DNA of 64,000 nt from an uncultured Acidobacteriota bacterium. Its GTDB lineage: Bacteria > Acidobacteriota > Polarisedimenticolia > J045. Below are positions 1 to 64,000 of the stretch, in pieces. A program made the position numbers and the translations under genes. Within the stretch, counting starts at the first letter, position 1, and each line of letters opens with the position of its first letter. The notes beneath the pieces are model-generated. The model ran no database searches, was not told the DNA's origin, and saw only the letters and a program-made list of their open reading frames with translations. The stretch is taken from NCBI GenBank assembly GCA_963702425.1, contig CAVPCQ010000016.1, forward strand, positions 64,001-128,000, written 5' to 3'.

Positions 1-671
1 TGACGCTGGAGGACCGGGCGCTGGCCGAGCAGTTGTTCTGGGACATCGCACGCCGCGCGCTGGCCTTCGCCAAGCGGGAGAAGATCCCGCTCGAGGAGTT
101 CCAGGAGCTGGAGCAGGCGCTGGACCAGAAGTACATCGTCAACTTCTCGGTCTTCCAGAGCGTGCCGGACCACTGGGCCCTGGAGCAGCTCTTCCCGATC
201 GTTCCGACCTCGCGCCTGCGGGAGGCGCCGGAGCACAAGGCCACGCTCTGCGACATCACCTGCGACAGCGACGGCCAGATCGACCATTTCGTCGACATCA
301 AGGACGTGAAGGAAGTGCTCCCGCTGCACGACCCGATTCCCGGGGAGCCGTACGACCTGGCGATCTGCCTGCTGGGCGCCTACCAGGACGTGATGGGCGA
401 CCTGCACAACCTCTACGGGGCCCCCGACGAGGTCCACGTCTCGATCGACTCCGAAGGGCGGACCAAGATCGACCGGGTCGTGCCCGGGGACACCGTGGGC
501 GAGGTCCTGTCGGTCTTCCACTACGACGAGGCGGCGCTCGCCGGCGCAGTGGAGCGGCAGCTCGCCGTACAGGTCGAGGCGGGGACGCTCCCGGCCGCCG
601 AGGCGGCGGCGCTGATCGCCGAGTACCGCGGGCTGTTCGCCCGCGGCACCTACCTGCGGCAGCCCGGGTAG
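1..671 (+). CDS. speA: biosynthetic arginine decarboxylase, C-terminal part (5' truncated by window edge)
   Basis: Motifs NFSVFQSVPDHW..QLFPIVP, LCDITCDSDG and LGAYQDVMGDLHNL are typical of the SpeA C-terminus; stop TAG 669-671. Confidence 0.93.
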   Translation, partial: TLEDRALAEQLFWDIARRALAFAKREKIPLEEFQELEQALDQKYIVNFSVFQSVPDHWALEQLFPIVPTSRLREAPEHKATLCDITCDSDGQIDHFVDIKDVKEVLPLHDPIPGEPYDLAICLLGAYQDVMGDLHNLYGAPDEVHVSIDSEGRTKIDRVVPGDTVGEVLSVFHYDEAALAGAVERQLAVQVEAGTLPAAEAAALIAEYRGLFARGTYLRQPG

Positions 672-723
672 GGGCCGCCCGTGCGGGCCGCCCGTGCGGG
701 CCGCCACGGAGGGCGGCCCCTAC
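668..723. repeat. GTAG-type REP inverted pair (REPIN-like), variant sequence
   Basis: Starts GTAGGGGCCGCCC and ends GGGCGGCCCCTAC; internal 13-bp tandem GGGCCGCCCGTGC; GTAG overlaps the speA stop. Confidence 0.75.
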
Positions 724-735
724 AGACACGGCGCG

Positions 736-935
736 TCAGACGTCGGCGCGGCGGCGTTCCCGCGGCCCGTAGGGGCCGGCCTCCGTGCCGGCCCGTTACG
801 CGTCAGCGCGGCGGCGTTCCCGCGGCCCGTAGGGGCCGGCCTCCGTGCCGGCCCGTTACGCGTCGGCGCGGCGGCGTTCCCGCGGCCCGTAGGGGCCGGC
901 CTCCGTGCCGGCCCGTTACGCGTCGGCGCGGCGGC
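736..935. repeat. 60-bp tandem repeat (3+ copies; BIME-like), each unit = REP GTAGGGGCCGGCCTCCGTGCCGGCCC plus a copy of the last 20 nt of the OPT gene
   Basis: Period 60 visible at 741/801/861/921; REPs at 769-794, 829-854, 889-914. Confidence 0.9.
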
Positions 936-2931
936 TGTCCCAGTACATGTAGGCCAGCAGCAGCGCGTAGAGACCGAGCGCCAACAGCTCGGCCCCCGGA
1001 CCGGCGTCGTTCCCGAACAGGCCCACGCCGAGCCAGCTGACCCCCATCTCCTGCTCGAGCCACTTCAGGAAGGCGGCGATGACTCCCATCACCGCTCCGC
1101 CGGCAATGAACCCCGAGGCGATCAGCGTCCCGCGGTTGTTGCGTGCCCGCTCCAGCGCCTCGTCGCCGTGCGCCGACTTGGCGACGAAATGGGCGATGAT
1201 CCCGCCGACCAGGAGCGGCGTGTTCAGCTCCTGCGGCAGGTACATCCCCAGCGCGAACGGCAGCGCGGGGACCTTCACCATCTGCAGCACGAGGATCAGG
1301 ATCCCGCCGACGCCGTAGAGCAGCCAGGGGACCGGTTCGTTGGACATCAGGGTCTTGATCACCGCGACCATCGCGTTGGCCTGCGGCGCCGGGAGCGGCG
1401 TCGGGTGGGCCGCGCTCTCGACGAAGCCGTAGACCTGGTTGAGCAGCAGCATGACGCCGCCCACGGTCGCCGAGGCGACGAGGGTGCCGAGCAGTTTCGA
1501 GCGTTCCTGCAGCGCCGGCGTCGCGCCGATCCAGTAGCCGACCTTGAGGTCCGTGATCGTCCCCCCCGCAGTCGACAGCGTGGTGCAGACGACGCCGCCG
1601 ATCAGGAGCGCGGCGAGCATGCCGGGCGTTCCGGTCAGCCCCAGCTTGACCAGGATGACCGACGCCAGGATCAGCGTCATCAGCGTCATCCCGGAGACCG
1701 GGTTGCTCCCGACCGTGGCGATCGCCTGGGCGGCCACGGTCGTGAACAGGAACGAGATGACCATCACCACCGCCAGCGCGGCGAGCGACAACACCACCCA
1801 GTTCGGCTGGTCGGCCAGCACGCCGAACATGAAGAAGACCAGCATCGCCAGCGCCGTCACGAGGATCCCGAGCAGCACCGTGCGCATCGGGAGATCGCGG
1901 TCCGTCCGCGTTCCCGCGTGCTCCACCGGCTTCTTGCCGCCCAGCTCCTTGAACCCCAGCGAGAAGGAGGACTTGATGACCCGCCAATTCCGGAGGATCC
2001 CCAGCGCCCCCGCGGTCGCGATCGCGCCGATGCCGATCAGCCGCACGTAATTCCGGAAGATCTGGTCGGCGGTCATCTGGCCGATCAGCGTCCCTCCCGC
2101 CGCGACGCCGATCGGTTGCGCCAGCCCCTCGCCGAACCAGCCGATCAGCGGGACGATCAGGAACCAGGAGACGAAGGAACCCGCGGTGATCACCGCCGCG
2201 TAGCGCAGCCCGATGATGTAGCCCAGGCCGAGCACCGAGGCCAGCACGTCCATCTTGAACACCATGCGCGACTTCGTCGCCAGCGTCTCGAGAAACGGCA
2301 CCGAGCGCGACGTGAAGACCTCGGCGAAGGCGTGGAAGTGGATCGTCAGGAAGTCGAACAGGCCGCCGACGAGCGCCGCAACGCTGAGCACCTTGGCCTG
2401 CGAGCCGCCGGCCTCGCCCGCGACGAGGATCTCCGTCGTCGCCGTGGCCTCCGGGAACGGGTACTCGCCGTGCATGTCGGCGACGAAGTAGCGTCGCAGC
2501 GGGATCAGGAAGAAGACGCCGAGGAAGCCCCCGAAGACGGCGACGATGAACAGCTTGACGAGATCGACCGGCAGCCCGAGCACGAACAGCCCGGGCAGCG
2601 TGAAGATCGAGCCCGCGACGATCAGCCCCGAGGCCGCGCCGATCGACTGCACGATGACGTTCTCGAGGATCGTCGACTTGCGGGGCAGCGCGACGCCGAG
2701 GCCGACCGCCAGGATCGCGATCGGAATCGCCGCCTCGAAGACCTGGCCGACCTTCAGGCCGAGGAAGGCCGCCGCGGCCGAGAAGACGATCGCCATGATC
2801 AGCCCCAGCGTGACGGACCGCGGCGTCCACTGCGCCATCGTAGAAGAGGCCGGAACGATCGGCTGGTACGTCTCTCCGGGCTGGAGCTTGCGATAGGCGT
2901 TGTCGGGCAGCGAGCGGGTCGTCGGCTCCAT
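916..2931 (-). CDS. OPT family oligopeptide transporter
   Basis: Many TM helices; motifs LGLKVG, ENVIVQSI, YPFPEATAT, GSNPVSGM, DLKVGYWIGATP; ATG 2931 preceded by AAGGAGG. Confidence 0.92.
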   Translation of the reverse strand: MEPTTRSLPDNAYRKLQPGETYQPIVPASSTMAQWTPRSVTLGLIMAIVFSAAAAFLGLKVGQVFEAAIPIAILAVGLGVALPRKSTILENVIVQSIGAASGLIVAGSIFTLPGLFVLGLPVDLVKLFIVAVFGGFLGVFFLIPLRRYFVADMHGEYPFPEATATTEILVAGEAGGSQAKVLSVAALVGGLFDFLTIHFHAFAEVFTSRSVPFLETLATKSRMVFKMDVLASVLGLGYIIGLRYAAVITAGSFVSWFLIVPLIGWFGEGLAQPIGVAAGGTLIGQMTADQIFRNYVRLIGIGAIATAGALGILRNWRVIKSSFSLGFKELGGKKPVEHAGTRTDRDLPMRTVLLGILVTALAMLVFFMFGVLADQPNWVVLSLAALAVVMVISFLFTTVAAQAIATVGSNPVSGMTLMTLILASVILVKLGLTGTPGMLAALLIGGVVCTTLSTAGGTITDLKVGYWIGATPALQERSKLLGTLVASATVGGVMLLLNQVYGFVESAAHPTPLPAPQANAMVAVIKTLMSNEPVPWLLYGVGGILILVLQMVKVPALPFALGMYLPQELNTPLLVGGIIAHFVAKSAHGDEALERARNNRGTLIASGFIAGGAVMGVIAAFLKWLEQEMGVSWLGVGLFGNDAGPGAELLALGLYALLLAYMYWDSRRADA

Positions 2932-3000
2932 GACGCACGGCCTCCTTGGGGTCACGCCGGAGAGGGACGGGCGGAGCCTACGGAAGTCGGGAGTGCCGCG

Positions 3001-3246
3001 TCAACCTCGGGTTTCGACGGGCGGGCGGACGTGCCCGAGACGGCTGACGGCGTGCGCGATCTTGCGGCGGAACGCCTTGAGGTCACCGGCCGAGAGCTGC
3101 TCGAGGGCCTCGTCGAGGATCGCCGTGATCTCGGCAAGCTCCTGGCGCGCCGCGTGCTCGCGCACCTCCTCCACCCGCCGCCGCAGCGAGGAGATCTCGC
3201 CGACGGACAGCGAGTTGAGCGCTTCGATCATGCCCCGGAGGTGCAT
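3001..3246 (-). CDS. small helical hypothetical protein (81 aa)
   Basis: MHLRGMIEALNSLSVGEISSLRRRVEE...; amphipathic helices, host-like codon use, fills the gap between OPT and top6B. Confidence 0.6.
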   Translation of the reverse strand: MHLRGMIEALNSLSVGEISSLRRRVEEVREHAARQELAEITAILDEALEQLSAGDLKAFRRKIAHAVSRLGHVRPPVETRG

Positions 3247-3328
3247 CGCGGGCGCATTGTAGCGGCGGGTCCCGGGGACGCAACACGACCCCTGTCCGGT
3301 CCCGCCGCGGATGCTATCCTTCCCGCCC

Positions 3329-5134
3329 ATGTCGAAGTCGTCCCCCGGCAAGCGCGCCGGTTCCGCCCGTGTGAAGCCCCCGAAGACCACCGCCCGCCGG
3401 ACCCGTGCGGCGGGGCGCCCGGAGCACGAGCAGGCCAGCCTGTTCGAAGTCGCGGCTTCGCCGCCGGCGACGCCGGCGGCTGCGCCGTCACGCGTGCCCC
3501 GCTCGACCGCCGAGGAACCCGCCGGGCCGGTCGCGGCTGAGGCGACGGCCCGCCGGGCCGGCCGCTCCCGCGCCGGGCGCCGCCCCGTCGGCGCGCAGGA
3601 GATGGCGACCCGCCAGCGCGACATCTCGGTCTCGGAGTTCTTCACCAAGAACCGGCACCTGCTGGGCTTCGACAACCCGCGCAAGGCCCTGCTGACGACG
3701 GTCAAGGAGGCGGTCGACAACGCGCTCGACGCCTGCGAGGAGGCCGGGATCGTCCCCGACATCGACGTCGCGATCGAACAGCTGGCCGAGGACCGCTTCG
3801 TCGCCAAGGTGCGGGACAACGGCCCCGGCATCGTCCGCGAGCAGATCCCGAAGGTCTTCGGCAAGCTGCTCTACGGCTCCAAGTTCCACCGCTACCGGCA
3901 GTCGCGCGGCCAGCAGGGGATCGGGATCTCCGCCGCCGGGATGTACGGCCTTCTGACGACCGGCCGCCCGGTCGTCGTGACCTCCAAGACCGGGCCGCGC
4001 AAGGCGGCGCACCACTACGAGATCGCGATCGACACCCGCGCCAACAAGCCCGAGATCCTGCACGACGCGACGATCGAGGACGCCGCGATCCCGCAGGGGA
4101 CCGAGGTCGCGATCACGCTCGAGGGCCAGTTCCAGCGCGGCCGCCGCAGCGTCGACGAGTACATGGAGCTGACCGCGCTGGCCAACCCGCACGCCACGTT
4201 CCGCTACCGCTCGCCGGGCAGCGAGCCGGTGGTCTGGGAGCGCGTGACGAGCGAGCTGCCCCCCGAGGCGCGGGAGATCAAACCGCACCCGCACGGGGTC
4301 GAGCTGGGAACCCTGCTCAAGATCCTGCGCGACAGCGACAACCGGCACCTGGTCGAGGCCCTGGTCGCCAACTTCTCGCGCGTTTCCCCGCAGGTCGCCG
4401 CCGAGATCTGCGCCAAGGCCAAGGTCTCACCCAAGGCCAACCCGCGCACGCTCGACACCCGCGCCGTGGAGCTGCTCTACCGCGCGATCCCGCACGTCAA
4501 GATCCTGGCCCCGCCGACCAACTGCCTGGTCCCGATCGGCGCGGAGCTGATCGAGCGCGCGCTGCGCCAGCGAATCAAGGCCGACTTCTTCGCCGCCTGC
4601 ACCCGGCCGCCGGCGGTCTACCGCGGCAACCCGTTCCTGGTCGAGGTCGGCCTCGCCTACGGCGGCGGTCTGCCGGCGGAAGATCTGGTCGACGTGCTGC
4701 GTTTCGCCAACCGCGTTCCCCTGCTCTACCAGGCGGGCGCGTGCGCCGTCACGAAGGCGGTCGTCGGGACCAACTGGCGCGGTTACGGTCTTCCGCAGTC
4801 GAGGGGCGCGCCACCGTCCGGCCCGGCGATCCTCTTCATCCATGTCGCCTCGGTCTGGGTGCCGTTCACGTCCGAGAGCAAGGAAGCGGTCGCGTCGTAC
4901 CCGGAGATCGTCAAGGAGATCCGGCTGGCGCTGATGGATGTCGGCCGCCGGCTCGGCAGCTTTCTCAAGCGCCGGGCCCGCGCCGCGGCCGAGGAGAAGA
5001 AGCTCGGCTACATCACCAAGTACATCCCGCAGATCGGGATTGCGCTGCAGGACATCCTGGCGCTCGAGGACCCGCAGCGCGACGCCGCGGTGGCGCAGCT
5101 CAAAGACATCCTGGAGCGCTCGCGCACCGTCTAG
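3329..5134 (+). CDS. top6B: DNA topoisomerase VI subunit B
   Basis: SVSEFFTKNRHLLGF, GHKL motifs KEAVDNALDA, DNGPGI, GSKF..QSRGQQGIGIS; KPHPHG; RFANRVPLLY; VPFTSESKE; ~90-aa low-complexity N-terminal extension, start uncertain (3311/3329). Confidence 0.93.
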   Translation: MSKSSPGKRAGSARVKPPKTTARRTRAAGRPEHEQASLFEVAASPPATPAAAPSRVPRSTAEEPAGPVAAEATARRAGRSRAGRRPVGAQEMATRQRDISVSEFFTKNRHLLGFDNPRKALLTTVKEAVDNALDACEEAGIVPDIDVAIEQLAEDRFVAKVRDNGPGIVREQIPKVFGKLLYGSKFHRYRQSRGQQGIGISAAGMYGLLTTGRPVVVTSKTGPRKAAHHYEIAIDTRANKPEILHDATIEDAAIPQGTEVAITLEGQFQRGRRSVDEYMELTALANPHATFRYRSPGSEPVVWERVTSELPPEAREIKPHPHGVELGTLLKILRDSDNRHLVEALVANFSRVSPQVAAEICAKAKVSPKANPRTLDTRAVELLYRAIPHVKILAPPTNCLVPIGAELIERALRQRIKADFFAACTRPPAVYRGNPFLVEVGLAYGGGLPAEDLVDVLRFANRVPLLYQAGACAVTKAVVGTNWRGYGLPQSRGAPPSGPAILFIHVASVWVPFTSESKEAVASYPEIVKEIRLALMDVGRRLGSFLKRRARAAAEEKKLGYITKYIPQIGIALQDILALEDPQRDAAVAQLKDILERSRTV

Positions 5135-5145
5135 CCTGGCCCCCG

Positions 5146-6096
5146 TCAGGGCGTAGCCGGACCCGGCGGAGCCCGACGTCCCCGCAGCATGTGCAGCCCG
5201 AAGAGGATCGTCGCCAGCACGAGCGGAAGCAGGTAGTACAGCGCGCGGAACGCGATCAGCACGCCGGCGATCTGCGCCGCCGGCAGGTGCGGGGAGAGCA
5301 GCCACAGGGCGACCGTCTCGAAGACGCCGAGCCCGCCCGGTACCTGGCTCGCGTTGCCGGCGAAGGCGGCGATCAGGAAGACCGTCAGCGCCAGCGGGTA
5401 GCTGATCCCGGACGCCTCGGGCAGCAGCACGAAGAAGGCCGCCGCCGCCAGCAGCCAGTCGACGGTGGAGGCCCCGAACTGCGCCAGCGCCAGCTTCCAG
5501 CCCGGCCGTCCGAGCTCGACGCCATTGAGATCGACGGTCGTCTTCCGGCCGCCCGCGGCCCAGTAGAAGTAGGCCGCGCTGAGCAGCAGCATCGCCACAC
5601 CGAGCGGCCGGACCCAGGCCGGAGGGATGTGCAGCTCCGGCGGCAGCGGGGCCGGATGCCCGAGGAAGACGACCCCCGCGAGCAGCAGGAAGCCCAGCCA
5701 GAAGGTCGCGCCGCCGAAGAGAATCAACGCCCCGATCTCGGTCGTGGCGAAACCCCAGCGCTTGTAGAAGCGCAGCCGGACCGAGCCCCCGGTGATCAGC
5801 GGCAGGCCGAGGTTCTGCGACAGCGCGTAGCTGAGGAACGAGGCGAAGACGACTTTGGGCAACGGAAGGCGAAGCCGCAGGTAGCGCAGCCCGAGCAGGT
5901 CGTAGCTCGAGAGGGCCAGGTAGTTGAGCGCGACGAGGAGCGCGGACAGCGCGAGCCGCCGGCGCGGGATGCCGTCGAAGGCGACCCGGATTTCGCTCCA
6001 GGGGGTGTCGCGCAGCGCCGTCCGCAGCGCGTAGAACGCGAGCGCAAAGAGCGCGACCCCGACGATCCGGCCGAGGTGGCGGGGAAGACGCATCAT
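5146..6096 (-). CDS. lysylphosphatidylglycerol synthase TM region / MprF-flippase-like membrane protein (no synthase domain)
   Basis: YDLLGLRYL, GGSVRLRFY, SQVPGGLGVFE, FRALYYLLP motifs; hydrophobic. Confidence 0.85.
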   Translation of the reverse strand: MMRLPRHLGRIVGVALFALAFYALRTALRDTPWSEIRVAFDGIPRRRLALSALLVALNYLALSSYDLLGLRYLRLRLPLPKVVFASFLSYALSQNLGLPLITGGSVRLRFYKRWGFATTEIGALILFGGATFWLGFLLLAGVVFLGHPAPLPPELHIPPAWVRPLGVAMLLLSAAYFYWAAGGRKTTVDLNGVELGRPGWKLALAQFGASTVDWLLAAAAFFVLLPEASGISYPLALTVFLIAAFAGNASQVPGGLGVFETVALWLLSPHLPAAQIAGVLIAFRALYYLLPLVLATILFGLHMLRGRRAPPGPATP

Positions 6097-6370
6097 GCCG
6101 GGCGGGCCATGGATGGTGGCGCGGATTGTAGCCGCCTGGACGGACCGAGGGGGCCGGACGAGAGCCGACAGGCTCTGCCGACCGGGGCGACAAGCGCGAA
6201 GTCGGGCCGCCGGATGGCGGGCAGGGTTGCGACGGCGGGGGTTGCGGCGGCTCGGGCGATTCGAACGAAGGTCGGCAGCACGGACCTCCTCTCCTCCCCA
6301 GGTTCGCGACGCGGGCAGGCTCCAGCCTGCCCCGCGTCGTCTTCGCGGGTAAGATCCAGCCTGCCCGCCG

Positions 6371-8854
6371 ATGATCCGCCCCGACACGCCTGAGCCGCCG
6401 AGCCAAGCCGCACCGGGCGGAGCGCCGCCTCGTGCCCGGCGCGGTCGGCTGGGGCTGGTGGCCACCGGGATCGTCGTGGCGCTCGTCCTGGCCGGCTTCT
6501 CGACGGTCGGCGTCGTGCGGCAGGTGCTGCGCGCGAGCCTCCCCCAGCTCGACGGCTCGCACCCGCTCGCGGGCCTCGCGGCACCGGTCACGGTGGAGCG
6601 CGACACCCTCGGCATTCCGACCGTGACGGCGTCGAGCCCGCTCGACGCCTACCGCGCGCTCGGATTCCTGCACGCCCAGGAGCGCTTCTTCCAGATGGAC
6701 CTGGCGCGGCGTGCGGCAGCGGGCGAACTGGCCGCGCTCTTCGGTGCGGTCGCCGTGGACGCCGATCGCGCGGTGCGCATCCACCGCTTCCGCGCCCGCG
6801 CCGAGGCTGCGGTCGCGGCCGCCGGCCCGGACGCGCAGGCCACGCTCGTGGCCTACACGCAGGGGGTCAACGCGGGCCTGGCCGCCCTGCGGGCGCGGCC
6901 GTTCGAGTACTTCCTGCTGCGGGCCGACCCGGTCGCGTGGCGCCCCGAGGACACGCTCCTCGTCGTCGACTCGATGTACCTGGAGCTGCAGGACGACCGC
7001 GGCCGGCGCGAGGAGCGGCTGGCACTGCTCTACGGCGCGCTTCCGGCAGCGCTGGCCGACTTCCTCGCCCCGCGCGGCACGCCGTGGGATGCCCCGCTCG
7101 AGGGCCCGGCGTTCGAGCTCCCCGAGGTCCCGGGACCCGAAGTGATCGACCTGCGCACCGCCCCGTCGCCGCCGAAGAGCTCCGCCGCGCGGATAGCGGG
7201 TGAGCCGGACCAGCCCGCGTCGCTCGGCAGCAACAACTGGGCGGTCGCCGGCCGGCGCACGGCAGACGGCCGGGCGCTGCTCGCCGGCGACATGCACCTG
7301 CCGCTCGCCGTACCCGCCACCTGGTACCGCGCATCGCTCGCCTGGCCGCGCCGCGACGGCGCGACGGGCGAGGTGCGGGTCAGCGGTGTGACGCTCCCCG
7401 GCGTTCCCGCGGTTGTTGCGGGCAGCAACGGCCGCGTCGCGTGGGCCTTCACGAACAGCTACGTCGACACCGGCGACCTGGTCCTGCTCGACCCGGCGCC
7501 AGGTGCCGTCGACAGCGAGCCGCCGCGCTACATGACCCCCGAAGGTCCGCGCGCGGCTGAACGATTCGTGGAGCGGATCGAGGTCCGGGGCGGCGCTGCG
7601 GCCACGGTCGAGGTGCAGGAGACGATCTGGGGCCCGATCGTCGGCAGCGGGCCCGACGGCCGCGTGCGCGCCTTCCGCTGGACGGCCCACGATCCGGACG
7701 CGGTGAACCTCGAACTGCTCGCCCTGGCCGAGGCCGGAACCGTCGACGAAGCGCTGGCGATCGCCCCGCGTTGCGGCATCCCGGCCCAGAACCTCGCGGT
7801 CATCGACACCGCGGGCCGGATCGGCTGGACGATCGCCGGGCACGTGCCGCGGCGCTTCGGCTTCGACGGGCGCCTTCCGACCTCCTGGGCCGACGGCACG
7901 CGCGGCTGGAACGGCGTGCTCGCACCGGAGGAGCAGCCGCGCGTCGTCGATCCGCCGGGGGGCACCCTCTGGACCGCCAATGCGCGCGTCGTCGGCGGAG
8001 AGGCGCTGGCCCGGCTCGGCGATGGAGGCTACGACCTCGGCGCGCGCGCGAAGCAGATCCGGGACGGGCTGCAAGCGCTGGAACAGCCCGACGAGCAGGC
8101 CATGCTCGCACTGCAGCTCGACGATCGGGCGCTCCTGCTCGCCCCCTGGAGGGATCTCCTGCTCGAGTCGCTCGGTCCGGAGGTCGCGGCGACCGACCCG
8201 CGGCGCGCGGAGGCCCGCCGGCTGATCGAGACCTGGGGAGGTCGGGCCGCGACCGCTTCCGCGGGCTACCGGATCGTCCGCGGCTTCCGGCTCAACTTCG
8301 CGCGCCAGACCTTCCGGGCCCTGGTCGCCCCCTGCGAGAAGGCCGACCCGTCGTTCAGCATCTTCGCGCTCCCACAGTGGGAGGGGCCGCTCTGGCAGCT
8401 CGTGCGCCGGCGGCCGGGCCACCTGCTCGACCCGCGCTTCTCGAGCTGGAACGACGCGATCCTGTCCGCGCTCGACGCGACGCTGGCCGAGCTGACCGCC
8501 GACGGCGCCGCGCTGGCCACCGCGACCTGGGGCCGGCGCAACACGCTCGCCATCCGGCACCCGCTGTCGGGTGCGATCCCGTTCGCCGGAACGTGGCTCG
8601 ACATGCCGGCGATGGAGATGCCGGGCGACGACGACATGCCGCGCGTGCAGATCGGGTCGCTGGGCGCATCGCAGCGGATGGTGGTCTCGCCGGGGCACGA
8701 GGCGCAGGGCTTCTTCCAGATGCCCTGCGGCCAGAGCGGGCACCCGCTCTCGCCGCACTACCGCGACCAGCAGCAGGCCTGGGCGCGCGGCGCTCCGGCG
8801 CCGTTCCTGCCGGGGGCCGCGGTCCACCGGCTCGAGCTCGGCCCGGCCCGCTGA
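6371..8854 (+). CDS. penicillin acylase family protein (Ntn-hydrolase, S45)
   Basis: N-terminal TM; GFLHAQERFFQMDL; GSNNWAV nucleophile motif; DMHL; WTANAR; GQSGHPLSPHYRDQ. Confidence 0.92.
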   Translation: MIRPDTPEPPSQAAPGGAPPRARRGRLGLVATGIVVALVLAGFSTVGVVRQVLRASLPQLDGSHPLAGLAAPVTVERDTLGIPTVTASSPLDAYRALGFLHAQERFFQMDLARRAAAGELAALFGAVAVDADRAVRIHRFRARAEAAVAAAGPDAQATLVAYTQGVNAGLAALRARPFEYFLLRADPVAWRPEDTLLVVDSMYLELQDDRGRREERLALLYGALPAALADFLAPRGTPWDAPLEGPAFELPEVPGPEVIDLRTAPSPPKSSAARIAGEPDQPASLGSNNWAVAGRRTADGRALLAGDMHLPLAVPATWYRASLAWPRRDGATGEVRVSGVTLPGVPAVVAGSNGRVAWAFTNSYVDTGDLVLLDPAPGAVDSEPPRYMTPEGPRAAERFVERIEVRGGAAATVEVQETIWGPIVGSGPDGRVRAFRWTAHDPDAVNLELLALAEAGTVDEALAIAPRCGIPAQNLAVIDTAGRIGWTIAGHVPRRFGFDGRLPTSWADGTRGWNGVLAPEEQPRVVDPPGGTLWTANARVVGGEALARLGDGGYDLGARAKQIRDGLQALEQPDEQAMLALQLDDRALLLAPWRDLLLESLGPEVAATDPRRAEARRLIETWGGRAATASAGYRIVRGFRLNFARQTFRALVAPCEKADPSFSIFALPQWEGPLWQLVRRRPGHLLDPRFSSWNDAILSALDATLAELTADGAALATATWGRRNTLAIRHPLSGAIPFAGTWLDMPAMEMPGDDDMPRVQIGSLGASQRMVVSPGHEAQGFFQMPCGQSGHPLSPHYRDQQQAWARGAPAPFLPGAAVHRLELGPAR

Positions 8855-8873
8855 CGGCGTGGTCGAGCCGCCG

Positions 8874-10061
8874 ATGCCCGCCTTCGTCACGCTGCTCGCT
8901 CTTTTCGCCTCGGCCTGCCTCGCCGGCGCGATCGTCTCGGGTGCGGCGCTGCTCGTCGTCGCGCGCGGGCTCCGATTCCTGCGCGACATCCCGCCGGCCA
9001 TGGGCGACCGGCTTCCCGCGGTGAGCATCGTGATCGCGGCGCGCGACGAGGCGGCAGGCGTCGAGCACACGGTTCGCTCGCTGCTGGCCCAGGACTACCC
9101 ACAGCTCTCGATCGTCGCAGTGAACGACCGCTCGACCGACGGGACCGATGCGATCCTCGACCGGCTCGCTGCGACGGACCCGCGCCTCACGGCCGTGCAC
9201 CTGGCCGAGCTGCCGCCCGGCTGGCTCGGCAAGAACCGCGCGCACTCCGTCGGCGCCGCGCGGGCGGAGGGAGAGTTCCTGCTCTTCACCGACGGCGACG
9301 TCCTCTTCGCCCCGGACGCCCTGCGCCGCGCGATCGGCCTCGCCCTGCACGAGCGCCTGGACCTGCTCGCCGCGGCGCCCGAGATTCACGCGCGCGGGGC
9401 GCTGCTGCGCGCGGTCGTGGCCGCGTTCACCTTCTACTTCGCGCTGGCGATCCCGCCCTGGCGGGTGCGCGACCCGCGCCGCCGGGAGGCGATCGGGATC
9501 GGGGCCTTCAACCTCGTGCGGGCCGACACCTACCGCGCGGCCGGTGGTCACGCGGCGTTCGCGATGCGCCCCGACGACGACCTCGCGCTGGCACGGGCGC
9601 TCAAGCGCGCCGGGGCGCGGTCCGCGGTCCTTTCCGGGATCGGAGTGGTCGCGGTCGAGTGGTACCCCGGCGTCCGCGCGCTGGTGGACGGCCTGCAGAA
9701 GAACATCTTCTCCGGCTTCGACTTCAGCGCATCCCGGGCGCTGGCCGCGGTGGCGGCGATCCTGTCCGGCAACGTGCTCCCGTTCGTGGCGCCGTTCGTG
9801 ACGCCGTCCCCGGCGCGCTGGATTTTCGCCGCGGCCGCCGCGCTGCTCGTGATCCAGGTCGGCGCGGCCGCCCGCGGCGCGGGGCTGCCGTGGCGCTCGG
9901 GCCTGCTCTTCCCGGCCGCGGCGCTCGTCTGGGCCTGGATCGTCCTGCGCGGGACGATCGTGCCCCTCGCCCGCGGCGAGATCGAGTGGCGCGGGACACG
10001 CTATCCGCTCGAGGAGCTGCGACGGGCCGGGGAAGGAACGCCGGGCGCGAAGTCGGCCTGA
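8874..10061 (+). CDS. family 2 glycosyltransferase (HpnB/CrtQ-like)
   Basis: IAARDE, VNDRSTDGT, GWLGK, FTDGD, DDLALAR; N- and C-terminal TM segments. Confidence 0.88.
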   Translation: MPAFVTLLALFASACLAGAIVSGAALLVVARGLRFLRDIPPAMGDRLPAVSIVIAARDEAAGVEHTVRSLLAQDYPQLSIVAVNDRSTDGTDAILDRLAATDPRLTAVHLAELPPGWLGKNRAHSVGAARAEGEFLLFTDGDVLFAPDALRRAIGLALHERLDLLAAAPEIHARGALLRAVVAAFTFYFALAIPPWRVRDPRRREAIGIGAFNLVRADTYRAAGGHAAFAMRPDDDLALARALKRAGARSAVLSGIGVVAVEWYPGVRALVDGLQKNIFSGFDFSASRALAAVAAILSGNVLPFVAPFVTPSPARWIFAAAAALLVIQVGAAARGAGLPWRSGLLFPAAALVWAWIVLRGTIVPLARGEIEWRGTRYPLEELRRAGEGTPGAKSA

Positions 10062-10114
10062 GGTCGGCGGGCCGGACCGGGCTCTGATAAGCTCCCGCCC
10101 TTTCCGGAGGCTCG

Positions 10115-11938
10115 ATGAGAAGGCTCGCCGCCGTCACGCTGCTCTGGCTCCTGGCGCCCATTCTCGCCGGATCCGTTGGCCACGCCTGCACCAACTTCCT
10201 GGTCTCGAAGGGCGCGAGCGCCGACGGGTCCACGATGATCACCTACTCCGCCGACTCCCACGAGCTCTACGGCGAGTTGTACCACTGGCCGGCGGCCAAG
10301 TACCCGCCGGGGGTGCAGCGCGACATCATCGAGTGGGATACGGGGAAGTTCCTGGGCCGGATCCCGGAGGCCGCGGAGACCTACGCCGTCATCGGCAACA
10401 TCAACGAGCACCAGGTGGCGATCGGCGAGACCACGTGGGGCGGGCGGCCCGAGCTGGCCGGATCGGATGGGCTCATCGACTACGGCAGCCTGATGTACAT
10501 CGCGCTGCAGCGCGCCCGGACCGCCCGCGAGGCGATCGCGGTCATGACCAGCCTCGTCGCGGAGCACGGGTACGCCAGCACGGGGGAGTCGTTCTCGATC
10601 GCCGATCCGCAGGAGGTCTGGATCCTCGAGCTGATCGGCAAGGGGAAGGGCCGCAAGGGCGCGGTCTGGGTGGCCCGTCGCGTTCCCGACGGCTACATCT
10701 CCGGGCACGCCAACGCCGCGCGGATCCGACAGTTCCCGCTGAACGACCCGCAGGCCGAGACGCTCTACGCCCCCGACGTGATCACCTTCGCCCGCGAGCT
10801 GGGGTGGTTCAGCGGCAAGGACGAGGAGTTCTCGTTCGCCGACACCTACAGCCCGACCGACTTCGGCGCCCGGCGCTTCTGCGACGCGCGGGTCTGGTGC
10901 ATGTTCCACCGCGCGGCCCCCTCCCGGCAGATTCCGGTCTCCTGGGCCGACGGGAAGGACGCGTCCGCCGAACCGCTCCCGCTCTGGGTCAAGCCCGATC
11001 GCAAGGTGAGCGTCTCCGACGTCATGGGCTTCATGCGCGATCACTTCCAGGGGACTCCGCTCGACATGACCCAGGACATCGGCGCGGGGCCGTACGGGCT
11101 GCCCTACCGCTGGCGGCCGCTGACCTGGAAAGTCGACGGCGTCGAGTACCTCAACGAGCGCGCGGTCTCGACGCAGCAGACCGGGTTCTCGTTCGTCAGC
11201 CAGTCGCGCTCGTGGCTCCCGGATGCCATCGGCGGGGTCCTGTGGTTCGGCGTCGACGACACCTACAGCACCGTCTACTTCCCGGTCTACGCCGGGATCG
11301 AGAAGATCCCGGTCAACTGGGCCGTCGGAACCGGGTCCTTCGACGAGGTGACCTGGGACTCCGCCTTCTGGGTCTTCAACCAGGTCTCGAACTTCGCCTA
11401 CTCGCGATTCAACGACAAGATCCAGGACATCCAGAAGGTCCAGCGGGAGCTGGAGGGGAGGTTCCTCGCGGCTCAGCCGGAGGTCGACAGGGCCGCCGCG
11501 GCGCTCTACGCGCAGTCGCCCCGCCTGGCCAGGGACTACCTGACTCAGTACACCGCCGAAGCCGGCGCCGAGGTCGTGAGCCGCTGGAGGGAGCTCTCGA
11601 AGTTCCTGCTCTACAAGTACCTCGACGGGAACGTGAAGGACGCGACCGGGAAGGTGACGCACCCCGGGTACGACGAGGACTGGTACAAGCTGGTCGCGAG
11701 CGCGACCGGGGACCGGCTCAAGACCGCGAAGCTCCCGGCGGAGATCGAGGCGGAACGCGCCCAGAAGGAGAAGGCGGCGAAGCTCTCCCAGGCGGTCCTC
11801 GCGGTCTTCCAGGCCCGGGGGCTCGAGGTCAGCGCCGCAACGCGCGAGAAGATCCTGGCGGCGGATGACCCCGGGAAGCTCGAGTCCTGGCTCGTCAACG
11901 CCGCGACGGCCTCCACCCCCGCGGCGGCCATCGACTGA
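10115..11938 (+). CDS. C69 family dipeptidase, secreted
   Basis: Signal peptide then CTNFLVSKGASADGS (Ntn Cys nucleophile), NEHQVAIGETT, GESFSIAD, ERAVSTQQT, SAFWVFN. Confidence 0.9.
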   Translation: MRRLAAVTLLWLLAPILAGSVGHACTNFLVSKGASADGSTMITYSADSHELYGELYHWPAAKYPPGVQRDIIEWDTGKFLGRIPEAAETYAVIGNINEHQVAIGETTWGGRPELAGSDGLIDYGSLMYIALQRARTAREAIAVMTSLVAEHGYASTGESFSIADPQEVWILELIGKGKGRKGAVWVARRVPDGYISGHANAARIRQFPLNDPQAETLYAPDVITFARELGWFSGKDEEFSFADTYSPTDFGARRFCDARVWCMFHRAAPSRQIPVSWADGKDASAEPLPLWVKPDRKVSVSDVMGFMRDHFQGTPLDMTQDIGAGPYGLPYRWRPLTWKVDGVEYLNERAVSTQQTGFSFVSQSRSWLPDAIGGVLWFGVDDTYSTVYFPVYAGIEKIPVNWAVGTGSFDEVTWDSAFWVFNQVSNFAYSRFNDKIQDIQKVQRELEGRFLAAQPEVDRAAAALYAQSPRLARDYLTQYTAEAGAEVVSRWRELSKFLLYKYLDGNVKDATGKVTHPGYDEDWYKLVASATGDRLKTAKLPAEIEAERAQKEKAAKLSQAVLAVFQARGLEVSAATREKILAADDPGKLESWLVNAATASTPAAAID

Positions 11939-11955
11939 CGGGTCGACGCGCCCTG

Positions 11956-12780
11956 CTAGTCCCCGCCGTAGGCGATCTCGAGCCGCCGCGCCCGCTGCAT
12001 CGCGAGCCAGACCAGCGCCGCCGCCAGCGCGAGCACGCCGAGCACGGCCAGCCAGACCGGCGGCGGGTCGGCCACGATCGCGAACGGCCCCTCGTTGATC
12101 GGCACCGGCCGCAGCGCGTTCAGGTAGTGGATCACGCTGAGCTGCTTGAGCCAGCCGGGCAGGAACGGGTTGGCGGCCTCGACGGCCCAGATCGCGACGG
12201 CCGGCAGCAGCGGGTTCTTGAACATCATCCCGGCGAGCGTGAAGACCGCGCCGTAGCCGACGACCGCCAGCAGCACGATCGCGAGGTACCAGGGGATCAG
12301 GTAGGCCTGCCGGGAGAGGGTCGCCGTACCGAGCGGCAGGAACCCCAGCACGAGGGCGACGAGCGTCACCGTCCCGAAGACCGCCCAGCCCGCCGCGACC
12401 CCGGCCGCGTACTTCCCGGCGACCAGCACCTCGCGCCGGATCGGCGCGAGCAGGAAGTAGTGGAGCGTGCGGTCCAGCAGGTCGCCGCGGAACAGGTTCA
12501 TGAAGATCCAGACGCAGCCCAGGTAGACCGCGAAGCGCAGCACGAGGAACTCGAAGAAGTTGGCGAGCCCCTGCGTGAAGTTCGCGATCGAGACCGTGCG
12601 GTCGGGTGACATCGGGATCACCGCGCGCAGCACGGGCGGCAACAGCGCCAGCGCGGCGAGCCCGTAGACCAGCAGCGCACGCTTGCCGAACAGTGCCTTC
12701 TTCAGCTCCATCCGGAACAGCGCGGCGAACTGCTGGCGCCACACCGGCCACGGCAGCGCGCGGATCTCGGCGGTCGTCAC
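11956..12780 (-). CDS. ABC transporter permease
   Basis: Six-TM pattern, TLHYFLLAPIRR..GKY motif; GTG start overlaps the upstream TGA. Confidence 0.82.
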   Translation of the reverse strand: MTTAEIRALPWPVWRQQFAALFRMELKKALFGKRALLVYGLAALALLPPVLRAVIPMSPDRTVSIANFTQGLANFFEFLVLRFAVYLGCVWIFMNLFRGDLLDRTLHYFLLAPIRREVLVAGKYAAGVAAGWAVFGTVTLVALVLGFLPLGTATLSRQAYLIPWYLAIVLLAVVGYGAVFTLAGMMFKNPLLPAVAIWAVEAANPFLPGWLKQLSVIHYLNALRPVPINEGPFAIVADPPPVWLAVLGVLALAAALVWLAMQRARRLEIAYGGD

Positions 12781-13769
12781 GAGCCCCCCCGTCCGGCGTC
12801 CTGGATCAGGTACTGGTAGACCGACTGGACGTCGTCGTCGGCCGGCGCCACGGCGTCGATCCGCGCCCCCGACGCGAGCACGACGCGATTGAGCGCCAGG
12901 AAGAAGGCGTCGGCGTCCTCGGTCCGGACGAACAGGCCCCCCTTGTCGGCGTGCAGCTTGACCTCGACCACCCCGTCCTCCGCCATCAGGCTCGCGGCGA
13001 GGACCTGCGGGGCGTCGCAGCGGATCAGCACCTGCAGCGGGTGGCGCCGCATCTCGCCGCGGACCGCCTGGATGTTCCCTTCCGCGACGACGTAGCCCTC
13101 GTTGAGCAGCACGACCTGGTCGGAGAGCAGGTCGACCTCGTGCAGGATGTGTGAGGAGAGGATGACGTGCCGGCCGGCGCGGGCCTGCACGCGCAGCAGC
13201 GCGATCACCTCGGCCCGGGCCAGCGGGTCGAGCCCGTTGAGCGGCTCGTCGAGGATCAGCACCTGCGGGTCGACGGCGAGCGCGAGGCCCAGCCGCAGCC
13301 GCTGGCGCATCCCCTTCGAGTAGCCCGCGACCCGTCGATCCGCAGCCTCGGAGAGGCCGACCTGCTCGAGCATCTCGGCCGCACGCTCCCGCGCCCACGC
13401 GGCGCCGTGCCCGCTCAGCGCCAGGAGCGAGACCAGGAACGAGCGCCCGGTCGCCCCCGGCGGGAACGCGTCCTGCTGCGTGCAGAAGCCGACCCGCTGG
13501 AACAGCTGCTCGGGGTGCCCGGGGGAGATCCCGAGCACCGAGACCGTCCCCGCGCTCGGGCGCAGCAGGCCGGTCATCAGCCCCATCAGCGTGCTCTTGC
13601 CGGCGCCGTTGGGGCCGACCAGGCCGGTGATCCCGGGCGGGATCGCCAGCGTGACGCGGTTGACCCCGAGCGTCTCGCCGTAGAACTTCGAGACGTTGTC
13701 GAAGATCACCAGTTCCTCACGCGGGCGGCGGACCGGTGCCTCTGCGCCGCTCCCGCTGGCCGCGCTCAC
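12777..13769 (-). CDS. ABC transporter ATP-binding protein
   Basis: Walker A GPNGAGKS, YSKGMRQR, ILDEP, SSH. Confidence 0.93.
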   Translation of the reverse strand: MSAASGSGAEAPVRRPREELVIFDNVSKFYGETLGVNRVTLAIPPGITGLVGPNGAGKSTLMGLMTGLLRPSAGTVSVLGISPGHPEQLFQRVGFCTQQDAFPPGATGRSFLVSLLALSGHGAAWARERAAEMLEQVGLSEAADRRVAGYSKGMRQRLRLGLALAVDPQVLILDEPLNGLDPLARAEVIALLRVQARAGRHVILSSHILHEVDLLSDQVVLLNEGYVVAEGNIQAVRGEMRRHPLQVLIRCDAPQVLAASLMAEDGVVEVKLHADKGGLFVRTEDADAFFLALNRVVLASGARIDAVAPADDDVQSVYQYLIQDAGRGGS

Positions 13770-14644
13770 CGGACCACCTCGTAGGCCTTGACGCGGCGGT
13801 GGAGCAGCACGACGCACCCGGCGCAGACCAGCCCGAGCACGACGAATGCCGCCCACGGCGGCAGGTCGCCGACCTCGCTGCTCAGCGTGGTCCCGAACAG
13901 CCAGGACCAGGCGGTCTGGATCAGGTGGTTGATGTCGAGCAGACGCCCCCAGCTGGTGTCGAGCAGGGCGTTCATCGCCAGGCCGAACGGAGCGCCCGCG
14001 ACGAAGATCGCGAAGATCACCGCCCCCGCCAGCGGCTTCCATTTGACCAGCGCCGAGATCGACAGCGCCAGCAGCGTCAGCACAGCGATCAGCAGCCACG
14101 AGCCGGCGAACACGCCGACCGCCAGGCGCAGGTTCTCGGACCACCACGAGCCGCCGGCCAGGGCGGCCTGAAAGAGCCAGAGCAGGAGGCCGGGGACCCA
14201 GGTCATCAGCGACAGCACCAGCGCGAGGACCAGCCCCTTGCCGACGAGGTACTCGGTGCGGGTCAGCGGCCGGCTGAAGTAGAGCGGCAGGGCGTTGTTG
14301 CGCAGGTCGGGCGAGATCAGCCCGGGGCCGACGAAGAGCGTCGTGAAGAACGCGAAGATCAGCCCCTGGACATAGAGGAAGTTGAGGAAGTACTTCGCGC
14401 CGATCGAGAACGAGAGCGCCCCGCCGACACTGATCCCGAGCGGCTTGAGGATCTCGAGATTGTTGATCCCGTAGAGATAGAGGGCGTTGCCGATCGGCCA
14501 GGCCAGGCAGGCCACGAACCAGCCGACGAACTTCCTGTTGGCGAGGAGGTCGGCCAGCGCGTAGCGCGTGACGACCGTCCGCCGCGCCGCCTCCGAGGCG
14601 ACCGGTCCGGCGTAGGCCCGGTAGGCGCGCTCATAGACGGCCAT
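13766..14644 (-). CDS. ABC transporter permease
   Basis: TM helices; [24 protein letters not shown]. Confidence 0.88.
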
Positions 14645-15560
14645 CGATCTCCCCCATCGCCGCCAGGAAGATCTCCTCGAGCGAGGTGCGTTTGACTTCC
14701 AGCCGCCGCAGCTGCACGCCGCGCTCGGCCGCCGCGCGGAAGAGGTGGGTGACGTCGAGCCCCTCCGGGAGGAGGACCTTGATCCGCTTGCGCGACCCGG
14801 CCGTGCACTCGCCGCCGAGCTGCGCCACCGCGGCGACGAAGGCGTCGCTGTTCCCGACCGCCTCGACCTCGACCAGGCGCTGCTGTGCGCGGCGCTCTGC
14901 AGCCAGGTTGCACTGCGCGGCGATCGCGCCGTTCTTCAGCACCAGCACCTCCTCGCAGCTCTCCTCGACGTCGCGCAGCAGGTGCGAGGAGAGGATCAGG
15001 TGCATGTCACCGCGCTCGCGGATGTCCCGGATCAGCTCGATCATCCGGACGCGGTGCGGCGGGTCGAGTCCGTTGGTCGGCTCGTCGAGGATCAGGAGCC
15101 TCGGCCCGTGGACGATCGCCTGGGCCAGCTTGGCCTGCTGCTTCATCCCCAGTGAGTAGGTGCCCAGCGGCCGGTAGCGCGCCTCGCCGAGGCCGACCCA
15201 GAAGAGCGCCTCGTGGGCCCGCTCGAGCGCCTGCTCGGCCGGGAGGCCCGACAGCTCCGCCATCAGCCGCACGTACCGGACGGCCGACATCTCGGCGATG
15301 AAGCTGTCGTTCTCGGGCATGTAGCCGACCAGCCGGCGGATCGCGCCGATCCCGGTCCGGATGTCGTGGCCGAAGACGCGAGCGGTGCCGTCGCTCGGCG
15401 GGAAGAAGCCGAGCAGCGTGTGCAGGAGGGTCGTCTTCCCGGCCCCGTTCGGGCCGAGCAGCCCCAGCGTACGACCGCCCAGCCCGGCGGTGAGGCCCTT
15501 GAGGATGGGCCTCCCGCCGAGCCGGACCGTCAGCTGGTCGAGTTCGATCGCCGGCGTCAT
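14631..15560 (-). CDS. ABC transporter ATP-binding protein
   Basis: [26 protein letters not shown]. Confidence 0.93.
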
Positions 15561-18250
15561 CGAGCCGCGGATTCTCCCTCGGGAAGGGGCGCCGGCGAAA
15601 CCGGCTGATCGGAACCGCCGAGCAGGGCCGGGAGCAGCATCCGGGTCAGGCTGCGCCGTGCGCCGGCGACCGTGATCCGATCGGCCTCGCCGTAGGCGAC
15701 GTCGAGCATCGGTCCGGTGTCGAGCGCCCCGAGCTGCGCCGTCGCCTCCTTGGGGAGAGGCATCGCGCCGAGCGCGTCGATCAACCGGCCGGTGTCGCGC
15801 CAGACGAAGGCCGAGACACTGGCGTGGCCGTCGCGCGGCAGCCGCGAGACGAAGGCCGGGGCGCCGGCGAGGGACACGCCGGCGCGCGCGTTGGCGAGCG
15901 CCTGCGCGAGGAGCGTGCGCTGGGAGGCAACGATCACGTAGCCGTCGGCGAAGGTGTAATGGATCTCCATCGTCGGCGGGGTCGTGCCGACCTGGTAGTA
16001 GGTGCGCCCGTTCTCTTCGGCGCTGGTCAGCACCGGGACCGGCCGCTGCGCCTCGGCCGCCTTGATCGCGGCGCGGGCCACGAGCTGCTCGATCGCATGC
16101 TGCAGCCGCGCCGGGTCGTAGACCTCGGCCGCCACCTTCCAGGCCGGCGTCGGGAAGACCGGGCCGTCGAGCGCGACCACGAACTCGCCGCCCAGCGGGA
16201 CCAGCAGGTCCTCGCGGAGGTCGAGCCCGAGTTCGGCGCCGATCGAGCCCATCTTCTCCCGGACCGCGGAGGCCTGGTCGCCCAGCAGCGCGAACGACTC
16301 GTCGAGCATCACGGCCGGGTCCTTGACGACCGCCCCGGCGGCGAACGTCGCGTCCGGCGAGATGAAGCGCAGCGCGCCCATCGGCGAGGGCTCGTCCAGC
16401 CAGGCCAGAGCACCCTTGCGCGGGCCGTCGAAGATCAAGGTGGCGTGGAGCGTCGCGGCCTCTCCTTCGCCGTCGCCTTCGACGACGAGGAACTTCGCCC
16501 CGGCGAGACCGGACAGCGCGAAGGCCCGCTGCGCGTCCGCGCGAGCGGTCTCGCTCGCATCCGCCGGCACGCTGCGGGCGAGCAGCGTGGCGACGTCGAT
16601 CCCACCCAGCCAGACCGCGCCGTCACGGTAGGCCGCAGCCAGCTCGGCGTGCAGCGAGGTTCCCCCGAAGCCGCCGCGTCCCGACGCGGCCGCGGTGGCG
16701 AGCGCCTCGAGCGCCGCGCGCCCAGTTGCCGCGAGCATCAGGTCGCCCTGCGTCATCAGGTAGAGCGCCGGAGGGCCGTGCGGCGTGTCGACGCCCGGGA
16801 GTGCGAAGGCGTCGACGGGGACGTCCGCCGGGCCGGCCACCAGCCGGAACGGCGCGCCGCCCTTCGCAGCGAGTGCGGTCACTTCCTGCTCGACCAGCGC
16901 CCGGAACGACGCCTCGTTCTTCAGCGTCGCCGCGATCGCCAGCCCGGCGAAGGGCCGTCCGTCGCCGGCAAGCGCCGCGATCGCCACCTCGTCGCCGAGC
17001 TCACCGCCAACCAGGCGGACCTTGTCGACCACCGCCGAAAGCTGGGCCTCCTGCTCCGCGCCCGCGTGCTCGCGCCACCAGGCGCCGAGCGTCTCGTTGC
17101 CGTGCGCGCGCTCGAGGAACATCCGCCAGGCCTCGTCGATTCGCCCGCTCAGGTTCGGGAGCGCGGCGAACAGGACCGCGTTCTGCGGCATCAGGTCCAT
17201 CAGGCGCGTCGACGTCCGCGGGGCCGGACCGGGCAACCGGTCGATCTCCTGCGCCAGCGCCTGCAGCTCGGCGAGCAGCGCCCGGTGCTTGTCGGCATGG
17301 CGCGACCAGCCGATCTCGTCCTCGAGCGTGGTCCCGAAGAGGGCCGGCGAGCTGGAGAACTGCTGGCCGGGCTTCAACAGCGCGCGCTCCGTGCCGTGAT
17401 CGACCTCGACCGCGCCCTCCAGCACCGAGACCCGCGTCCCCTTCTCGCCGCTGACGACCGAGAAGACGGTCCCCTTGACCGCCACGCGGCTGTCGCTGGT
17501 CGTGACGTAGAGGTGACCCGAGCCCTGCTTGCTGGCCTCGACGATCACCTGGCCGCCGGCCAGCGCGAGGTCCGTTCCGTCGGCCGCGCGCTGCAGCGTC
17601 AGCTCGGTGCGAGGCGCCAGCTCGATGCGCGAACCGTCGGCCAGGACGATCACAGCGCCGGTTTCCTTGCCGGTCCGCACCGTCTCGCCGTACGGGACCT
17701 TGGCGCCGCGCGCGATCGGCATCGCGCTGACGCGCCCGACGTTGAGCAGCAGGCCGTCCAGTTCCGCGACCGTGGCGCTGTTCGGAACCAGCCCGATCCA
17801 GCCCGGCTGCAGCAGCCAGGTGCCGGCGCCAACGGCGACGAGCACGGCGGCGGCGGCGGCCCAGGCCCAGGCGCGCGAGCGGCGCGAGGCCGGCGCGGCC
17901 GCGACGGTCCGCCGCCGGTCGGTGACGGCCGGTGCCCCGGTGCGCACGCGCTTGTGCGCGGCGCGGCAGGTCACGCACCCCTTCAGGTGCTCGTCGACGA
18001 TCAGCGCACGGTCGCGGGCGAGCGTCCCGTCGTGACGCGCCGGGAGCAGCGCCTGGATCTCCGTGCACCCGAGCAGCGGGTGTTCGGCACCGCGGCCGCC
18101 CGCGGGCATGGCGGCGCGCTCGCCGGCCAGCGCGTCACCGACCCGCCGAGCGGCGGAGGCGACCTCGGCCTCGGACAGCGACTCCGCGCGCACGGCGCGC
18201 GCGGCCTCGTCGATCAGGGCGTCGAACTTGTCGTCGTGAGGGGCGTTCAT
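15557..18250 (-). CDS. anti-sigma factor: zinc-binding HxxxCxxC domain + TM + FecR domain + large periplasmic domain
   Basis: [26 protein letters not shown], FecR-like [29 protein letters not shown]; ATG 18250 overlaps the sigma stop. Confidence 0.8.
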
Positions 18251-18825
18251 GGCGTTTCTCCCGGGCGCGGCCCCGCGATCTCCTCGCGAAGCTGGCGCCG
18301 TGCGCGGTGCAGCAGGACGGCGACGTTGTTGCGCGTCGTCCCCATCGCCTCCGCGATCTCCTGGTGCTCCTTGCCCTCGAGAAAATGCAGCGCGAACGCT
18401 TCCGCCGCCTGGGGCGGCAGCCGCGTCAGCGCGGAGCGCAGCCACGCCGCCAGCATGCGGCGGCGGTGCCCGGCATCGGGCGGCTCCCCCGCCTCGTCCG
18501 CCACCAGCGACTCGATCTCGTCCAGCGGCGTCTCGGCCTCGCGCCGCCGCCGGCGGGCGAGATCGAGCGCCGCGTTGACCCCGGCCCGCTGCAGGTAGGC
18601 GCCGGCCTGCTCGGGGGCTACCGGAAGCGTGTCTTGCCGGCGGGCCAGCCTCAGGAACACGGCCTGCAGCGCATCCTCCGCGTCGGCGGCGTTGCCGGTG
18701 ACACGGTAGGCGGCCTGCAGGACCCGGGCGTGGTGGGCGCGGAAGACCGCCTCGAGGTCGGGGGGCGAGATCGTCAGCGGGTGGGCGGCAGTCACGGGGA
18801 TCTCCTCGTTGGGGCCTCCACTCAT
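18247..18825 (-). CDS. ECF RNA polymerase sigma factor
   Basis: Region 2 AADAEDALQAVFL..YLQRAGVNAALD; region 4 LPPQAAEAF..EIAEAMG..VAVLLHRAR. Confidence 0.93.
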   Translation of the reverse strand: MSGGPNEEIPVTAAHPLTISPPDLEAVFRAHHARVLQAAYRVTGNAADAEDALQAVFLRLARRQDTLPVAPEQAGAYLQRAGVNAALDLARRRRREAETPLDEIESLVADEAGEPPDAGHRRRMLAAWLRSALTRLPPQAAEAFALHFLEGKEHQEIAEAMGTTRNNVAVLLHRARRQLREEIAGPRPGETP

Positions 18826-18945
18826 CGAAACGCTCCCTCGGGGGTCATCATTACACCGGCCGGAGCGCGGGGGGCGCGGCGGCCGTGAACGGCCGCGGCG
18901 CAGGGGCGAACGGTCGGTGGCCGGGTGGCGCGCGGAGGCCGGCCG

Positions 18946-19722
18946 CTACGGGCCCGCGGCGACCTCCCTGAAGGAGCGCTCGAACACGGCCCGTACGGCG
19001 TCGAAGAAGGCGCGCTCGTCGGCGTAGTCCCGCGGCTCGAGCGGCGGCTCCACCCGGTAGGGGACGGTCACGCCCCGCCGAACCGCAAGCTGCTTCTCGT
19101 TGAGGACGGACTCGGTGTGCGCGGTCATCACGATCTGCACCGGCATCCCGCGACGGAAGGCGTAGCGAACCATCCCCGCCTTCAGCGGCTGCGGCCGGTC
19201 GCCCTGGCTGCGGTGCCCCTCGGCGTAGACGATCAGCCCGTCGAGCGGGCAACGCTCGAACTCGCGATCGAGCCAGCGGTAGAACGCCTCGCGGGTGTGC
19301 GCGCGGTCGCGGCGGAAGAACCAGACGGAGCGATCGAGGTGAGCCAGGACCCAGAAGACCGGGAAGATCCCCGCGACGAGGACGCGAGAAAGCGTCGCGG
19401 CCCGCCCCTCGAGGATCTCCTTGTGGACGAAGAAGTCGGCGACGCTGCGGTGCGGGCAGATCCAGAGGCAGGGCCCGCCGGACAGGACCGGCGCGGAACG
19501 CTCGTCCCGGCTGAGCCGCACGTCGTAGCGCCGCAGCAGCAGCCGGCACCACTCGCGCGTCACTCTCTCGCGGACCCGCGGGCGGCGAAGCCCGTGCGAC
19601 AGCAGGGCGCGCACCGGGTAGACGTACCCCAGCACCAGCACCTCGCGGATCGCAATCAGCCGGCCGCTGCGCGCGCTGGCCGCTCCTGGTCGCGCGCGCT
19701 CGGGCGCGGGACGGTCGGTCAC
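18946..19722 (-). CDS. lysophospholipid acyltransferase (PlsC family)
   Basis: HxxxxD motif HRSVAD, FFRR, YAEGHRS, LKAG. Confidence 0.82.
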   Translation of the reverse strand: MTDRPAPERARPGAASARSGRLIAIREVLVLGYVYPVRALLSHGLRRPRVRERVTREWCRLLLRRYDVRLSRDERSAPVLSGGPCLWICPHRSVADFFVHKEILEGRAATLSRVLVAGIFPVFWVLAHLDRSVWFFRRDRAHTREAFYRWLDREFERCPLDGLIVYAEGHRSQGDRPQPLKAGMVRYAFRRGMPVQIVMTAHTESVLNEKQLAVRRGVTVPYRVEPPLEPRDYADERAFFDAVRAVFERSFREVAAGP

Positions 19723-19785
19723 GGGTTTCGCTCCCCAGCCAGTCTACCTTGGCACCGCGGGGCTTCGGGACAGGGGATTTCTTCT

Positions 19786-19814
19786 TTGACGGGCCGCGTT
19801 CGCACCTGTAGCCT
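19786..19814 (+). promoter_or_regulatory. sigma70-like promoter for the trehalose operon
   Basis: TTGACG-17 bp-TAGCCT, ~285 bp upstream of the otsA ATG. Confidence 0.55.
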
Positions 19815-20098
19815 AGTGGGGTTCAATGAATCCCCCGGCAAGAGCGGGCGCGCCATCGTCGCCTCTGACGGTTGCTCCCGCGGGTTCGGTTGCCGTCCGG
19901 CGACCGAAGGCCAAGAGGAGAGGGTCGGGCCGCCCTCTCCCCAACGCGCGTGGCGCTGCCACTTCGCCATCCGGCGCGGGATCCCCGCCCGCTCCACGGC
20001 ACGCCTCGCCAGCGATCGCGCTCCTCCACGTCGCGGCCTGTTCCCGTTTCGGAGCTGCCGCTTCGCACGGCGCGCGGTCGCGCCCGGAGGACCGGATC

Positions 20099-21559
20099 AT
20101 GGAAGAAGTTTCGCGGTTTGGGCCGCCTGAGTCTCTCGTCGTGCTCTCGAACCGTCTGCCCTACAACCTCCCCGCGGCGCGGGAAGGAGGCACTCCGCGG
20201 CGCAACGTCGGCGGGCTGGTCAACGCCGTCGAACCGGCGCTCGCCGCGCGCGGCGGACTCTGGGTCGGCTGGGACGGCTCCGTGCTGCCGAATCTGGCGG
20301 CGATCGAGACCGCCCTCGCCGAGCCGAGGCGGTGGACCTCCCCCGCCGGCGTCGGGTTCGTCGGGGTGCCGATCTCCGAGCGCGAGCTGGCGCGCTTCTA
20401 CCACGGCTTCTGCAACGCGGCGCTCTGGCCGCTGTTCCACGACTTCATCGGGAAGGTCCGCTACCTGCCCGAAGAATTCGCGCTCTACGAGCGGGTCAAC
20501 CGCAGGATGGCCGAGGTGGCGCTCGCCCAGGCCGGCCCGGACGCCCGGATCTGGGTCCACGACTTTCACCTGATGCTGGTGCCGGCGATCCTGCGCGAGC
20601 TCGGCTTCCGCGGCCTGATCAACTTCTTCCTGCACACCCCCTTCCCGCCGGGAGAGATCTTCCGCACGCTGCCGTGGCGCGACCGGCTGCTCGCAGGGCT
20701 GCTCGCGGCCGACGGCATCGCCTTCCACCACGAGCGCTACCGCGAGAACTTCGTCCGGACGGCCCACGGCCTGGCCGCGCTCGACGTCGTGCCGTTGGGC
20801 GAGCAGATCGCGCTCGTCGGCGCTGCCGGAACGAGCCGGGCCTCGGTCTCGCCGATCGGGATCGACGTCGAGGACTTCGAGCGGCTGGCGGGAGCTCCCG
20901 CGGTCCTCGCGCGGGCGCACCGGATCCGCGCCGCGCACGGCGGGCGCCGCCTGCTCTTCGCCGCCGACCGTCTCGACTACACCAAGGGGATCCGCAAGCG
21001 CCTCTACGCGATCGAGCGCCTGTTAGACCTGCGTCCCGACCTCGTCGGCCGGGTCGACCTGGTGACCGTCGTCGTGCCGAGCCGGCACCAGGTCGAGGAG
21101 TACCGGGCGCTCAAGCGGGAGGTCGACCGCGAGGTCGGTCGGATCAACGGCGAGCGCGGCGAGGACGGCTGGCTGCCGATCCACTACCGCTACCGCGCGC
21201 TGGACCGGCGGGAGCTGGTCGCCCACTACCTTGCCGCGGACGTCGCGCTGGTGACGCCGCTGCGGGACGGCATGAACCTGGTCGCGTCCGAGTTCGCGGC
21301 GGCCCGCGTCGATGGCGACGGCGCGCTCGTCCTGAGCGAATTCGCGGGCGCCTCGGACCGGCTGCCGGGGGCGCTCCTCGTGAACCCCTACGACGTCGAC
21401 GGCGTCGCGGCGGCGATTGCGCGCGCGCTCGACATGGCTGAGGAAGAGCGGCGCGGACGGATGGCCCAGATGCGCCGCCGCGTGCGCGCGCTGACGGCGG
21501 TCTCCTGGGCCGATCACTGTCTGTCGGTCCCGCGGGGGTGCGCCGAGGGGGCCGCGTGA
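20099..21559 (+). CDS. otsA: trehalose-6-phosphate synthase
   Basis: [62 protein letters not shown]. Confidence 0.95.
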
Positions 21560-22368
21560 GCGGCGGCCGTCAGGATCCGGCGGCGCGCCTCGCCGGGCGG
21601 GCCCACGCGGCGGCGGGGCGACCGGGGGCCGTGCGCACGCTTCTGCTCGATCTCGACGGAACGCTGGCGCCGATCGCGGCGCATCCCGCGCTGGCGCGCG
21701 TTGTCGAGCCCCCGCGTGACGCGATCCGCGCGCTGCGCCGGGCCGGCTGGCGGGTGGCCGTCGTCTCCGGGAGATCGCGCCGGGAGGCCGCCGCGCTGAT
21801 CGAGATCCCGGGTCTTCCGGTCTTCGGGAGCCACGGGCTGGAAGGCCCGGCGGCCGCTGACGTCGCACCTGTCGATCGCCGCGTCGCCCAGCGCCTGGCC
21901 GCGATCGAGCGCGAGGTCCGCCGGCTGGCGGCCGGTACGCCGTCCGTGCTGATCGAGCGCAAGGCGGGTTCGGTCGCGTTCGGCGACCGCGCACTGCCTC
22001 GCGCGGACCGCGCGCACTGGCGTCGACGGCTCGCGGCGGCGCTCGAGCGTTGCGACCTCGCGGGGCTCGAGCTGCTGCGCGGCCGGTGCGTGATCGAGGT
22101 CCGGACGCCCCAGGCGACGAAGGCGCGCGCGTTGGGCGCGCTGGGCGTCGTGCTGCCGCGGAGCGTGCGCGACGAGAGCCTCATCGCCGTCGGGGACGAC
22201 CGGACCGACGAGGACCTCTTCTTCGCGCTCGCCGGCACGGGGCTCGGGATCCTCGTCGGGCGGCCCCGCCGGACGCACGCCCGGGCCCGCCTCGCGTCGC
22301 CGGCGGCGGTCGGCCGGTTCCTCGCGCGCCTGGCCCAGCTCGCGTCGTCGCGGGAGGAAGTCCGGTGA
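21556..22368 (+). CDS. otsB: trehalose-6-phosphate phosphatase (HAD)
   Basis: DLDGTLAPI, VSGR, GSHGLE, GDDRTDED; GTG overlaps the otsA stop. Confidence 0.9.
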   Translation: MSGGRQDPAARLAGRAHAAAGRPGAVRTLLLDLDGTLAPIAAHPALARVVEPPRDAIRALRRAGWRVAVVSGRSRREAAALIEIPGLPVFGSHGLEGPAAADVAPVDRRVAQRLAAIEREVRRLAAGTPSVLIERKAGSVAFGDRALPRADRAHWRRRLAAALERCDLAGLELLRGRCVIEVRTPQATKARALGALGVVLPRSVRDESLIAVGDDRTDEDLFFALAGTGLGILVGRPRRTHARARLASPAAVGRFLARLAQLASSREEVR

Positions 22369-23048
22369 GGCCGCTTCGCGACCGACGGGCAGGGGCTCCC
22401 TTCCGCTTCTGCGACTACGAAGGGCTCGCCATGCCGACCGGCCAACGGGCGTCGAACCTGCGCGAGCTGCTCGAGATCGTGCGCACCGCGCCGCTGGCCG
22501 TGCTGCATCACCACCTCTACCGGTCCCAGCTCCGGCATCGCTTCGGGGCGTGGGACTTCCCCAACGACTTGCGCTCGTGGGCCGCCGATGCCCTTGAGGA
22601 CCGTGCGCTCGCCGAGAAGCTCTCCGCGCTCGATCCCTTCGCGCACGCCGATCTCGAATCGGCGAGAAGCGCGCTGGCCGACGTGATGGAAGACCACCTC
22701 GACGGCCTCGCCTTCGTCCCGTGGGCCCGCCCGGGCGCCGAGTTCCACCTCTCCAGCGGGCACTACTTCGCGCTGCCGGGCGACCGCGAGGCGTGGACGC
22801 TCGGGGAGCTGCGGCACCACCTGGCCGAGGCAACGCTCAACTCGCTCTACTACCACTTCCACGAGGCGCGGCTGCGCGGGCCGGGCGACGACAGCGACGA
22901 TTTCTCGCGCTGGATCGAGGGGCAGTTCGGTCACCTCCCGCTCGTGGACGCCTTCCGGCGGATCGACTTCTTCTTCTACGGTCTCGAGGAGCTGCGGGCC
23001 CGGCTGATCGGCCTGCTCGACCAGGCGCTGGCGGAGGACGCTGCATGA
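22365..23048 (+). CDS. DUF5752-like protein (two internal repeats), TreT-associated
   Basis: Repeated F-x-F...LxEL...YYH...(N/D)DFxxW units; translationally coupled to both neighbours. Confidence 0.7.
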   Translation: MRPLRDRRAGAPFRFCDYEGLAMPTGQRASNLRELLEIVRTAPLAVLHHHLYRSQLRHRFGAWDFPNDLRSWAADALEDRALAEKLSALDPFAHADLESARSALADVMEDHLDGLAFVPWARPGAEFHLSSGHYFALPGDREAWTLGELRHHLAEATLNSLYYHFHEARLRGPGDDSDDFSRWIEGQFGHLPLVDAFRRIDFFFYGLEELRARLIGLLDQALAEDAA

Positions 23049-24256
23049 GCGCGCCGCGGCTGGACGACTACGCCGCGATCGTGGGGGTCGAGCGGATCGC
23101 GGTGCTGCGCCGGATGGCGCGGCGGCTGGAGGGGCTCTCGGTCGCGATGGTCAACTCGACCCGCGTCGGGGGCGGGGTCGCCGAGATTCTCACCCGCCAG
23201 GTCCCGCTCCTGAACGAACTCGGCATCCGGGTGCGGTGGGAGGTGATCGAGGGGACGCCGGAGTTCTTCGACGCCACCAAGGCGATGCACAACGCCCTCC
23301 AGGGGACGCCGGCCGAGCTGACGCCGGCCCGCCGGGAAGCCTACGTCGCGACCAACCGGCGCAACGCCGGGCGTCTCGACCTGGAGGCGGACGTCGTGGT
23401 CGTGCACGACCCGCAGCCGGCGGCCCTGGTTGAGTTCGCGAGGACCCCGGTGCCGTGGGTGTGGCGCTGCCACATCGACGCGGCGCGGCCCAACCGTGCC
23501 TGGTGGTCGTTCCTGCGGCCGTTCGTCGCGCGCTTCGACGCCAGCGTCTTCTCGATGGCTGCTTTCGCCCGGAACCTGCCCCACCCCCAGTACCTGATTC
23601 AGCCCGCGATCGATCCGCTCGCGCCCAAGAACGCGCCGATGAAGCCGCAGGAGGTCGACCAAGTGCTGGCGCGCTTCGGGCTCGACCGCTCGCGGCCGCT
23701 GATCGTGCAGGTCTCCCGCTTCGACCGCTTCAAGGACCCGCTCGGGGTCATCGCTGCCTTCCGCCTCGTGCGACGCCGCGACGACGCACGGCTGGTGCTG
23801 GCGGGCGGCTCCGCGGACGACGATCCGGAGGGGACGGAGGTCCTCCGCCAGGTCCGCGAGTCAGCGGGGGGCGATCCGGACATCCAGGTGCTCAGCCTGC
23901 CGCCGGACAGCCACCGCGAAATCAACGCGCTGCAGCGGGCCGCGACCGTGGTGGTGCAGAAGTCGCTGCGCGAAGGGTTCGGACTGACGGTCACGGAAGG
24001 GTTGTGGAAGGGACGACCGGTGCTCGGCGGCGCGGCGGGCGGGATCGTGGTGCAGGTGATCGACCACCAGACCGGGTTCCTCGTGCACTCGGTCGAGGGG
24101 TTGGCCTACCGCCTGCGCTACCTCCTGAACCGCCCCCAGCTCGCCGACGAGATCGGCGCCCGCGGGCGCGAGTTCGTGCGCCACCACTTCCTGCTGACCC
24201 GGCACCTGCGCGACTGGCTCACGCTCCTGCTGGCGGTAACGAGGCGAGACGCCTAG
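23045..24256 (+). CDS. treT: trehalose synthase, GT4 glycosyltransferase
   Basis: NSTRVGGGVAEIL, HNALQG, HDPQP, WRCHID, QVSRFDRFKDP, QKSLREGFGLTVTEGLWKG. Confidence 0.9.
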   Translation: MSAPRLDDYAAIVGVERIAVLRRMARRLEGLSVAMVNSTRVGGGVAEILTRQVPLLNELGIRVRWEVIEGTPEFFDATKAMHNALQGTPAELTPARREAYVATNRRNAGRLDLEADVVVVHDPQPAALVEFARTPVPWVWRCHIDAARPNRAWWSFLRPFVARFDASVFSMAAFARNLPHPQYLIQPAIDPLAPKNAPMKPQEVDQVLARFGLDRSRPLIVQVSRFDRFKDPLGVIAAFRLVRRRDDARLVLAGGSADDDPEGTEVLRQVRESAGGDPDIQVLSLPPDSHREINALQRAATVVVQKSLREGFGLTVTEGLWKGRPVLGGAAGGIVVQVIDHQTGFLVHSVEGLAYRLRYLLNRPQLADEIGARGREFVRHHFLLTRHLRDWLTLLLAVTRRDA

Positions 24257-24636
24257 CCCCCTCCGCGCCAGGCTTCGACCACCGCCTCCCCCGCCTCCCG
24301 GAAGGCCCGCGACACCCCGCCGACGCCCAGCTTCACGCCGCCGAAGATCCGCGAGACGACGATCCCCCCTGCGAGATCGTGCCGGCGCAGGAGCTCGAGC
24401 AGCACGCGCCCGGGGTGCCCGACCTCGCCGTCGTCTTTCGCGCGCTCGACGATCGCGCCGTCCGGCCCCGGGGCGCGCCACGCCCAGCAGTGGTGGACCG
24501 CCTTGTGGAACTCCCTGCGCTGGCGCTTCAGCACCGCCTCCAGCGCCGCCTCATCGTCCGCCGGGAAGAGCAGCGCATGGAAGCGCGAGCGCTCGACCGT
24601 CGACTTGTGCGCAGCTTCGCGGGCGACCGGCGTCAC
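24253..24636 (-). CDS. YigZ/IMPACT family protein (short)
   Basis: RSRF, HHCWAWR, DDGEVG, SRIFGGVKLGVGGV. Confidence 0.85.
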   Translation of the reverse strand: MTPVAREAAHKSTVERSRFHALLFPADDEAALEAVLKRQRREFHKAVHHCWAWRAPGPDGAIVERAKDDGEVGHPGRVLLELLRRHDLAGGIVVSRIFGGVKLGVGGVSRAFREAGEAVVEAWRGGG

Positions 24637-25238
24637 CGCGGTCCCCCCAGGATCGCGGTCAGCCCCTCCGTGACGTAGCGCACGCCCCAGGCGAGCGTGA
24701 TCAGCCCGAGCGTCGTCGAAAGGACCTGGATCACCGTGCGGTTGACGACGCGCCGCACCAGGGATGCCGACAGGAACAGCGCGGCCGTCCCGGCCAGCAC
24801 GATCCCCACCGCCAGCGCGGTGACCGGCCTCCCGTAGTCCTGCACCGAGACGATGATCGCCGTGATCGTCGCCGGGCCGGTCAGGAGGGGGGTCGCGATC
24901 ACCGCCGCGACCGCCTGGGCCGAACGCTCCTGGCCGGGGGCCTCCGGCTCAAAGACGCCGCCGAGCGACATCTTGATCCCGAGGAGGCCGAGCACGATCC
25001 CGCCCGCCACGCGGAACTGGTCGACCGTCGTGTCGAACAGTGTCAGGAGCGCCGGCCCGGCGAGCAGCACCACCAGGGAGAGCGCGGCCGCGACGAGCAG
25101 CCCCAGCAGCGCGGTGCGACGGCGCTGCGCCGCCGCCATCTCCTCGGTCAGCGCGAAGAAGACGGCGAAGCTGGCCAGCGGGTCGAAGATCACGAAGAAG
25201 AGCACGACCAGCTGCGGCAGGTGCGTCAGGTCGGCCAT
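24633..25238 (-). CDS. MarC family membrane protein
   Basis: FVIFDP, FRVAGG, ATPLLTGPATI. Confidence 0.88.
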   Translation of the reverse strand: MADLTHLPQLVVLFFVIFDPLASFAVFFALTEEMAAAQRRRTALLGLLVAAALSLVVLLAGPALLTLFDTTVDQFRVAGGIVLGLLGIKMSLGGVFEPEAPGQERSAQAVAAVIATPLLTGPATITAIIVSVQDYGRPVTALAVGIVLAGTAALFLSASLVRRVVNRTVIQVLSTTLGLITLAWGVRYVTEGLTAILGGPR

Positions 25239-25350
25239 CGAGCGCCGCTCCTTCCCCAAGGGGCGGCTCCATTATCGGACGACCGGGGGCTCCGGCTGGC
25301 GGGGCGCGCGCGCCGGCCGTTCTCGCGCGACAATGGAGTCGCCACCTCGC

Positions 25351-25426
25351 GCGCCCGTAGCTCAACGGATAGAGCATCGGCCTTCGGAGCCGGTGGTTGG
25401 GGGTTCGAATCCCTCCGGGCGCGCCA
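25351..25426 (+). tRNA. tRNA-Arg (anticodon TCG)
   Basis: GCGCCCG acceptor stem, TAGCTCAACGGATAGAGC D-arm, TCGGC-CTTCGGA-GCCGG anticodon arm, GGTTCGAATCC T-arm, encoded CCA; 76 nt. Confidence 0.95.
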
Positions 25427-25517
25427 TCCCCGGCCGCGGCAGCGCACTCCCCGCCGGCAGCGCGGCGGAGTAGTGGTGCCTGGAGCGGTTACGGGAGGGG
25501 GGGGCCGATCTCAGAAG

Positions 25518-25556
25518 AAAGCCCCGGCCGGAGCGGCGATCGCTCCGGCCGGGGCG
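25518..25556 (-). terminator. hairpin, likely intrinsic terminator
   Basis: GCCCCGGCCGGAGCG..CGCTCCGGCCGGGGC stem with a TTTCTT tail on the minus strand, just after the 25566 stop. Confidence 0.6.
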
Positions 25557-25565
25557 CATCGAACG

Positions 25566-27755
25566 CTACCTGTTCAGGACGAAGCCGGCAACGTACTCCT
25601 TGCGCTCTGCCACGCGCAGCCTCAGCACGTAGGTCCCGGGCGACAGGTCCGCCGTGCGCAGGTTGAAGTGCCACTGCTTGCTGTTGGGGTTGTTGCGGAA
25701 GTAGCGGTCCGTCGACCCCGAGTCGTCGTTGAGGTCGATCGTCGAGAGGTCGATCGGGCCGGTCCCCACCCGGGTCAGCCCGACGATCTCCGTCGGCACG
25801 ATGTCGCCGTTCTTCAGCACGTAGCCGCCGCACTTGAGGTACAGCTTGAGCGGTACGACGGAGCCGCGCTTGAACGGCTTCGGCGGGAAGGAGGGAGCGT
25901 CGCCCTCGGGAACCAGGCGCGACATCGGGGTTTGCAGGCCCCAGAGTCCGTCGTAGCTGCCGAAGTCGATCGCCGGGTCGCAGCGCCCGGTGATCCCCAG
26001 GTTGAAGGGGACATCCTGCTGCCAGGGCTGGCCGTCCACGGTTCCCATGACGCGGAGCACGAACGGCCGCGCCACGTCGCCCGGGTGCTCCGGCGGAAGC
26101 GCCAGCTCGAACGAATCGAGGCTGGCCTGTGGCGACAGTGTGACCGGCGAGCAATCCGGTACGGCGTCCAGGCTCAGCGCGGGAATGGTCGGGAAGTTCG
26201 CGCGATCGTCGGAGAAGAGGACGTTGAACGGCGCCCCGTCCGGGGTCCCGTCGCCGTCCTGATCGACCAGCTGGACCGGGTCGCTCATGAGCTTCGCCGT
26301 CACGCCCGTGATCGGGCGGGAGCCGACGTTCAGCACGGTGATCCACACACGGCCCGATTCGCCCGGGCTGAGGAGGCCGTCGCCGGTGCCGTCCTCGACC
26401 CGCACTGCGTACGGCGTGACGAAGGCCGGCCCCGGGTCGCCTTCGACCGGCTCGAGCCGGTTGAAGCTGCCGGCGGAGGCACTCTGGCCCTCGGTGCAGA
26501 ACTCCTGCTCGCCGTCGGGGATGGAGTCGCCGCAGGCCCGGAGCACGCCGACGACCTCGCGCGCGAAGAAGAACCGGCCCGCGCGGCAGATCGTCACGCT
26601 CTCGCCGGGGGGCACTTCCTGCTTCACGGTCGGTTGGTTGCAGGGGGTCGCCTCGGCGAAGCAGACGCTCGCCGAGCAGACCTCGCCGGCAGCGCAGGCG
26701 GTCTCGCAGCTGCCGCAATGGAGCGGGTCGCGCGCGGGATCGACGCAGTCGTCCCCGCAGCGGATCGTCCCGTAGGGGCAGCCTTCCGTCGGCGAGTCGG
26801 TGGAACCGCTGGAGAACCCGTAGACGCCGTCGGTGCCGAACTCCTGGCAGACGCCGTCGCCGCACGCCTGGCCTTCGCTGCACGCGCTGCCGCAGCCGCC
26901 GCAGTTCGCCGGGTCGGAGAAGATGTCCACGCTCTGGCCGGCGCAGCAGCTCTCGTTGTGATTGGCGGGCTGGAAACAGGCCCCGCAGTGCCGCTGGTCG
27001 TAATCGGTGTCGGTGCACTCGCCGTTGCAGCAGGTCTTCGTTCCCTCGCAGACGATGCCGCAGGCCCCGCAGTTGAGCTCGTCGTCGAGGTAGGAGACGC
27101 ACTCGCCGTCGCAGAGCGTCTGGTGCTCCCCCTCGCAGCAGTCGGTCGTGCTGGTGACCTCGATCGCGATCGAGTCGGGCGTGTTGTTGGTGATCGTCTC
27201 GAACACCCCTTCGCCCGGGATGAACTCGCTCGTCGCGGTCGCCAGGACCTGCGGCGGGCTGAAGAACGAGATGATGCTGGAGGTCAGCGAGGCCGCGGAG
27301 AGGGTCACGTCGGTGCGGGACAGCGAACGGCCCGGGACGCTGAACGGCCCGCGCGGGCCGACCGAAGAGTTCGTCGGCGTGAAACAGACGTCCTTGTCGC
27401 AGACCGAGCCGGTGTAGGAGTAGAGCGTCTGCCCGGTCTCCCAGTCCCAGATCGTGCCGACGCCGGCCGCGGTTCCGGCGCCCAGGCTGCTGGTGAAGCC
27501 GCCCGGGCCGGCCGACGGCCAGCGGAAGGTGAAGGTCTTGCCGACCGCCTTGTTGGTGATCTTGTTACGAACCTTGGCCGGATAGCTGGAGATCACAGTC
27601 AGGTCGACGATGCTCTCGTTGGAGCCGTTCTTGTCCAGGTCGACGTTCTTGCTCGCGGCGCCGACGGGGAGCGCGATGCTCCCCATGAGCGCGATCCCGG
27701 CGAGCATCCCTCGCAGCGAACACAGGAATCGCGTACTGCGCATCTTCTCGATCAT
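25566..27755 (-). CDS. secreted protein with Cys-rich repeats (DxxxCGxC; MXAN_6577/Stig1-like) and C-terminal PxKF-like domain
   Basis: Signal peptide; DELNCGAC, DQRHCGAC, DPANCGGC, DPLHCGSC; FKRGSVVPLKL..WHFNLRTADLSPGTY. Confidence 0.8.
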   Translation of the reverse strand: MIEKMRSTRFLCSLRGMLAGIALMGSIALPVGAASKNVDLDKNGSNESIVDLTVISSYPAKVRNKITNKAVGKTFTFRWPSAGPGGFTSSLGAGTAAGVGTIWDWETGQTLYSYTGSVCDKDVCFTPTNSSVGPRGPFSVPGRSLSRTDVTLSAASLTSSIISFFSPPQVLATATSEFIPGEGVFETITNNTPDSIAIEVTSTTDCCEGEHQTLCDGECVSYLDDELNCGACGIVCEGTKTCCNGECTDTDYDQRHCGACFQPANHNESCCAGQSVDIFSDPANCGGCGSACSEGQACGDGVCQEFGTDGVYGFSSGSTDSPTEGCPYGTIRCGDDCVDPARDPLHCGSCETACAAGEVCSASVCFAEATPCNQPTVKQEVPPGESVTICRAGRFFFAREVVGVLRACGDSIPDGEQEFCTEGQSASAGSFNRLEPVEGDPGPAFVTPYAVRVEDGTGDGLLSPGESGRVWITVLNVGSRPITGVTAKLMSDPVQLVDQDGDGTPDGAPFNVLFSDDRANFPTIPALSLDAVPDCSPVTLSPQASLDSFELALPPEHPGDVARPFVLRVMGTVDGQPWQQDVPFNLGITGRCDPAIDFGSYDGLWGLQTPMSRLVPEGDAPSFPPKPFKRGSVVPLKLYLKCGGYVLKNGDIVPTEIVGLTRVGTGPIDLSTIDLNDDSGSTDRYFRNNPNSKQWHFNLRTADLSPGTYVLRLRVAERKEYVAGFVLNR

Positions 27756-27999
27756 GGCCGTTGTCTCCTCCCGCGCGTGCCGACCGCGACCCGTCCCTTG
27801 GCCGAGGCCCCCCGTGGGCCGTCGTGAAAGCCGGTCAGCGGAAGAAGGGTACGCCGTGTCCGGCGCGAAAGCGTCCTGAAGTTACAGATACCTAATAGTA
27901 AGTTTTCCTTGTTCGGCCGAGACCGTTCCGGGGCGGCTATCTTGAATCCCCTGTATGGTTTGCCGCGCGGCCGAAGACCCGGCTTACCGAAAAAGGTGA

Positions 28000-28028
28000 T
28001 TGACCTTCCCCGTCCATCAGCGTACGAA
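28000..28028 (+). promoter_or_regulatory. candidate sigma70-like promoter for the protease genes
   Basis: TTGACC-17 bp-TACGAA in an AT-richer divergent intergenic region. Confidence 0.35.
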
Positions 28029-28130
28029 GTCGTTGGTTTGGTCTGCTCGGACGGCGCCCACCGCCCGCCGGCGTTCGGCGGGCTTCGCGCTCGTCCAGCG
28101 CAGCGAGCCTCGATTCAAGGGGAGGTCGGC

Positions 28131-31100
28131 ATGTCCGTTGGCGTGGCGTCACGCGTCGTGATTCGTCCGGCAATTCTCGTCGTCGCTCTCGCGCTCCTCC
28201 TGGCGTTGCCTGCGGCAGCCTTCCAGCCGCGGCCGACCGCCGAGCGGTTCGACCACCTCGCCGTGGCCCACCCGGGCGCCACGATCGGGCGCGTGGGCGT
28301 CTCAACGACCGCCCTCCCCTCAGGCGACCCGCTCCGCACCGGTTGGGAGGCGTTCGTCGCCCGGCAGGACGGAGGGTGGGAGGCCTGGATCGACGAGCGC
28401 TCCGGCCTGCCGTCGCTCGCGATCGGCCGCGGCATCTCCTGGACGCCGGCCGGCGCGGCGACGACCCTCGACGAACTCGCCGCGAAGGCGCTGCAGTTTC
28501 TCGAACAGAACCGCCTCCTCCTCGGCGACTGGGCGGGCCAGATCGAGCTCGACCGCGCGGCCTCCGGGCTGCTCGACGGGCGGATCTGGCAGATCTCGTT
28601 CCGCCAGGTGGTCAACGGCGTGCCGGTCGAGGGCTCGCGCTACGACTTCCAGGTCGCGGACGGGAACCTGGTCGCGTTCGGCGCGACCGCCTGGGGCAAG
28701 GTGCGCACCTCGCCGATCCCGCGCCTCTCGGCGGACGAGGCCCACGCCTCGCTGATGCAGAATCTCGGCACCGCGGCGCCGTCGACGCTGGAACTGCGCG
28801 GCATCCCGGAACTGCGCCTGGTGCCGGTCGACCCCGCGGGCGCCACCGCGGCCGCCTGGAATGGTCCGCGCGGCGAAGGGTACGGCCATCGCCTCGTCTG
28901 GCGCTTCACGCTCTCCGTGCCGGGCGAGTCGCCGACCTGGGTGGCCGAGATCGACGCCGCCACGGGGACGGTTGCCGCGCTCTTCGACGACACCCGCTAC
29001 GAGCGGATCAAGGGCGGGGTCTACCCGATCTCCGATGACCAGCTCTGCCCGTCCGGCTGCGAGCAGCCGGACTACCCGATGCCGTTCGCCGACTACTCCG
29101 TCGACGGCGTCGCGCAGCCCCCGACCGGCGACCACGGCCTCTACGAGTGCAGCCCCCCGGGCGCGACCGTCACGACCCGCCTCGCCGGCCCCTACGTCCG
29201 GGTCCAGGACAACTGCGGGCCGATCTCGGAGAGCACGACCTGCGACAACCCGCTCGACCTGCGGGCCGGCCCGGGCACCGACTGCGTCGTGCCGGAGGGC
29301 TCGTCGGCCGGCAACACGCACTCCTCGCGCTCCGGCTTCTTCCACCTCAACCGTTCGATGGAGAAGGGCCGCGCCTGGCTCCCCGCCAACAACTGGCTCA
29401 AGCAGCAGCTGGTCGACAACGTCAACATCAACTCGACCTGCAACGCCTACTGGAACGGCGCGGTCAACTTCTACAAGTCGGGCGGCGGCTGCCGGAACAC
29501 CGGCGAGATCATGGGCGTCTTCGTCCACGAGTGGGGCCACGGGATCGACGCCAACGACGGCGGCGGCTACGACAACCCGTCCGAGGCCTACGCCGACGTC
29601 GTCGCCCTGTTCGAGACCCGCGAGAGCTGCGTCGGACGCGGCTTCTACGAGTCGCAGAACTGCGACGGCTACGGCAACGCGTGCATCAACTGCACCGGCA
29701 TCCGTGACCAGGACTGGGACAAGCACGTCAACCACGCACCGTCCACCCCGTCCGGCTTCATCCAGAACAACTGCGGCGGCGGCGGCGGACCGTGCGGCAA
29801 GGAAGAGCACTGCGAAGGCTACCTGGCCGGCGAGACGGTCTGGGACCTCGCGGCGCGCGACCTGGTCACCACCGGCGGCCTCGACCCCGATTCGGCCTGG
29901 CAGTTGGCGGAGAAGCTGTTCTACGTGTCGCGCGGAGGTTCGGGCGGCAACGCCTACAACTGCTCGCTCCCGAATGCCGACGGCTGCGCGACGACGAGCT
30001 GGTTCCAGAAGTTCCGCGTCGTCGACGACGACGACGGCAACCTCAACAACGGCACGCCGCACGCGGCCTCGATCTTCGCGGCCTTCAACCGCCACGGCAT
30101 CGCCTGCGGCACGGCCGCCGACAACTCGAACAAGAACTCCTCGACCTGCCCCGCGCTGGCCAAGCCGGTCATCACCACGAAGGCCCTGACCAACGCGGTC
30201 GAACTGACCTGGGGCGCGGTCACGAACGCGGCGAAGTACAAGATTCTCCGCTCGGACCTGGGCTGCGACCGCGGGCAGATCATCATCGACTCCCCCGCGG
30301 CGCCGGCGACGACCTACACCGACTTCGACCTGGCGAACGACTTCACGGTCTACTACCGCGTGCAGGCGGTCGGCAGCAACGGCGCCTGCGAGAGCGCGGT
30401 CTCCAACTGCGTCGGCGCCTCGGCCGCCCCGTTCGCCGGCAACGTGCGCTTCCTGGCCGGGACCTACGGCTGCAGCAACACGATCACGCTCCGCGTGCGG
30501 GACGCCAACGTCGTCGGCTCCTCGGTGACGGTCACGGTCTGGTCGACGACCGAGCCGGTCCGCGAGACCCTCGTGCTCAACGAGACCGCGCCCGGTTCCG
30601 GCAAGTTCGAGGGGACGATCGTCACCACCTCCGCGCCCCCGCAGACCGGCGACGGCGCGCTCTCGATCCAGAACGGCGACACGCTGACCGCGGAGTACAT
30701 CGACGCCAACGACGGCTCGGGCGGTTTCAACATCGCGCGGCAGCACACCGCAACCGGCGACTGCGTCTTCCCGGTCGTCACCGGCGTGCGCGACGAGGGG
30801 GTCACAGACGTCGCTGCGACCGTCAAGTGGGACACCGACGAGCTCTCCGACACCCTGCTGCTCTGGGGCCCGACGAAGCCCCCCTCGACCAGCACCGCGG
30901 GCGCGCCCCGCGTCGCGGCCCACGAGGTGCGGCTGAACGGGCTGACCTCCTGCACCACCTACTGGTACGAGGTTCGTTCCACCGATCCGGCCGGCAACAT
31001 CGCACGGTCCGACAACGGCGGCGCCTGGTACCACTTCGAGACGCTCGGCAACTTCGGCGACGGTCTCCAGCCGTGTCACGCCGGCCGCGTCACATTCGAC

Positions 31101-32843
31101 CGGCCGACGTTCTCCTGCGCCGACGGTGTCACCTTCCGCCTCGTCGACCAGGACCTGAACCGCAGCCCGGTCGCGGTCGACACCGCGGTCGTGCTCGTGA
31201 CCAGCACCACGGAGCCCACGGGCGAGTGGGTGACGATCATCGAGACCGGTGCCAACACCTCACGCTTCAACGGCTCGATCGCGACTGCGGGCGGCGCGCC
31301 GGCCGCGGACGGGACGCTCCAGACCTCGAACGGCGACGTCATCAGCGTGACCTACCAGGACGCCGACGACGGCACGGGCGAGTCGCACATCTCCTACGCG
31401 ACCTCGGTCGCGGACTGCGCCGGGCCGAAGATCGCCTCGGTCTCCGTCGACACGATCACGAACGCCCGGGCGACGATCCACTTCACGACCTCCGAGCCGT
31501 CGGACACGGTCGTCGAATGGGGCACCACGCCGGCCCTGGGCCAGGTGACGAGCAATACCTCCAGGGTCACCACCCACGACACCCTGCTCAACCAGTTCGA
31601 CTCCTGCCAGACGGTCTGGTTCCGGGTCAAGACGACCGACCAGTACGGCAACCTGCGCGTCGCGGACGACGGCGGCCAGCCGTTCTTCTTCCACACCTCG
31701 CTGATCCCGGGCCTCTACTACCACGAGTCGTTCGAGAACAATCCGGTGGGCTGGACGCTCCAGGGGGAGTGGGAGATCGGCGAGCCCAGGGGGCTCGGCG
31801 CGTACGGCGGCGGCGCGGACCCGGCCGCGGCGTACAACAACCGCAGGACCCTCGGTCACGACCAGACCGGCCGCGGGGCGAACCTCGGCCGCTACGAGCC
31901 CGGCGTGAACGAGAAGGCACGGATGCCGGTGCAGACTGCGACGACGTGGACGCACACCAAGCTGATGCTCTATCGCCACCTCGTCGCCGGCTCCGGCGAC
32001 GACGCCGCGATCTGGATCTTCGCACCGGCCGGCCTGCCGCTCTTCCGCACCGACAACGCCCTGACGATCGACCAGGGCTACCAGCTCGCCACGTGGGACC
32101 TCAGCGGGCAGATCGACGGCAAGCCCTCGGTCTTCCTCGAGTTCCAGCAGAAGGCGAACGGCGCGGACCAGTACGCCGGCTGGACGGTGGACGAGATCAT
32201 CTTCAAGGACGGCAGCAAGCCCGACTTCGGACCGTGCGGCAACTGCGGCAGCGCGCCGACCTTCGCCGGCGCGACGTCCGCGATCGACAACAACGCCTGC
32301 GGCGCGACCGGCGTCACGGTCTCCTGGGACGGCGCCCCCGCGTGGGGGACCGGTGCGAGCGGAACCTACTCCGTCTACCGCGGCACCACGCCGGGCTTCG
32401 CCGCGGACCCGGCGCACCGCGTCGCCAAGGGCGTCGTCGGGCTCTCCTACAACGACACTACCGCGCCCGCGGGGACGCTCTACTACCTCGTCCGGGCGGA
32501 GAACGACGAGACCTGCTCCAGCGGACCGCAGAACGGCGGCCTCGTCGATGACAACGCGGTCTATGTCCCGGTGACGGAAACGACCAGCCGGCCGACGCCC
32601 GCGGGAATCGGCGGCCTGGCCGTTTCCCGGCCGTCGCTGTCCCACATTCGGCTGTCGTGGTCGGCCGCCTCCGGCGCCACGGCCTACCGCGTCTTCCGCT
32701 CGCTCTCCCCCGCTCCCGGCGGCTTCGGCGTGCTGGGCGAGGCGAGCGGGCTCACCTTCGACGATCTCGGCTCGGGCGCCACGCTCGAGACCTACTTCTA
32801 CCTGGTCCGCGGCCTCAACCCCTGCGGCACGGAAGGTCCTTAG
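28131..32843 (+). CDS. large secreted zinc metallopeptidase (M4/M36-like with FTP/PepSY-like propeptide) + multidomain beta-sandwich tail
   Basis: GGAGG RBS, signal peptide, FRQVVNGVPVEG and IDAATG propeptide motifs, NAYWNG, HEWGH, SEAYAD; FN3-like tail. Confidence 0.85.
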   Translation: MSVGVASRVVIRPAILVVALALLLALPAAAFQPRPTAERFDHLAVAHPGATIGRVGVSTTALPSGDPLRTGWEAFVARQDGGWEAWIDERSGLPSLAIGRGISWTPAGAATTLDELAAKALQFLEQNRLLLGDWAGQIELDRAASGLLDGRIWQISFRQVVNGVPVEGSRYDFQVADGNLVAFGATAWGKVRTSPIPRLSADEAHASLMQNLGTAAPSTLELRGIPELRLVPVDPAGATAAAWNGPRGEGYGHRLVWRFTLSVPGESPTWVAEIDAATGTVAALFDDTRYERIKGGVYPISDDQLCPSGCEQPDYPMPFADYSVDGVAQPPTGDHGLYECSPPGATVTTRLAGPYVRVQDNCGPISESTTCDNPLDLRAGPGTDCVVPEGSSAGNTHSSRSGFFHLNRSMEKGRAWLPANNWLKQQLVDNVNINSTCNAYWNGAVNFYKSGGGCRNTGEIMGVFVHEWGHGIDANDGGGYDNPSEAYADVVALFETRESCVGRGFYESQNCDGYGNACINCTGIRDQDWDKHVNHAPSTPSGFIQNNCGGGGGPCGKEEHCEGYLAGETVWDLAARDLVTTGGLDPDSAWQLAEKLFYVSRGGSGGNAYNCSLPNADGCATTSWFQKFRVVDDDDGNLNNGTPHAASIFAAFNRHGIACGTAADNSNKNSSTCPALAKPVITTKALTNAVELTWGAVTNAAKYKILRSDLGCDRGQIIIDSPAAPATTYTDFDLANDFTVYYRVQAVGSNGACESAVSNCVGASAAPFAGNVRFLAGTYGCSNTITLRVRDANVVGSSVTVTVWSTTEPVRETLVLNETAPGSGKFEGTIVTTSAPPQTGDGALSIQNGDTLTAEYIDANDGSGGFNIARQHTATGDCVFPVVTGVRDEGVTDVAATVKWDTDELSDTLLLWGPTKPPSTSTAGAPRVAAHEVRLNGLTSCTTYWYEVRSTDPAGNIARSDNGGAWYHFETLGNFGDGLQPCHAGRVTFDRPTFSCADGVTFRLVDQDLNRSPVAVDTAVVLVTSTTEPTGEWVTIIETGANTSRFNGSIATAGGAPAADGTLQTSNGDVISVTYQDADDGTGESHISYATSVADCAGPKIASVSVDTITNARATIHFTTSEPSDTVVEWGTTPALGQVTSNTSRVTTHDTLLNQFDSCQTVWFRVKTTDQYGNLRVADDGGQPFFFHTSLIPGLYYHESFENNPVGWTLQGEWEIGEPRGLGAYGGGADPAAAYNNRRTLGHDQTGRGANLGRYEPGVNEKARMPVQTATTWTHTKLMLYRHLVAGSGDDAAIWIFAPAGLPLFRTDNALTIDQGYQLATWDLSGQIDGKPSVFLEFQQKANGADQYAGWTVDEIIFKDGSKPDFGPCGNCGSAPTFAGATSAIDNNACGATGVTVSWDGAPAWGTGASGTYSVYRGTTPGFAADPAHRVAKGVVGLSYNDTTAPAGTLYYLVRAENDETCSSGPQNGGLVDDNAVYVPVTETTSRPTPAGIGGLAVSRPSLSHIRLSWSAASGATAYRVFRSLSPAPGGFGVLGEASGLTFDDLGSGATLETYFYLVRGLNPCGTEGP

Positions 32844-32855
32844 TCCACCGGAAAG

Positions 32856-35800
32856 GTGAAGGTACAGATCATGACGCGCGCGCTCGTCGCCCTGGTGGTG
32901 GTGCTCGGCTTCACCTTCACGCTGGGCGGCGAGCCCGCGCTGCTGATCCGGCTCGATCGGCGCGGGCCGTCCGACCTTTCTGCGCTTGCCGCGGACGGTG
33001 TTCCGGTCGTCCTCGATGCCCAGACGCTGCTGCTGGTCCACGGTGACGCTGCGCGACTGGCGTGGCTGCTGGAGCGCGGCTGGAGCGCCTCCGTCGTCGA
33101 CACCGGCCCCGGCCGATGGGACTACGTCCAGGCCGGGCTGCGCGACGACAGCGACATCGGTGCGCTCACGGTCGCCGGGCCGATCGTGATGTCGGCCGAG
33201 AACTGGGTCCTGGTGCGGATCCCGGCCGGCGCATCGCTCGAGCCGCTGACCCGCGCCGGGGCCTTCCTCTACCGGCTCCCGCGGCACGGCATCGCCCCGC
33301 CGCGGGTCCCCTCCGAACCGGCCGAGACGCGCTCCGACTTCGGCTCCCCCGACCCGATCGTTCAGAAGATCGTGTCCGCCGTCAGCCCGGCACAGATCGA
33401 CGACAACTGGCTCGACCTGACCACCAACCCACCGACCGGCACGCGCTTCTCATCCGCACAGGGTTGCCGCGACTCCGCGACCTACTGCCGCGACGTCTTC
33501 GCCGGCCTCGGCCTCGGCGCCGAGCTGCAGAACTGGAGCGTCTCCCACGCGCCGAACGCGATCGGCACCCGCCAGGGGGCGATCGACCCCTCCAAGGTCT
33601 ACATCGTGATCGGACACCTCGACGACCTTCCTTCGAGCGGGCCGGCCCCGGGCGCCGACGACAACGCCTCGGGCACCGTCAACGTCCTCGAGAACGCGCG
33701 CGCGATGAACTGCTGGGCCTTCCGCAACACCGTGAAGTACATCGCCTGTACCGGCGAGGAGCAGGGCCTGCTGGGCTCCGACGCCTACGCCCAGGACGCG
33801 CTGAACCGCGGCGAGGACATCCGCGGCGTGATCAACATGGACATGATCGCGTGGGCCGGGAACAACGCCCCCAATCCGGAGAATCTCGACCTCAACTACA
33901 ACGGCCCGTCCCAGTGGCTGGGCGAGAAGTTCGCCGACGCGGCCACGACGTACGGCACCGGCCTCGTGGTCGACGCCTTCTACTGCCCGTCGCTGACCGC
34001 CTCCGACCACGCCTCGTTCTGGGAGCGCGGCTGGCCGGCCGTCTGCGGGATCACCGACAACGAAGGCTACTGCGGCCACGCCGGGAATTACCCCTACTAC
34101 CACCAGTCGACCGACACGATCGCCAACTGCGGCGACAAGCAGTTCTTCTACTCCGTCGTGAAGACCTCGGCCGCGACGCTGGCGGAGCTCGCCGGGGCGT
34201 TCAAGATCTCGTTCTCGAAGCCGACCTACGCCTGCGGAACGAACCTGACGGTCGTGCTCGGCGATCGCGACAAGGACACCAACCCGGCCACGCGCGAAAC
34301 GGTGGCGGTCGAGGTCTGGAGCGACACCGAGACCGTGCCCGAGACGCTCGTCCTCACCGAGCGCACGGTGCACTCGATGATCTTCGACGCCGTCCTGCCG
34401 ACGACGACCGCCCCCCCGCTCACCGGGGACGGGCTGCTGTCGGTGGCCCCCGGCGACGCGCTTCACGCCCGCTACGTCGACGCGCTCGACTGCGACGGCG
34501 GGACGAACGTCCCCTACCTCGCCGACGCGCGCGTCGACTGCGTCGGCCCGGCGATCTCGGCGGTCGGCACGACGGGGGTCAGCGACACCGCGGCGAGGAT
34601 CGTCTGGACGACCGACGAGGCCTCCGACAGCGTCGCGACCTGGGGACCCGTGAAGCCGCCGGCCACGACGACGCCCGGGAACCGCGACACGACCGCGCAC
34701 GAGGTCAGCCTCTCGGGGCTGCAGTCCTGCACCGTCTACTGGTTCGACACGCGCTCAGCGGACGGCGCCGGCAACCTCGCGCTGGCCGACAACGGCGGCA
34801 CGTACTTCCACTTCGAGACGCTGGGGAACTTCGGCAGCGGGCTGCAGCCCTGCCACGCGGGCCGCGTGTCGATCGACAGGCCGACCTTCGCCTGCTCCGA
34901 GGCGGCGACCTTCCGGGTCACCGACATCGACCTCAACACCAATCCCGGGGTCGCGGAAACGGTGCTGCTCCAGGCCTCGTCGACCACGGAGCCGGCCGGC
35001 GAGTGGATCACGGCGACCGAGACGGGGCCGAACACTTCGGTCTTCGCCGCGTCGATTCCGCTGCAGGCGGGCTCGCCCACGCCCGGCGACGGCGTCGCTG
35101 GCCGTCGCAGACGGCGACACGCTGACCGCGACCTATCGCGACGCCGACGACGGCGCGGGGGCGCGCGCGATCTCGTACGCGACGGCGGCGCTGGACTGCG
35201 CCGGACCGCTCGTCTCGAACCTGCGCGCCGAGGCGATCACCGACGTCCGGGCGACGATCCGCTTCACGACCGCCGAGCCTGGCGACACCGTCGTCGAGTG
35301 GGGCACGACCCCGGCGCTCGGCCAGACGATCACGAACGCTGCGCTCGTGCTCGAGCACGCGGCGACGATCAACCAGGGGAACAGCTGCCAGGCGCTCTAC
35401 TTCCGCGTCCGGTCGAAGGACCAGTTCGGCAACGAGCGGGTCGCCTCGGAGGGGGGCGCGCCGTACCAGCTCCAGGTCGGCCGGATCCCGGGGCTCTACT
35501 GGAAGGAGAGCTTCGAGAGCGGAACGAACGGCTGGACGCTGCAGGGCGACTGGGAGATCGGTGCGCCGCAGGGCAAGGGCGGCTCCGGCGGCGGCCGGCC
35601 CGATCCCGCCGTGGCCTACAACCAGGGCAGGTCGCTCGGCCACGACCTGAGCGGCAAGGGGACCTTCCCCGGCGACTACGAGCCGGGGAGGACGGAGTTC
35701 GCCCGCAGCGCCGCGCTCAACGGCACGACCTGGCAGCGCACGAAACTGCTCTTCCAGCGCCGGCTGAACAGCGGCGCCGGTGACCAGGCCACCGCCTGGA

Positions 35801-36627
35801 TCTACGCGCCGAGCGGCACCAGTTTCTACAACTCGAACAACCTGCCGGTGATCGAAAGCGAATGGTCGCTGCAGAGCATCGACGTGCGCTCGGCGGTCGA
35901 CGGCAAGCCCTCGGTGCAGATCGAGTTCCGCCAGAAGTCCGACGGCGCGGGCAACTTCTCGGGCTGGAACGTCGACGAGATCATCTTCAAGGACGGCGCG
36001 CTGCCCGACTACGGCGCCTGTGGCGGCTGCGGGGCCGCGCCCTCCTTTGCCGGGGCGAGCGGCGCCGTGGACACCGACGCCTGCGGCGCCGGCGGCGTGA
36101 CGGTGTCCTGGCAGCGGAGCGCCGCCTGGGGCTCGGGAGCCGGCGGCAGCTACGCCGTCTACCGCGGGCCGGCTCCCGGTTTCCCGGCCGACGCGGCGCA
36201 CCGCGTCGCGAGCGGCGTGACCGCGCTCGCCACCACCGACGCCGGCGCGCCGGATGGCGCGCTCCACTACCTCGTCCGCGCCGAGAACGACGAAACCTGC
36301 TCGACGGGTCCCGGCAACGGCGGCGTGATGGACGACAACGCCGTCTACGTTCCGGTGACCAACACGGGGGTCCGGCCGCTGCCGGCCGAGGTCCGGACGC
36401 TCGCGGTCTCGATCGTCGGCGGTGCGCACGTCCACCTGGCCTGGAGTCCCGTGGCCGAGGCGCCGCGAACCCGCGTCTACCGCGCGCTGGCGCCGGAGCC
36501 GGGCGGGTTCTCGACGATCGGCGAGAGCACCGGGGCCGCATTCGACGATCTCGGCCAGGGAGCCGACCTCGAGACCTACTTCTACCTGGTGCGCGGCGTC
36601 AACGCCTGCGGCCAGGAAGGCCCCTAG
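32856..36627 (+). CDS. secreted M28 family peptidase + same multidomain tail (one frameshift ~35097)
   Basis: GHLDD, GADDNASG, GEEQGLLGS, NMDM, SDH, YYH; removing one G at ~35097 restores GDGVLAVADGDTLT and joins the 35347-36627 ORF. Confidence 0.85.
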
Positions 36628-36638
36628 CGGCGCGCTCG

Positions 36639-37028
36639 ATGACAAAGCGCCCGAACAGGACGATCGATCGCGAGCGGCTGGTCGGCGGCTGGCGGCTCGT
36701 CACCTATGACCACATCGACATACGCGACCGCCGTCGTCCGGCGGCGGCCTGGTTCGACGGTCTCGTCGTCTTCGAGCCCGGCGGCTACCTGACCGTCGTG
36801 ATCAACCGCGACGCGCCTGCCGACCGGCCGCAGGACGGGACGATCGCCTACGGCGCACGGTACGAACTGGACGGCAACACGATCCGCAACGAGGTCCGCG
36901 TCGCGAGCGTGCGCCACTGGGTCGGCACCGTGCTCGAGCGGACCGCGACCCTCGACGGCGACCGGATCACCTTCGCGACCGCGAAGTCCGAATCCGGCCA
37001 CTACGAGCTGATCTGGGAGCGGCTGTAG
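36639..37028 (+). CDS. lipocalin-like domain protein
   Basis: LVGGWRLV at the N-terminus, IAYGARY, C-terminal LIWERL; stop supplied by a REP GTAG. Confidence 0.7.
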   Translation: MTKRPNRTIDRERLVGGWRLVTYDHIDIRDRRRPAAAWFDGLVVFEPGGYLTVVINRDAPADRPQDGTIAYGARYELDGNTIRNEVRVASVRHWVGTVLERTATLDGDRITFATAKSESGHYELIWERL

Positions 37029-37184
37029 GGGCCGGCCTCTGTGCCGGCCCGAAACGGGCCACGCGTTGGCCGGGCCGGCACAGAGGCCGGCCCCTACGGC
37101 GCCACGCGGAACGCGGTCGAGGCGAGCCGGGCCGGCACGGAGGCCGGCCCCTACGGCGCCACGCGGAACGCGGTCGAGGCGAGC
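37025..37184. repeat. REP cluster: forward REP 37025-37050, inverted REPs 37072-37097 and 37129-37154 in a 57-bp tandem duplication
   Basis: GTAGGGGCCGGCCTCTGTGCCGGCCC and its reverse complements; the duplicated unit contains the last ~34 nt of the convergent gene. Confidence 0.9.
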
Positions 37185-39283
37185 AGCCCCGGCGGGCGCG
37201 CGGCGGCGGGCGCTCCGGCCGTGCCGATCGACCCGGCCACCAACTCCGGATCCGCTGCCGTGTCGACGACGGCGAAGGTGTAGTGCCCCTCCGTCAGCGT
37301 GAACTCCGGGATCGTCAATCGCGCCTGCGTGCAGAAGGTCCCCGGGCCGTCCGGCTCGGCCAGCGCCAGCGCCGACTCGGGCATCGGCTGGACCGAGCGG
37401 GCCCCGTCGGGCGCGGTCGAGATCAGCAGGTGACGGACCTTCCGGCGCGCCTCGGCGCGATCCGGCCCGCACAGGACGTAGCTCAGGGACACGCGGTCGC
37501 CCCCGTCGGCCGGTCGCCCCTCGGTCACGACGCGGAACGACCCGCGCCCGCTCTCGCGCTTCGCCGCGGTCATGCCGGGCCGCCACACCAGATCGAGCCC
37601 CGACGCGGCCTCGACCCGCGCCGCCATCGCCGTCCACTCGTCGCGGCCCCCCTTGCGGAACACGACCGTACTCCGACCCGCGCCGGCGGCGTCGGCCTCG
37701 AGATCGGTGATCACGCCGCGCGCGACGTGGATGCCGTCCTTGCGGTAGGCGCAGGGCACCTCGATCGTGAACCCGGCACGGGCCCTGGGCGAAGGCAGCT
37801 TCGGCAGCCGGAGCGCGACCTCGCCGAGCGTCTCGCCGCCGACCTGGCAGACCGGGTCGAGCCCCGCCCCGTTGTCGCGCTGCACCACGGCATCGACGAG
37901 CAGGCGCGCGCCGAAGGTCCCGTCGGAAGCGGGGATCCAGGTCAGCTCGGACAGCGGGACGCGGAAGCGGGCGAGCAGGACCTCCTTCCCCTGGATCGTC
38001 GACGGGTAGTCGAGCATCACGGACACCGGGGGACGAACGAAGTCGTCGGGCGCCAGGAGGGCGGCGACGCGCCGGTGGGTCAGGCGCTCGGCCCGGGCCT
38101 CGATCGCGACCTGCGAGGGGGCCATCACGCGCAGCCCCCAGAGGTCCTTGAAGCGCTCGGTGTCGAGCTTGACCGCGAGAGAGTGGCGTCGCGTCGGACC
38201 GCCCGGCGGGACCGGCAGGCTGAAGAGGTAGTAGCACGAGAGCTGCTCGGCGGCGCCCGCGAGCGCCGCGCCGAGATCGGTGACGTTCCGGACGGCCCGG
38301 CCGCCGGAGTCGTTCGCCAGCGACGAGAGGATCTCCGAGTTTCCGCCCCCGCCGCTCAGCCCCTCGACGTCGACGGTCCAGATCGCGAACCCCTGCTGCG
38401 CGAGGTCGAGCACCGGGCGCAGGGTGCGCTCGAGCTTCTCGGATTCGGCCCCGAGGAAGCGGAAGCGCGGCGAGGAGAAGAGCACCGCCGCCTTGCGGCC
38501 CGGGAGGTGGGTGTGAGCCTGCAGCATCCCCTCCAGCGCGGCCAGCGTCGCCTGCGGGGAGTAGAGCCCGGCGCCGGACGTCGGCGCCGCGCCGGAGGTG
38601 TTGAACTCGAAGCTCTCCGCCCGGAGAGCGGTCGCGGCGGGCATTCAGCCCGAGCAGCCGCCCTTGCCCGAGCCGGCCGCCGCGACGACCGAAAGATCGT
38701 CGCTCGCCAGCACGCCCGCGATCGCGGCCTGGCCGCCGTCCCCGCGGAAGGCGACCGCGCGGATCGCCGCCGCCGCCTCGCGCAGCCGCGCCGGATCGCG
38801 CGTGAAGCCGGCCGTCAGCTCGCGGACCTGGCGGGTCAGGGCGTAGACCTTGTAGACCTCCGGCCGCGCCGCGGCGCCCGCCGCGACGCCGTCGATCGCG
38901 TCCGCGACCTTCGCGCGGCCGCGCGCGTCGACGTAGTTGAAATCGACGATCACGAGGATCGGCCGCGGCATCCCGTCCCCGACCGCGTCGCAGATCGGGT
39001 CGAAGCGCAGCGCCGCGCGCTCTTCCGTCGTCAGCGGCTGGCCGTCGAGCCGGAAGTCGAACTGCTCGGCGGTCAGGCCGGGGACGGACCGGTAGCTGCC
39101 GGCCTTGGGATCGACGACCGAGACGTCGACCTGCACGAGGCGAGCCTCGGCGCGCTCGACGAGATCGGTCGCCGCGTCCGGAGACGGGGCCGCCGGCGCC
39201 TCGGCGGGGCCGGCCCACGCGGCGGGGCACCCCGCCAGGATCGACGCGACGACGAGACGCGAGAAGAACGGTGAAGGCCGCAC
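37151..39283 (-). CDS. VWA-related domain secreted protein (frameshift ~38645)
   Basis: Signal peptide, ARLVQVDVSVVD..VPGLTAEQF, VDFNY, GRKAAVLFS, LSSLANDSGG, SCYYL; two ORFs in adjacent frames form one protein. Confidence 0.72.
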
Positions 39284-39469
39284 GGTCTCACCCCCCGGCG
39301 CAGTGCCGCTACACCGTTGGCAGGTTACGCGCCTCCGCGGCCTCCTGTCGAGTGGCATCGGGCTCGGGGACGCGGCCCCCCGCGGACCGGCTGCGAGCGC
39401 GTCCGCCCGCATCCGGGGTTCCCCCGGCGGTGCTTTCCCGGTACATTCCGGCAGCTCGGGGAGGTTCTC

Positions 39470-42400
39470 ATGAGGCCGATGTCCCGCCGTGCGGCGTGCG
39501 CCGCGTCCGTCCTGTTCGCCGTCCTGCTCGCGATCGTATCGGTTCCGCTCGCGTCGGCCGCCGGTTCAGCCGCGGCCCCGACCGGAGCCAAGCTGATGGG
39601 CGACCTGCCCGCGGTGCTCGACGCCGCGGGGCCGGGGGAGCGGATCCCGGTCTACTTCGTGCTCGCCGACCAGCTCGAGGGGGACGCGCTGCGCGCGCGG
39701 GTCGCCGCCCTCACCGCCGGGGCCGCGCCGCCGGCCGGCGCCGCGGGCAAGGCCGCGCGCCGCCAGGCCACCGTGAGCGCGCTGCGCGAGCACGCGACGC
39801 AGGCGCAGGCCGGGCTGCTGGCCGCGCTCCGCGCGCTCGAAGCGCAGGGCGCCGCCGCGCGCGTCCGCCCGCTCTGGATCGGCAACGTCGTCGGCGCCGA
39901 CCTGGCGCCGGACGCGGTCCGCGCGCTCGCGGCGCGGCCGGAGGTCGTGCGCGTCAACTGGAATCCCAAGCGCGACGTCTTCCTCGGCGCGCGCGCGAGT
40001 GCCGGACCGAGCGCCGCGCCGGCCGGCTGGCGCGCCCGCTACGGCCTGTCGCCGCTGGCGCCGGCCGGGACCGACGGCCCGGGCATCGACGCCCTCGAGT
40101 GCGGCGTCGTCAAGATGCGCGCACCCGAGGTCTGGAACGAGCTGGGCAACACCGGGGCCGGGGCCGTGATCGCGGTGATCGACACCGGCGTCTGCTGGAC
40201 CCACCCCGACATCGCGAACCAGATCTGGGTCAACCCGGGCGAGGACCTCAATCACAACGGCGTCGTGATGGACGCTGCCGACATGAACGGCGTCGACAAC
40301 GACGGCAACGGCTTCATCGACGACCTGATCGGCTGGAACTTCGACCTCAACACCAACCAGCCGACCGACGAGAACTCGCACGGCTCGCACTGCGCGGGGA
40401 CGGTGGCGGGGGACGGGACGGGCGGGAGCCAGTCCGGGATGGCGCCGGACGCGAAGATCATGGCGGTGCGGGTCGGGGTCAACTTCTCGGACGAGGTCGA
40501 CGTCTGGAACGCGATGCAGTACGCGGCGGCCAACGGCGCCGACGCGATCTCGATGAGCCTGGGCTGGCCGCACGGCCAGAACCCGGACCGGCCGACCTGG
40601 CGCACGAACTGCGAGAACACGATCAACGCCGGGACGGCGATGGTGATCGCGGCCGGCAACGAAGGCCAGGGCGCGGAGCCGGACAACGTCCGGACGCCGG
40701 GCGACGTGCCGCGGGTGATCACGGTCGGGGCGACCGACTGCAGCGACGTCGCGGCGGGGTTCTCGTCGCGCGGGCCGGTGACCTGGCAGGGGATCGCGCC
40801 GTGGAACGACTGGCCCTGGCCCCCGGGGCTGGTCAAGCCGGACATCTCGGCGCCGGGCGTGGACACACTGAGCCACGACGTCTGCTCGGGTTACTCGTAC
40901 AAGTCGGGAACGTCGATGGCGACGCCGCACGTCGCCGGCGCGGTCGCGCTGATCGTGGCGGCCAACCCCGGGCTCGAGCACGACGACATCAAGGCGCTCT
41001 TGGAAGAGACCTCCGTCGACCTCGGCGAGCCGGGCAAGGACAACACCTACGGCACCGGGCGCGTCGACGTCTACGAGGCGGTGCTGCTCTCCGGCTCGCG
41101 CGACGGGCGGATTGCGGTCAAGGAGCAAGCGGTGCGGTGCGGCGGGTCGCTCAACGTCACCGTCTCGGACACCGATCTCAAGAACTTCGGGACGATCCAG
41201 GTCACGGCCGTCTCGACGACGGAGACCGCACCCGAGAGCATCACGCTGACCGAAACCAATCCCGGCAGCGGCGCCTTCAAGGGCGTGGTCCCGATCGGCG
41301 GCGGCGCGCCGCAGGCCGACGGCGTGGTCCAGGCCGCCGACGGCGACACCGTGACCGTGACCTACGTCGACGCCGACAACGGCGCCGGCGGCCTCAACGT
41401 CCCCAAGTCCGACAGCGCCCCGGTCGACTGCAGCACGCCGCGGATCTCGGGCGTCAGCGCCGAGCCGACGATGACCTACGGCGCGATCATCCGCTGGACC
41501 ACCGACGAGGCGTCCGACAGCCTGGTCGACTACGGCAAGCAGATCCCGCCCGACCGCAGCACCCTCAACGGCGCCCCGACGACGCAGCACCAGGTGACGC
41601 TGACCGGGCTCGAGCAGTGCACGATCTACCGCTACCGGGTCAGCTCGACCGACCGGGTCGGCAACAAGGCGACCGACGACAACGGCGGCGCCTACTACTA
41701 CTTCGAGGTGATGGGCGACTTCGGCCAGGGGCCGCAGTCGTGCCACGCCGGCAAGACGACGCTCGACCGGGCGGTCTACTCCTGCGCCGACACGGCCACG
41801 CTCGAGGTCTCGGACATGGACCTCAACCTCGATCCCGGCGCGATCGACGGCGGCGATGCTGCTGGTCACGAGCACCACCGAGCCGGCGGGCGAATGGATC
41901 GCGGTGACGGAGACCGGCGCCAACAGCTCGCGCTTCCGCGGAACCGTCGCGACTGCCGGCGGGGCGCCCGCGCCCGACGGCCGGCTCCAGCTCGCCGAAG
42001 GCGACACCCTGACGGTCAGCTACCACGACGCCGACGACGGCGTCGGCAACCCCCGCTGGACGCTATGCGACCGCGATCGCCGACTGCGCCGGCCCCCGCA
42101 TCTCGGACCTTCGGATCGACACCATCACCGACGCGCGCGCGACGGTCCGCTTCACGACGGACGAGCCGGCGAGCGCGGTCGTCGAGTGGGGCACGACGCC
42201 GGCGCTGGGTCAGACCACGTCCCGCGCGTCGCTCCAGACGGCGCACGACGATGCTGCTCAACGACTTCAGCTCGTGCCAGCGCGCCTACGTCCGCGTGCG
42301 CGTCACCGACGAGCACGGCTACGAGACCGTGGCCGACAACCTCGGAACGCCGCACGCCTTCAGCCTCGGCCTGATCCCGGGCCTCTACTGGAAGGAGAGC

Positions 42401-43515
42401 TTCGAGGGCTCGACCGCGGGCTGGACGCTGGGCGGCGAGTGGCAGGTCGGCGCGCCGCAGGGCGAAGGGCGGATCGGGCGGCAGTCTCCCCGACCCGACC
42501 AGGGCGTACAACAACGGCAAGGTGCTGGGACACGACCTGACAGGCCTCGGCGGCAACCCGGGGGCCTACGAGCCGAGCCGCACCGAGAAGGCGCGCTCCC
42601 CGAACCAGAATGCGACGACCTGGCACAACACCAGGCTGCTGCTCTACCGCCAGCTCAACGCCGGCGACGGCGACGAGGCCTCGCTCTGGCTGTACGCGGG
42701 CCCGGGCCTCCCGCTGTTCCGCAGCACCGGCGCGGTGATCGAGGGCGACTGGTCGCTCCAGACCTTCGACATCGCGTCGCAGGTGGACGGGAAGCCGGTC
42801 GTCTCGCTCGAGTTCAGCCAGAGGTCGGACGCGTCGGGCCAGTTCTCCGGCTGGAACGTCGACGAGATCGTCTTCAAGGACGGCACCAAGCCCGACTACG
42901 GACCCTGCGGCGGATGCAGCGGGGCGCCCACGTTCAGCGGGGCGGTCTCGGCGCTGGACAACAACGCCTGCGGCGCCGGTGGGGTGACGGTCAGCTGGAC
43001 TGCGGCCCCGGCCTGGGGTACCGGCAGTGCCGGGACCTACGCCGTCTACCGCGACACGACACCCGTCTTCACGCCGTCCGCCGCCAACCGCGTCGCCGCC
43101 GGCCTGGGCGGCCTCTCGTTCAACGACGCCGCGGCCCCGAACGGCGCGCTCTACTACCTCGTGCGCGCGGAGAACGACGAGACCTGCTCCTCCGGCCCGA
43201 ACAACGGGGGGCTCACGGACGCCAACGCGCACACCGTGCCGGTGACGAACACGGCGACCCGCCCGCTGCCGGGCGCGATCGGATCGCTCGCGGTCTCGGT
43301 CGTCGGGGGCAGCCACCTGCGGCTCTCCTGGAGCGCGCCAGCCGACGCCAGCGGCTACCGCATCTACCGCTCGACCTCGCCGCTCCCTGCGTCGTTCGCA
43401 GGCGGTCGGCGACACGGCGGGGCTGACCTGGGACGACACCGGCCGCGCGGCCGATGCGTCGACCTACTTCTACCTGGTCCGCGGGACCAACCCCTGCGGG
43501 CAGGAGGGGCCCTGA
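39470..43515 (+). CDS. secreted S8 subtilisin-like serine protease + same multidomain tail (several frameshifts ~41850-42490 and ~43400)
   Basis: Triad IDTG / HGSHCAG / GTSMATPH, oxyanion AAGN; tail segments homologous to the two upstream proteases; ends QEGP TGA 43513-43515. Confidence 0.85.
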
Positions 43516-43538
43516 TCGCGGGACGGGGCCTGATTCTG

Positions 43539-43612
43539 GTAGGGGCCGGCCTCTGTGCCGGCCCGCCCGTCGCCGACCGGCATTGCGGGCCGGCACAGAG
43601 GCCGGCCCCTAC
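43539..43612. repeat. REP inverted pair (REPIN-like)
   Basis: GTAGGGGCCGGCCTCTGTGCCGGCCC 43539-43564 and exact reverse complement 43587-43612. Confidence 0.9.
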
Positions 43613-43645
43613 CGTCGGCGGCGGGCGCGAGGGACAATCCCCGCC

Positions 43646-45811
43646 GTGCGCGCCGCCGCCCTGCTCCTGCTCGCCGCCGCCGGCCTGGCCGGGGCCGCCG
43701 TCGCCGCGCCCCCCGCCGCGCCCCCGAACCCGCCCGCCGCCGCGACCCCCCGCCCCAGCCTCCTGCTCGTCACCTTCGACACGACCCGCGCCGATCGCAT
43801 CGGCTGCTACGGCGCGAAGGACGCCGCCACCCCGGCGCTCGACGGCCTGGCCCGGCGCGGCGTGCGCTTCGCCGAGGCGCTCTCCCCTGCCCCGCTGACC
43901 CTCCCCGCCCACGCCTCGATCCTGACCGGCCGGTCCCCGCGCGAGCACGGCGCGCGCGACAACGAGGGCTACCGGCTGGCCGAGGCGCAGGTCACGCTGG
44001 CCGAGCGGCTGCAGGCGGCGGGCTACACGACGGCGGCCTTCGTCGGCGCGGCGGTGCTCGATCGCATCACCGGCATCGGGCAGGGGTTCGCGACCTTCGA
44101 CGACCAGGTGCGCGTCGGGCCCGAGCGCTGGTTCGCCTGGCAGGAACGCGCGGCCCAGCAGGTGGTCGACGCGGTCGACGCGCGGCTGGCCGGGCTGAAG
44201 CCGCCCTTCTTCCTGTGGGTCCACTTCTACGACCCGCACCTGCCCTACGTTCCCCCCGAGCCCTGGGCGGCGCGCTTCGCGAAGAGCCCCTACGACGGCG
44301 AGATCGCCTACGCCGACGCGCAGCTCGCGCGGCTGCTGGCGCGGCTGGCGGCGCGCGGGCTCGACCGCAGCCTCGTCGTCGCCGTCGCCGGCGATCACGG
44401 CGAGAGCCTGGGCGAGCACGGCGAGCCGGCGCACGACGTCTTCGTCTACCAGGCGACGCAGCGCGTGCCGCTGATCCTCGCCGGGCCGGGGGTCGCGGCC
44501 GGGCGCGTCGTCGAACAGCGGGTCGGACTGGTCGATCTGGCGCCGACGCTGGCCGAGCTGCTGGGCGTTCCCTTCCCGGAAGCGAGCGGGCGCTCGCAGG
44601 CCCCCTGGATCCGGCCGGCTCCCGCGCCGCCGAAGCCCGCCGAGCCGCGCCTTCTCGAGATCGAGAGCGTCTTCCCGGCGCGCGCCTACGGCTGGGCGCC
44701 GCTCTTCGGCGCCGTGCAGGGGAATCTCAAGTACATCGACGCCCCGCGGCCGGAGCTGTACGACCTGGCGCGCGACCCGCGGGAGTCGACGAACCTGCTC
44801 GACGGCGCGTCGCGCGACGCCGCCGCGCGCGACGCGATCGACCGCGGACGGGCGCTGGCCGCGCGGGTCCACGAGCTGTTCGCGAAGGACGCTGCCGCCC
44901 TCGCTGCGGGGGACGCGCCGGCGGGCGAGGCCGTCGTCGATCCCGAGCAGCGCGAGCGGCTCGCCGCGCTCGGTTACGCGGGCGGCTCGGCGTCGCGGCC
45001 GGGCGACCCGCGGATCGATCCCAAGGACGGCATGACCTTCATCGGCGACCTCGACCGCGCCCGCGAGCGGCTGCAGCGGGGCGACCCGAAGGAGGCCGCC
45101 GCGCTCGCCGCCCGCGTGCTCGCGAGGAACCCGCAGAACCTCCCGGCGCGACTCGCGCTGGGCCAGGCGCAGCTCGCGTCGGGCGACGCGCGGGCCGCGC
45201 AGGCGACCTTCGAGCAGGCGATCGCCCGCGCGCCCGACGACCCGCTGCCGCGGCTGCAGCTCGGCAACGCGCTGCGCCGCCTGGGCGCGACCGATCCCGC
45301 CGCGGCCAAGGCCGCGGCCGAGAGCTACCGCGAAGCGCTCGCGCTGCAGCCGCGCCACGCCCCGACCGTCTACGCGCTGGCCTCGCTGCTGGTCGAGCGC
45401 GGCGACCTCGCGGGCGCCTGCGCCGTGCTCGAGGATGCCGAGCGGCGCGGCGTCGCCGACGGCGCGCTCCTGACGCTGCGCGGTGCGAGCGAGGCGGCGC
45501 GCGGCCGCGCCGAGGCCGCCGACGCCGCCTTCGCGCGCGCGCTGGCGCTCGACCCGTCGGCGGCGCAGGCGCTGGAAGCGCGCGGCAAGCTGGCGTACGC
45601 ACGCGGCGACGCGGCGGCGGCGGCGGGGTTCTACCGGCAGGCCCTGGCCGTCGAGCCGTCGGCCGCGCTGGCGCGCACGCTCGGCGCGATCCTCTGGTTC
45701 GACCTGAAGGACGCCGCCGGTGCGCGGGCCGCCCTGCAGCAGGCGCTCGTGCTGGAACCGGCCGGCCCGGACGCGGACGAGGTCCGCGCCCTCCTGGCGG
45801 AGATCCGCTGA
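43646..45811 (+). CDS. sulfatase-like hydrolase with C-terminal TPR repeats
   Basis: DTTRAD, TLPAHASILTG, HFYDPH, YDGEI, GDHGE; Ala-rich TPR repeats. Confidence 0.88.
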   Translation: MRAAALLLLAAAGLAGAAVAAPPAAPPNPPAAATPRPSLLLVTFDTTRADRIGCYGAKDAATPALDGLARRGVRFAEALSPAPLTLPAHASILTGRSPREHGARDNEGYRLAEAQVTLAERLQAAGYTTAAFVGAAVLDRITGIGQGFATFDDQVRVGPERWFAWQERAAQQVVDAVDARLAGLKPPFFLWVHFYDPHLPYVPPEPWAARFAKSPYDGEIAYADAQLARLLARLAARGLDRSLVVAVAGDHGESLGEHGEPAHDVFVYQATQRVPLILAGPGVAAGRVVEQRVGLVDLAPTLAELLGVPFPEASGRSQAPWIRPAPAPPKPAEPRLLEIESVFPARAYGWAPLFGAVQGNLKYIDAPRPELYDLARDPRESTNLLDGASRDAAARDAIDRGRALAARVHELFAKDAAALAAGDAPAGEAVVDPEQRERLAALGYAGGSASRPGDPRIDPKDGMTFIGDLDRARERLQRGDPKEAAALAARVLARNPQNLPARLALGQAQLASGDARAAQATFEQAIARAPDDPLPRLQLGNALRRLGATDPAAAKAAAESYREALALQPRHAPTVYALASLLVERGDLAGACAVLEDAERRGVADGALLTLRGASEAARGRAEAADAAFARALALDPSAAQALEARGKLAYARGDAAAAAGFYRQALAVEPSAALARTLGAILWFDLKDAAGARAALQQALVLEPAGPDADEVRALLAEIR

Positions 45812-46776
45812 TGGAAGTCCTCGAGCTGGCGCGCACCAACCTGCTCTCGCCGATCGTGCTGGCGTTCGTGCTGGGCGTGATCGCGACGCTGGTGAAGAGC
45901 GACCTCGAGATTCCCGAGCCGCTGGTGCAGGGGCTGTCGATCTACCTGCTGCTGGCGATCGGGATCAAGGGCGGCGCGGCCCTGTCCGAGGCCAGCCTGG
46001 CCCAGCTCGCCGGGCCGGCGCTCGCGACGATTCTGCTCGGCGTCGCGATCCCGGTCGTCTGCTACGCCGTCCTGCGCCGGGTCGGGAAGTTCGCGGCCGC
46101 CGACGCGGGAGCGGTCGCGGCGGCGTTCGGCTCGGTCTCGGTCGTGACCTTCATCGCCGCCAACACGCTCGGCCAGCTGCGCGGCACGCCGCCGGAGGGG
46201 TTCATGCCGGCGCTGGTCGCGATGCTGGAGGTCCCCGGCATCCTCGTCGCGCTCGGCCTGGCGGCCAGCGCGGAGCATCGCAAGGAGCCCTGGGGCGCGG
46301 TGCTGCGCGAGACGCTCTTCGGCCAGAGCATCGTCTGCCTGCTCGGCGGGCTCGTGATCGGCTGGGTCACCGGCAAGCCGGGGCTCGACGAGGTCGCCGG
46401 CTTCTTCGTCACGCCGTTCAAGGGGGCGCTGGTGCTCTTCCTGCTCGAGCTGGGGATGGTGGCGGCCAAGCGGCTGCGCGACCTGCGTGCCGCCGGCCCG
46501 TTCCTGGTCGGCTTCGGGCTGGTGGCCGCCCCGGTCTTCGGGATCGCGGGCGTCTTCGCCGGCCAGCTCTCCGGGCTCTCGCCGGCGGGCGCGGCGGTGA
46601 TGGGGGCGATGGCCGGCTCGGCCTCGTACATCGCCGCCCCGGCCGCGGTCCGCGCCGGCCTGCCCGACGCCAATCCGGCCTACTACCTGCCGCTGGCGCT
46701 CGGCGTCGTCTTCCCGTTCAACCTGACGATCGGGATCCCGCTCTACTACGAGCTCGCGAAACTAACGGCGCGGTAA
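45811..46776 (+). CDS. sodium-dependent bicarbonate transport family permease (SbtA-like)
   Basis: KSDLEIP, SIYLLLAIGIKGG, GSVSVVTF, FLLELG, SASYIAAPAA, FPFNLTIGIPLY. Confidence 0.88.
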   Translation: MEVLELARTNLLSPIVLAFVLGVIATLVKSDLEIPEPLVQGLSIYLLLAIGIKGGAALSEASLAQLAGPALATILLGVAIPVVCYAVLRRVGKFAAADAGAVAAAFGSVSVVTFIAANTLGQLRGTPPEGFMPALVAMLEVPGILVALGLAASAEHRKEPWGAVLRETLFGQSIVCLLGGLVIGWVTGKPGLDEVAGFFVTPFKGALVLFLLELGMVAAKRLRDLRAAGPFLVGFGLVAAPVFGIAGVFAGQLSGLSPAGAAVMGAMAGSASYIAAPAAVRAGLPDANPAYYLPLALGVVFPFNLTIGIPLYYELAKLTAR

Positions 46777-46825
46777 GCGTATCAGGCCGCCCCATGGCGT
46801 CTCTCCTGGGCAAAGGAGAGACACC

Positions 46826-47626
46826 ATGAGCCGCTCGATCCGCACCGCCGTTCTCTCGCTCCTCGCGCTGGGCGCGATCTCCGTTGCTGCACCTCCCGCC
46901 CGGGCCGCGAGTTCCTCCCTTCCGACGATCGTCGCGCTGGTCAACGCCGGCGTCGACGGCAACGCTGCCGGCAAGGCCCGGTACGAGGTCCGCCGCGACC
47001 GCACGCGGTTCTCGGTCGAGGTCGAGAAGCTCGACGCCGGGAGCTACGAGCTTCGGGTCGGCGGCGCCGCGCAAGCATCGCTCGCCGTGAACTCGCTCGG
47101 CCGCGGCAAGGCCGAGTTCTCGACCAAGCGCACCGGCGCCGACCGGATGAAGCTGCCGCTCGACTTCGATCCCAGCGGGCAGCTGATCGAGGTCGTGCAG
47201 GGCGGCACCGTGTTCCTGTCCGTCGTCTTCCCGAGTGCCACGGGCGGCAACGGTTCGGGCGGCGGCAGCGGCTCGGGCGGCGGCGGCGGCGTCCCGGCCG
47301 ACCAGCGCACCCGGGTCGACCTGGTCTCGACCGGTGCGATGGCCAAGGCCAAGGGCTTCACGGAGTACCGCGTCGACTCCGGCCGGATCCGCTTCAAGGT
47401 CGAGATCGAGGACGTCCCGGCCGGATCCTACGCGGTCGCCGTCGACGGCATGCAGCGCGCCACGCTGGTGGCGGCGCGCGACGCCTCCACCGGCGAGATC
47501 CAGGGCGAGGTCCAGTTCGACACGAAGAGCGAGGCCGGCAAGCTCCCGCTCACCTTCGACCCGCGCGGCAAGCTGGTCGCGGTGCAGGACGGGGCCACGA
47601 CGATCCTGCAGGTCGTCTTCCCCTGA
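46826..47626 (+). CDS. secreted hypothetical protein with two tandem ~105-aa beta repeats and a Gly/Ser linker
   Basis: Signal peptide; RFSVEVE..GSY..KLPLDFDP..VVFP and RFKVEIE..GSY..KLPLTFDP..VVFP. Confidence 0.8.
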   Translation: MSRSIRTAVLSLLALGAISVAAPPARAASSSLPTIVALVNAGVDGNAAGKARYEVRRDRTRFSVEVEKLDAGSYELRVGGAAQASLAVNSLGRGKAEFSTKRTGADRMKLPLDFDPSGQLIEVVQGGTVFLSVVFPSATGGNGSGGGSGSGGGGGVPADQRTRVDLVSTGAMAKAKGFTEYRVDSGRIRFKVEIEDVPAGSYAVAVDGMQRATLVAARDASTGEIQGEVQFDTKSEAGKLPLTFDPRGKLVAVQDGATTILQVVFP

Positions 47627-47786
47627 GGTTTCAAGGGGCCCCTCCCCCGGGGCCCGCCCCAGCCCGTCCCCGGGACCCCCCTCCCGGGGGCGGGCGTTCT
47701 CCTGCCGGATTCGGGCTGGTCCCCCGCGCGGCACGAGGCGCCCGTCCGCGCTTTCGTTGGGAATGGAACGGTTGCCGGGGGGCATG

Positions 47787-48353
47787 TCAGCGGCGTGGAC
47801 CAGCGGCATCACGGCCGTGCCGGCCCGTGTGCTGCGCACTCCTGAGTGGCCACACCACTTCACCACGACGAGAAGCGGGCTCCAGCAGTACGACTGCCTT
47901 CTCTGCCAGCCGGCGAGCGGACTCAGTTCGCCCGCCGACAAGATAGCGCCGGATAGCCGTTGCGGGATCTTCACCTTCGTTGGCGTCGATGGAGCGGCCG
48001 ATGAGATCGACGCAGCGCCCAAGATACTCGGAGCGCACCGTGGACCGACCGAACCGAGGGTCGCCCAGCGCGCGCTCGCCCCGTCGCCTGGGAGGGAAAG
48101 CGCCTTCGGGATGAAGGCGGAAGAAAGTCCACACATCCCAGTCCTTCACGCCGTTTCGGCCGTCGACGAAGTGTAGGGCCGCGCCCTGGCAAAGCGCAGT
48201 GCACAACACGCGTGCTCGATAGAGCCGGCCCCAGCGTGGATTGCGACGAAAGAACGCCTCGCGGTCTTCCGCCGCGATCAACGCCAGTCGGGCGAGAACC
48301 GCGTCGTCGATCGGCAAGTAACTGCGCTCCGTGACCCCGTTTGCGTCAGGCAT
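47787..48353 (-). CDS. hypothetical protein, possible nucleotidyltransferase fold (last cassette)
   Basis: AGGAGG RBS, ATG 31 bp after an attC-like site; CQGAALH..GVKDWDVW..RCVDLIGR. Confidence 0.65.
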   Translation of the reverse strand: MPDANGVTERSYLPIDDAVLARLALIAAEDREAFFRRNPRWGRLYRARVLCTALCQGAALHFVDGRNGVKDWDVWTFFRLHPEGAFPPRRRGERALGDPRFGRSTVRSEYLGRCVDLIGRSIDANEGEDPATAIRRYLVGGRTESARRLAEKAVVLLEPASRRGEVVWPLRSAQHTGRHGRDAAGPRR

Positions 48354-48383
48354 CGCACCTCCTGCAGAGGCGGTATTCATGCG

Positions 48384-48443
48384 GTCCAGCGCTCCGGTTC
48401 AGCGGCGGCGAGAAACGCCCTCCGCTGCATGCTGTTGTTCGGC
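48384..48443 (-). mobile_element. attC-like site A (60 bp)
   Basis: Minus strand GCCGAAC-AACAGCATGCAGCGGA...CCGCTGAACCGGAGC-GCTGGAC; imperfect palindrome homologous to the other three sites. Confidence 0.75.
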
Positions 48444-48511
48444 GCCCCCTCGCCGATGACTTGGTCCACGTGAACCGAGGGAATGTGCGCCCGAGTTGCG
48501 ATGCCCGCCGC

Positions 48512-50041
<1,530 letters not shown>

Positions 50042-50045
<4 letters not shown>

Positions 50046-51511
50046 AGGTCGGCGGTCAACTCCTCGAGGTCCTGAGGGATGTAGCCGGCGCGCTCGGCGG
50101 CGAGACGCGTGTCCGGGGAGTGGCGGGTGGCGATAGCGGCCTTCTCGACGCGCCATCCCTGGAGTCGAGCCATGTACTTCATGAAGCGCGCGACGTGGGC
50201 GTCGAAGCCGGAGAAGTCCGGGGCGAGCGCTTCGGCGGACCGTTTGCAGGTTCCCAGCCGGACGACGCGGTCGAGCTCGTTCAAGGCGACGAGATCGATC
50301 TCCGTGTCGCCCCGGTCCCAGAACCCCTGAACTCGCTGAGTCAACCGGAACCCCTCCAACCCCTTGCGGCTGCGTTCTTCGTATAGGGTGGCCACGAGCT
50401 TCTCGAAGCCGTGCCCCTCCGCATCGGCGAGGCGCTGGTCGGCCTCTTTCACGAGATCGTCGACTGGTCGGAAGTTCACCGACGCGGCGGGCGCCGCGAG
50501 GGCGGCGAGCCACGAGCGGAGGAAGTTGTCGGAGATGTAGTAGCGGCCGTTCCGCTCCGTGCTCTTCGCGAAGATCGGCTGCAGCTGCTCGACCATGCGG
50601 TAACGCTCCCGTAGAACCTTGACGTAGCCGCCGATCTGTTTCTCGGCGTCGGGCTCGACGGAGCGTGCGTGGTCGTGGATCTTCCCGTTCGTGCAGCCGG
50701 GATGACGAGCGATGTATTTGAGCACCAGGTCGTAGCGCCCGCGCAACTCACGCAGGAACCAGTTCTCGGCCTCGGTGCGCAGCGGCGACGAACTCGAGAA
50801 GAACAACTCGCGCAGGAGTTCGCGCCGGTCCGCGGACAAGACCCCTTCTTCGTAGGCGTCGCGGTAGAACTTCGGGACGCCCTCAAAGAGGTTCCAGAGG
50901 AACAGCAGGCGCTCTGCCTCGGACCTGGTGTGTGCGCGCAGAATCTCCAGCACGGACGCGATGTCCAGGTGAGGGACATCGAGGGAGTGCGTCAGCCGTG
51001 CGAACAGAGGTGCGCCTCGGTCCTCCAGGAGGGCCGCCATCTCGGTGTGGATCGACCCCAGGACGACCAGGCCGCCTTCGACCTCGGCCGCGTCCCGCGC
51101 GAGCCGGTCGACCTCCAGCTGCAGGTGCGAGGTGAATTCGAACAGCGCCTTGCGGTGGAAGTACTGGAACTCGTCGACGGCGACGACGTAACCGCGCCGG
51201 ACGAGCTCGCCGATCGAGGAGGCGAGCGACCGGAGGTCCGTGGGCGGAGGGACGTCGACTCGGAACAGCTCGAAAAAGTCGCGCGCGGTGGCGACCACGC
51301 CGGCCGGGTCCGAGTCGGGCACCTGGATGTACAGGACCTTCTCGTGGCCCTCCGCCTGGAGGGCCTGCTGGACCAGGCTGGTCTTTCCGATGCGGCGCCG
51401 GCCGGACACCTTGAGGAAGAACCAGCGCCGGCGGCGGAGGATTCCCCGGAGGGTGTCCAACTCGTCGCGACGGCCGTAAAAGGCCCATTTGCCTGAGTTT
51501 AGAGCGTTCAT
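50042..51511 (-). CDS. archaeal-type AAA ATPase with wHTH and C-terminal DUF234/PD-(D/E)XK-like domain
   Basis: FYGRRDEL, Walker A GRRRIGKT, Walker B VDEFQ, GVPKFY, DNFLRSW, WDRGDTEIDLVA..GTCK. Confidence 0.85.
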
Positions 51512-51513
51512 AG

Positions 51514-51541
51514 ATTTAAGGTAAAAACTTTTACCTTAAAC
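51514..51541. promoter_or_regulatory. AT-rich perfect inverted repeat (operator or dif-like site) just upstream of the ATPase start
   Basis: TTTAAGGTAAAA-AC-TTTTACCTTAAA (51515-51540). Confidence 0.65.
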
Positions 51542-51579
51542 TTGGCGGCCATGCAAGCCCTTTCTGGGGCCCGCGTCGA

Positions 51580-53196
51580 TCAGGCGCGGGCGTTCGTCCT
51601 GACCCGCGCGCGGCGAGGGCTCCGCGCCGTCTCGTCGCCGGTGGATTTGCGCTCGGCGCGGATGCGTTCGAGGAGGACGGACGCGGGCTCGTCGGTTGGG
51701 TCCTGGTCCACGAGGCGGCCCTCGAAGGCCCACTTGAGGATGGATTGGCGGAGGCGGGAGCAGCGGACAACTTCGCGTCGACATCGCTCCTAGCAAAGCG
51801 TCGGCCACAGAGAGGTGCGCTCGACCACCGAGTCGCGTATTCGCCGCTGCTCGGCGCGCGGAGGAACGGGGACGGGGAGTCCGCGAAGCTTCGTCATGTT
51901 GATCGACCTAGGTTCGTGGTGTGCTTGCCCTCGTCGAAGAAGTACTGCTGCCCGGCCTGTGTTGCCGTACCAAGAGAGCAGCTCGGGAAGAAGATCATCC
52001 GTAAGGATGCGAGCCCGAAACACATGGTTCTGATGGATGCACTCAGGCAACTCTTCTCTCCAGATCCACCCTCGACCAAGCTTGTCTCTGTCGCCGCCTT
52101 CGTTGAACAGCACGTCGCCCGGCTCCAAGCGCAGTTCCGCGACCTGCGATTCGCTAGCCTCAATGGTCTTCATCTCCGAAAGATCCAAGAAGCCGCGCTG
52201 AACGTTCGCGACCCGGAGATACGGAACCGCCCGATAGTGTTCCTCCTTCTTGGGCTTCTGTCCCTTGGTGATCCCCCCCCTCACCGTGGCTAGCATGTCC
52301 AGCGTCGCCCAGCACCATCCCTCCGGCAGCTCGGGCAGCTCGCTCGTATCCGGCGCGACCGGCTCCACGTACTTCGCCTTCCACTTGTCGTCCTTCGGCG
52401 CTTGGCCCTTGGTCGTCATCTTCGCCAGCTCGGCTTCCTCCCAGCGGCGGCGGCGTTCGGCGAGGATTCGCGAGAGGAGCACCGAGGCCGGCTCGTAGCT
52501 TCGGCCCTCGGCGCGGGCCAGCTCCGCCTCGGTCGGTACCAGCCGCCCTTCGACGGCAGCCTTGAGCACCGAGGCCCGGTAGCGCTTCAGGTTGCGCTGC
52601 ACCCGCTCCAGCGTCGCCACCGCGTCGTCGAGCCGAGTGAAGTAGGACTCGATGGCGGAGACGATGCGGTGCTGTTCGGGGAGGGGCGCCAGCACTACGG
52701 GCAACCTCTTGAAGCGGCCGTGGGTCAGATTGAGCCCGCTATCGCTGATCCCCGTCTTCATCCGGTCGATAGCCGCCTGTGCCGGGTTTGCCAGGAGGTA
52801 GGATTCAAGGTAGCGGGGTTCGACGAGGCCCTGTCGCGCTCGGAAGCGGTACATCTTGCCTGACAGGATCAAACGGGGGCGCGTTTCACGGACGAGGCAC
52901 GGCACGCCGCACCGTGCACGGGGGCCTGCGCAGGTTAGAAGTAGGTCACCGGCCTGGACCTCAAGGTTCGTCCGGGGGGACAGCTCGTCCGGAAGCCTCT
53001 TGTTGTGCTCGTCGTGAAAGGCCCCGGGCTGAATCGAGGTCGTTTTCAAGACCCCCCATTCATCCTCCGAGCGCGCAGGCTCCTTGTGACACTGCGGACT
53101 CCATCCGTGATCAAGCAACTGCCCCTCAGCCAGCGGCTCAAGCAACTCCGCGATCGGAGCAACAATCCAGCTTGCCGGGGTCTCAGGCGCGCTCAT
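51580..53196 (-). CDS. hsdS: type I R-M specificity subunit (frameshifts ~51770-51960)
   Basis: Two TRDs, PLPEQHRIV, LKAAVEGRL, EPASVLL, LPEGWCW, PPRAEQRRI; true tail LRQSILKWAFEGRL..EPASVLLERI ends at TGA 51580. Confidence 0.9.
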
Positions 53197-56067
53197 GCCG
53201 CCAACACCTCATTCAGCTCATCCAGCACCCTGGGCAAGTCCTCCCCGAACACCTGCGCCGCCTTCCCCCGTCCGCCCGCCTCCGCGAACGGCGCGTAGTC
53301 CAGATCCTCGACCGTCATCTCCAGGCTCGTCGCGATGTGGTCGCGCATCATCTCGAGCCAGCGGCGCTGCTCGGCGGTGAACGGCGCGCCCCGGTTCTCC
53401 TGCTGCGCCATCCACGCGTCGAACCGCGTGCGCACCTGCTCGCCGAACGGCACCAGCTCGTCGTCCTTGTGCGTCGCGAAGCGCACCAGCGAGACGATGT
53501 CTGTGAGCAGCCGCTTCCCCGACGCGCCCCGCACCTTGTCCTTCCTCAGCGTCTCGTAGGCCCGCCAGAGCTTCTCTGGCGTCCACGCGCGGGGCGGCGC
53601 CTTGATGGCCTCGGCCAGCGCCTTGATGTCATTGAACGACAGCCGCTTCGAGTACGGCTGCGCGTAGAAGAACTGGAGCGCGTCGATCTCGTCCTTGTGT
53701 TCCTCGATGAAGCGCTCGAAGTCGGCGACGAGCGACCGCGCCTTCTCCTTCGCCTCAGGGCTCGCGCCGGCTTCCGAGCAGCTCGTCCGGCGACACTTCG
53801 TCGATCACCTGCTCCATCTCGCGCTTGAGGTCCACGAGCAGGGTGCGGAGCGCGGGCTTCGTGGCGAGCGGCTCGGTGGCGCGCTTGAGCAGCGACTCGG
53901 CGGCCTGCTTCACCTGGCTCGCGGTCGGCTCCGCATCCGCGGGCACCGCGAACGCGTGGCGCGCTTCGGCGATCTGCCGGTCGGGGTCGAGGCCCTCGAC
54001 GATGGCGCCGCAGATCGCGGGGAGCTTCACCCCTCCCGACGCTTCCACGACCCGCGCCTGTTCCTCGGGTCCGCACTGCTTGGCGATCCGCGCGAGGCGA
54101 CTCGCGAGCGACGAGAGCACCTCCGCGTCGGTTCCGCCCATCGCCACGTGCTCGAGCAGCGCCTTGAGGCTCACCGTCCGCTGGCGCTCCAGCGGCTGGG
54201 TGTCGGCGAGCTGGGTCTCGGTCATGCCGACGCAGTCCACGATCACGAAGTGCGTCTTGGCGACGGCGTCCTCGCCGCTCACGGCGCGCAGGTCGGTCGG
54301 GTCGATGATGCGCACGCCGCGCCCCTTCATCTGCTCGAAGAGCACGCGGCTCTTCACGGCGCGCATGAACATCACGATCTCGATCGGCTTGATGTCGGTG
54401 CCCGTGGCGACCATGTCCACGGTCACGGCGATGCGCGGCTCGTACTGGTTGCGGAAGGCCTGGATCAGGTCGCGCGGGTTCGCGGCCGGTGACCTTGTAG
54501 GTGATCTTCTGGCAGAAGGCGTTGCCGCGACCGAACTCGTCGCGCACGATCTCGACGATGTCCTCGGCGTGGCTGTCGTCCTTGGCGAAGATCAGCGTCT
54601 TCGGGACCTCCTTGCGGCCGGGGAAGATGTCCACCGGCAGCCGGTCGCGGAACGTGCGGATGATGGTGCGGATCTGGTCCTTCGCCACGACGCGGCGGTC
54701 CAGCTCGTTCGGGTCGTAGGAGAGGTCCTCGTCGGGCGACTCCCAGCGCAGCGCGCGGGTCTGGCGGTCGCGGTAGCCGAGCATCGTGTCGGGGTGCGCT
54801 TCGACCGTGGCGCCCTGCTCGGTGATCTTCGTGCGGATGTTGTAGACCTCGAAGTCCACGTTGACGCCGTCGGCCACGGCGCGCGCGTGGTCGTACTCCA
54901 TGACGAGGTTCTTGTTGAAGAAGCCGAGCGTCTGCTTGCTCGGCGTGGCCGTGAGGCCGACGAGGAAGGCGTCGAAGTACTCCACCACCTGCCGCCACAG
55001 GGTGTAGATCGAGCGGTGCACCTCGTCGATCACCACCACGTCGAAGTACTCGGGCGGGTAGGCGGCGTTGTAGACCACCGGCAGCGGCTCCTTCAGGGCG
55101 GCGCCGCCGGTCTCGAACTGCGAGCCTTCTTCCAGCGTGGGGTCGAGCTCGGGCTCGCCCTTGAGCATCGAGTAGACCCGCTGGATCGTCGAGATGACGA
55201 CGCGGCTCGAGTCCATGATGGTGTTCGAGGAGAGGCGCTGGACGTTGTACAGCTCGGTGAAGAGCCGGTGGCTGTCGGGGGCGCGGTAGCCCTGGAACTC
55301 CTTCTCGGCCTGCTCGCCGAGGTTGCTGCGGTCCACCAGGAAGAGCACGCGGCGCGCGCCGCCGTACTTGATGAGCCGGTAGATGGCCGTGATGGCGGCG
55401 ATCGTCTTGCCCGAGCCGGTCGCCATCTGGATCAGCGCGCGGGGGCGGTTCTTCTTGAAGGAACTGCTCGAGGTTCGTCACCGCCTCGATCTGGTTCGGG
55501 TAGAGCGAGCCATGTTCGAGCGGCGGCAGCGTCTGAGGCGCGCGCGGAAGGAGGCGGGTCGCGTGTCGTCGGCGCGCGGTGTAGAGGCCGCCCCTCGGCG
55601 TGCAGGCGCTTGACCCAGGCGTCGAGCGTCTCGGCGCCGATCCACTCGGCGAGCGTCGCGGGCCGGTGGATGTGCGGGAGGTTGGCGGAGATGGCGCGCG
55701 TCTTCGGGTCGGGGTCGAGGCCGTTGATGAAGCGGGTTTCGACCCCGGTGCTGAGGTAGAGGAACGGGAGTGGGTGCACGGGCGGGTTGAGCCCGGCGGG
55801 GAGCCCGGTGGCGTACTTGTCGGCCTGCAGTTCCACGTTGGTCAGCGCGTAGCCAGCGGGTTTGGCCTCGAGCACGCCGACGGCCTTGCCGTTCACGAAG
55901 AGCAGGTAGTCGGCGAAGCCGTGCCCGGACGCCATCTTGAACTCCCGCACGGCCACGCCCGGCGCGGCGGCGAGGTTCATCGCCGCGCGGTCCTGGACGA
56001 TCCACCCAGCGGCTTCCAGCGCGGCGTCGATTCCGATGCGGGCCTGCTGTTCGGGCGTCGGGCTCAT
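53193..56067 (-). CDS. hsdR: type I R-M restriction subunit (EcoEI-like; several frameshifts)
   Basis: PEQQARIGID, ADYLL..LEAK, MATGSGKT, DEVH, LTATP, KTLIFA, TGTDI, FEQMKGRG, C-terminal LDELNEVL. Confidence 0.9.
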
Positions 56068-57429
56068 GCCGGTCCCTTCTCGGCCAGGAAGTATCGCCGC
56101 CGGGGATCCTGAGGTCCGGTGCCGATCTCGCGCACGAGCCCGCGGCCGACGAGGCGGGCGAGCCGCGTGCGGGTAGCGCGCGGGAGAGAGGCCGATGGCC
56201 GCGGCGATCTCGCTCGTGGCGAGGCCCTGGGCTCCGCCGAGCGCGTCCAGGATGGCCTGGTCCGTGTCCTCGACCGCCCTCGGGCCGACCCGGGTCGTGG
56301 CGATGGTGACACGAAAGCGCGTGGCGATCTCCTCGAAGACCGGCGCGGGGAGCCCGGCCGCCTGACACGCGGCGGTCATGCGCTGGATACCGCTCCCCCA
56401 TTGCTCGATCAGGCCGAGCGCGTGGAAGACCCGGCCGATCACGCGGTTGCGCAGCTTCGAGACGCCGCGCGGCAGGTCCTCGATCGTGAGACCGAAGGGC
56501 AGGAGCCCGGGATTCTCGATCTCGAGGCGGTCGTCGAAGATCGAGAGGCGGATCGGCGCGCCGCGCTGGGCGTAGTCGGTGTGGACCACCGCGTTGATGA
56601 CGGCCTCGCGCACGGCCTCGGGGGGCACGCTCCAGTGGTCCTTCCGGCGCACCGCGCCGATCGCGGCGCCGTGCCAGGCGTGCTTCTGTACGAAGGCGAC
56701 GGATTCCTCCACGCCGCGCGCCGGGAAGGAGCGGATCTCGGCACGGTCGAGGATTCGGCTCTTGTCGATGCCTGCGAAGCGCCCCGCCTGGATCCAGGCG
56801 TCCGGGAAGTGCCGCTCGCGCTCCCGCCCGAAGAGGATCATCCCGCCCACGGTCGGCACCTTGCGGCCCTGGTGTTCCGTGACGAGGCGCAAGGTCTCCA
56901 GATCGCGACGGGCGAGCGCGCGGACGGGGGCGAACGACTCGGAAGCCGCTCGGAAGTCGAGGGCTTCCGAGTCGAGCCCCGGCATGGGCTGCTCGTCGAA
57001 GCCCTCGCCCCGCGCGAAGCGGCGCAGTTCCTCGATCAGTTCGGCGTCGGCGCGCCGATTCGTGGAGCCCACCCGCACGTAGACACCGGCGGTGGGCCCT
57101 TCGCGGATCAGGTGGTGCGGCCGGCTCGGGCTCGGATGGACCTGCAGGGCCAGCACCTGCGACCGGCGCCAGGGCAGGATCTCGATCTCCGGGACGAGGC
57201 GCGGGCTGATGCGGTCGCTGACGAGGCTGGCCAGACGCTCCTCCAGGTCGAGGGCGTCGGGCACGCCGCGGACGTGGCGGGTGCGGTCCTCCACGCCGAC
57301 GAGCAGCGTGCCGCCGGCCGTATTGGCGAAGGCGACGATCGTCTTGAGCGCCCCGTCCGGGGAGGACAGGTCACGCTTGAACTCCAGCGTCTTGCCCTCG
57401 GGGCGTTTGAGGATCTCGACCAGGTCCAT
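56064..57429 (-). CDS. AlbA_2 (Schlafen-like) + HATPase_c_4 (RecG-C-like) + HTH protein (frameshift ~56180)
   Basis: EGKTLEFK, AFANTAGGTLLVGV, YVRVGS, REAVINAVVHTDY, IENPG, RNRVI, IEQWGSGI, HTH; stop overlaps the hsdR ATG. Confidence 0.88.
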
Positions 57430-58609
57430 GGTGCTCGGCAATATACTCGGAAGCACCGCACGGTATCAAGCTTCCGAGTCGACGAGCGGGCAGGCGCGGT
57501 TGCTGGTGTGACCAATGCTCCGGTTCAGCGGCGGGGGCGAGCGGCGAAACCGCTCCGCCACCGTCCGCTGCAGCGGCTTCTTCGCCCGAAGCCTTCTCAG
57601 CTCGCTTTCTCTCTTCCTGCTCGTTGATTTCCTGAACCCACTTCTCGATCTCTTCCTGAGAGCTCTCCCAGAAAATAGAGCGGAAGATCGGGGCCCTTCG
57701 CTCAATGAGGAACTGGTTGTTCGAGATGTCCTGAATCAGCTTCGTGACCGGTCCGCGGACGCGGAAAATGCCCTCAAGAGCCGCGTCAGCGAAGTGCTGG
57801 TAGACCCCGCTGTTCTGCTTTCGAAGCTCGTCGTGTGGCGCTGTAAGGAGCTTCGCGAGGTAGTCGAGCTTCTGGAAGCTGAGTAGTGTCTGCTTGAGGA
57901 TGTAGTTGGCCTCAAGCCCGATATCAACGTACTGACTCGTCAGGATGTCCTCCGTAGCCCGAGTGAACACCCCGAGAATCGGCCAGGCAGGATCAAGGAG
58001 ATGGTGCTTGTTCCGAATGATGGTCGTGGCGTTGTCGTGGAGTTCCGCGTGAAGAGCGCTGAGTCTGCGGAGAATGTCGTGGCGCTCATAGTCAAACAAC
58101 AGATAGCTACGGTTTTTCAGATAATCCCCGATGGGGCTATCTGCACGATCAGGATCGTCCTGTAGCTTCTTCAAGAGGCGCTTCATATCTTTCTTGAACG
58201 TCGTGAGACCTTTGATTTCCGGATTGTACTCAATGGCACCGTAGCCTGCCAAATCGCTTGGGATATGCGCAAGGCACTGGGTGATTAGGATCGTCCGATT
58301 CCGGAGAGTGTGGCGTACTCCCAGCTCGTAGAAAACGTTCGGGTTTCGATCCGTGAGGTCGGCGACGACGACGTCCGCCGCGAATAAGTTCGTGAGTATG
58401 TCCTTGATGAAGGGTCCACCCAGTATGCTTGAACGCTCGCAATCGTAGCCCAGACCGGAGCCCGTAATCGCCGGCGCAATGAGCTCCTCGAACACTACTG
58501 TCCAGTCGCCGCACGACGGAGTGGGCGAGAAAGGCATGATGACAAAAGCCTTCTTCTTCACCCTCTCCTTGTTGGCGCCTGCAGGGCGTGCTCTTTTCGT
58601 GTCAGTCAT
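57371..58609 (-). CDS. nucleoside 2-deoxyribosyltransferase/TIR-like domain protein with uncharacterised helical C-terminal domain
   Basis: AFVIMPF, ADVVVADLTDRNPNVFYELG, IPSDL; lower GC; ATG 12 bp after attC C; frame runs through attC B. Confidence 0.8.
   Translation of the reverse strand: MTDTKRARPAGANKERVKKKAFVIMPFSPTPSCGDWTVVFEELIAPAITGSGLGYDCERSSILGGPFIKDILTNLFAADVVVADLTDRNPNVFYELGVRHTLRNRTILITQCLAHIPSDLAGYGAIEYNPEIKGLTTFKKDMKRLLKKLQDDPDRADSPIGDYLKNRSYLLFDYERHDILRRLSALHAELHDNATTIIRNKHHLLDPAWPILGVFTRATEDILTSQYVDIGLEANYILKQTLLSFQKLDYLAKLLTAPHDELRKQNSGVYQHFADAALEGIFRVRGPVTKLIQDISNNQFLIERRAPIFRSIFWESSQEEIEKWVQEINEQEERKRAEKASGEEAAAADGGGAVSPLAPAAEPEHWSHQQPRLPARRLGSLIPCGASEYIAEHHGPGRDPQTPRGQDAGVQA
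57440..57469 (-). promoter_or_regulatory. candidate promoter of the AlbA/R-M unit
   Basis: TTGATA-18 bp-TATATT ending 10 nt before the ATG at 57429. Confidence 0.45.
57510..57586 (-). mobile_element. attC-like site B, degenerate (77 bp)
   Basis: Minus strand GGCGAAG-AAGCCGCTGCAGCGGAC...CCGCTGAACCGGAGC-ATTGGTC. Confidence 0.65.
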
Positions 58610-58620
58610 CTCATTCTCCG

Positions 58621-58679
58621 GCCGAACGCTCAGCACAGCATGGACGCGCAGCGCCGTCCGCTGCATGCTGTTGTTAGCG
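58621..58679 (-). mobile_element. attC site C (59 bp, near-canonical)
   Basis: Minus strand CGCTAAC-AACAGCATGCAGCGGACGGCGCTGCGCGTCCATGCTGTGCTGAGC-GTTCGGC, lying between a stop and the next start. Confidence 0.85.
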
Positions 58680-58692
58680 TCCTCGCGCTGAG

Positions 58693-59610
58693 TCAGACGG
58701 GCGCACCCAGAGCCCCCTGTGTGCCTGATGAGAACTCAGTGTAAAAACACACATGACCAAGAAACGCGCCCAACTCATCAATCGATATCTTGTGCTCAAC
58801 AACATCCTGGGGCGAGATCACGATTGTTAGCCGATCGGCAAACACGCGTTCAGAGCACGCGGCAACGAACGACTTCACGATCTCTCTGACTACTTGCTCC
58901 CTAGTCTGGGGTAACCGTGAGAACCCGGTGCCAAGCACGGGCATCACAAGTCGCTCCTTCAGGCCGCGAGATCCAACGTAGACCCAGAGCTCTGCTAGCG
59001 AGATCCGGAGTCTCTCGAAGCTACCCTCAGCAACTCCATGCTCGTTGATGTCCGCAATGGCTACAAAGTACGCGGTGCGGCCCTTTGGGTTGAGCCGGAC
59101 CACCGTTCCGATCGGGTATCGGTCCGACTTGCCCTGGCGCTTGCCAGGAAGTTGCTGCGCCTTGCCAGCGTCCAGCCCGGCAGCAATCTCGTCGTCCAGT
59201 TTCATCTCGTCAGCGAAGTACCGTCTAGTGAAGGCGCCTTGAACACTGCTTTCCGCGATGAGGGTTGGGGCAAGGCGCGTATCAAATGTTGTGTTGCTTC
59301 CTACGATTATGGCGCCATCAAACGAGAACACGTCGCCAATAGCAATTTCCACGGTGACATCTCGCCCGTTCAGCTTCTGCGCGACTGCTGTCTTGGGGTG
59401 GCACATCATGATTGCTATTGCTGCACCGATAATGCCGAACATCCACCAGTGATCGCGCAACCACTGTGGAATCGAGGTGGAAGCGAAGAAGAACGTGGTG
59501 ATTTCAACGAACAGCCACAACGTCCCGAAGGCGCTGAGGACAGCGGTGGCGGCGCGGGCAGAGAACAGTCCCCGAAGCCATGCGTCGAGTGTGAATCGCA
59601 AGCGTTGCAT
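58693..59610 (-). CDS. thsA: Thoeris type II effector ThsA (2 TM + macro domain, DUF6430-like)
   Basis: Two N-terminal TM helices; IAIGDVF, VGSNTTFDT, SVQGAF, YPIGTVV, MPVLGTGFSR; TAATG-coupled to the TIR gene. Confidence 0.82.
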   Translation of the reverse strand: MQRLRFTLDAWLRGLFSARAATAVLSAFGTLWLFVEITTFFFASTSIPQWLRDHWWMFGIIGAAIAIMMCHPKTAVAQKLNGRDVTVEIAIGDVFSFDGAIIVGSNTTFDTRLAPTLIAESSVQGAFTRRYFADEMKLDDEIAAGLDAGKAQQLPGKRQGKSDRYPIGTVVRLNPKGRTAYFVAIADINEHGVAEGSFERLRISLAELWVYVGSRGLKERLVMPVLGTGFSRLPQTREQVVREIVKSFVAACSERVFADRLTIVISPQDVVEHKISIDELGAFLGHVCFYTEFSSGTQGALGAPV

Positions 59611-60113
59611 TACAGGCCAAGCCCGCTGTAGACGGTCTCGTTATAGTAGTAGGGCCCGGTCCTATTCGCGCGGCGGTTCTCCATGTCAGAGGCCGGCCAG
59701 TTGTCGAGGGCATGCTGCATGATCGCCACATTGAAGCTTACGTGAACGGCAAGCTCACTCTGAAGCACTGGCGGACACCTGTCCGCATCCATAGAGCGTC
59801 TACCATTGAGGTTCACGGCAATGATCGGCAGCTGCCGACTGATCGCCTGCTCAATTTCCCAACGCACGAACTTGGTGAGGTATCTCGTACGTTCCCCGAC
59901 GAGCAGCACGAATACCTTGGTGTTGCGCATCCGCTCAGCGAGTTGCGCCTTGATCGACGCTTCCTGGCTGGAGTCGCGCGCAGTATTCAAGTCGTGGGCG
60001 TCATAGAAGTTGAAGGTGATGCCGTCGTTCTGCTTCCACGCCTGCATCAGCCGGTAGTACGACATGTCTGAGTCTCCATCGAAGGAGACGAAGGTCTTAT
60101 TGCGATAGGGCAT
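59610..60113 (-). CDS. thsB: Thoeris TIR-domain protein ThsB (DUF1863-like)
   Basis: YRNKTFVSFDGDSD, FYDAHD, IKAQLAERM, VLLVGERT, VRWEIE (catalytic Glu), PIIAVNL. Confidence 0.87.
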   Translation of the reverse strand: MPYRNKTFVSFDGDSDMSYYRLMQAWKQNDGITFNFYDAHDLNTARDSSQEASIKAQLAERMRNTKVFVLLVGERTRYLTKFVRWEIEQAISRQLPIIAVNLNGRRSMDADRCPPVLQSELAVHVSFNVAIMQHALDNWPASDMENRRANRTGPYYYNETVYSGLGL

Positions 60114-60132
60114 GCTCAGTCCTCCCTCGCGG

Positions 60133-60196
60133 CGCTAGCGCCCCGGTTCAGGGGCAGTTCGCGAAGCGGCCCGTCCGCTGCAACCGGTTGCTAGTT
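60133..60196 (-). mobile_element. attC-like site D (64 bp)
   Basis: Minus strand AACTAGC-AACCGGTTGCAGCGGAC...CCCTGAACCGGGGC-GCTAGCG; the upstream gene's TAG lies in the R'' box. Confidence 0.78.
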
Positions 60197-61030
60197 GGTT
60201 CCTTTCGAAACATTGTAGTCTTTTGTTTCCACGATGAACTCAGCGAGCGTCTTTGCCGCGTTCACCACTAGGACTGCGTGTCGTTTCGCGGGCTGATAGG
60301 AGCGCACGTGCGCGTCGCCCATCTTATTTCGGAGACCCGCCAATCCAGAAACGACGCTCGTCAGACCGCCAAGTACTTGCTTCAGTGGCTCCGCGATGTC
60401 GGTTCGGCCGGGTTCGAGATTGAGGAGCTTCTGGACACGCTTGTACAGCTTCGTGAGGTCGCCGTCATACGGCGGTAGGCTCTCTTCCGAGAGTTCCTGC
60501 TCGACGTCGGATAGAACAGCCTCCAGGAGCGACCGGGCGTTGGTGATGGCGCCATCGAAGTCGTTCTCAGCCAGCTTCCTATCGCACTTCTTGCTCTGTT
60601 GTTCGATGAAGAGCTGATTGATCTCGCGAGATGCTTCCGAAAGGTAGTTGAAGGCAACCGCGCCGCCGGTGAGACTCCGCACGGAGAGGAACTCGCCGTC
60701 GCGGGCGATCTCAAGCCCGTCGTATTTCAGGTAGTCGTTCAAGTAGGAAACCGCGTTGTCGCGCGGATTCTCGAACTCGAGCCATTCACGTGGATCGAAA
60801 ACTGTGCGGATCAGGGCTGGGAGCTGCGCCGTACCGTTCAAGGCTCGAATCTTCTCCTCCGCGTAGTACCAGCGGGAAGGAAAACCTTGGCCGTAGACGT
60901 CGTTCGCGCCGAACTCGTTGAACAACCGGACGAGGACCGGTCCGCTCTTGTAGGGCGAAACATGGGAGTCGCCCGTGACGATCTTCGCAAGGGCCGAAAT
61001 GCTGCGTTCGGAGATCTTCATGCGTGCCAC
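60191..61030 (-). CDS. abortive infection family protein (Abi_C, HEPN-like)
   Basis: GAITNARSLLE, LRNKMGDAH, AVLVVNAAKTLAEF; N-terminal YKSGPVLVRLF..PSRW; start GTG 61030 or ATG 61021. Confidence 0.82.
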   Translation of the reverse strand: MARMKISERSISALAKIVTGDSHVSPYKSGPVLVRLFNEFGANDVYGQGFPSRWYYAEEKIRALNGTAQLPALIRTVFDPREWLEFENPRDNAVSYLNDYLKYDGLEIARDGEFLSVRSLTGGAVAFNYLSEASREINQLFIEQQSKKCDRKLAENDFDGAITNARSLLEAVLSDVEQELSEESLPPYDGDLTKLYKRVQKLLNLEPGRTDIAEPLKQVLGGLTSVVSGLAGLRNKMGDAHVRSYQPAKRHAVLVVNAAKTLAEFIVETKDYNVSKGTN

Positions 61031-61042
61031 TTCCGGTCGGGC

Positions 61043-61075
61043 AGCTAACTAGACTTCATTTGCGGTCGGGCTAAC
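61043..61075 (-). mobile_element. attI-like site at the head of the array
   Basis: Minus strand GTTAGCC..AAATGAAGTCTA-GTTAGCT 13 bp before the first cassette gene; no attC-type hairpin. Confidence 0.45.
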
Positions 61076-61122
61076 CCACTTCGGGCCGCGAGACTGTCGA
61101 CCAAGCAGGCGCACCCCGGCTC

Positions 61123-61152
61123 TTTCTACGCCGGCATCCCCCGCGCCGTCAA
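61123..61152 (-). promoter_or_regulatory. Pc-like promoter facing the cassette array
   Basis: TTGACG-18 bp-TAGAAA on the minus strand upstream of the attI-like site. Confidence 0.45.
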
Positions 61153-61233
61153 CGCTTACGCGGCAAGGCGCCGCGGTTTCCCCGCGTTATCCGCCGGATT
61201 CACGCTACCGCCTTGACCGGGTCACGCCCCCAG

Positions 61234-62658
61234 TCACCACCGCGAGCCCCGGGAGCAGCGCCCTCCCGAAGGCGCGCACCCCCCTACGACCCCACCCGCC
61301 GCGCCCCCCACCCCGATCCCCGCGAACACCGCCGCCACCGCCAACCCCGGCACGATCGGCTCGACCCCCAGCGCCGGCCCGTCCGGCCCCGCGGCCAGCA
61401 GCCACCCCAGCGTCACCCCGCCCGACGCGAGCATCGCCGGCGCCACCAGCCGCGGGTGCGAGCGCCAGCGCGGGTGCAGCGCCCCCAGCAGCGGAAACAG
61501 CAGCACCGCGGTCCCGACGCTGCCGAAGCCGTACCACAGCGCGACGACCGACTCGGAGGCCAGCGCGATCCCCGCCGCGACCGCCGCCGACAGCACGACC
61601 CCGATCCGCGACCAGCGCACCTGGTCGGCCCGCCCGCCGGAGAGCCGCCACACCAGGTCGCGCCCGATCGTCACGCCGCCGACCAGCAGGAACGAGTCGA
61701 CCGTCGACATCACCGTGGCCAGCATCCCGGCGTAGAACAGCCCGAGCAGCCCGGCGGGCAGCAGCGCCTCGCCCAGCGCGGGGAAGGCGTCGACGCCGCT
61801 CGGCAGCGCCGGGAGCAGCGCCCGGGCGCACATCCCGGTGAAGGTCGTCAGCCCGTCGAAGAGTGCGAAGCAGCCGATCGCCGCCAGGATCCCGAGCTGC
61901 GCGACGCGCGGGCTCCGGGCCGCGAAGCAGCGCTGGTAGAAGGTCGGCTCGACCAGCGTCTGCAGCGCGATCAGGTACCAGGCCAGGACCCAGCCCGCGC
62001 CGCGCCCGCCGTCCCACGCCAGCATCTCGGCCGGGAGGCTCGCGCTCAGCCCCGTCCAGCCGCCGGCGCGGCCGAACGCGACCGGCAAGAGCAGCGCGAA
62101 GCCGCCGTACATCAGCACGAACTGCAGCCCCTTGGTCTCGACCACCGAGCGGAAGCCGCGGGCCACGATGTAGGCCAGCGTGAAGAGCGTCGCCAGCACG
62201 ATCGCCGTGCCCTGCCCGATCCCGGCCATCCGCCGCAGCAGCACCCCCAGCATCAGCAGGTAGGCCGCGGGCGAGGTCAGCGCGAAGACCGTCGCGGTCC
62301 CGATCACGCCGGCGGCGCGGCCGTAGCTCGCGAACAGCAGGTCGGGGATCGTGTAGTCCTCGCTGGCGCGCGCCCGCCTGGCCAGGAAGAGCGCGAACAG
62401 CAGCGCGGCGACGTAGTACGGCGCGCCCAGCACCAGCCAGTTGGAGATCCCGTAGGTGTAGGAGTACTCGCCGACCCCCAGCACGCCGCCGTACCAGGTC
62501 GCGACCAGCGTCACGACGAAGGCCGTCAGCGAGAGGGTCCGCCCGGCGACGAGGTACTCGTCGGTCCCCTGCCCTGCGCGCCGTCGCCCGCCGCGCGCGC
62601 CCAGCCAGAGGGTCGCGGCGAGGTAGGCCGCGACGACGAGCAGGTCGGCCGCGTGCAT
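61234..62658 (-). CDS. sodium:solute symporter family protein
   Basis: EYLVAGR, TLVATWYGG, TIPD, FYQRCFAA, ATVMSTVDS; ATG overlaps the upstream TGA. Confidence 0.9.
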   Translation of the reverse strand: MHAADLLVVAAYLAATLWLGARGGRRRAGQGTDEYLVAGRTLSLTAFVVTLVATWYGGVLGVGEYSYTYGISNWLVLGAPYYVAALLFALFLARRARASEDYTIPDLLFASYGRAAGVIGTATVFALTSPAAYLLMLGVLLRRMAGIGQGTAIVLATLFTLAYIVARGFRSVVETKGLQFVLMYGGFALLLPVAFGRAGGWTGLSASLPAEMLAWDGGRGAGWVLAWYLIALQTLVEPTFYQRCFAARSPRVAQLGILAAIGCFALFDGLTTFTGMCARALLPALPSGVDAFPALGEALLPAGLLGLFYAGMLATVMSTVDSFLLVGGVTIGRDLVWRLSGGRADQVRWSRIGVVLSAAVAAGIALASESVVALWYGFGSVGTAVLLFPLLGALHPRWRSHPRLVAPAMLASGGVTLGWLLAAGPDGPALGVEPIVPGLAVAAVFAGIGVGGAAGGVVGGCAPSGGRCSRGSRW

Positions 62659-64000
62659 CAGAAGCCGGCGGAGAGGCCCAGCCACCAGGCGCGGACCGCG
62701 GCCGGGTAGAACTCGGTGTAGAAGGCCGTGAAGGTCGGATCCGGGTAGGAGTAGCCCATCGTGACGTACTGGCGGTCGAAGAGGTTGTCGAACCGCCCCT
62801 CGAGCGCGAGCGCGCGCACCCCCTTCGGCGCGTACTTCGTCAGGTCCCAGGCCACCCGCAGGTCGGCCACCGCCCAGGGATCGACCTGCTTGGCGACGTA
62901 CCCCGGCGCTTCGCGCAGCGCCGGGTTCTTGCGCTCGTTCTGGCTGTTGTCGGTGTAGATCGGGCCGACCCAGCGCCCGCCGAGCTGGACCAGTCACCGG
63001 CCCGAAGCCGCGGCTGGCGACGAGCCGCCCCTGCCAGACCGGAAAGAGCGCGATCCGGTTTCCGGCCTGGTCGACCCGCACTCCGTCGCCGCGCACGACC
63101 AGGTCGACGATCTCGTCGCGGCTGTACGCACCCCAGCCGCTGAGCTGGATCAGCCACGGGAGCCGGACCGCGCCCTGCAGCTCGATCCCCTGGTGGACCG
63201 TCTGGCCCGCGTTGACGGTCTGCGGGTTGCCGTCGTCGTCGATTCCCGCGCCGTAGACCAGCTCGTCGCGGAAGTCCATCCGATAGAGGTTCACGCCGAA
63301 GCTGGCCGTGCCGCGCGCGTAGCCGGCGCCGACCTCGTACGAGCGCAGCCGCTCGGGCTTGGCGTACGGGTCGGCGTAGCTGGTCAGGCTCCGCCGGTCG
63401 GCGAAGAGCGTTTCGGGCCGGACGAACGGGTCCTGCTGGTCCCAGATGTCGCGCGTGCGCGGCTCGCTGGCGGCCGCGGAGGCGGAGGCGTAGAGGTTCC
63501 ACTCCCCGCTGACGTTCCAGTTGACGCCGAGGCGCGGCAGCAGGAAGGCGTAGCTCGCGTCGTAGGACAGGCCGCGGATCTGGTCGTCCTTCATCGCGTA
63601 GCGATGGAAGGCGGCGGCCAGCTCTCCGCTGACGACCAGGCTCGGGGTGGCGCTCCAGGCCTCGCGCACGTAGACGGTCGCGGTGCGCTTGGTGTTGACG
63701 TAGTCGTAGAGCGGCAGGTCGCCCTGGATCGGCTCGCCGCCGACGCGGCCCTCGTTGACGTCCCCCTCGTGGTGGCCGCGGTAGGCCCGCAGCTCGAGCC
63801 CGGCGACCAGCTCGCCGTTCCCGTGCTGCCAGGCCACGCGCGGGATCCAGCCCAGCTGCCGCTCGGTGATCTCCCGCCTGCGCCAGGCCCCGTCGACCTC
63901 GACGGCCTCGGTCGGAAAGCCCGAGGGATCGTAGGCCGTCGCGGCGACGAAGACCGGGCTGTACTGGCGGAAGTAGCCGCCGCCCCCGACCAGGTAGGCG
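62658..64000 (-). CDS. TonB-dependent receptor, C-terminal part (frameshift ~62995; 5' truncated by window edge)
   Basis: Beta-barrel pattern PRLGVNW, KPERLRSYEVG, NAGQTVHQGIEL, DNLFDRQY, terminal Phe (GLSAGF). Confidence 0.87.

Follow-up and report, generated by a model that had tools for sequence, protein, structure and literature searches.

Three genes in the window (the whole 64,000-nucleotide stretch of DNA analysed) encode large peptidases with unrelated catalytic heads and one and the same C-terminal tail of ~805-815 amino acids. On balance, we favour the reading that they belong to a family, specific to one lineage, of multi-domain peptidases which are exported by Sec and co-localised outside the cell by the tail, in Acidobacteriota of the Polarisedimenticolaceae type. 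The genes and the zinc site of the first are placed as follows.

28131..32843, + strand: g1, an intact ORF of 1570 aa with an M4-type head and propeptide, followed by an additional FN3 domain and the common tail
29526..29597, + strand: zinc site of g1, with HEWGH at 29526-29540 and the downstream Glu motif NPSEAYAD at 29574-29597
32856..36627, + strand: g2, with an M28 aminopeptidase head to ~34151 and the tail at 34152-36624, in two reading frames
39470..43515, + strand: g3, with an S8 subtilase head to ~41137 and the tail at 41138-43512, in six frame segments

The heads fall into three protease families at these positions, as an earlier note made from the sequence had claimed. Pfam assigns the g2 head to M28 (Peptidase_M28, PF04389; 103.3 bits, 1.8e-29, cut-off 21.3) and that of g3, whose start codon is the ATG at 39470, to S8 (Peptidase_S8, PF00082; 192.3 bits, 1.4e-56, cut-off 21.8). 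The g2 head carries IGHLDD, GADDNASG, GEEQG, NMDMIA and SDHASF, which we take to be the co-catalytic metal-ligand motifs of M28, and g3 shows the Asp/His/Ser triad in subtilisin order (VIDTGV, HGSHCAG, AAGNEG, SGTSMATPH). g1 stayed below every Pfam cut-off (FTP 16-18 bits, PepSY 15.6, Peptidase_M4 12.1 with a cut-off of 22.4, which its homologues P0004 and P0014 also missed at 18.5 and 16.9 bits); a profile search of PDB sequences returned no M4 chain, and g1 as a single-sequence query against the PDB gave no informative match. A gluzincin signature consists of HExxH and, ~20 residues downstream, a Glu that provides the third ligand. In g1 it is present as HEWGH (residues 466-470) and NPSEAYAD (482-489), and 22 class-A (M4-like) proteins show no variation at H466, E467 and H470 and almost none at E485. 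The AlphaFold model of the g1 head (pLDDT 82.7) was placed by Foldseek on M4 enzymes with TM 0.59-0.64, among them vibriolysin 3nqx (E 6.8e-07, TMt 0.63), ProA, LasB, aureolysin and thermolysin (0.60), with 9h0y and 1bqb each at 0.64, and the propeptide matched the PepSY protein 5boi (E 3.9e-08) and the MCP-02 propeptide chain (TMt 0.63). M36 fungalysins (4k90_A, 7qfy) fitted less well, at 0.50-0.51, so that of the M4/M36-like head described earlier the M4 half stood and the M36 half was the poorer fit. The model predicts a thermolysin fold with an FTP/PepSY-type propeptide for g1.

The structured part of the tail begins at g1 residue 766, past a disordered linker, and AlphaFold modelled it as seven beta domains (pLDDT 88.7, pTM 0.72), in agreement with the ordered domain string read earlier from the letters. 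In this model an S-layer-type Ig-like domain and an FN3 domain form a pair that occurs twice, followed by a jelly roll, probably MAM-like, and two FN3-like domains, and the pTM suggests that the domains hold fixed positions relative to one another. On g1 they map as follows.

30426..30767, + strand: D1, Ig-like beta sandwich (model), the only tail domain specific to head class
30768..31055, + strand: D2, FN3 of the purple-acid-phosphatase N-terminal type (model)
31047..31085, + strand: linker GNFGDGLQPCHAG, joining both domain pairs (sequence conservation)
31080..31421, + strand: D3, Ig-like, of a type repeated in archaeal and anammox S-layer proteins
31419..31703, + strand: D4, second FN3-like domain (model)
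31695..32231, + strand: D5, jelly roll (ESFE..GWTL..), probably MAM-like (model)
32223..32561, + strand: D6, cysteine-rich FN3-like domain (model), CGNCG ... YLVRAENDETCS
32553..32840, + strand: D7, terminal FN3-like domain (model), ending ...NPCGTEGP at the protein C-terminus

Pfam covers only the FN3-like pieces of this string, leaving the D1/D3-type Ig-like domain and the D5-D6-D7 trio without a model. D2 matched Pur_ac_phosph_N at 2.6e-05 (25.1 bits, under the cut-off of 30), FN3 arrays were matched by the HMMs of both D2 and D4, and D1 had no Pfam match at E <= 1. D3 found the Nitrosopumilus S-layer protein 8c8k in a profile search of the PDB (residues 1468-1594, domain i-E 7.5e-10), and matches to NCBIfam NF052345 (Kustd1514) were weak (1e-9 to 1e-13; 34.8-49.7 bits against a cut-off of 1400). 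D5 gave no direct match to Pfam at E <= 1, PF20773 and PF00629 included; its HMM overlapped stretches of InhA-like_MAM (PF20773) in three of the ten distant proteins checked (P0162, i-E 3e-32; P0238; P0198). Atlas neighbours of D5-D7 carried Cleaved_Adhesin, MAM or fn3 at 0.90, a value that chance reaches in 4-10% of cases, and an Atlas search with D1-D2 returned FN3 only, with scores <= 0.84. Foldseek with the whole tail against the PDB found generic Ig/FN3 arrays only (contactin, ROS1, titin-like, complement; query TM <= 0.18). Building blocks of the D1/D3, D2/D4 and D5 types are widespread in other large secreted proteins, and on S8, C25 and trypsin-like heads relatives of the tail domains are accompanied by P_proprotein, PKD, dockerin and CBM96. 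One distant relative, P0157, carries a dockerin. Judged from these comparisons, what is special to the family is the fixed seven-domain string and not its building blocks; the string as a whole is lineage-specific.

The three tails are 54.3, 55.8 and 54.2% identical in pairwise comparison over 779-814 aligned residues, and the heads score at chance level against one another (local scores 38-48), which upholds the earlier claim of one tail behind unrelated heads. tblastn with g1 found exactly three tail copies in the window. Across 46 tails, 12 cysteines are invariant, which fits a disulfide-bonded extracellular protein. The most conserved segment is the linker GNFGDGLQPCHAG (68.6% identity between head classes; C243 invariant, Q241, H244 and G246 nearly invariant), and the most conserved domain is D6, with 57.6% identity between classes and 20 of 110 columns invariant. 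Identity in D1 is 38.7% between head classes against 52.3% within them; over D2-D7 the between-class and within-class values are equal. An AU test on a tree of 34 rows, picked after a first tree had been inspected, rejected the M28-class tails as a single clade (p = 2e-4), and one protein with an M28 head, P0083, has a D3-D7 region 84-91% identical to that of an M4-like paralogue. This pattern indicates that tails have been exchanged between head classes by gene conversion and that a non-catalytic module has evolved in concert across unrelated catalytic domains. The tails do cross between heads, as the idea of heads swapped onto a common stalk requires, but what is exchanged is a conversion tract within the tail and not a complete tail against a head, with D1 remaining specific to head class.

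At least 68 tail genes were found in at least 30 assemblies, nearly all labelled Acidobacteriota (Polarisedimenticolaceae, Mor1), with up to at least six per genome; these counts are lower bounds taken from the best 80 of 142 matching stretches. The heads form four classes, A-D (M4-like, M28, S8 and a second S8 class). Among the 120 best matches, 65 were M4-like, 30 M28, 15 S8 and nine of the second S8 class, with one fragment, and all 24 further representatives were of class A-D or headless fragments, so that none of these proteins had a non-protease head on the tail. This inventory supports the proposal of a lineage-specific tail with modular endo- and exopeptidase heads, and a literature search found no published description of it. 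In 119 of 120 homologues the tail alignment ends <= 4 residues from the protein end. No stand-alone tail protein was found; short matches begin mid-domain and look like truncated ORFs. Tail genes are often adjacent, as A-B pairs in L001, L002, L003 and L007 and as C-A pairs in L006, L026 and L043.

Most likely, endo- and exopeptidases are brought together by the tail, acting as a common binding or stalk module. In the arrangement we envisage, each protein would consist of a signal peptide (g1 has a signal-like N-terminus by eye), a catalytic head with propeptide and the fixed, cysteine-rich, all-beta tail of ~805 residues, which would be non-catalytic, independent of the head and stalk-like, rigid along its length and able to bind at one end. 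Through the conserved D5-D7 end, all enzymes of the set would be held on one common target, be it a particulate protein substrate or the cell's own envelope, so that endopeptidases and the aminopeptidase might act side by side with their products kept near the cell, and gene conversion between paralogues would keep D2-D7 alike regardless of head. Relatives of D1/D3 are found in S-layer proteins, and those of D5 among the MAM/adhesin domains of other secreted proteases. In g1 and four intact homologues NCBIfam showed neither a lipobox nor a transmembrane helix nor any known sorting domain, and no family of the Por_Secre_tail, PEP-CTERM or LPXTG-like sorting kinds appeared at E <= 0.01 in g1, the g2/g3 pieces and these four homologues. 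With no anchor evident, retention at the surface would need a receptor. For Ca. Polarisedimenticola svalbardensis, the published account gives seven predicted secreted peptidases and infers protein degradation (PMC8528874).

A different role, which we think unlikely, is self-assembly: D5-D7 and the S-layer-type Ig domains might recognise one another, docking the M4-like, M28 and S8 enzymes mutually or onto the envelope, and the peptidases might co-polymerise or dock on a surface layer as a mixed peptidase coat, a 'peptidosome'. The homology of D3 to the Nitrosopumilus S-layer Ig-like repeat, together with the weak Kustd1514 match, points this way, as does the rigid body suggested by the pTM; MAM domains drive the oligomerisation of meprins, and if the tails shared an interface, selection would be expected to keep D2-D7 alike among paralogues, as observed. 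Yet D3-type Ig-like domains are also common in giant surface proteins that form no lattice, neither a stand-alone tail nor a scaffold protein was found (the short matches looking like ORF fragments), and no conserved partner gene was found beside the loci. If self-assembly were true, the cell would carry endo- and exopeptidases in an ordered layer, the equivalent among proteases of a cellulosome, but one that dispenses with dockerin and cohesin, and gene conversion would keep the tail compatible across paralogues.

Slightly less probable still is that the tail serves export or folding, as a signal for outer-membrane translocation or sorting, or as an intramolecular chaperone, and is removed from the mature enzyme, on the model of T9SS C-terminal domains or protease P/PPC domains. 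Proteases often need C-terminal folding aids, and the tail is strictly C-terminal, has a conserved end (...CG.EGP) and is restricted to proteases; P_proprotein and PPC-like domains occur in relatives. Its ~805 residues and seven domains are far above the size of any known sorting signal, however, NCBIfam recognised no known sorting family, the flanks of 60 loci contained no conserved secretion genes and one folding chaperone is unlikely to serve four unrelated heads. A shared binding or stalk module remains the reading we prefer.

Among described systems, the gingipains of Porphyromonas gingivalis (RgpA, Kgp, HagA) also have several protease genes per genome with a common C-terminal array. That array is built of jelly-roll haemagglutinin/cleaved-adhesin domains, and Cleaved_Adhesin clusters are among the Atlas neighbours of D5-D7. 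Gingipain precursors form cell-surface proteinase-adhesin complexes, and recombination moves their adhesin domains from one locus to another without regard to the catalytic domain (PMC5266723). All gingipain heads are C25, whereas those in the window are of three catalytic types; gingipains end in a T9SS C-terminal domain, which was not detected in the tail proteins, and the latter have no direct Pfam match to Cleaved_Adhesin, a different domain string, a different phylum and a non-pathogenic setting. Like cellulosome enzymes, the tail proteins are catalytically different enzymes with a common non-catalytic C-terminal module and a presumed co-localisation of synergistic activities, but the dockerin has ~70 aa against ~805 and the tail is restricted to proteases. 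Pfam and NCBIfam found neither dockerin nor cohesin in g1, g2 and g3, and no scaffoldin lay nearby or was conserved in 60 loci. The loose analogy to the cellulosome drawn earlier lacks support, no dockerin, cohesin, scaffold gene, conserved neighbour or non-protease head having been found.

Metalloproteases of the M6 InhA type and the meprin type place a MAM-like jelly roll after a protease head, as the tail proteins probably do, and the link from D5 to InhA-like_MAM is transitive; D5 misses the Pfam model directly, the head families differ and the jelly roll here lies within a string of seven domains. S-layer proteins build a two-dimensional lattice on the cell surface, and in most cases no envelope protein is more abundant. 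One of their repeat types has a homologue in D3 and, more weakly, in D1 (NmSLP, 8c8k; the Kustd1514 family, NF052345); one domain type is all that is held in common, and the proteins of the window have catalytic heads. NmSLP has ten Ig-like domains, the ninth at the base of the lattice (PMC11153153). Secreted M4 and S8 proteases with PPC, P-domain, PKD or FN3 extensions follow the same plan of signal peptide, propeptide, catalytic domain and beta-sandwich accessories, with short and variable extensions in contrast to the fixed seven-domain order found here across four head classes and homogenised by gene conversion.

Acidobacteriota of the Polarisedimenticolaceae type have been proposed to degrade protein in sediments and soils (PMC8528874). 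Should a single tail bring all of their large secreted peptidases to the same site, the coupling of endo- and exopeptidases outside the cell would be explained, and the tail would be a new targeting module, large parts of which lack Pfam annotation. The family is also a clear case of a non-catalytic module that has evolved in concert behind unrelated catalytic domains, and the lack of Pfam models for the D1/D3-type Ig-like domain and the D5-D6-D7 trio is a practical annotation gap.

Only g1 has an intact ORF among the three protease genes; g2 has one frameshift and g3 five.

35078..35096, + strand: g2 frameshift, with one base more than in the close relative L001
41849..43402, + strand: g3 frameshifts, an extra single G at 41849, 42062, 42247 and 42460 relative to L001

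The fifth frame change of g3 lies near 43400, and L001 ends before that site. The earlier note passed over all six without mention. Taken as given, the sequence could mean that g2 and g3 are true pseudogenes in a decaying cluster with only g1 working in this organism: it holds six frame changes, their distribution is uneven for random error (g3 has five within 1.7 kb, g1 none over 4.7 kb), and restriction-modification genes in the window, hsdM and hsdR, are likewise split across frames. Against this, all six changes are of a single base and private to this assembly; L001, 91% identical, is intact at the compared sites and shows, in these three genes, four other indels that are private to it. 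The four comparable g3 insertions are all G, three of them after AC, a pattern that looks systematic. The corrected frames of g2 and g3 have no stop codon and a dN/dS of 0.18-0.28 (g3 0.27); over the corrected frames as a whole dN/dS was 0.12-0.28, compared with 1.05 in a wrong-frame control. We regard pseudogenes as improbable; because the indels are private, the relative is broken elsewhere and dN/dS is low in the corrected frames, the frameshifts are most likely assembly errors, and all three genes are then probably functional. Programmed frameshifting in g2 and g3 was considered and rejected, the sites not being common to the closest relative or to intact orthologues. Gene calls of this assembly need frameshift correction ahead of any census. 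That the repeated tail is itself an assembly duplication, for which nothing speaks except the repetition, is wholly improbable, as the earlier note had anticipated from the divergence of the copies: they are just 54-56% identical, other assemblies contain separate orthologues of each copy (84-93% identity) and the gene order recurs in L001, L002 and L003.

Between g2 and g3 lie two genes outside the family.

36639..37028, + strand: small lipocalin-like gene (Pfam Lipocalin_5, 2.1e-09)
37151..39565, - strand: gene without family assignment, with an in-frame TGA at 38645-38647

No partner gene was accepted from the flanks of 60 loci and the window. Recurrent flank clusters proved to be antisense shadow ORFs within the protease genes; a convergent 760-aa ORF with no Pfam family lies downstream in eight loci and is absent from the window; and histidine kinases, GH38 and other flank genes occurred in just 4-6 loci each. 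A scan of 27500-44000 for promoters and terminators found sites no more numerous than in shuffles. g2 starts 12 nt past g1, and with so short a gap the two genes are probably co-transcribed.

The three protease genes of the cluster, which spans 28.1-43.5 kb of the window (G+C ~71%), are as follows.

28131-32843, + strand: g1 (M4-type head), an intact ORF of 1570 aa
Start at GTG 32856 or ATG 32871, + strand: g2 (M28 head), 12 nt 3′ of g1
Start at ATG 39470, + strand: g3 (S8 head), a large gene

Searching g1 against the window (tblastn) showed that its residues ~756-1570 recur behind g2 and g3 and nowhere else in the window. This shared C-terminal stretch, the tail, has pairwise identities of 54.3, 55.8 and 54.2% over 779-814 residues among g1, g2 and g3, and the heads match each other with local scores at chance level. 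The earlier observation of three protease heads followed by one ordered tail is therefore confirmed and goes well beyond what chance would give. All three genes are present, but g2 and g3 are not intact ORFs as sequenced; their tails, stitched with an X at each break, contain zero stop codons. The N-termini of g1, g2 and g3 all resemble Sec signal peptides, judged by eye.

Pfam identified the g2 head as Peptidase_M28 (103.3 bits, cut-off 21.3) and the g3 head as Peptidase_S8 (192.3 bits, cut-off 21.8), both with the expected motifs. The g1 head reached no curated Pfam cut-off (FTP, PepSY and Peptidase_M4 were all sub-threshold), and a profile of 22 g1 relatives found no M4 chain among PDB sequences. 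It carries HEWGH, with NPSEAYAD downstream. Its AlphaFold model (pLDDT 82.7, 26 sequences) superposed on the M4 enzymes vibriolysin MCP-02, ProA, LasB, aureolysin and thermolysin with TM 0.59-0.64 (Foldseek), and the N-terminal part of the model resembles PepSY and the MCP-02 propeptide. Because of these motifs and structural resemblances, g1 is called a thermolysin-like (M4-type) metalloprotease, a divergent one, whose propeptide is of the FTP/PepSY type. Of the former label "M4/M36-like", the M4 half is thus retained, whereas M36 fungalysins fit the model more poorly (TM ~0.50). An extra FN3 domain lies between the head and the tail of g1.

The AlphaFold domain parsing proposed in the earlier note gave an all-beta model of the tail (g1 residues 740-1570, 46 aligned sequences; mean pLDDT 88.7, pTM 0.72), in which a disordered 26-residue linker precedes seven predicted domains, D1-D7. 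Numbered from the start of this model, they are as follows.

27-140: D1, Ig-like
141-236: D2, FN3
about 234-248: linker between D2 and D3, GNFGxGLQPCHAG
245-358: D3, Ig-like
358-452: D4, FN3
450-628: D5, jelly roll
626-738: D6, cysteine-rich FN3-like
736-831: D7, FN3-like, reaching the C-terminus

Twelve cysteines are invariant across 46 tails, and conservation in this set peaks in D6 and the linker. Pfam recognized D2 alone, as a sub-threshold Pur_ac_phosph_N; D1, D4, D5, D6 and D7 gave zero Pfam matches and D3 a chance-level one (TgMIC1, E 0.042). In a PDB profile search the linker and D3 matched one of the Ig-like repeats in the S-layer protein of Nitrosopumilus (8c8k 1468-1594, domain i-E 7.5e-10), and their NCBIfam match to the Kustd1514 S-layer family was weak and far sub-threshold. 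A D5 HMM run on 10 distant proteins matched InhA-like_MAM regions in three, other regions in three and nothing in four. Atlas neighbours of D5-D7 (Cleaved_Adhesin, MAM and fn3, score 0.90) are a lead only, and the whole tail retrieved only generic Ig/FN3 arrays with Foldseek.

Used as a query in a word-indexed search, the tail gave 185 matches. Among the best 120, the alignment ended within 4 residues of the protein end in 119, and the heads were M4-like (65), M28 (30), S8 (15) or a second S8 class with a head of about 715 aa and a sub-threshold PPC match (9), the last match being a fragment. This listing of heads, which the earlier note had suggested, therefore yielded four protease classes and no other head class among these matches; another 24 representatives, whose tails were full or short, had heads of the same four classes or were headless fragments. 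An exhaustive search reached 8478 proteins at E ≤ 1e-3, a number that fell to 578 at E ≤ 1e-30. When 146 newly listed proteins were parsed, nine had the full D1-D7, one a near variant and five the short form D1-D4-D5-D6-D7, the remainder using the blocks otherwise, for example in D2-/D7-type FN3 arrays or giant D3-type arrays. D1-D2 repeats with D5 stood behind S8 heads in 9 of 25 scanned proteins, C25 heads in three and trypsin-like heads in two, accompanied by P_proprotein, MAM, PKD, CBM96 or dockerin domains. The domain types are thus widespread in secreted proteins, and the fixed seven-domain string is specific. The possibility that the tail is a generic domain string holds for its blocks but not for the fixed D1-D7 order, most of which has no Pfam match.

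Relatives are encoded by 142 stretches in a species-level genome collection; the best 80 of these were kept, giving 60 loci. Acidobacteriota is the label of 58, including seven named Polarisedimenticolaceae or Ca. Polarisedimenticola and one further locus from Acidobacteria bacterium Mor1; the other two come from contigs 3 and 6 kb long. Thirty assemblies hold at least 68 tail genes (35 M4-like; 7 M28; 12 and 5 in S8 classes C and D; 9 with the head off-contig), up to at least six per genome, in the closest relative. The M4-like/M28 adjacency of the window recurs in L001, L002, L003 and L007, class C is adjacent to M4-like in L006, L026 and L043, and two M4-like genes adjoin in L040; many tail genes are solitary. 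L001, the locus of the closest relative (contig CAWDCL010000004.1), carries a fourth tail gene at 676-4959 with an M4-like head 76% identical to that of g1 and a tail about 52% identical. It lies just upstream of the block collinear with the window, which begins at window 25500 (L001 5124), and is absent from the window. Two more tail copies, in L017 and L053, occur elsewhere in that genome.

Tails have been exchanged between head classes. On a FastTree phylogeny of 121 tails, head class changes 10 times (minimum 3, shuffled mean 49.8); a quick IQ-TREE phylogeny built from 34 tails needs nine changes. For these 34, an AU test rejected the grouping of the ten M28-class members into one clade (p = 2e-4), a result weakened by these rows having been picked after the first tree was seen. 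The clearest case is the protein P0083. Its M28 head shares 60.6% identity with other M28 heads, and its tail 78.5% with that of the M4-like P0045 versus 55.2% with the best M28 tail of the main clade. The longest contig is 15,063 bases for both P0083 and P0045, which suggests that they share one. Their identity is 41% in D1 and 62% in D2, then jumps to 87% in the linker and 84-91% in D3-D7, a pattern that marks the exchange as a conversion tract beginning within D2 or the linker. Across 46 tails, D1 is the only domain more alike within head classes (52.3%) than between them (38.7%); within- and between-class identities are equal to within ~5 points in D2 and 1 point in the others. The earlier picture of heads swapped onto a common tail is therefore right as to exchange across classes, but the tract lies inside the tail and D1 stays class-specific.

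The best-supported reading is that g1-g3 belong to a lineage-specific family of secreted multi-domain peptidases. The tail would be a rigid, disulfide-rich, head-independent stalk with a putative binding module, holding exported endopeptidases and an aminopeptidase together on one target, and gene conversion keeps it uniform across paralogues. What the data show is the architecture, the fold, the confinement to proteases, the distribution, the exchange across classes and the purifying selection; export, binding and co-localisation are inferred. That the tail is a self-assembling surface coat module seems unlikely to us; that it is an export or folding aid, later removed, we consider quite unlikely. 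The loose analogy to cellulosome enzymes was abandoned, as Pfam and NCBIfam found neither dockerin nor cohesin in the window proteins and in four intact homologues, and no conserved non-protease neighbour gene was found beside the loci. Known sorting families were likewise not detected in these proteins. Among known systems the closest in logic are the gingipains, a proteinase-adhesin family whose members RgpA, Kgp and HagA have recombining adhesin domains in common (PMC5266723); head diversity, domain string and secretion signal set the present family apart. In literature on Polarisedimenticola/Polarisedimenticolia, secreted peptidases of Acidobacteriota and Mor1, subscription journals aside, only PMC8528874 was found. 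Its available sections report seven predicted secreted peptidases in Ca. P. svalbardensis, with M28 and S8 entries (Supp. Table 5), and contain no description of a common protease tail.

The breaks in g2 and g3 point to assembly error. By tblastn, the g2 tail match to g1 switches frame after ~35078 and that of g3 is split over six frame segments. L001 is collinear with window 25500-42850 at 90.8% nucleotide identity, and against it the window has one extra base at 35096 (g2) and single extra bases at 41849, 42062, 42247 and 42460 (g3), coinciding exactly with the frame changes; a fifth g3 change, at ~43400, lies past the end of L001 and outside the comparison. L001 has private single-base insertions of its own at the equivalents of 29112 and 31787 (g1), 34661 (g2) and 40052 (g3), which account for the truncation of its predicted proteins P0008 and P0038; P0039 (1251 aa) and P0042 (1344 aa) are intact orthologues. 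Window-L001 dN/dS is 0.12 for g1, 0.18 and 0.28 for g2 and 0.18 for the g3 head, and for the g3 tail 0.27 in corrected frames versus 1.05 uncorrected. True pseudogenisation, with recent decay of g3, could account for the unevenness of five breaks in 1.7 kb of g3 versus none in 4.7 kb of g1, but is quite unlikely given indels private to each assembly and corrected-frame dN/dS of 0.18-0.28. We favour assembly error because the indels are private, non-shared, single-base and in frames under purifying selection. The inserted bases are C at 35096 and G at the four g3 sites, which are 185-213 nt apart, three of the four following AC; this looks more like an error made systematically in sequencing or polishing than like random mutation.

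Scanning 27500-44000 for promoters and terminators told nothing, the number of sites not exceeding that in shuffled sequence. Two other genes separate g2 from g3, one lipocalin-like and one of unknown family on the minus strand. The latter, at 37151-39565 (-), has an in-frame TGA (38645-38647) directly after GKGGCSG, which gives a CxxU-like context; an ATG and a short hairpin rich in GC come next. The same TGA stands at the same place in L002, and L001 has GGISAPL, no stop and one 803-aa ORF; two adjacent genes, gene fission or a selenocysteine codon are possibilities. A convergent ~760-aa ORF of no Pfam family immediately follows the tail gene in eight of the 60 loci (L005, L006, L019, L020, L023, L027, L040 and L057, there at 1285-3564, -) and is absent from the window. 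Upstream of g1 and divergent from it, 25569-27881 (-) encodes a large protein, rich in cysteine, that carries three Stig1-like repeats (Pfam 5.7e-22).

Window 48500-61100 (-) looks like a defence island, in which G+C falls to 0.57 at 58-60 kb and hsdM and hsdR are likewise split between frames.

48831-49250 and 49365-49694, - strand: hsdM in two pieces, type I restriction-modification
50045-51535, - strand: PDC-S27 ATPase
51793-53208, - strand: hsdS, type I restriction-modification
53196-55477, - strand: hsdR in at least three frames, type I restriction-modification
55435-57465, - strand: Schlafen/AlbA_2 protein
57374-58735, - strand: TIR-like ORF
58696-59640, - strand: ThsA Macro-domain protein (PADLOC 6e-65)
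60194-61048, - strand: AbiJ

At 61237-63999 (-), one stop-free frame covers a sodium:solute symporter domain as well as a partial barrel of a TonB-dependent receptor; a further frameshift, or two genes within a single open frame, may explain this. A trehalose cluster at 19817-24253 (+) comprises Glyco_transf_20 (OtsA-like), a trehalose phosphatase and a TreT-type synthase, with frame labels shifting along 21.4-24.3 kb. A topoisomerase VI B-subunit homologue (Topo-VIb_trans, 9.9e-59) is encoded at 3263-5131 (+) in this bacterial genome.
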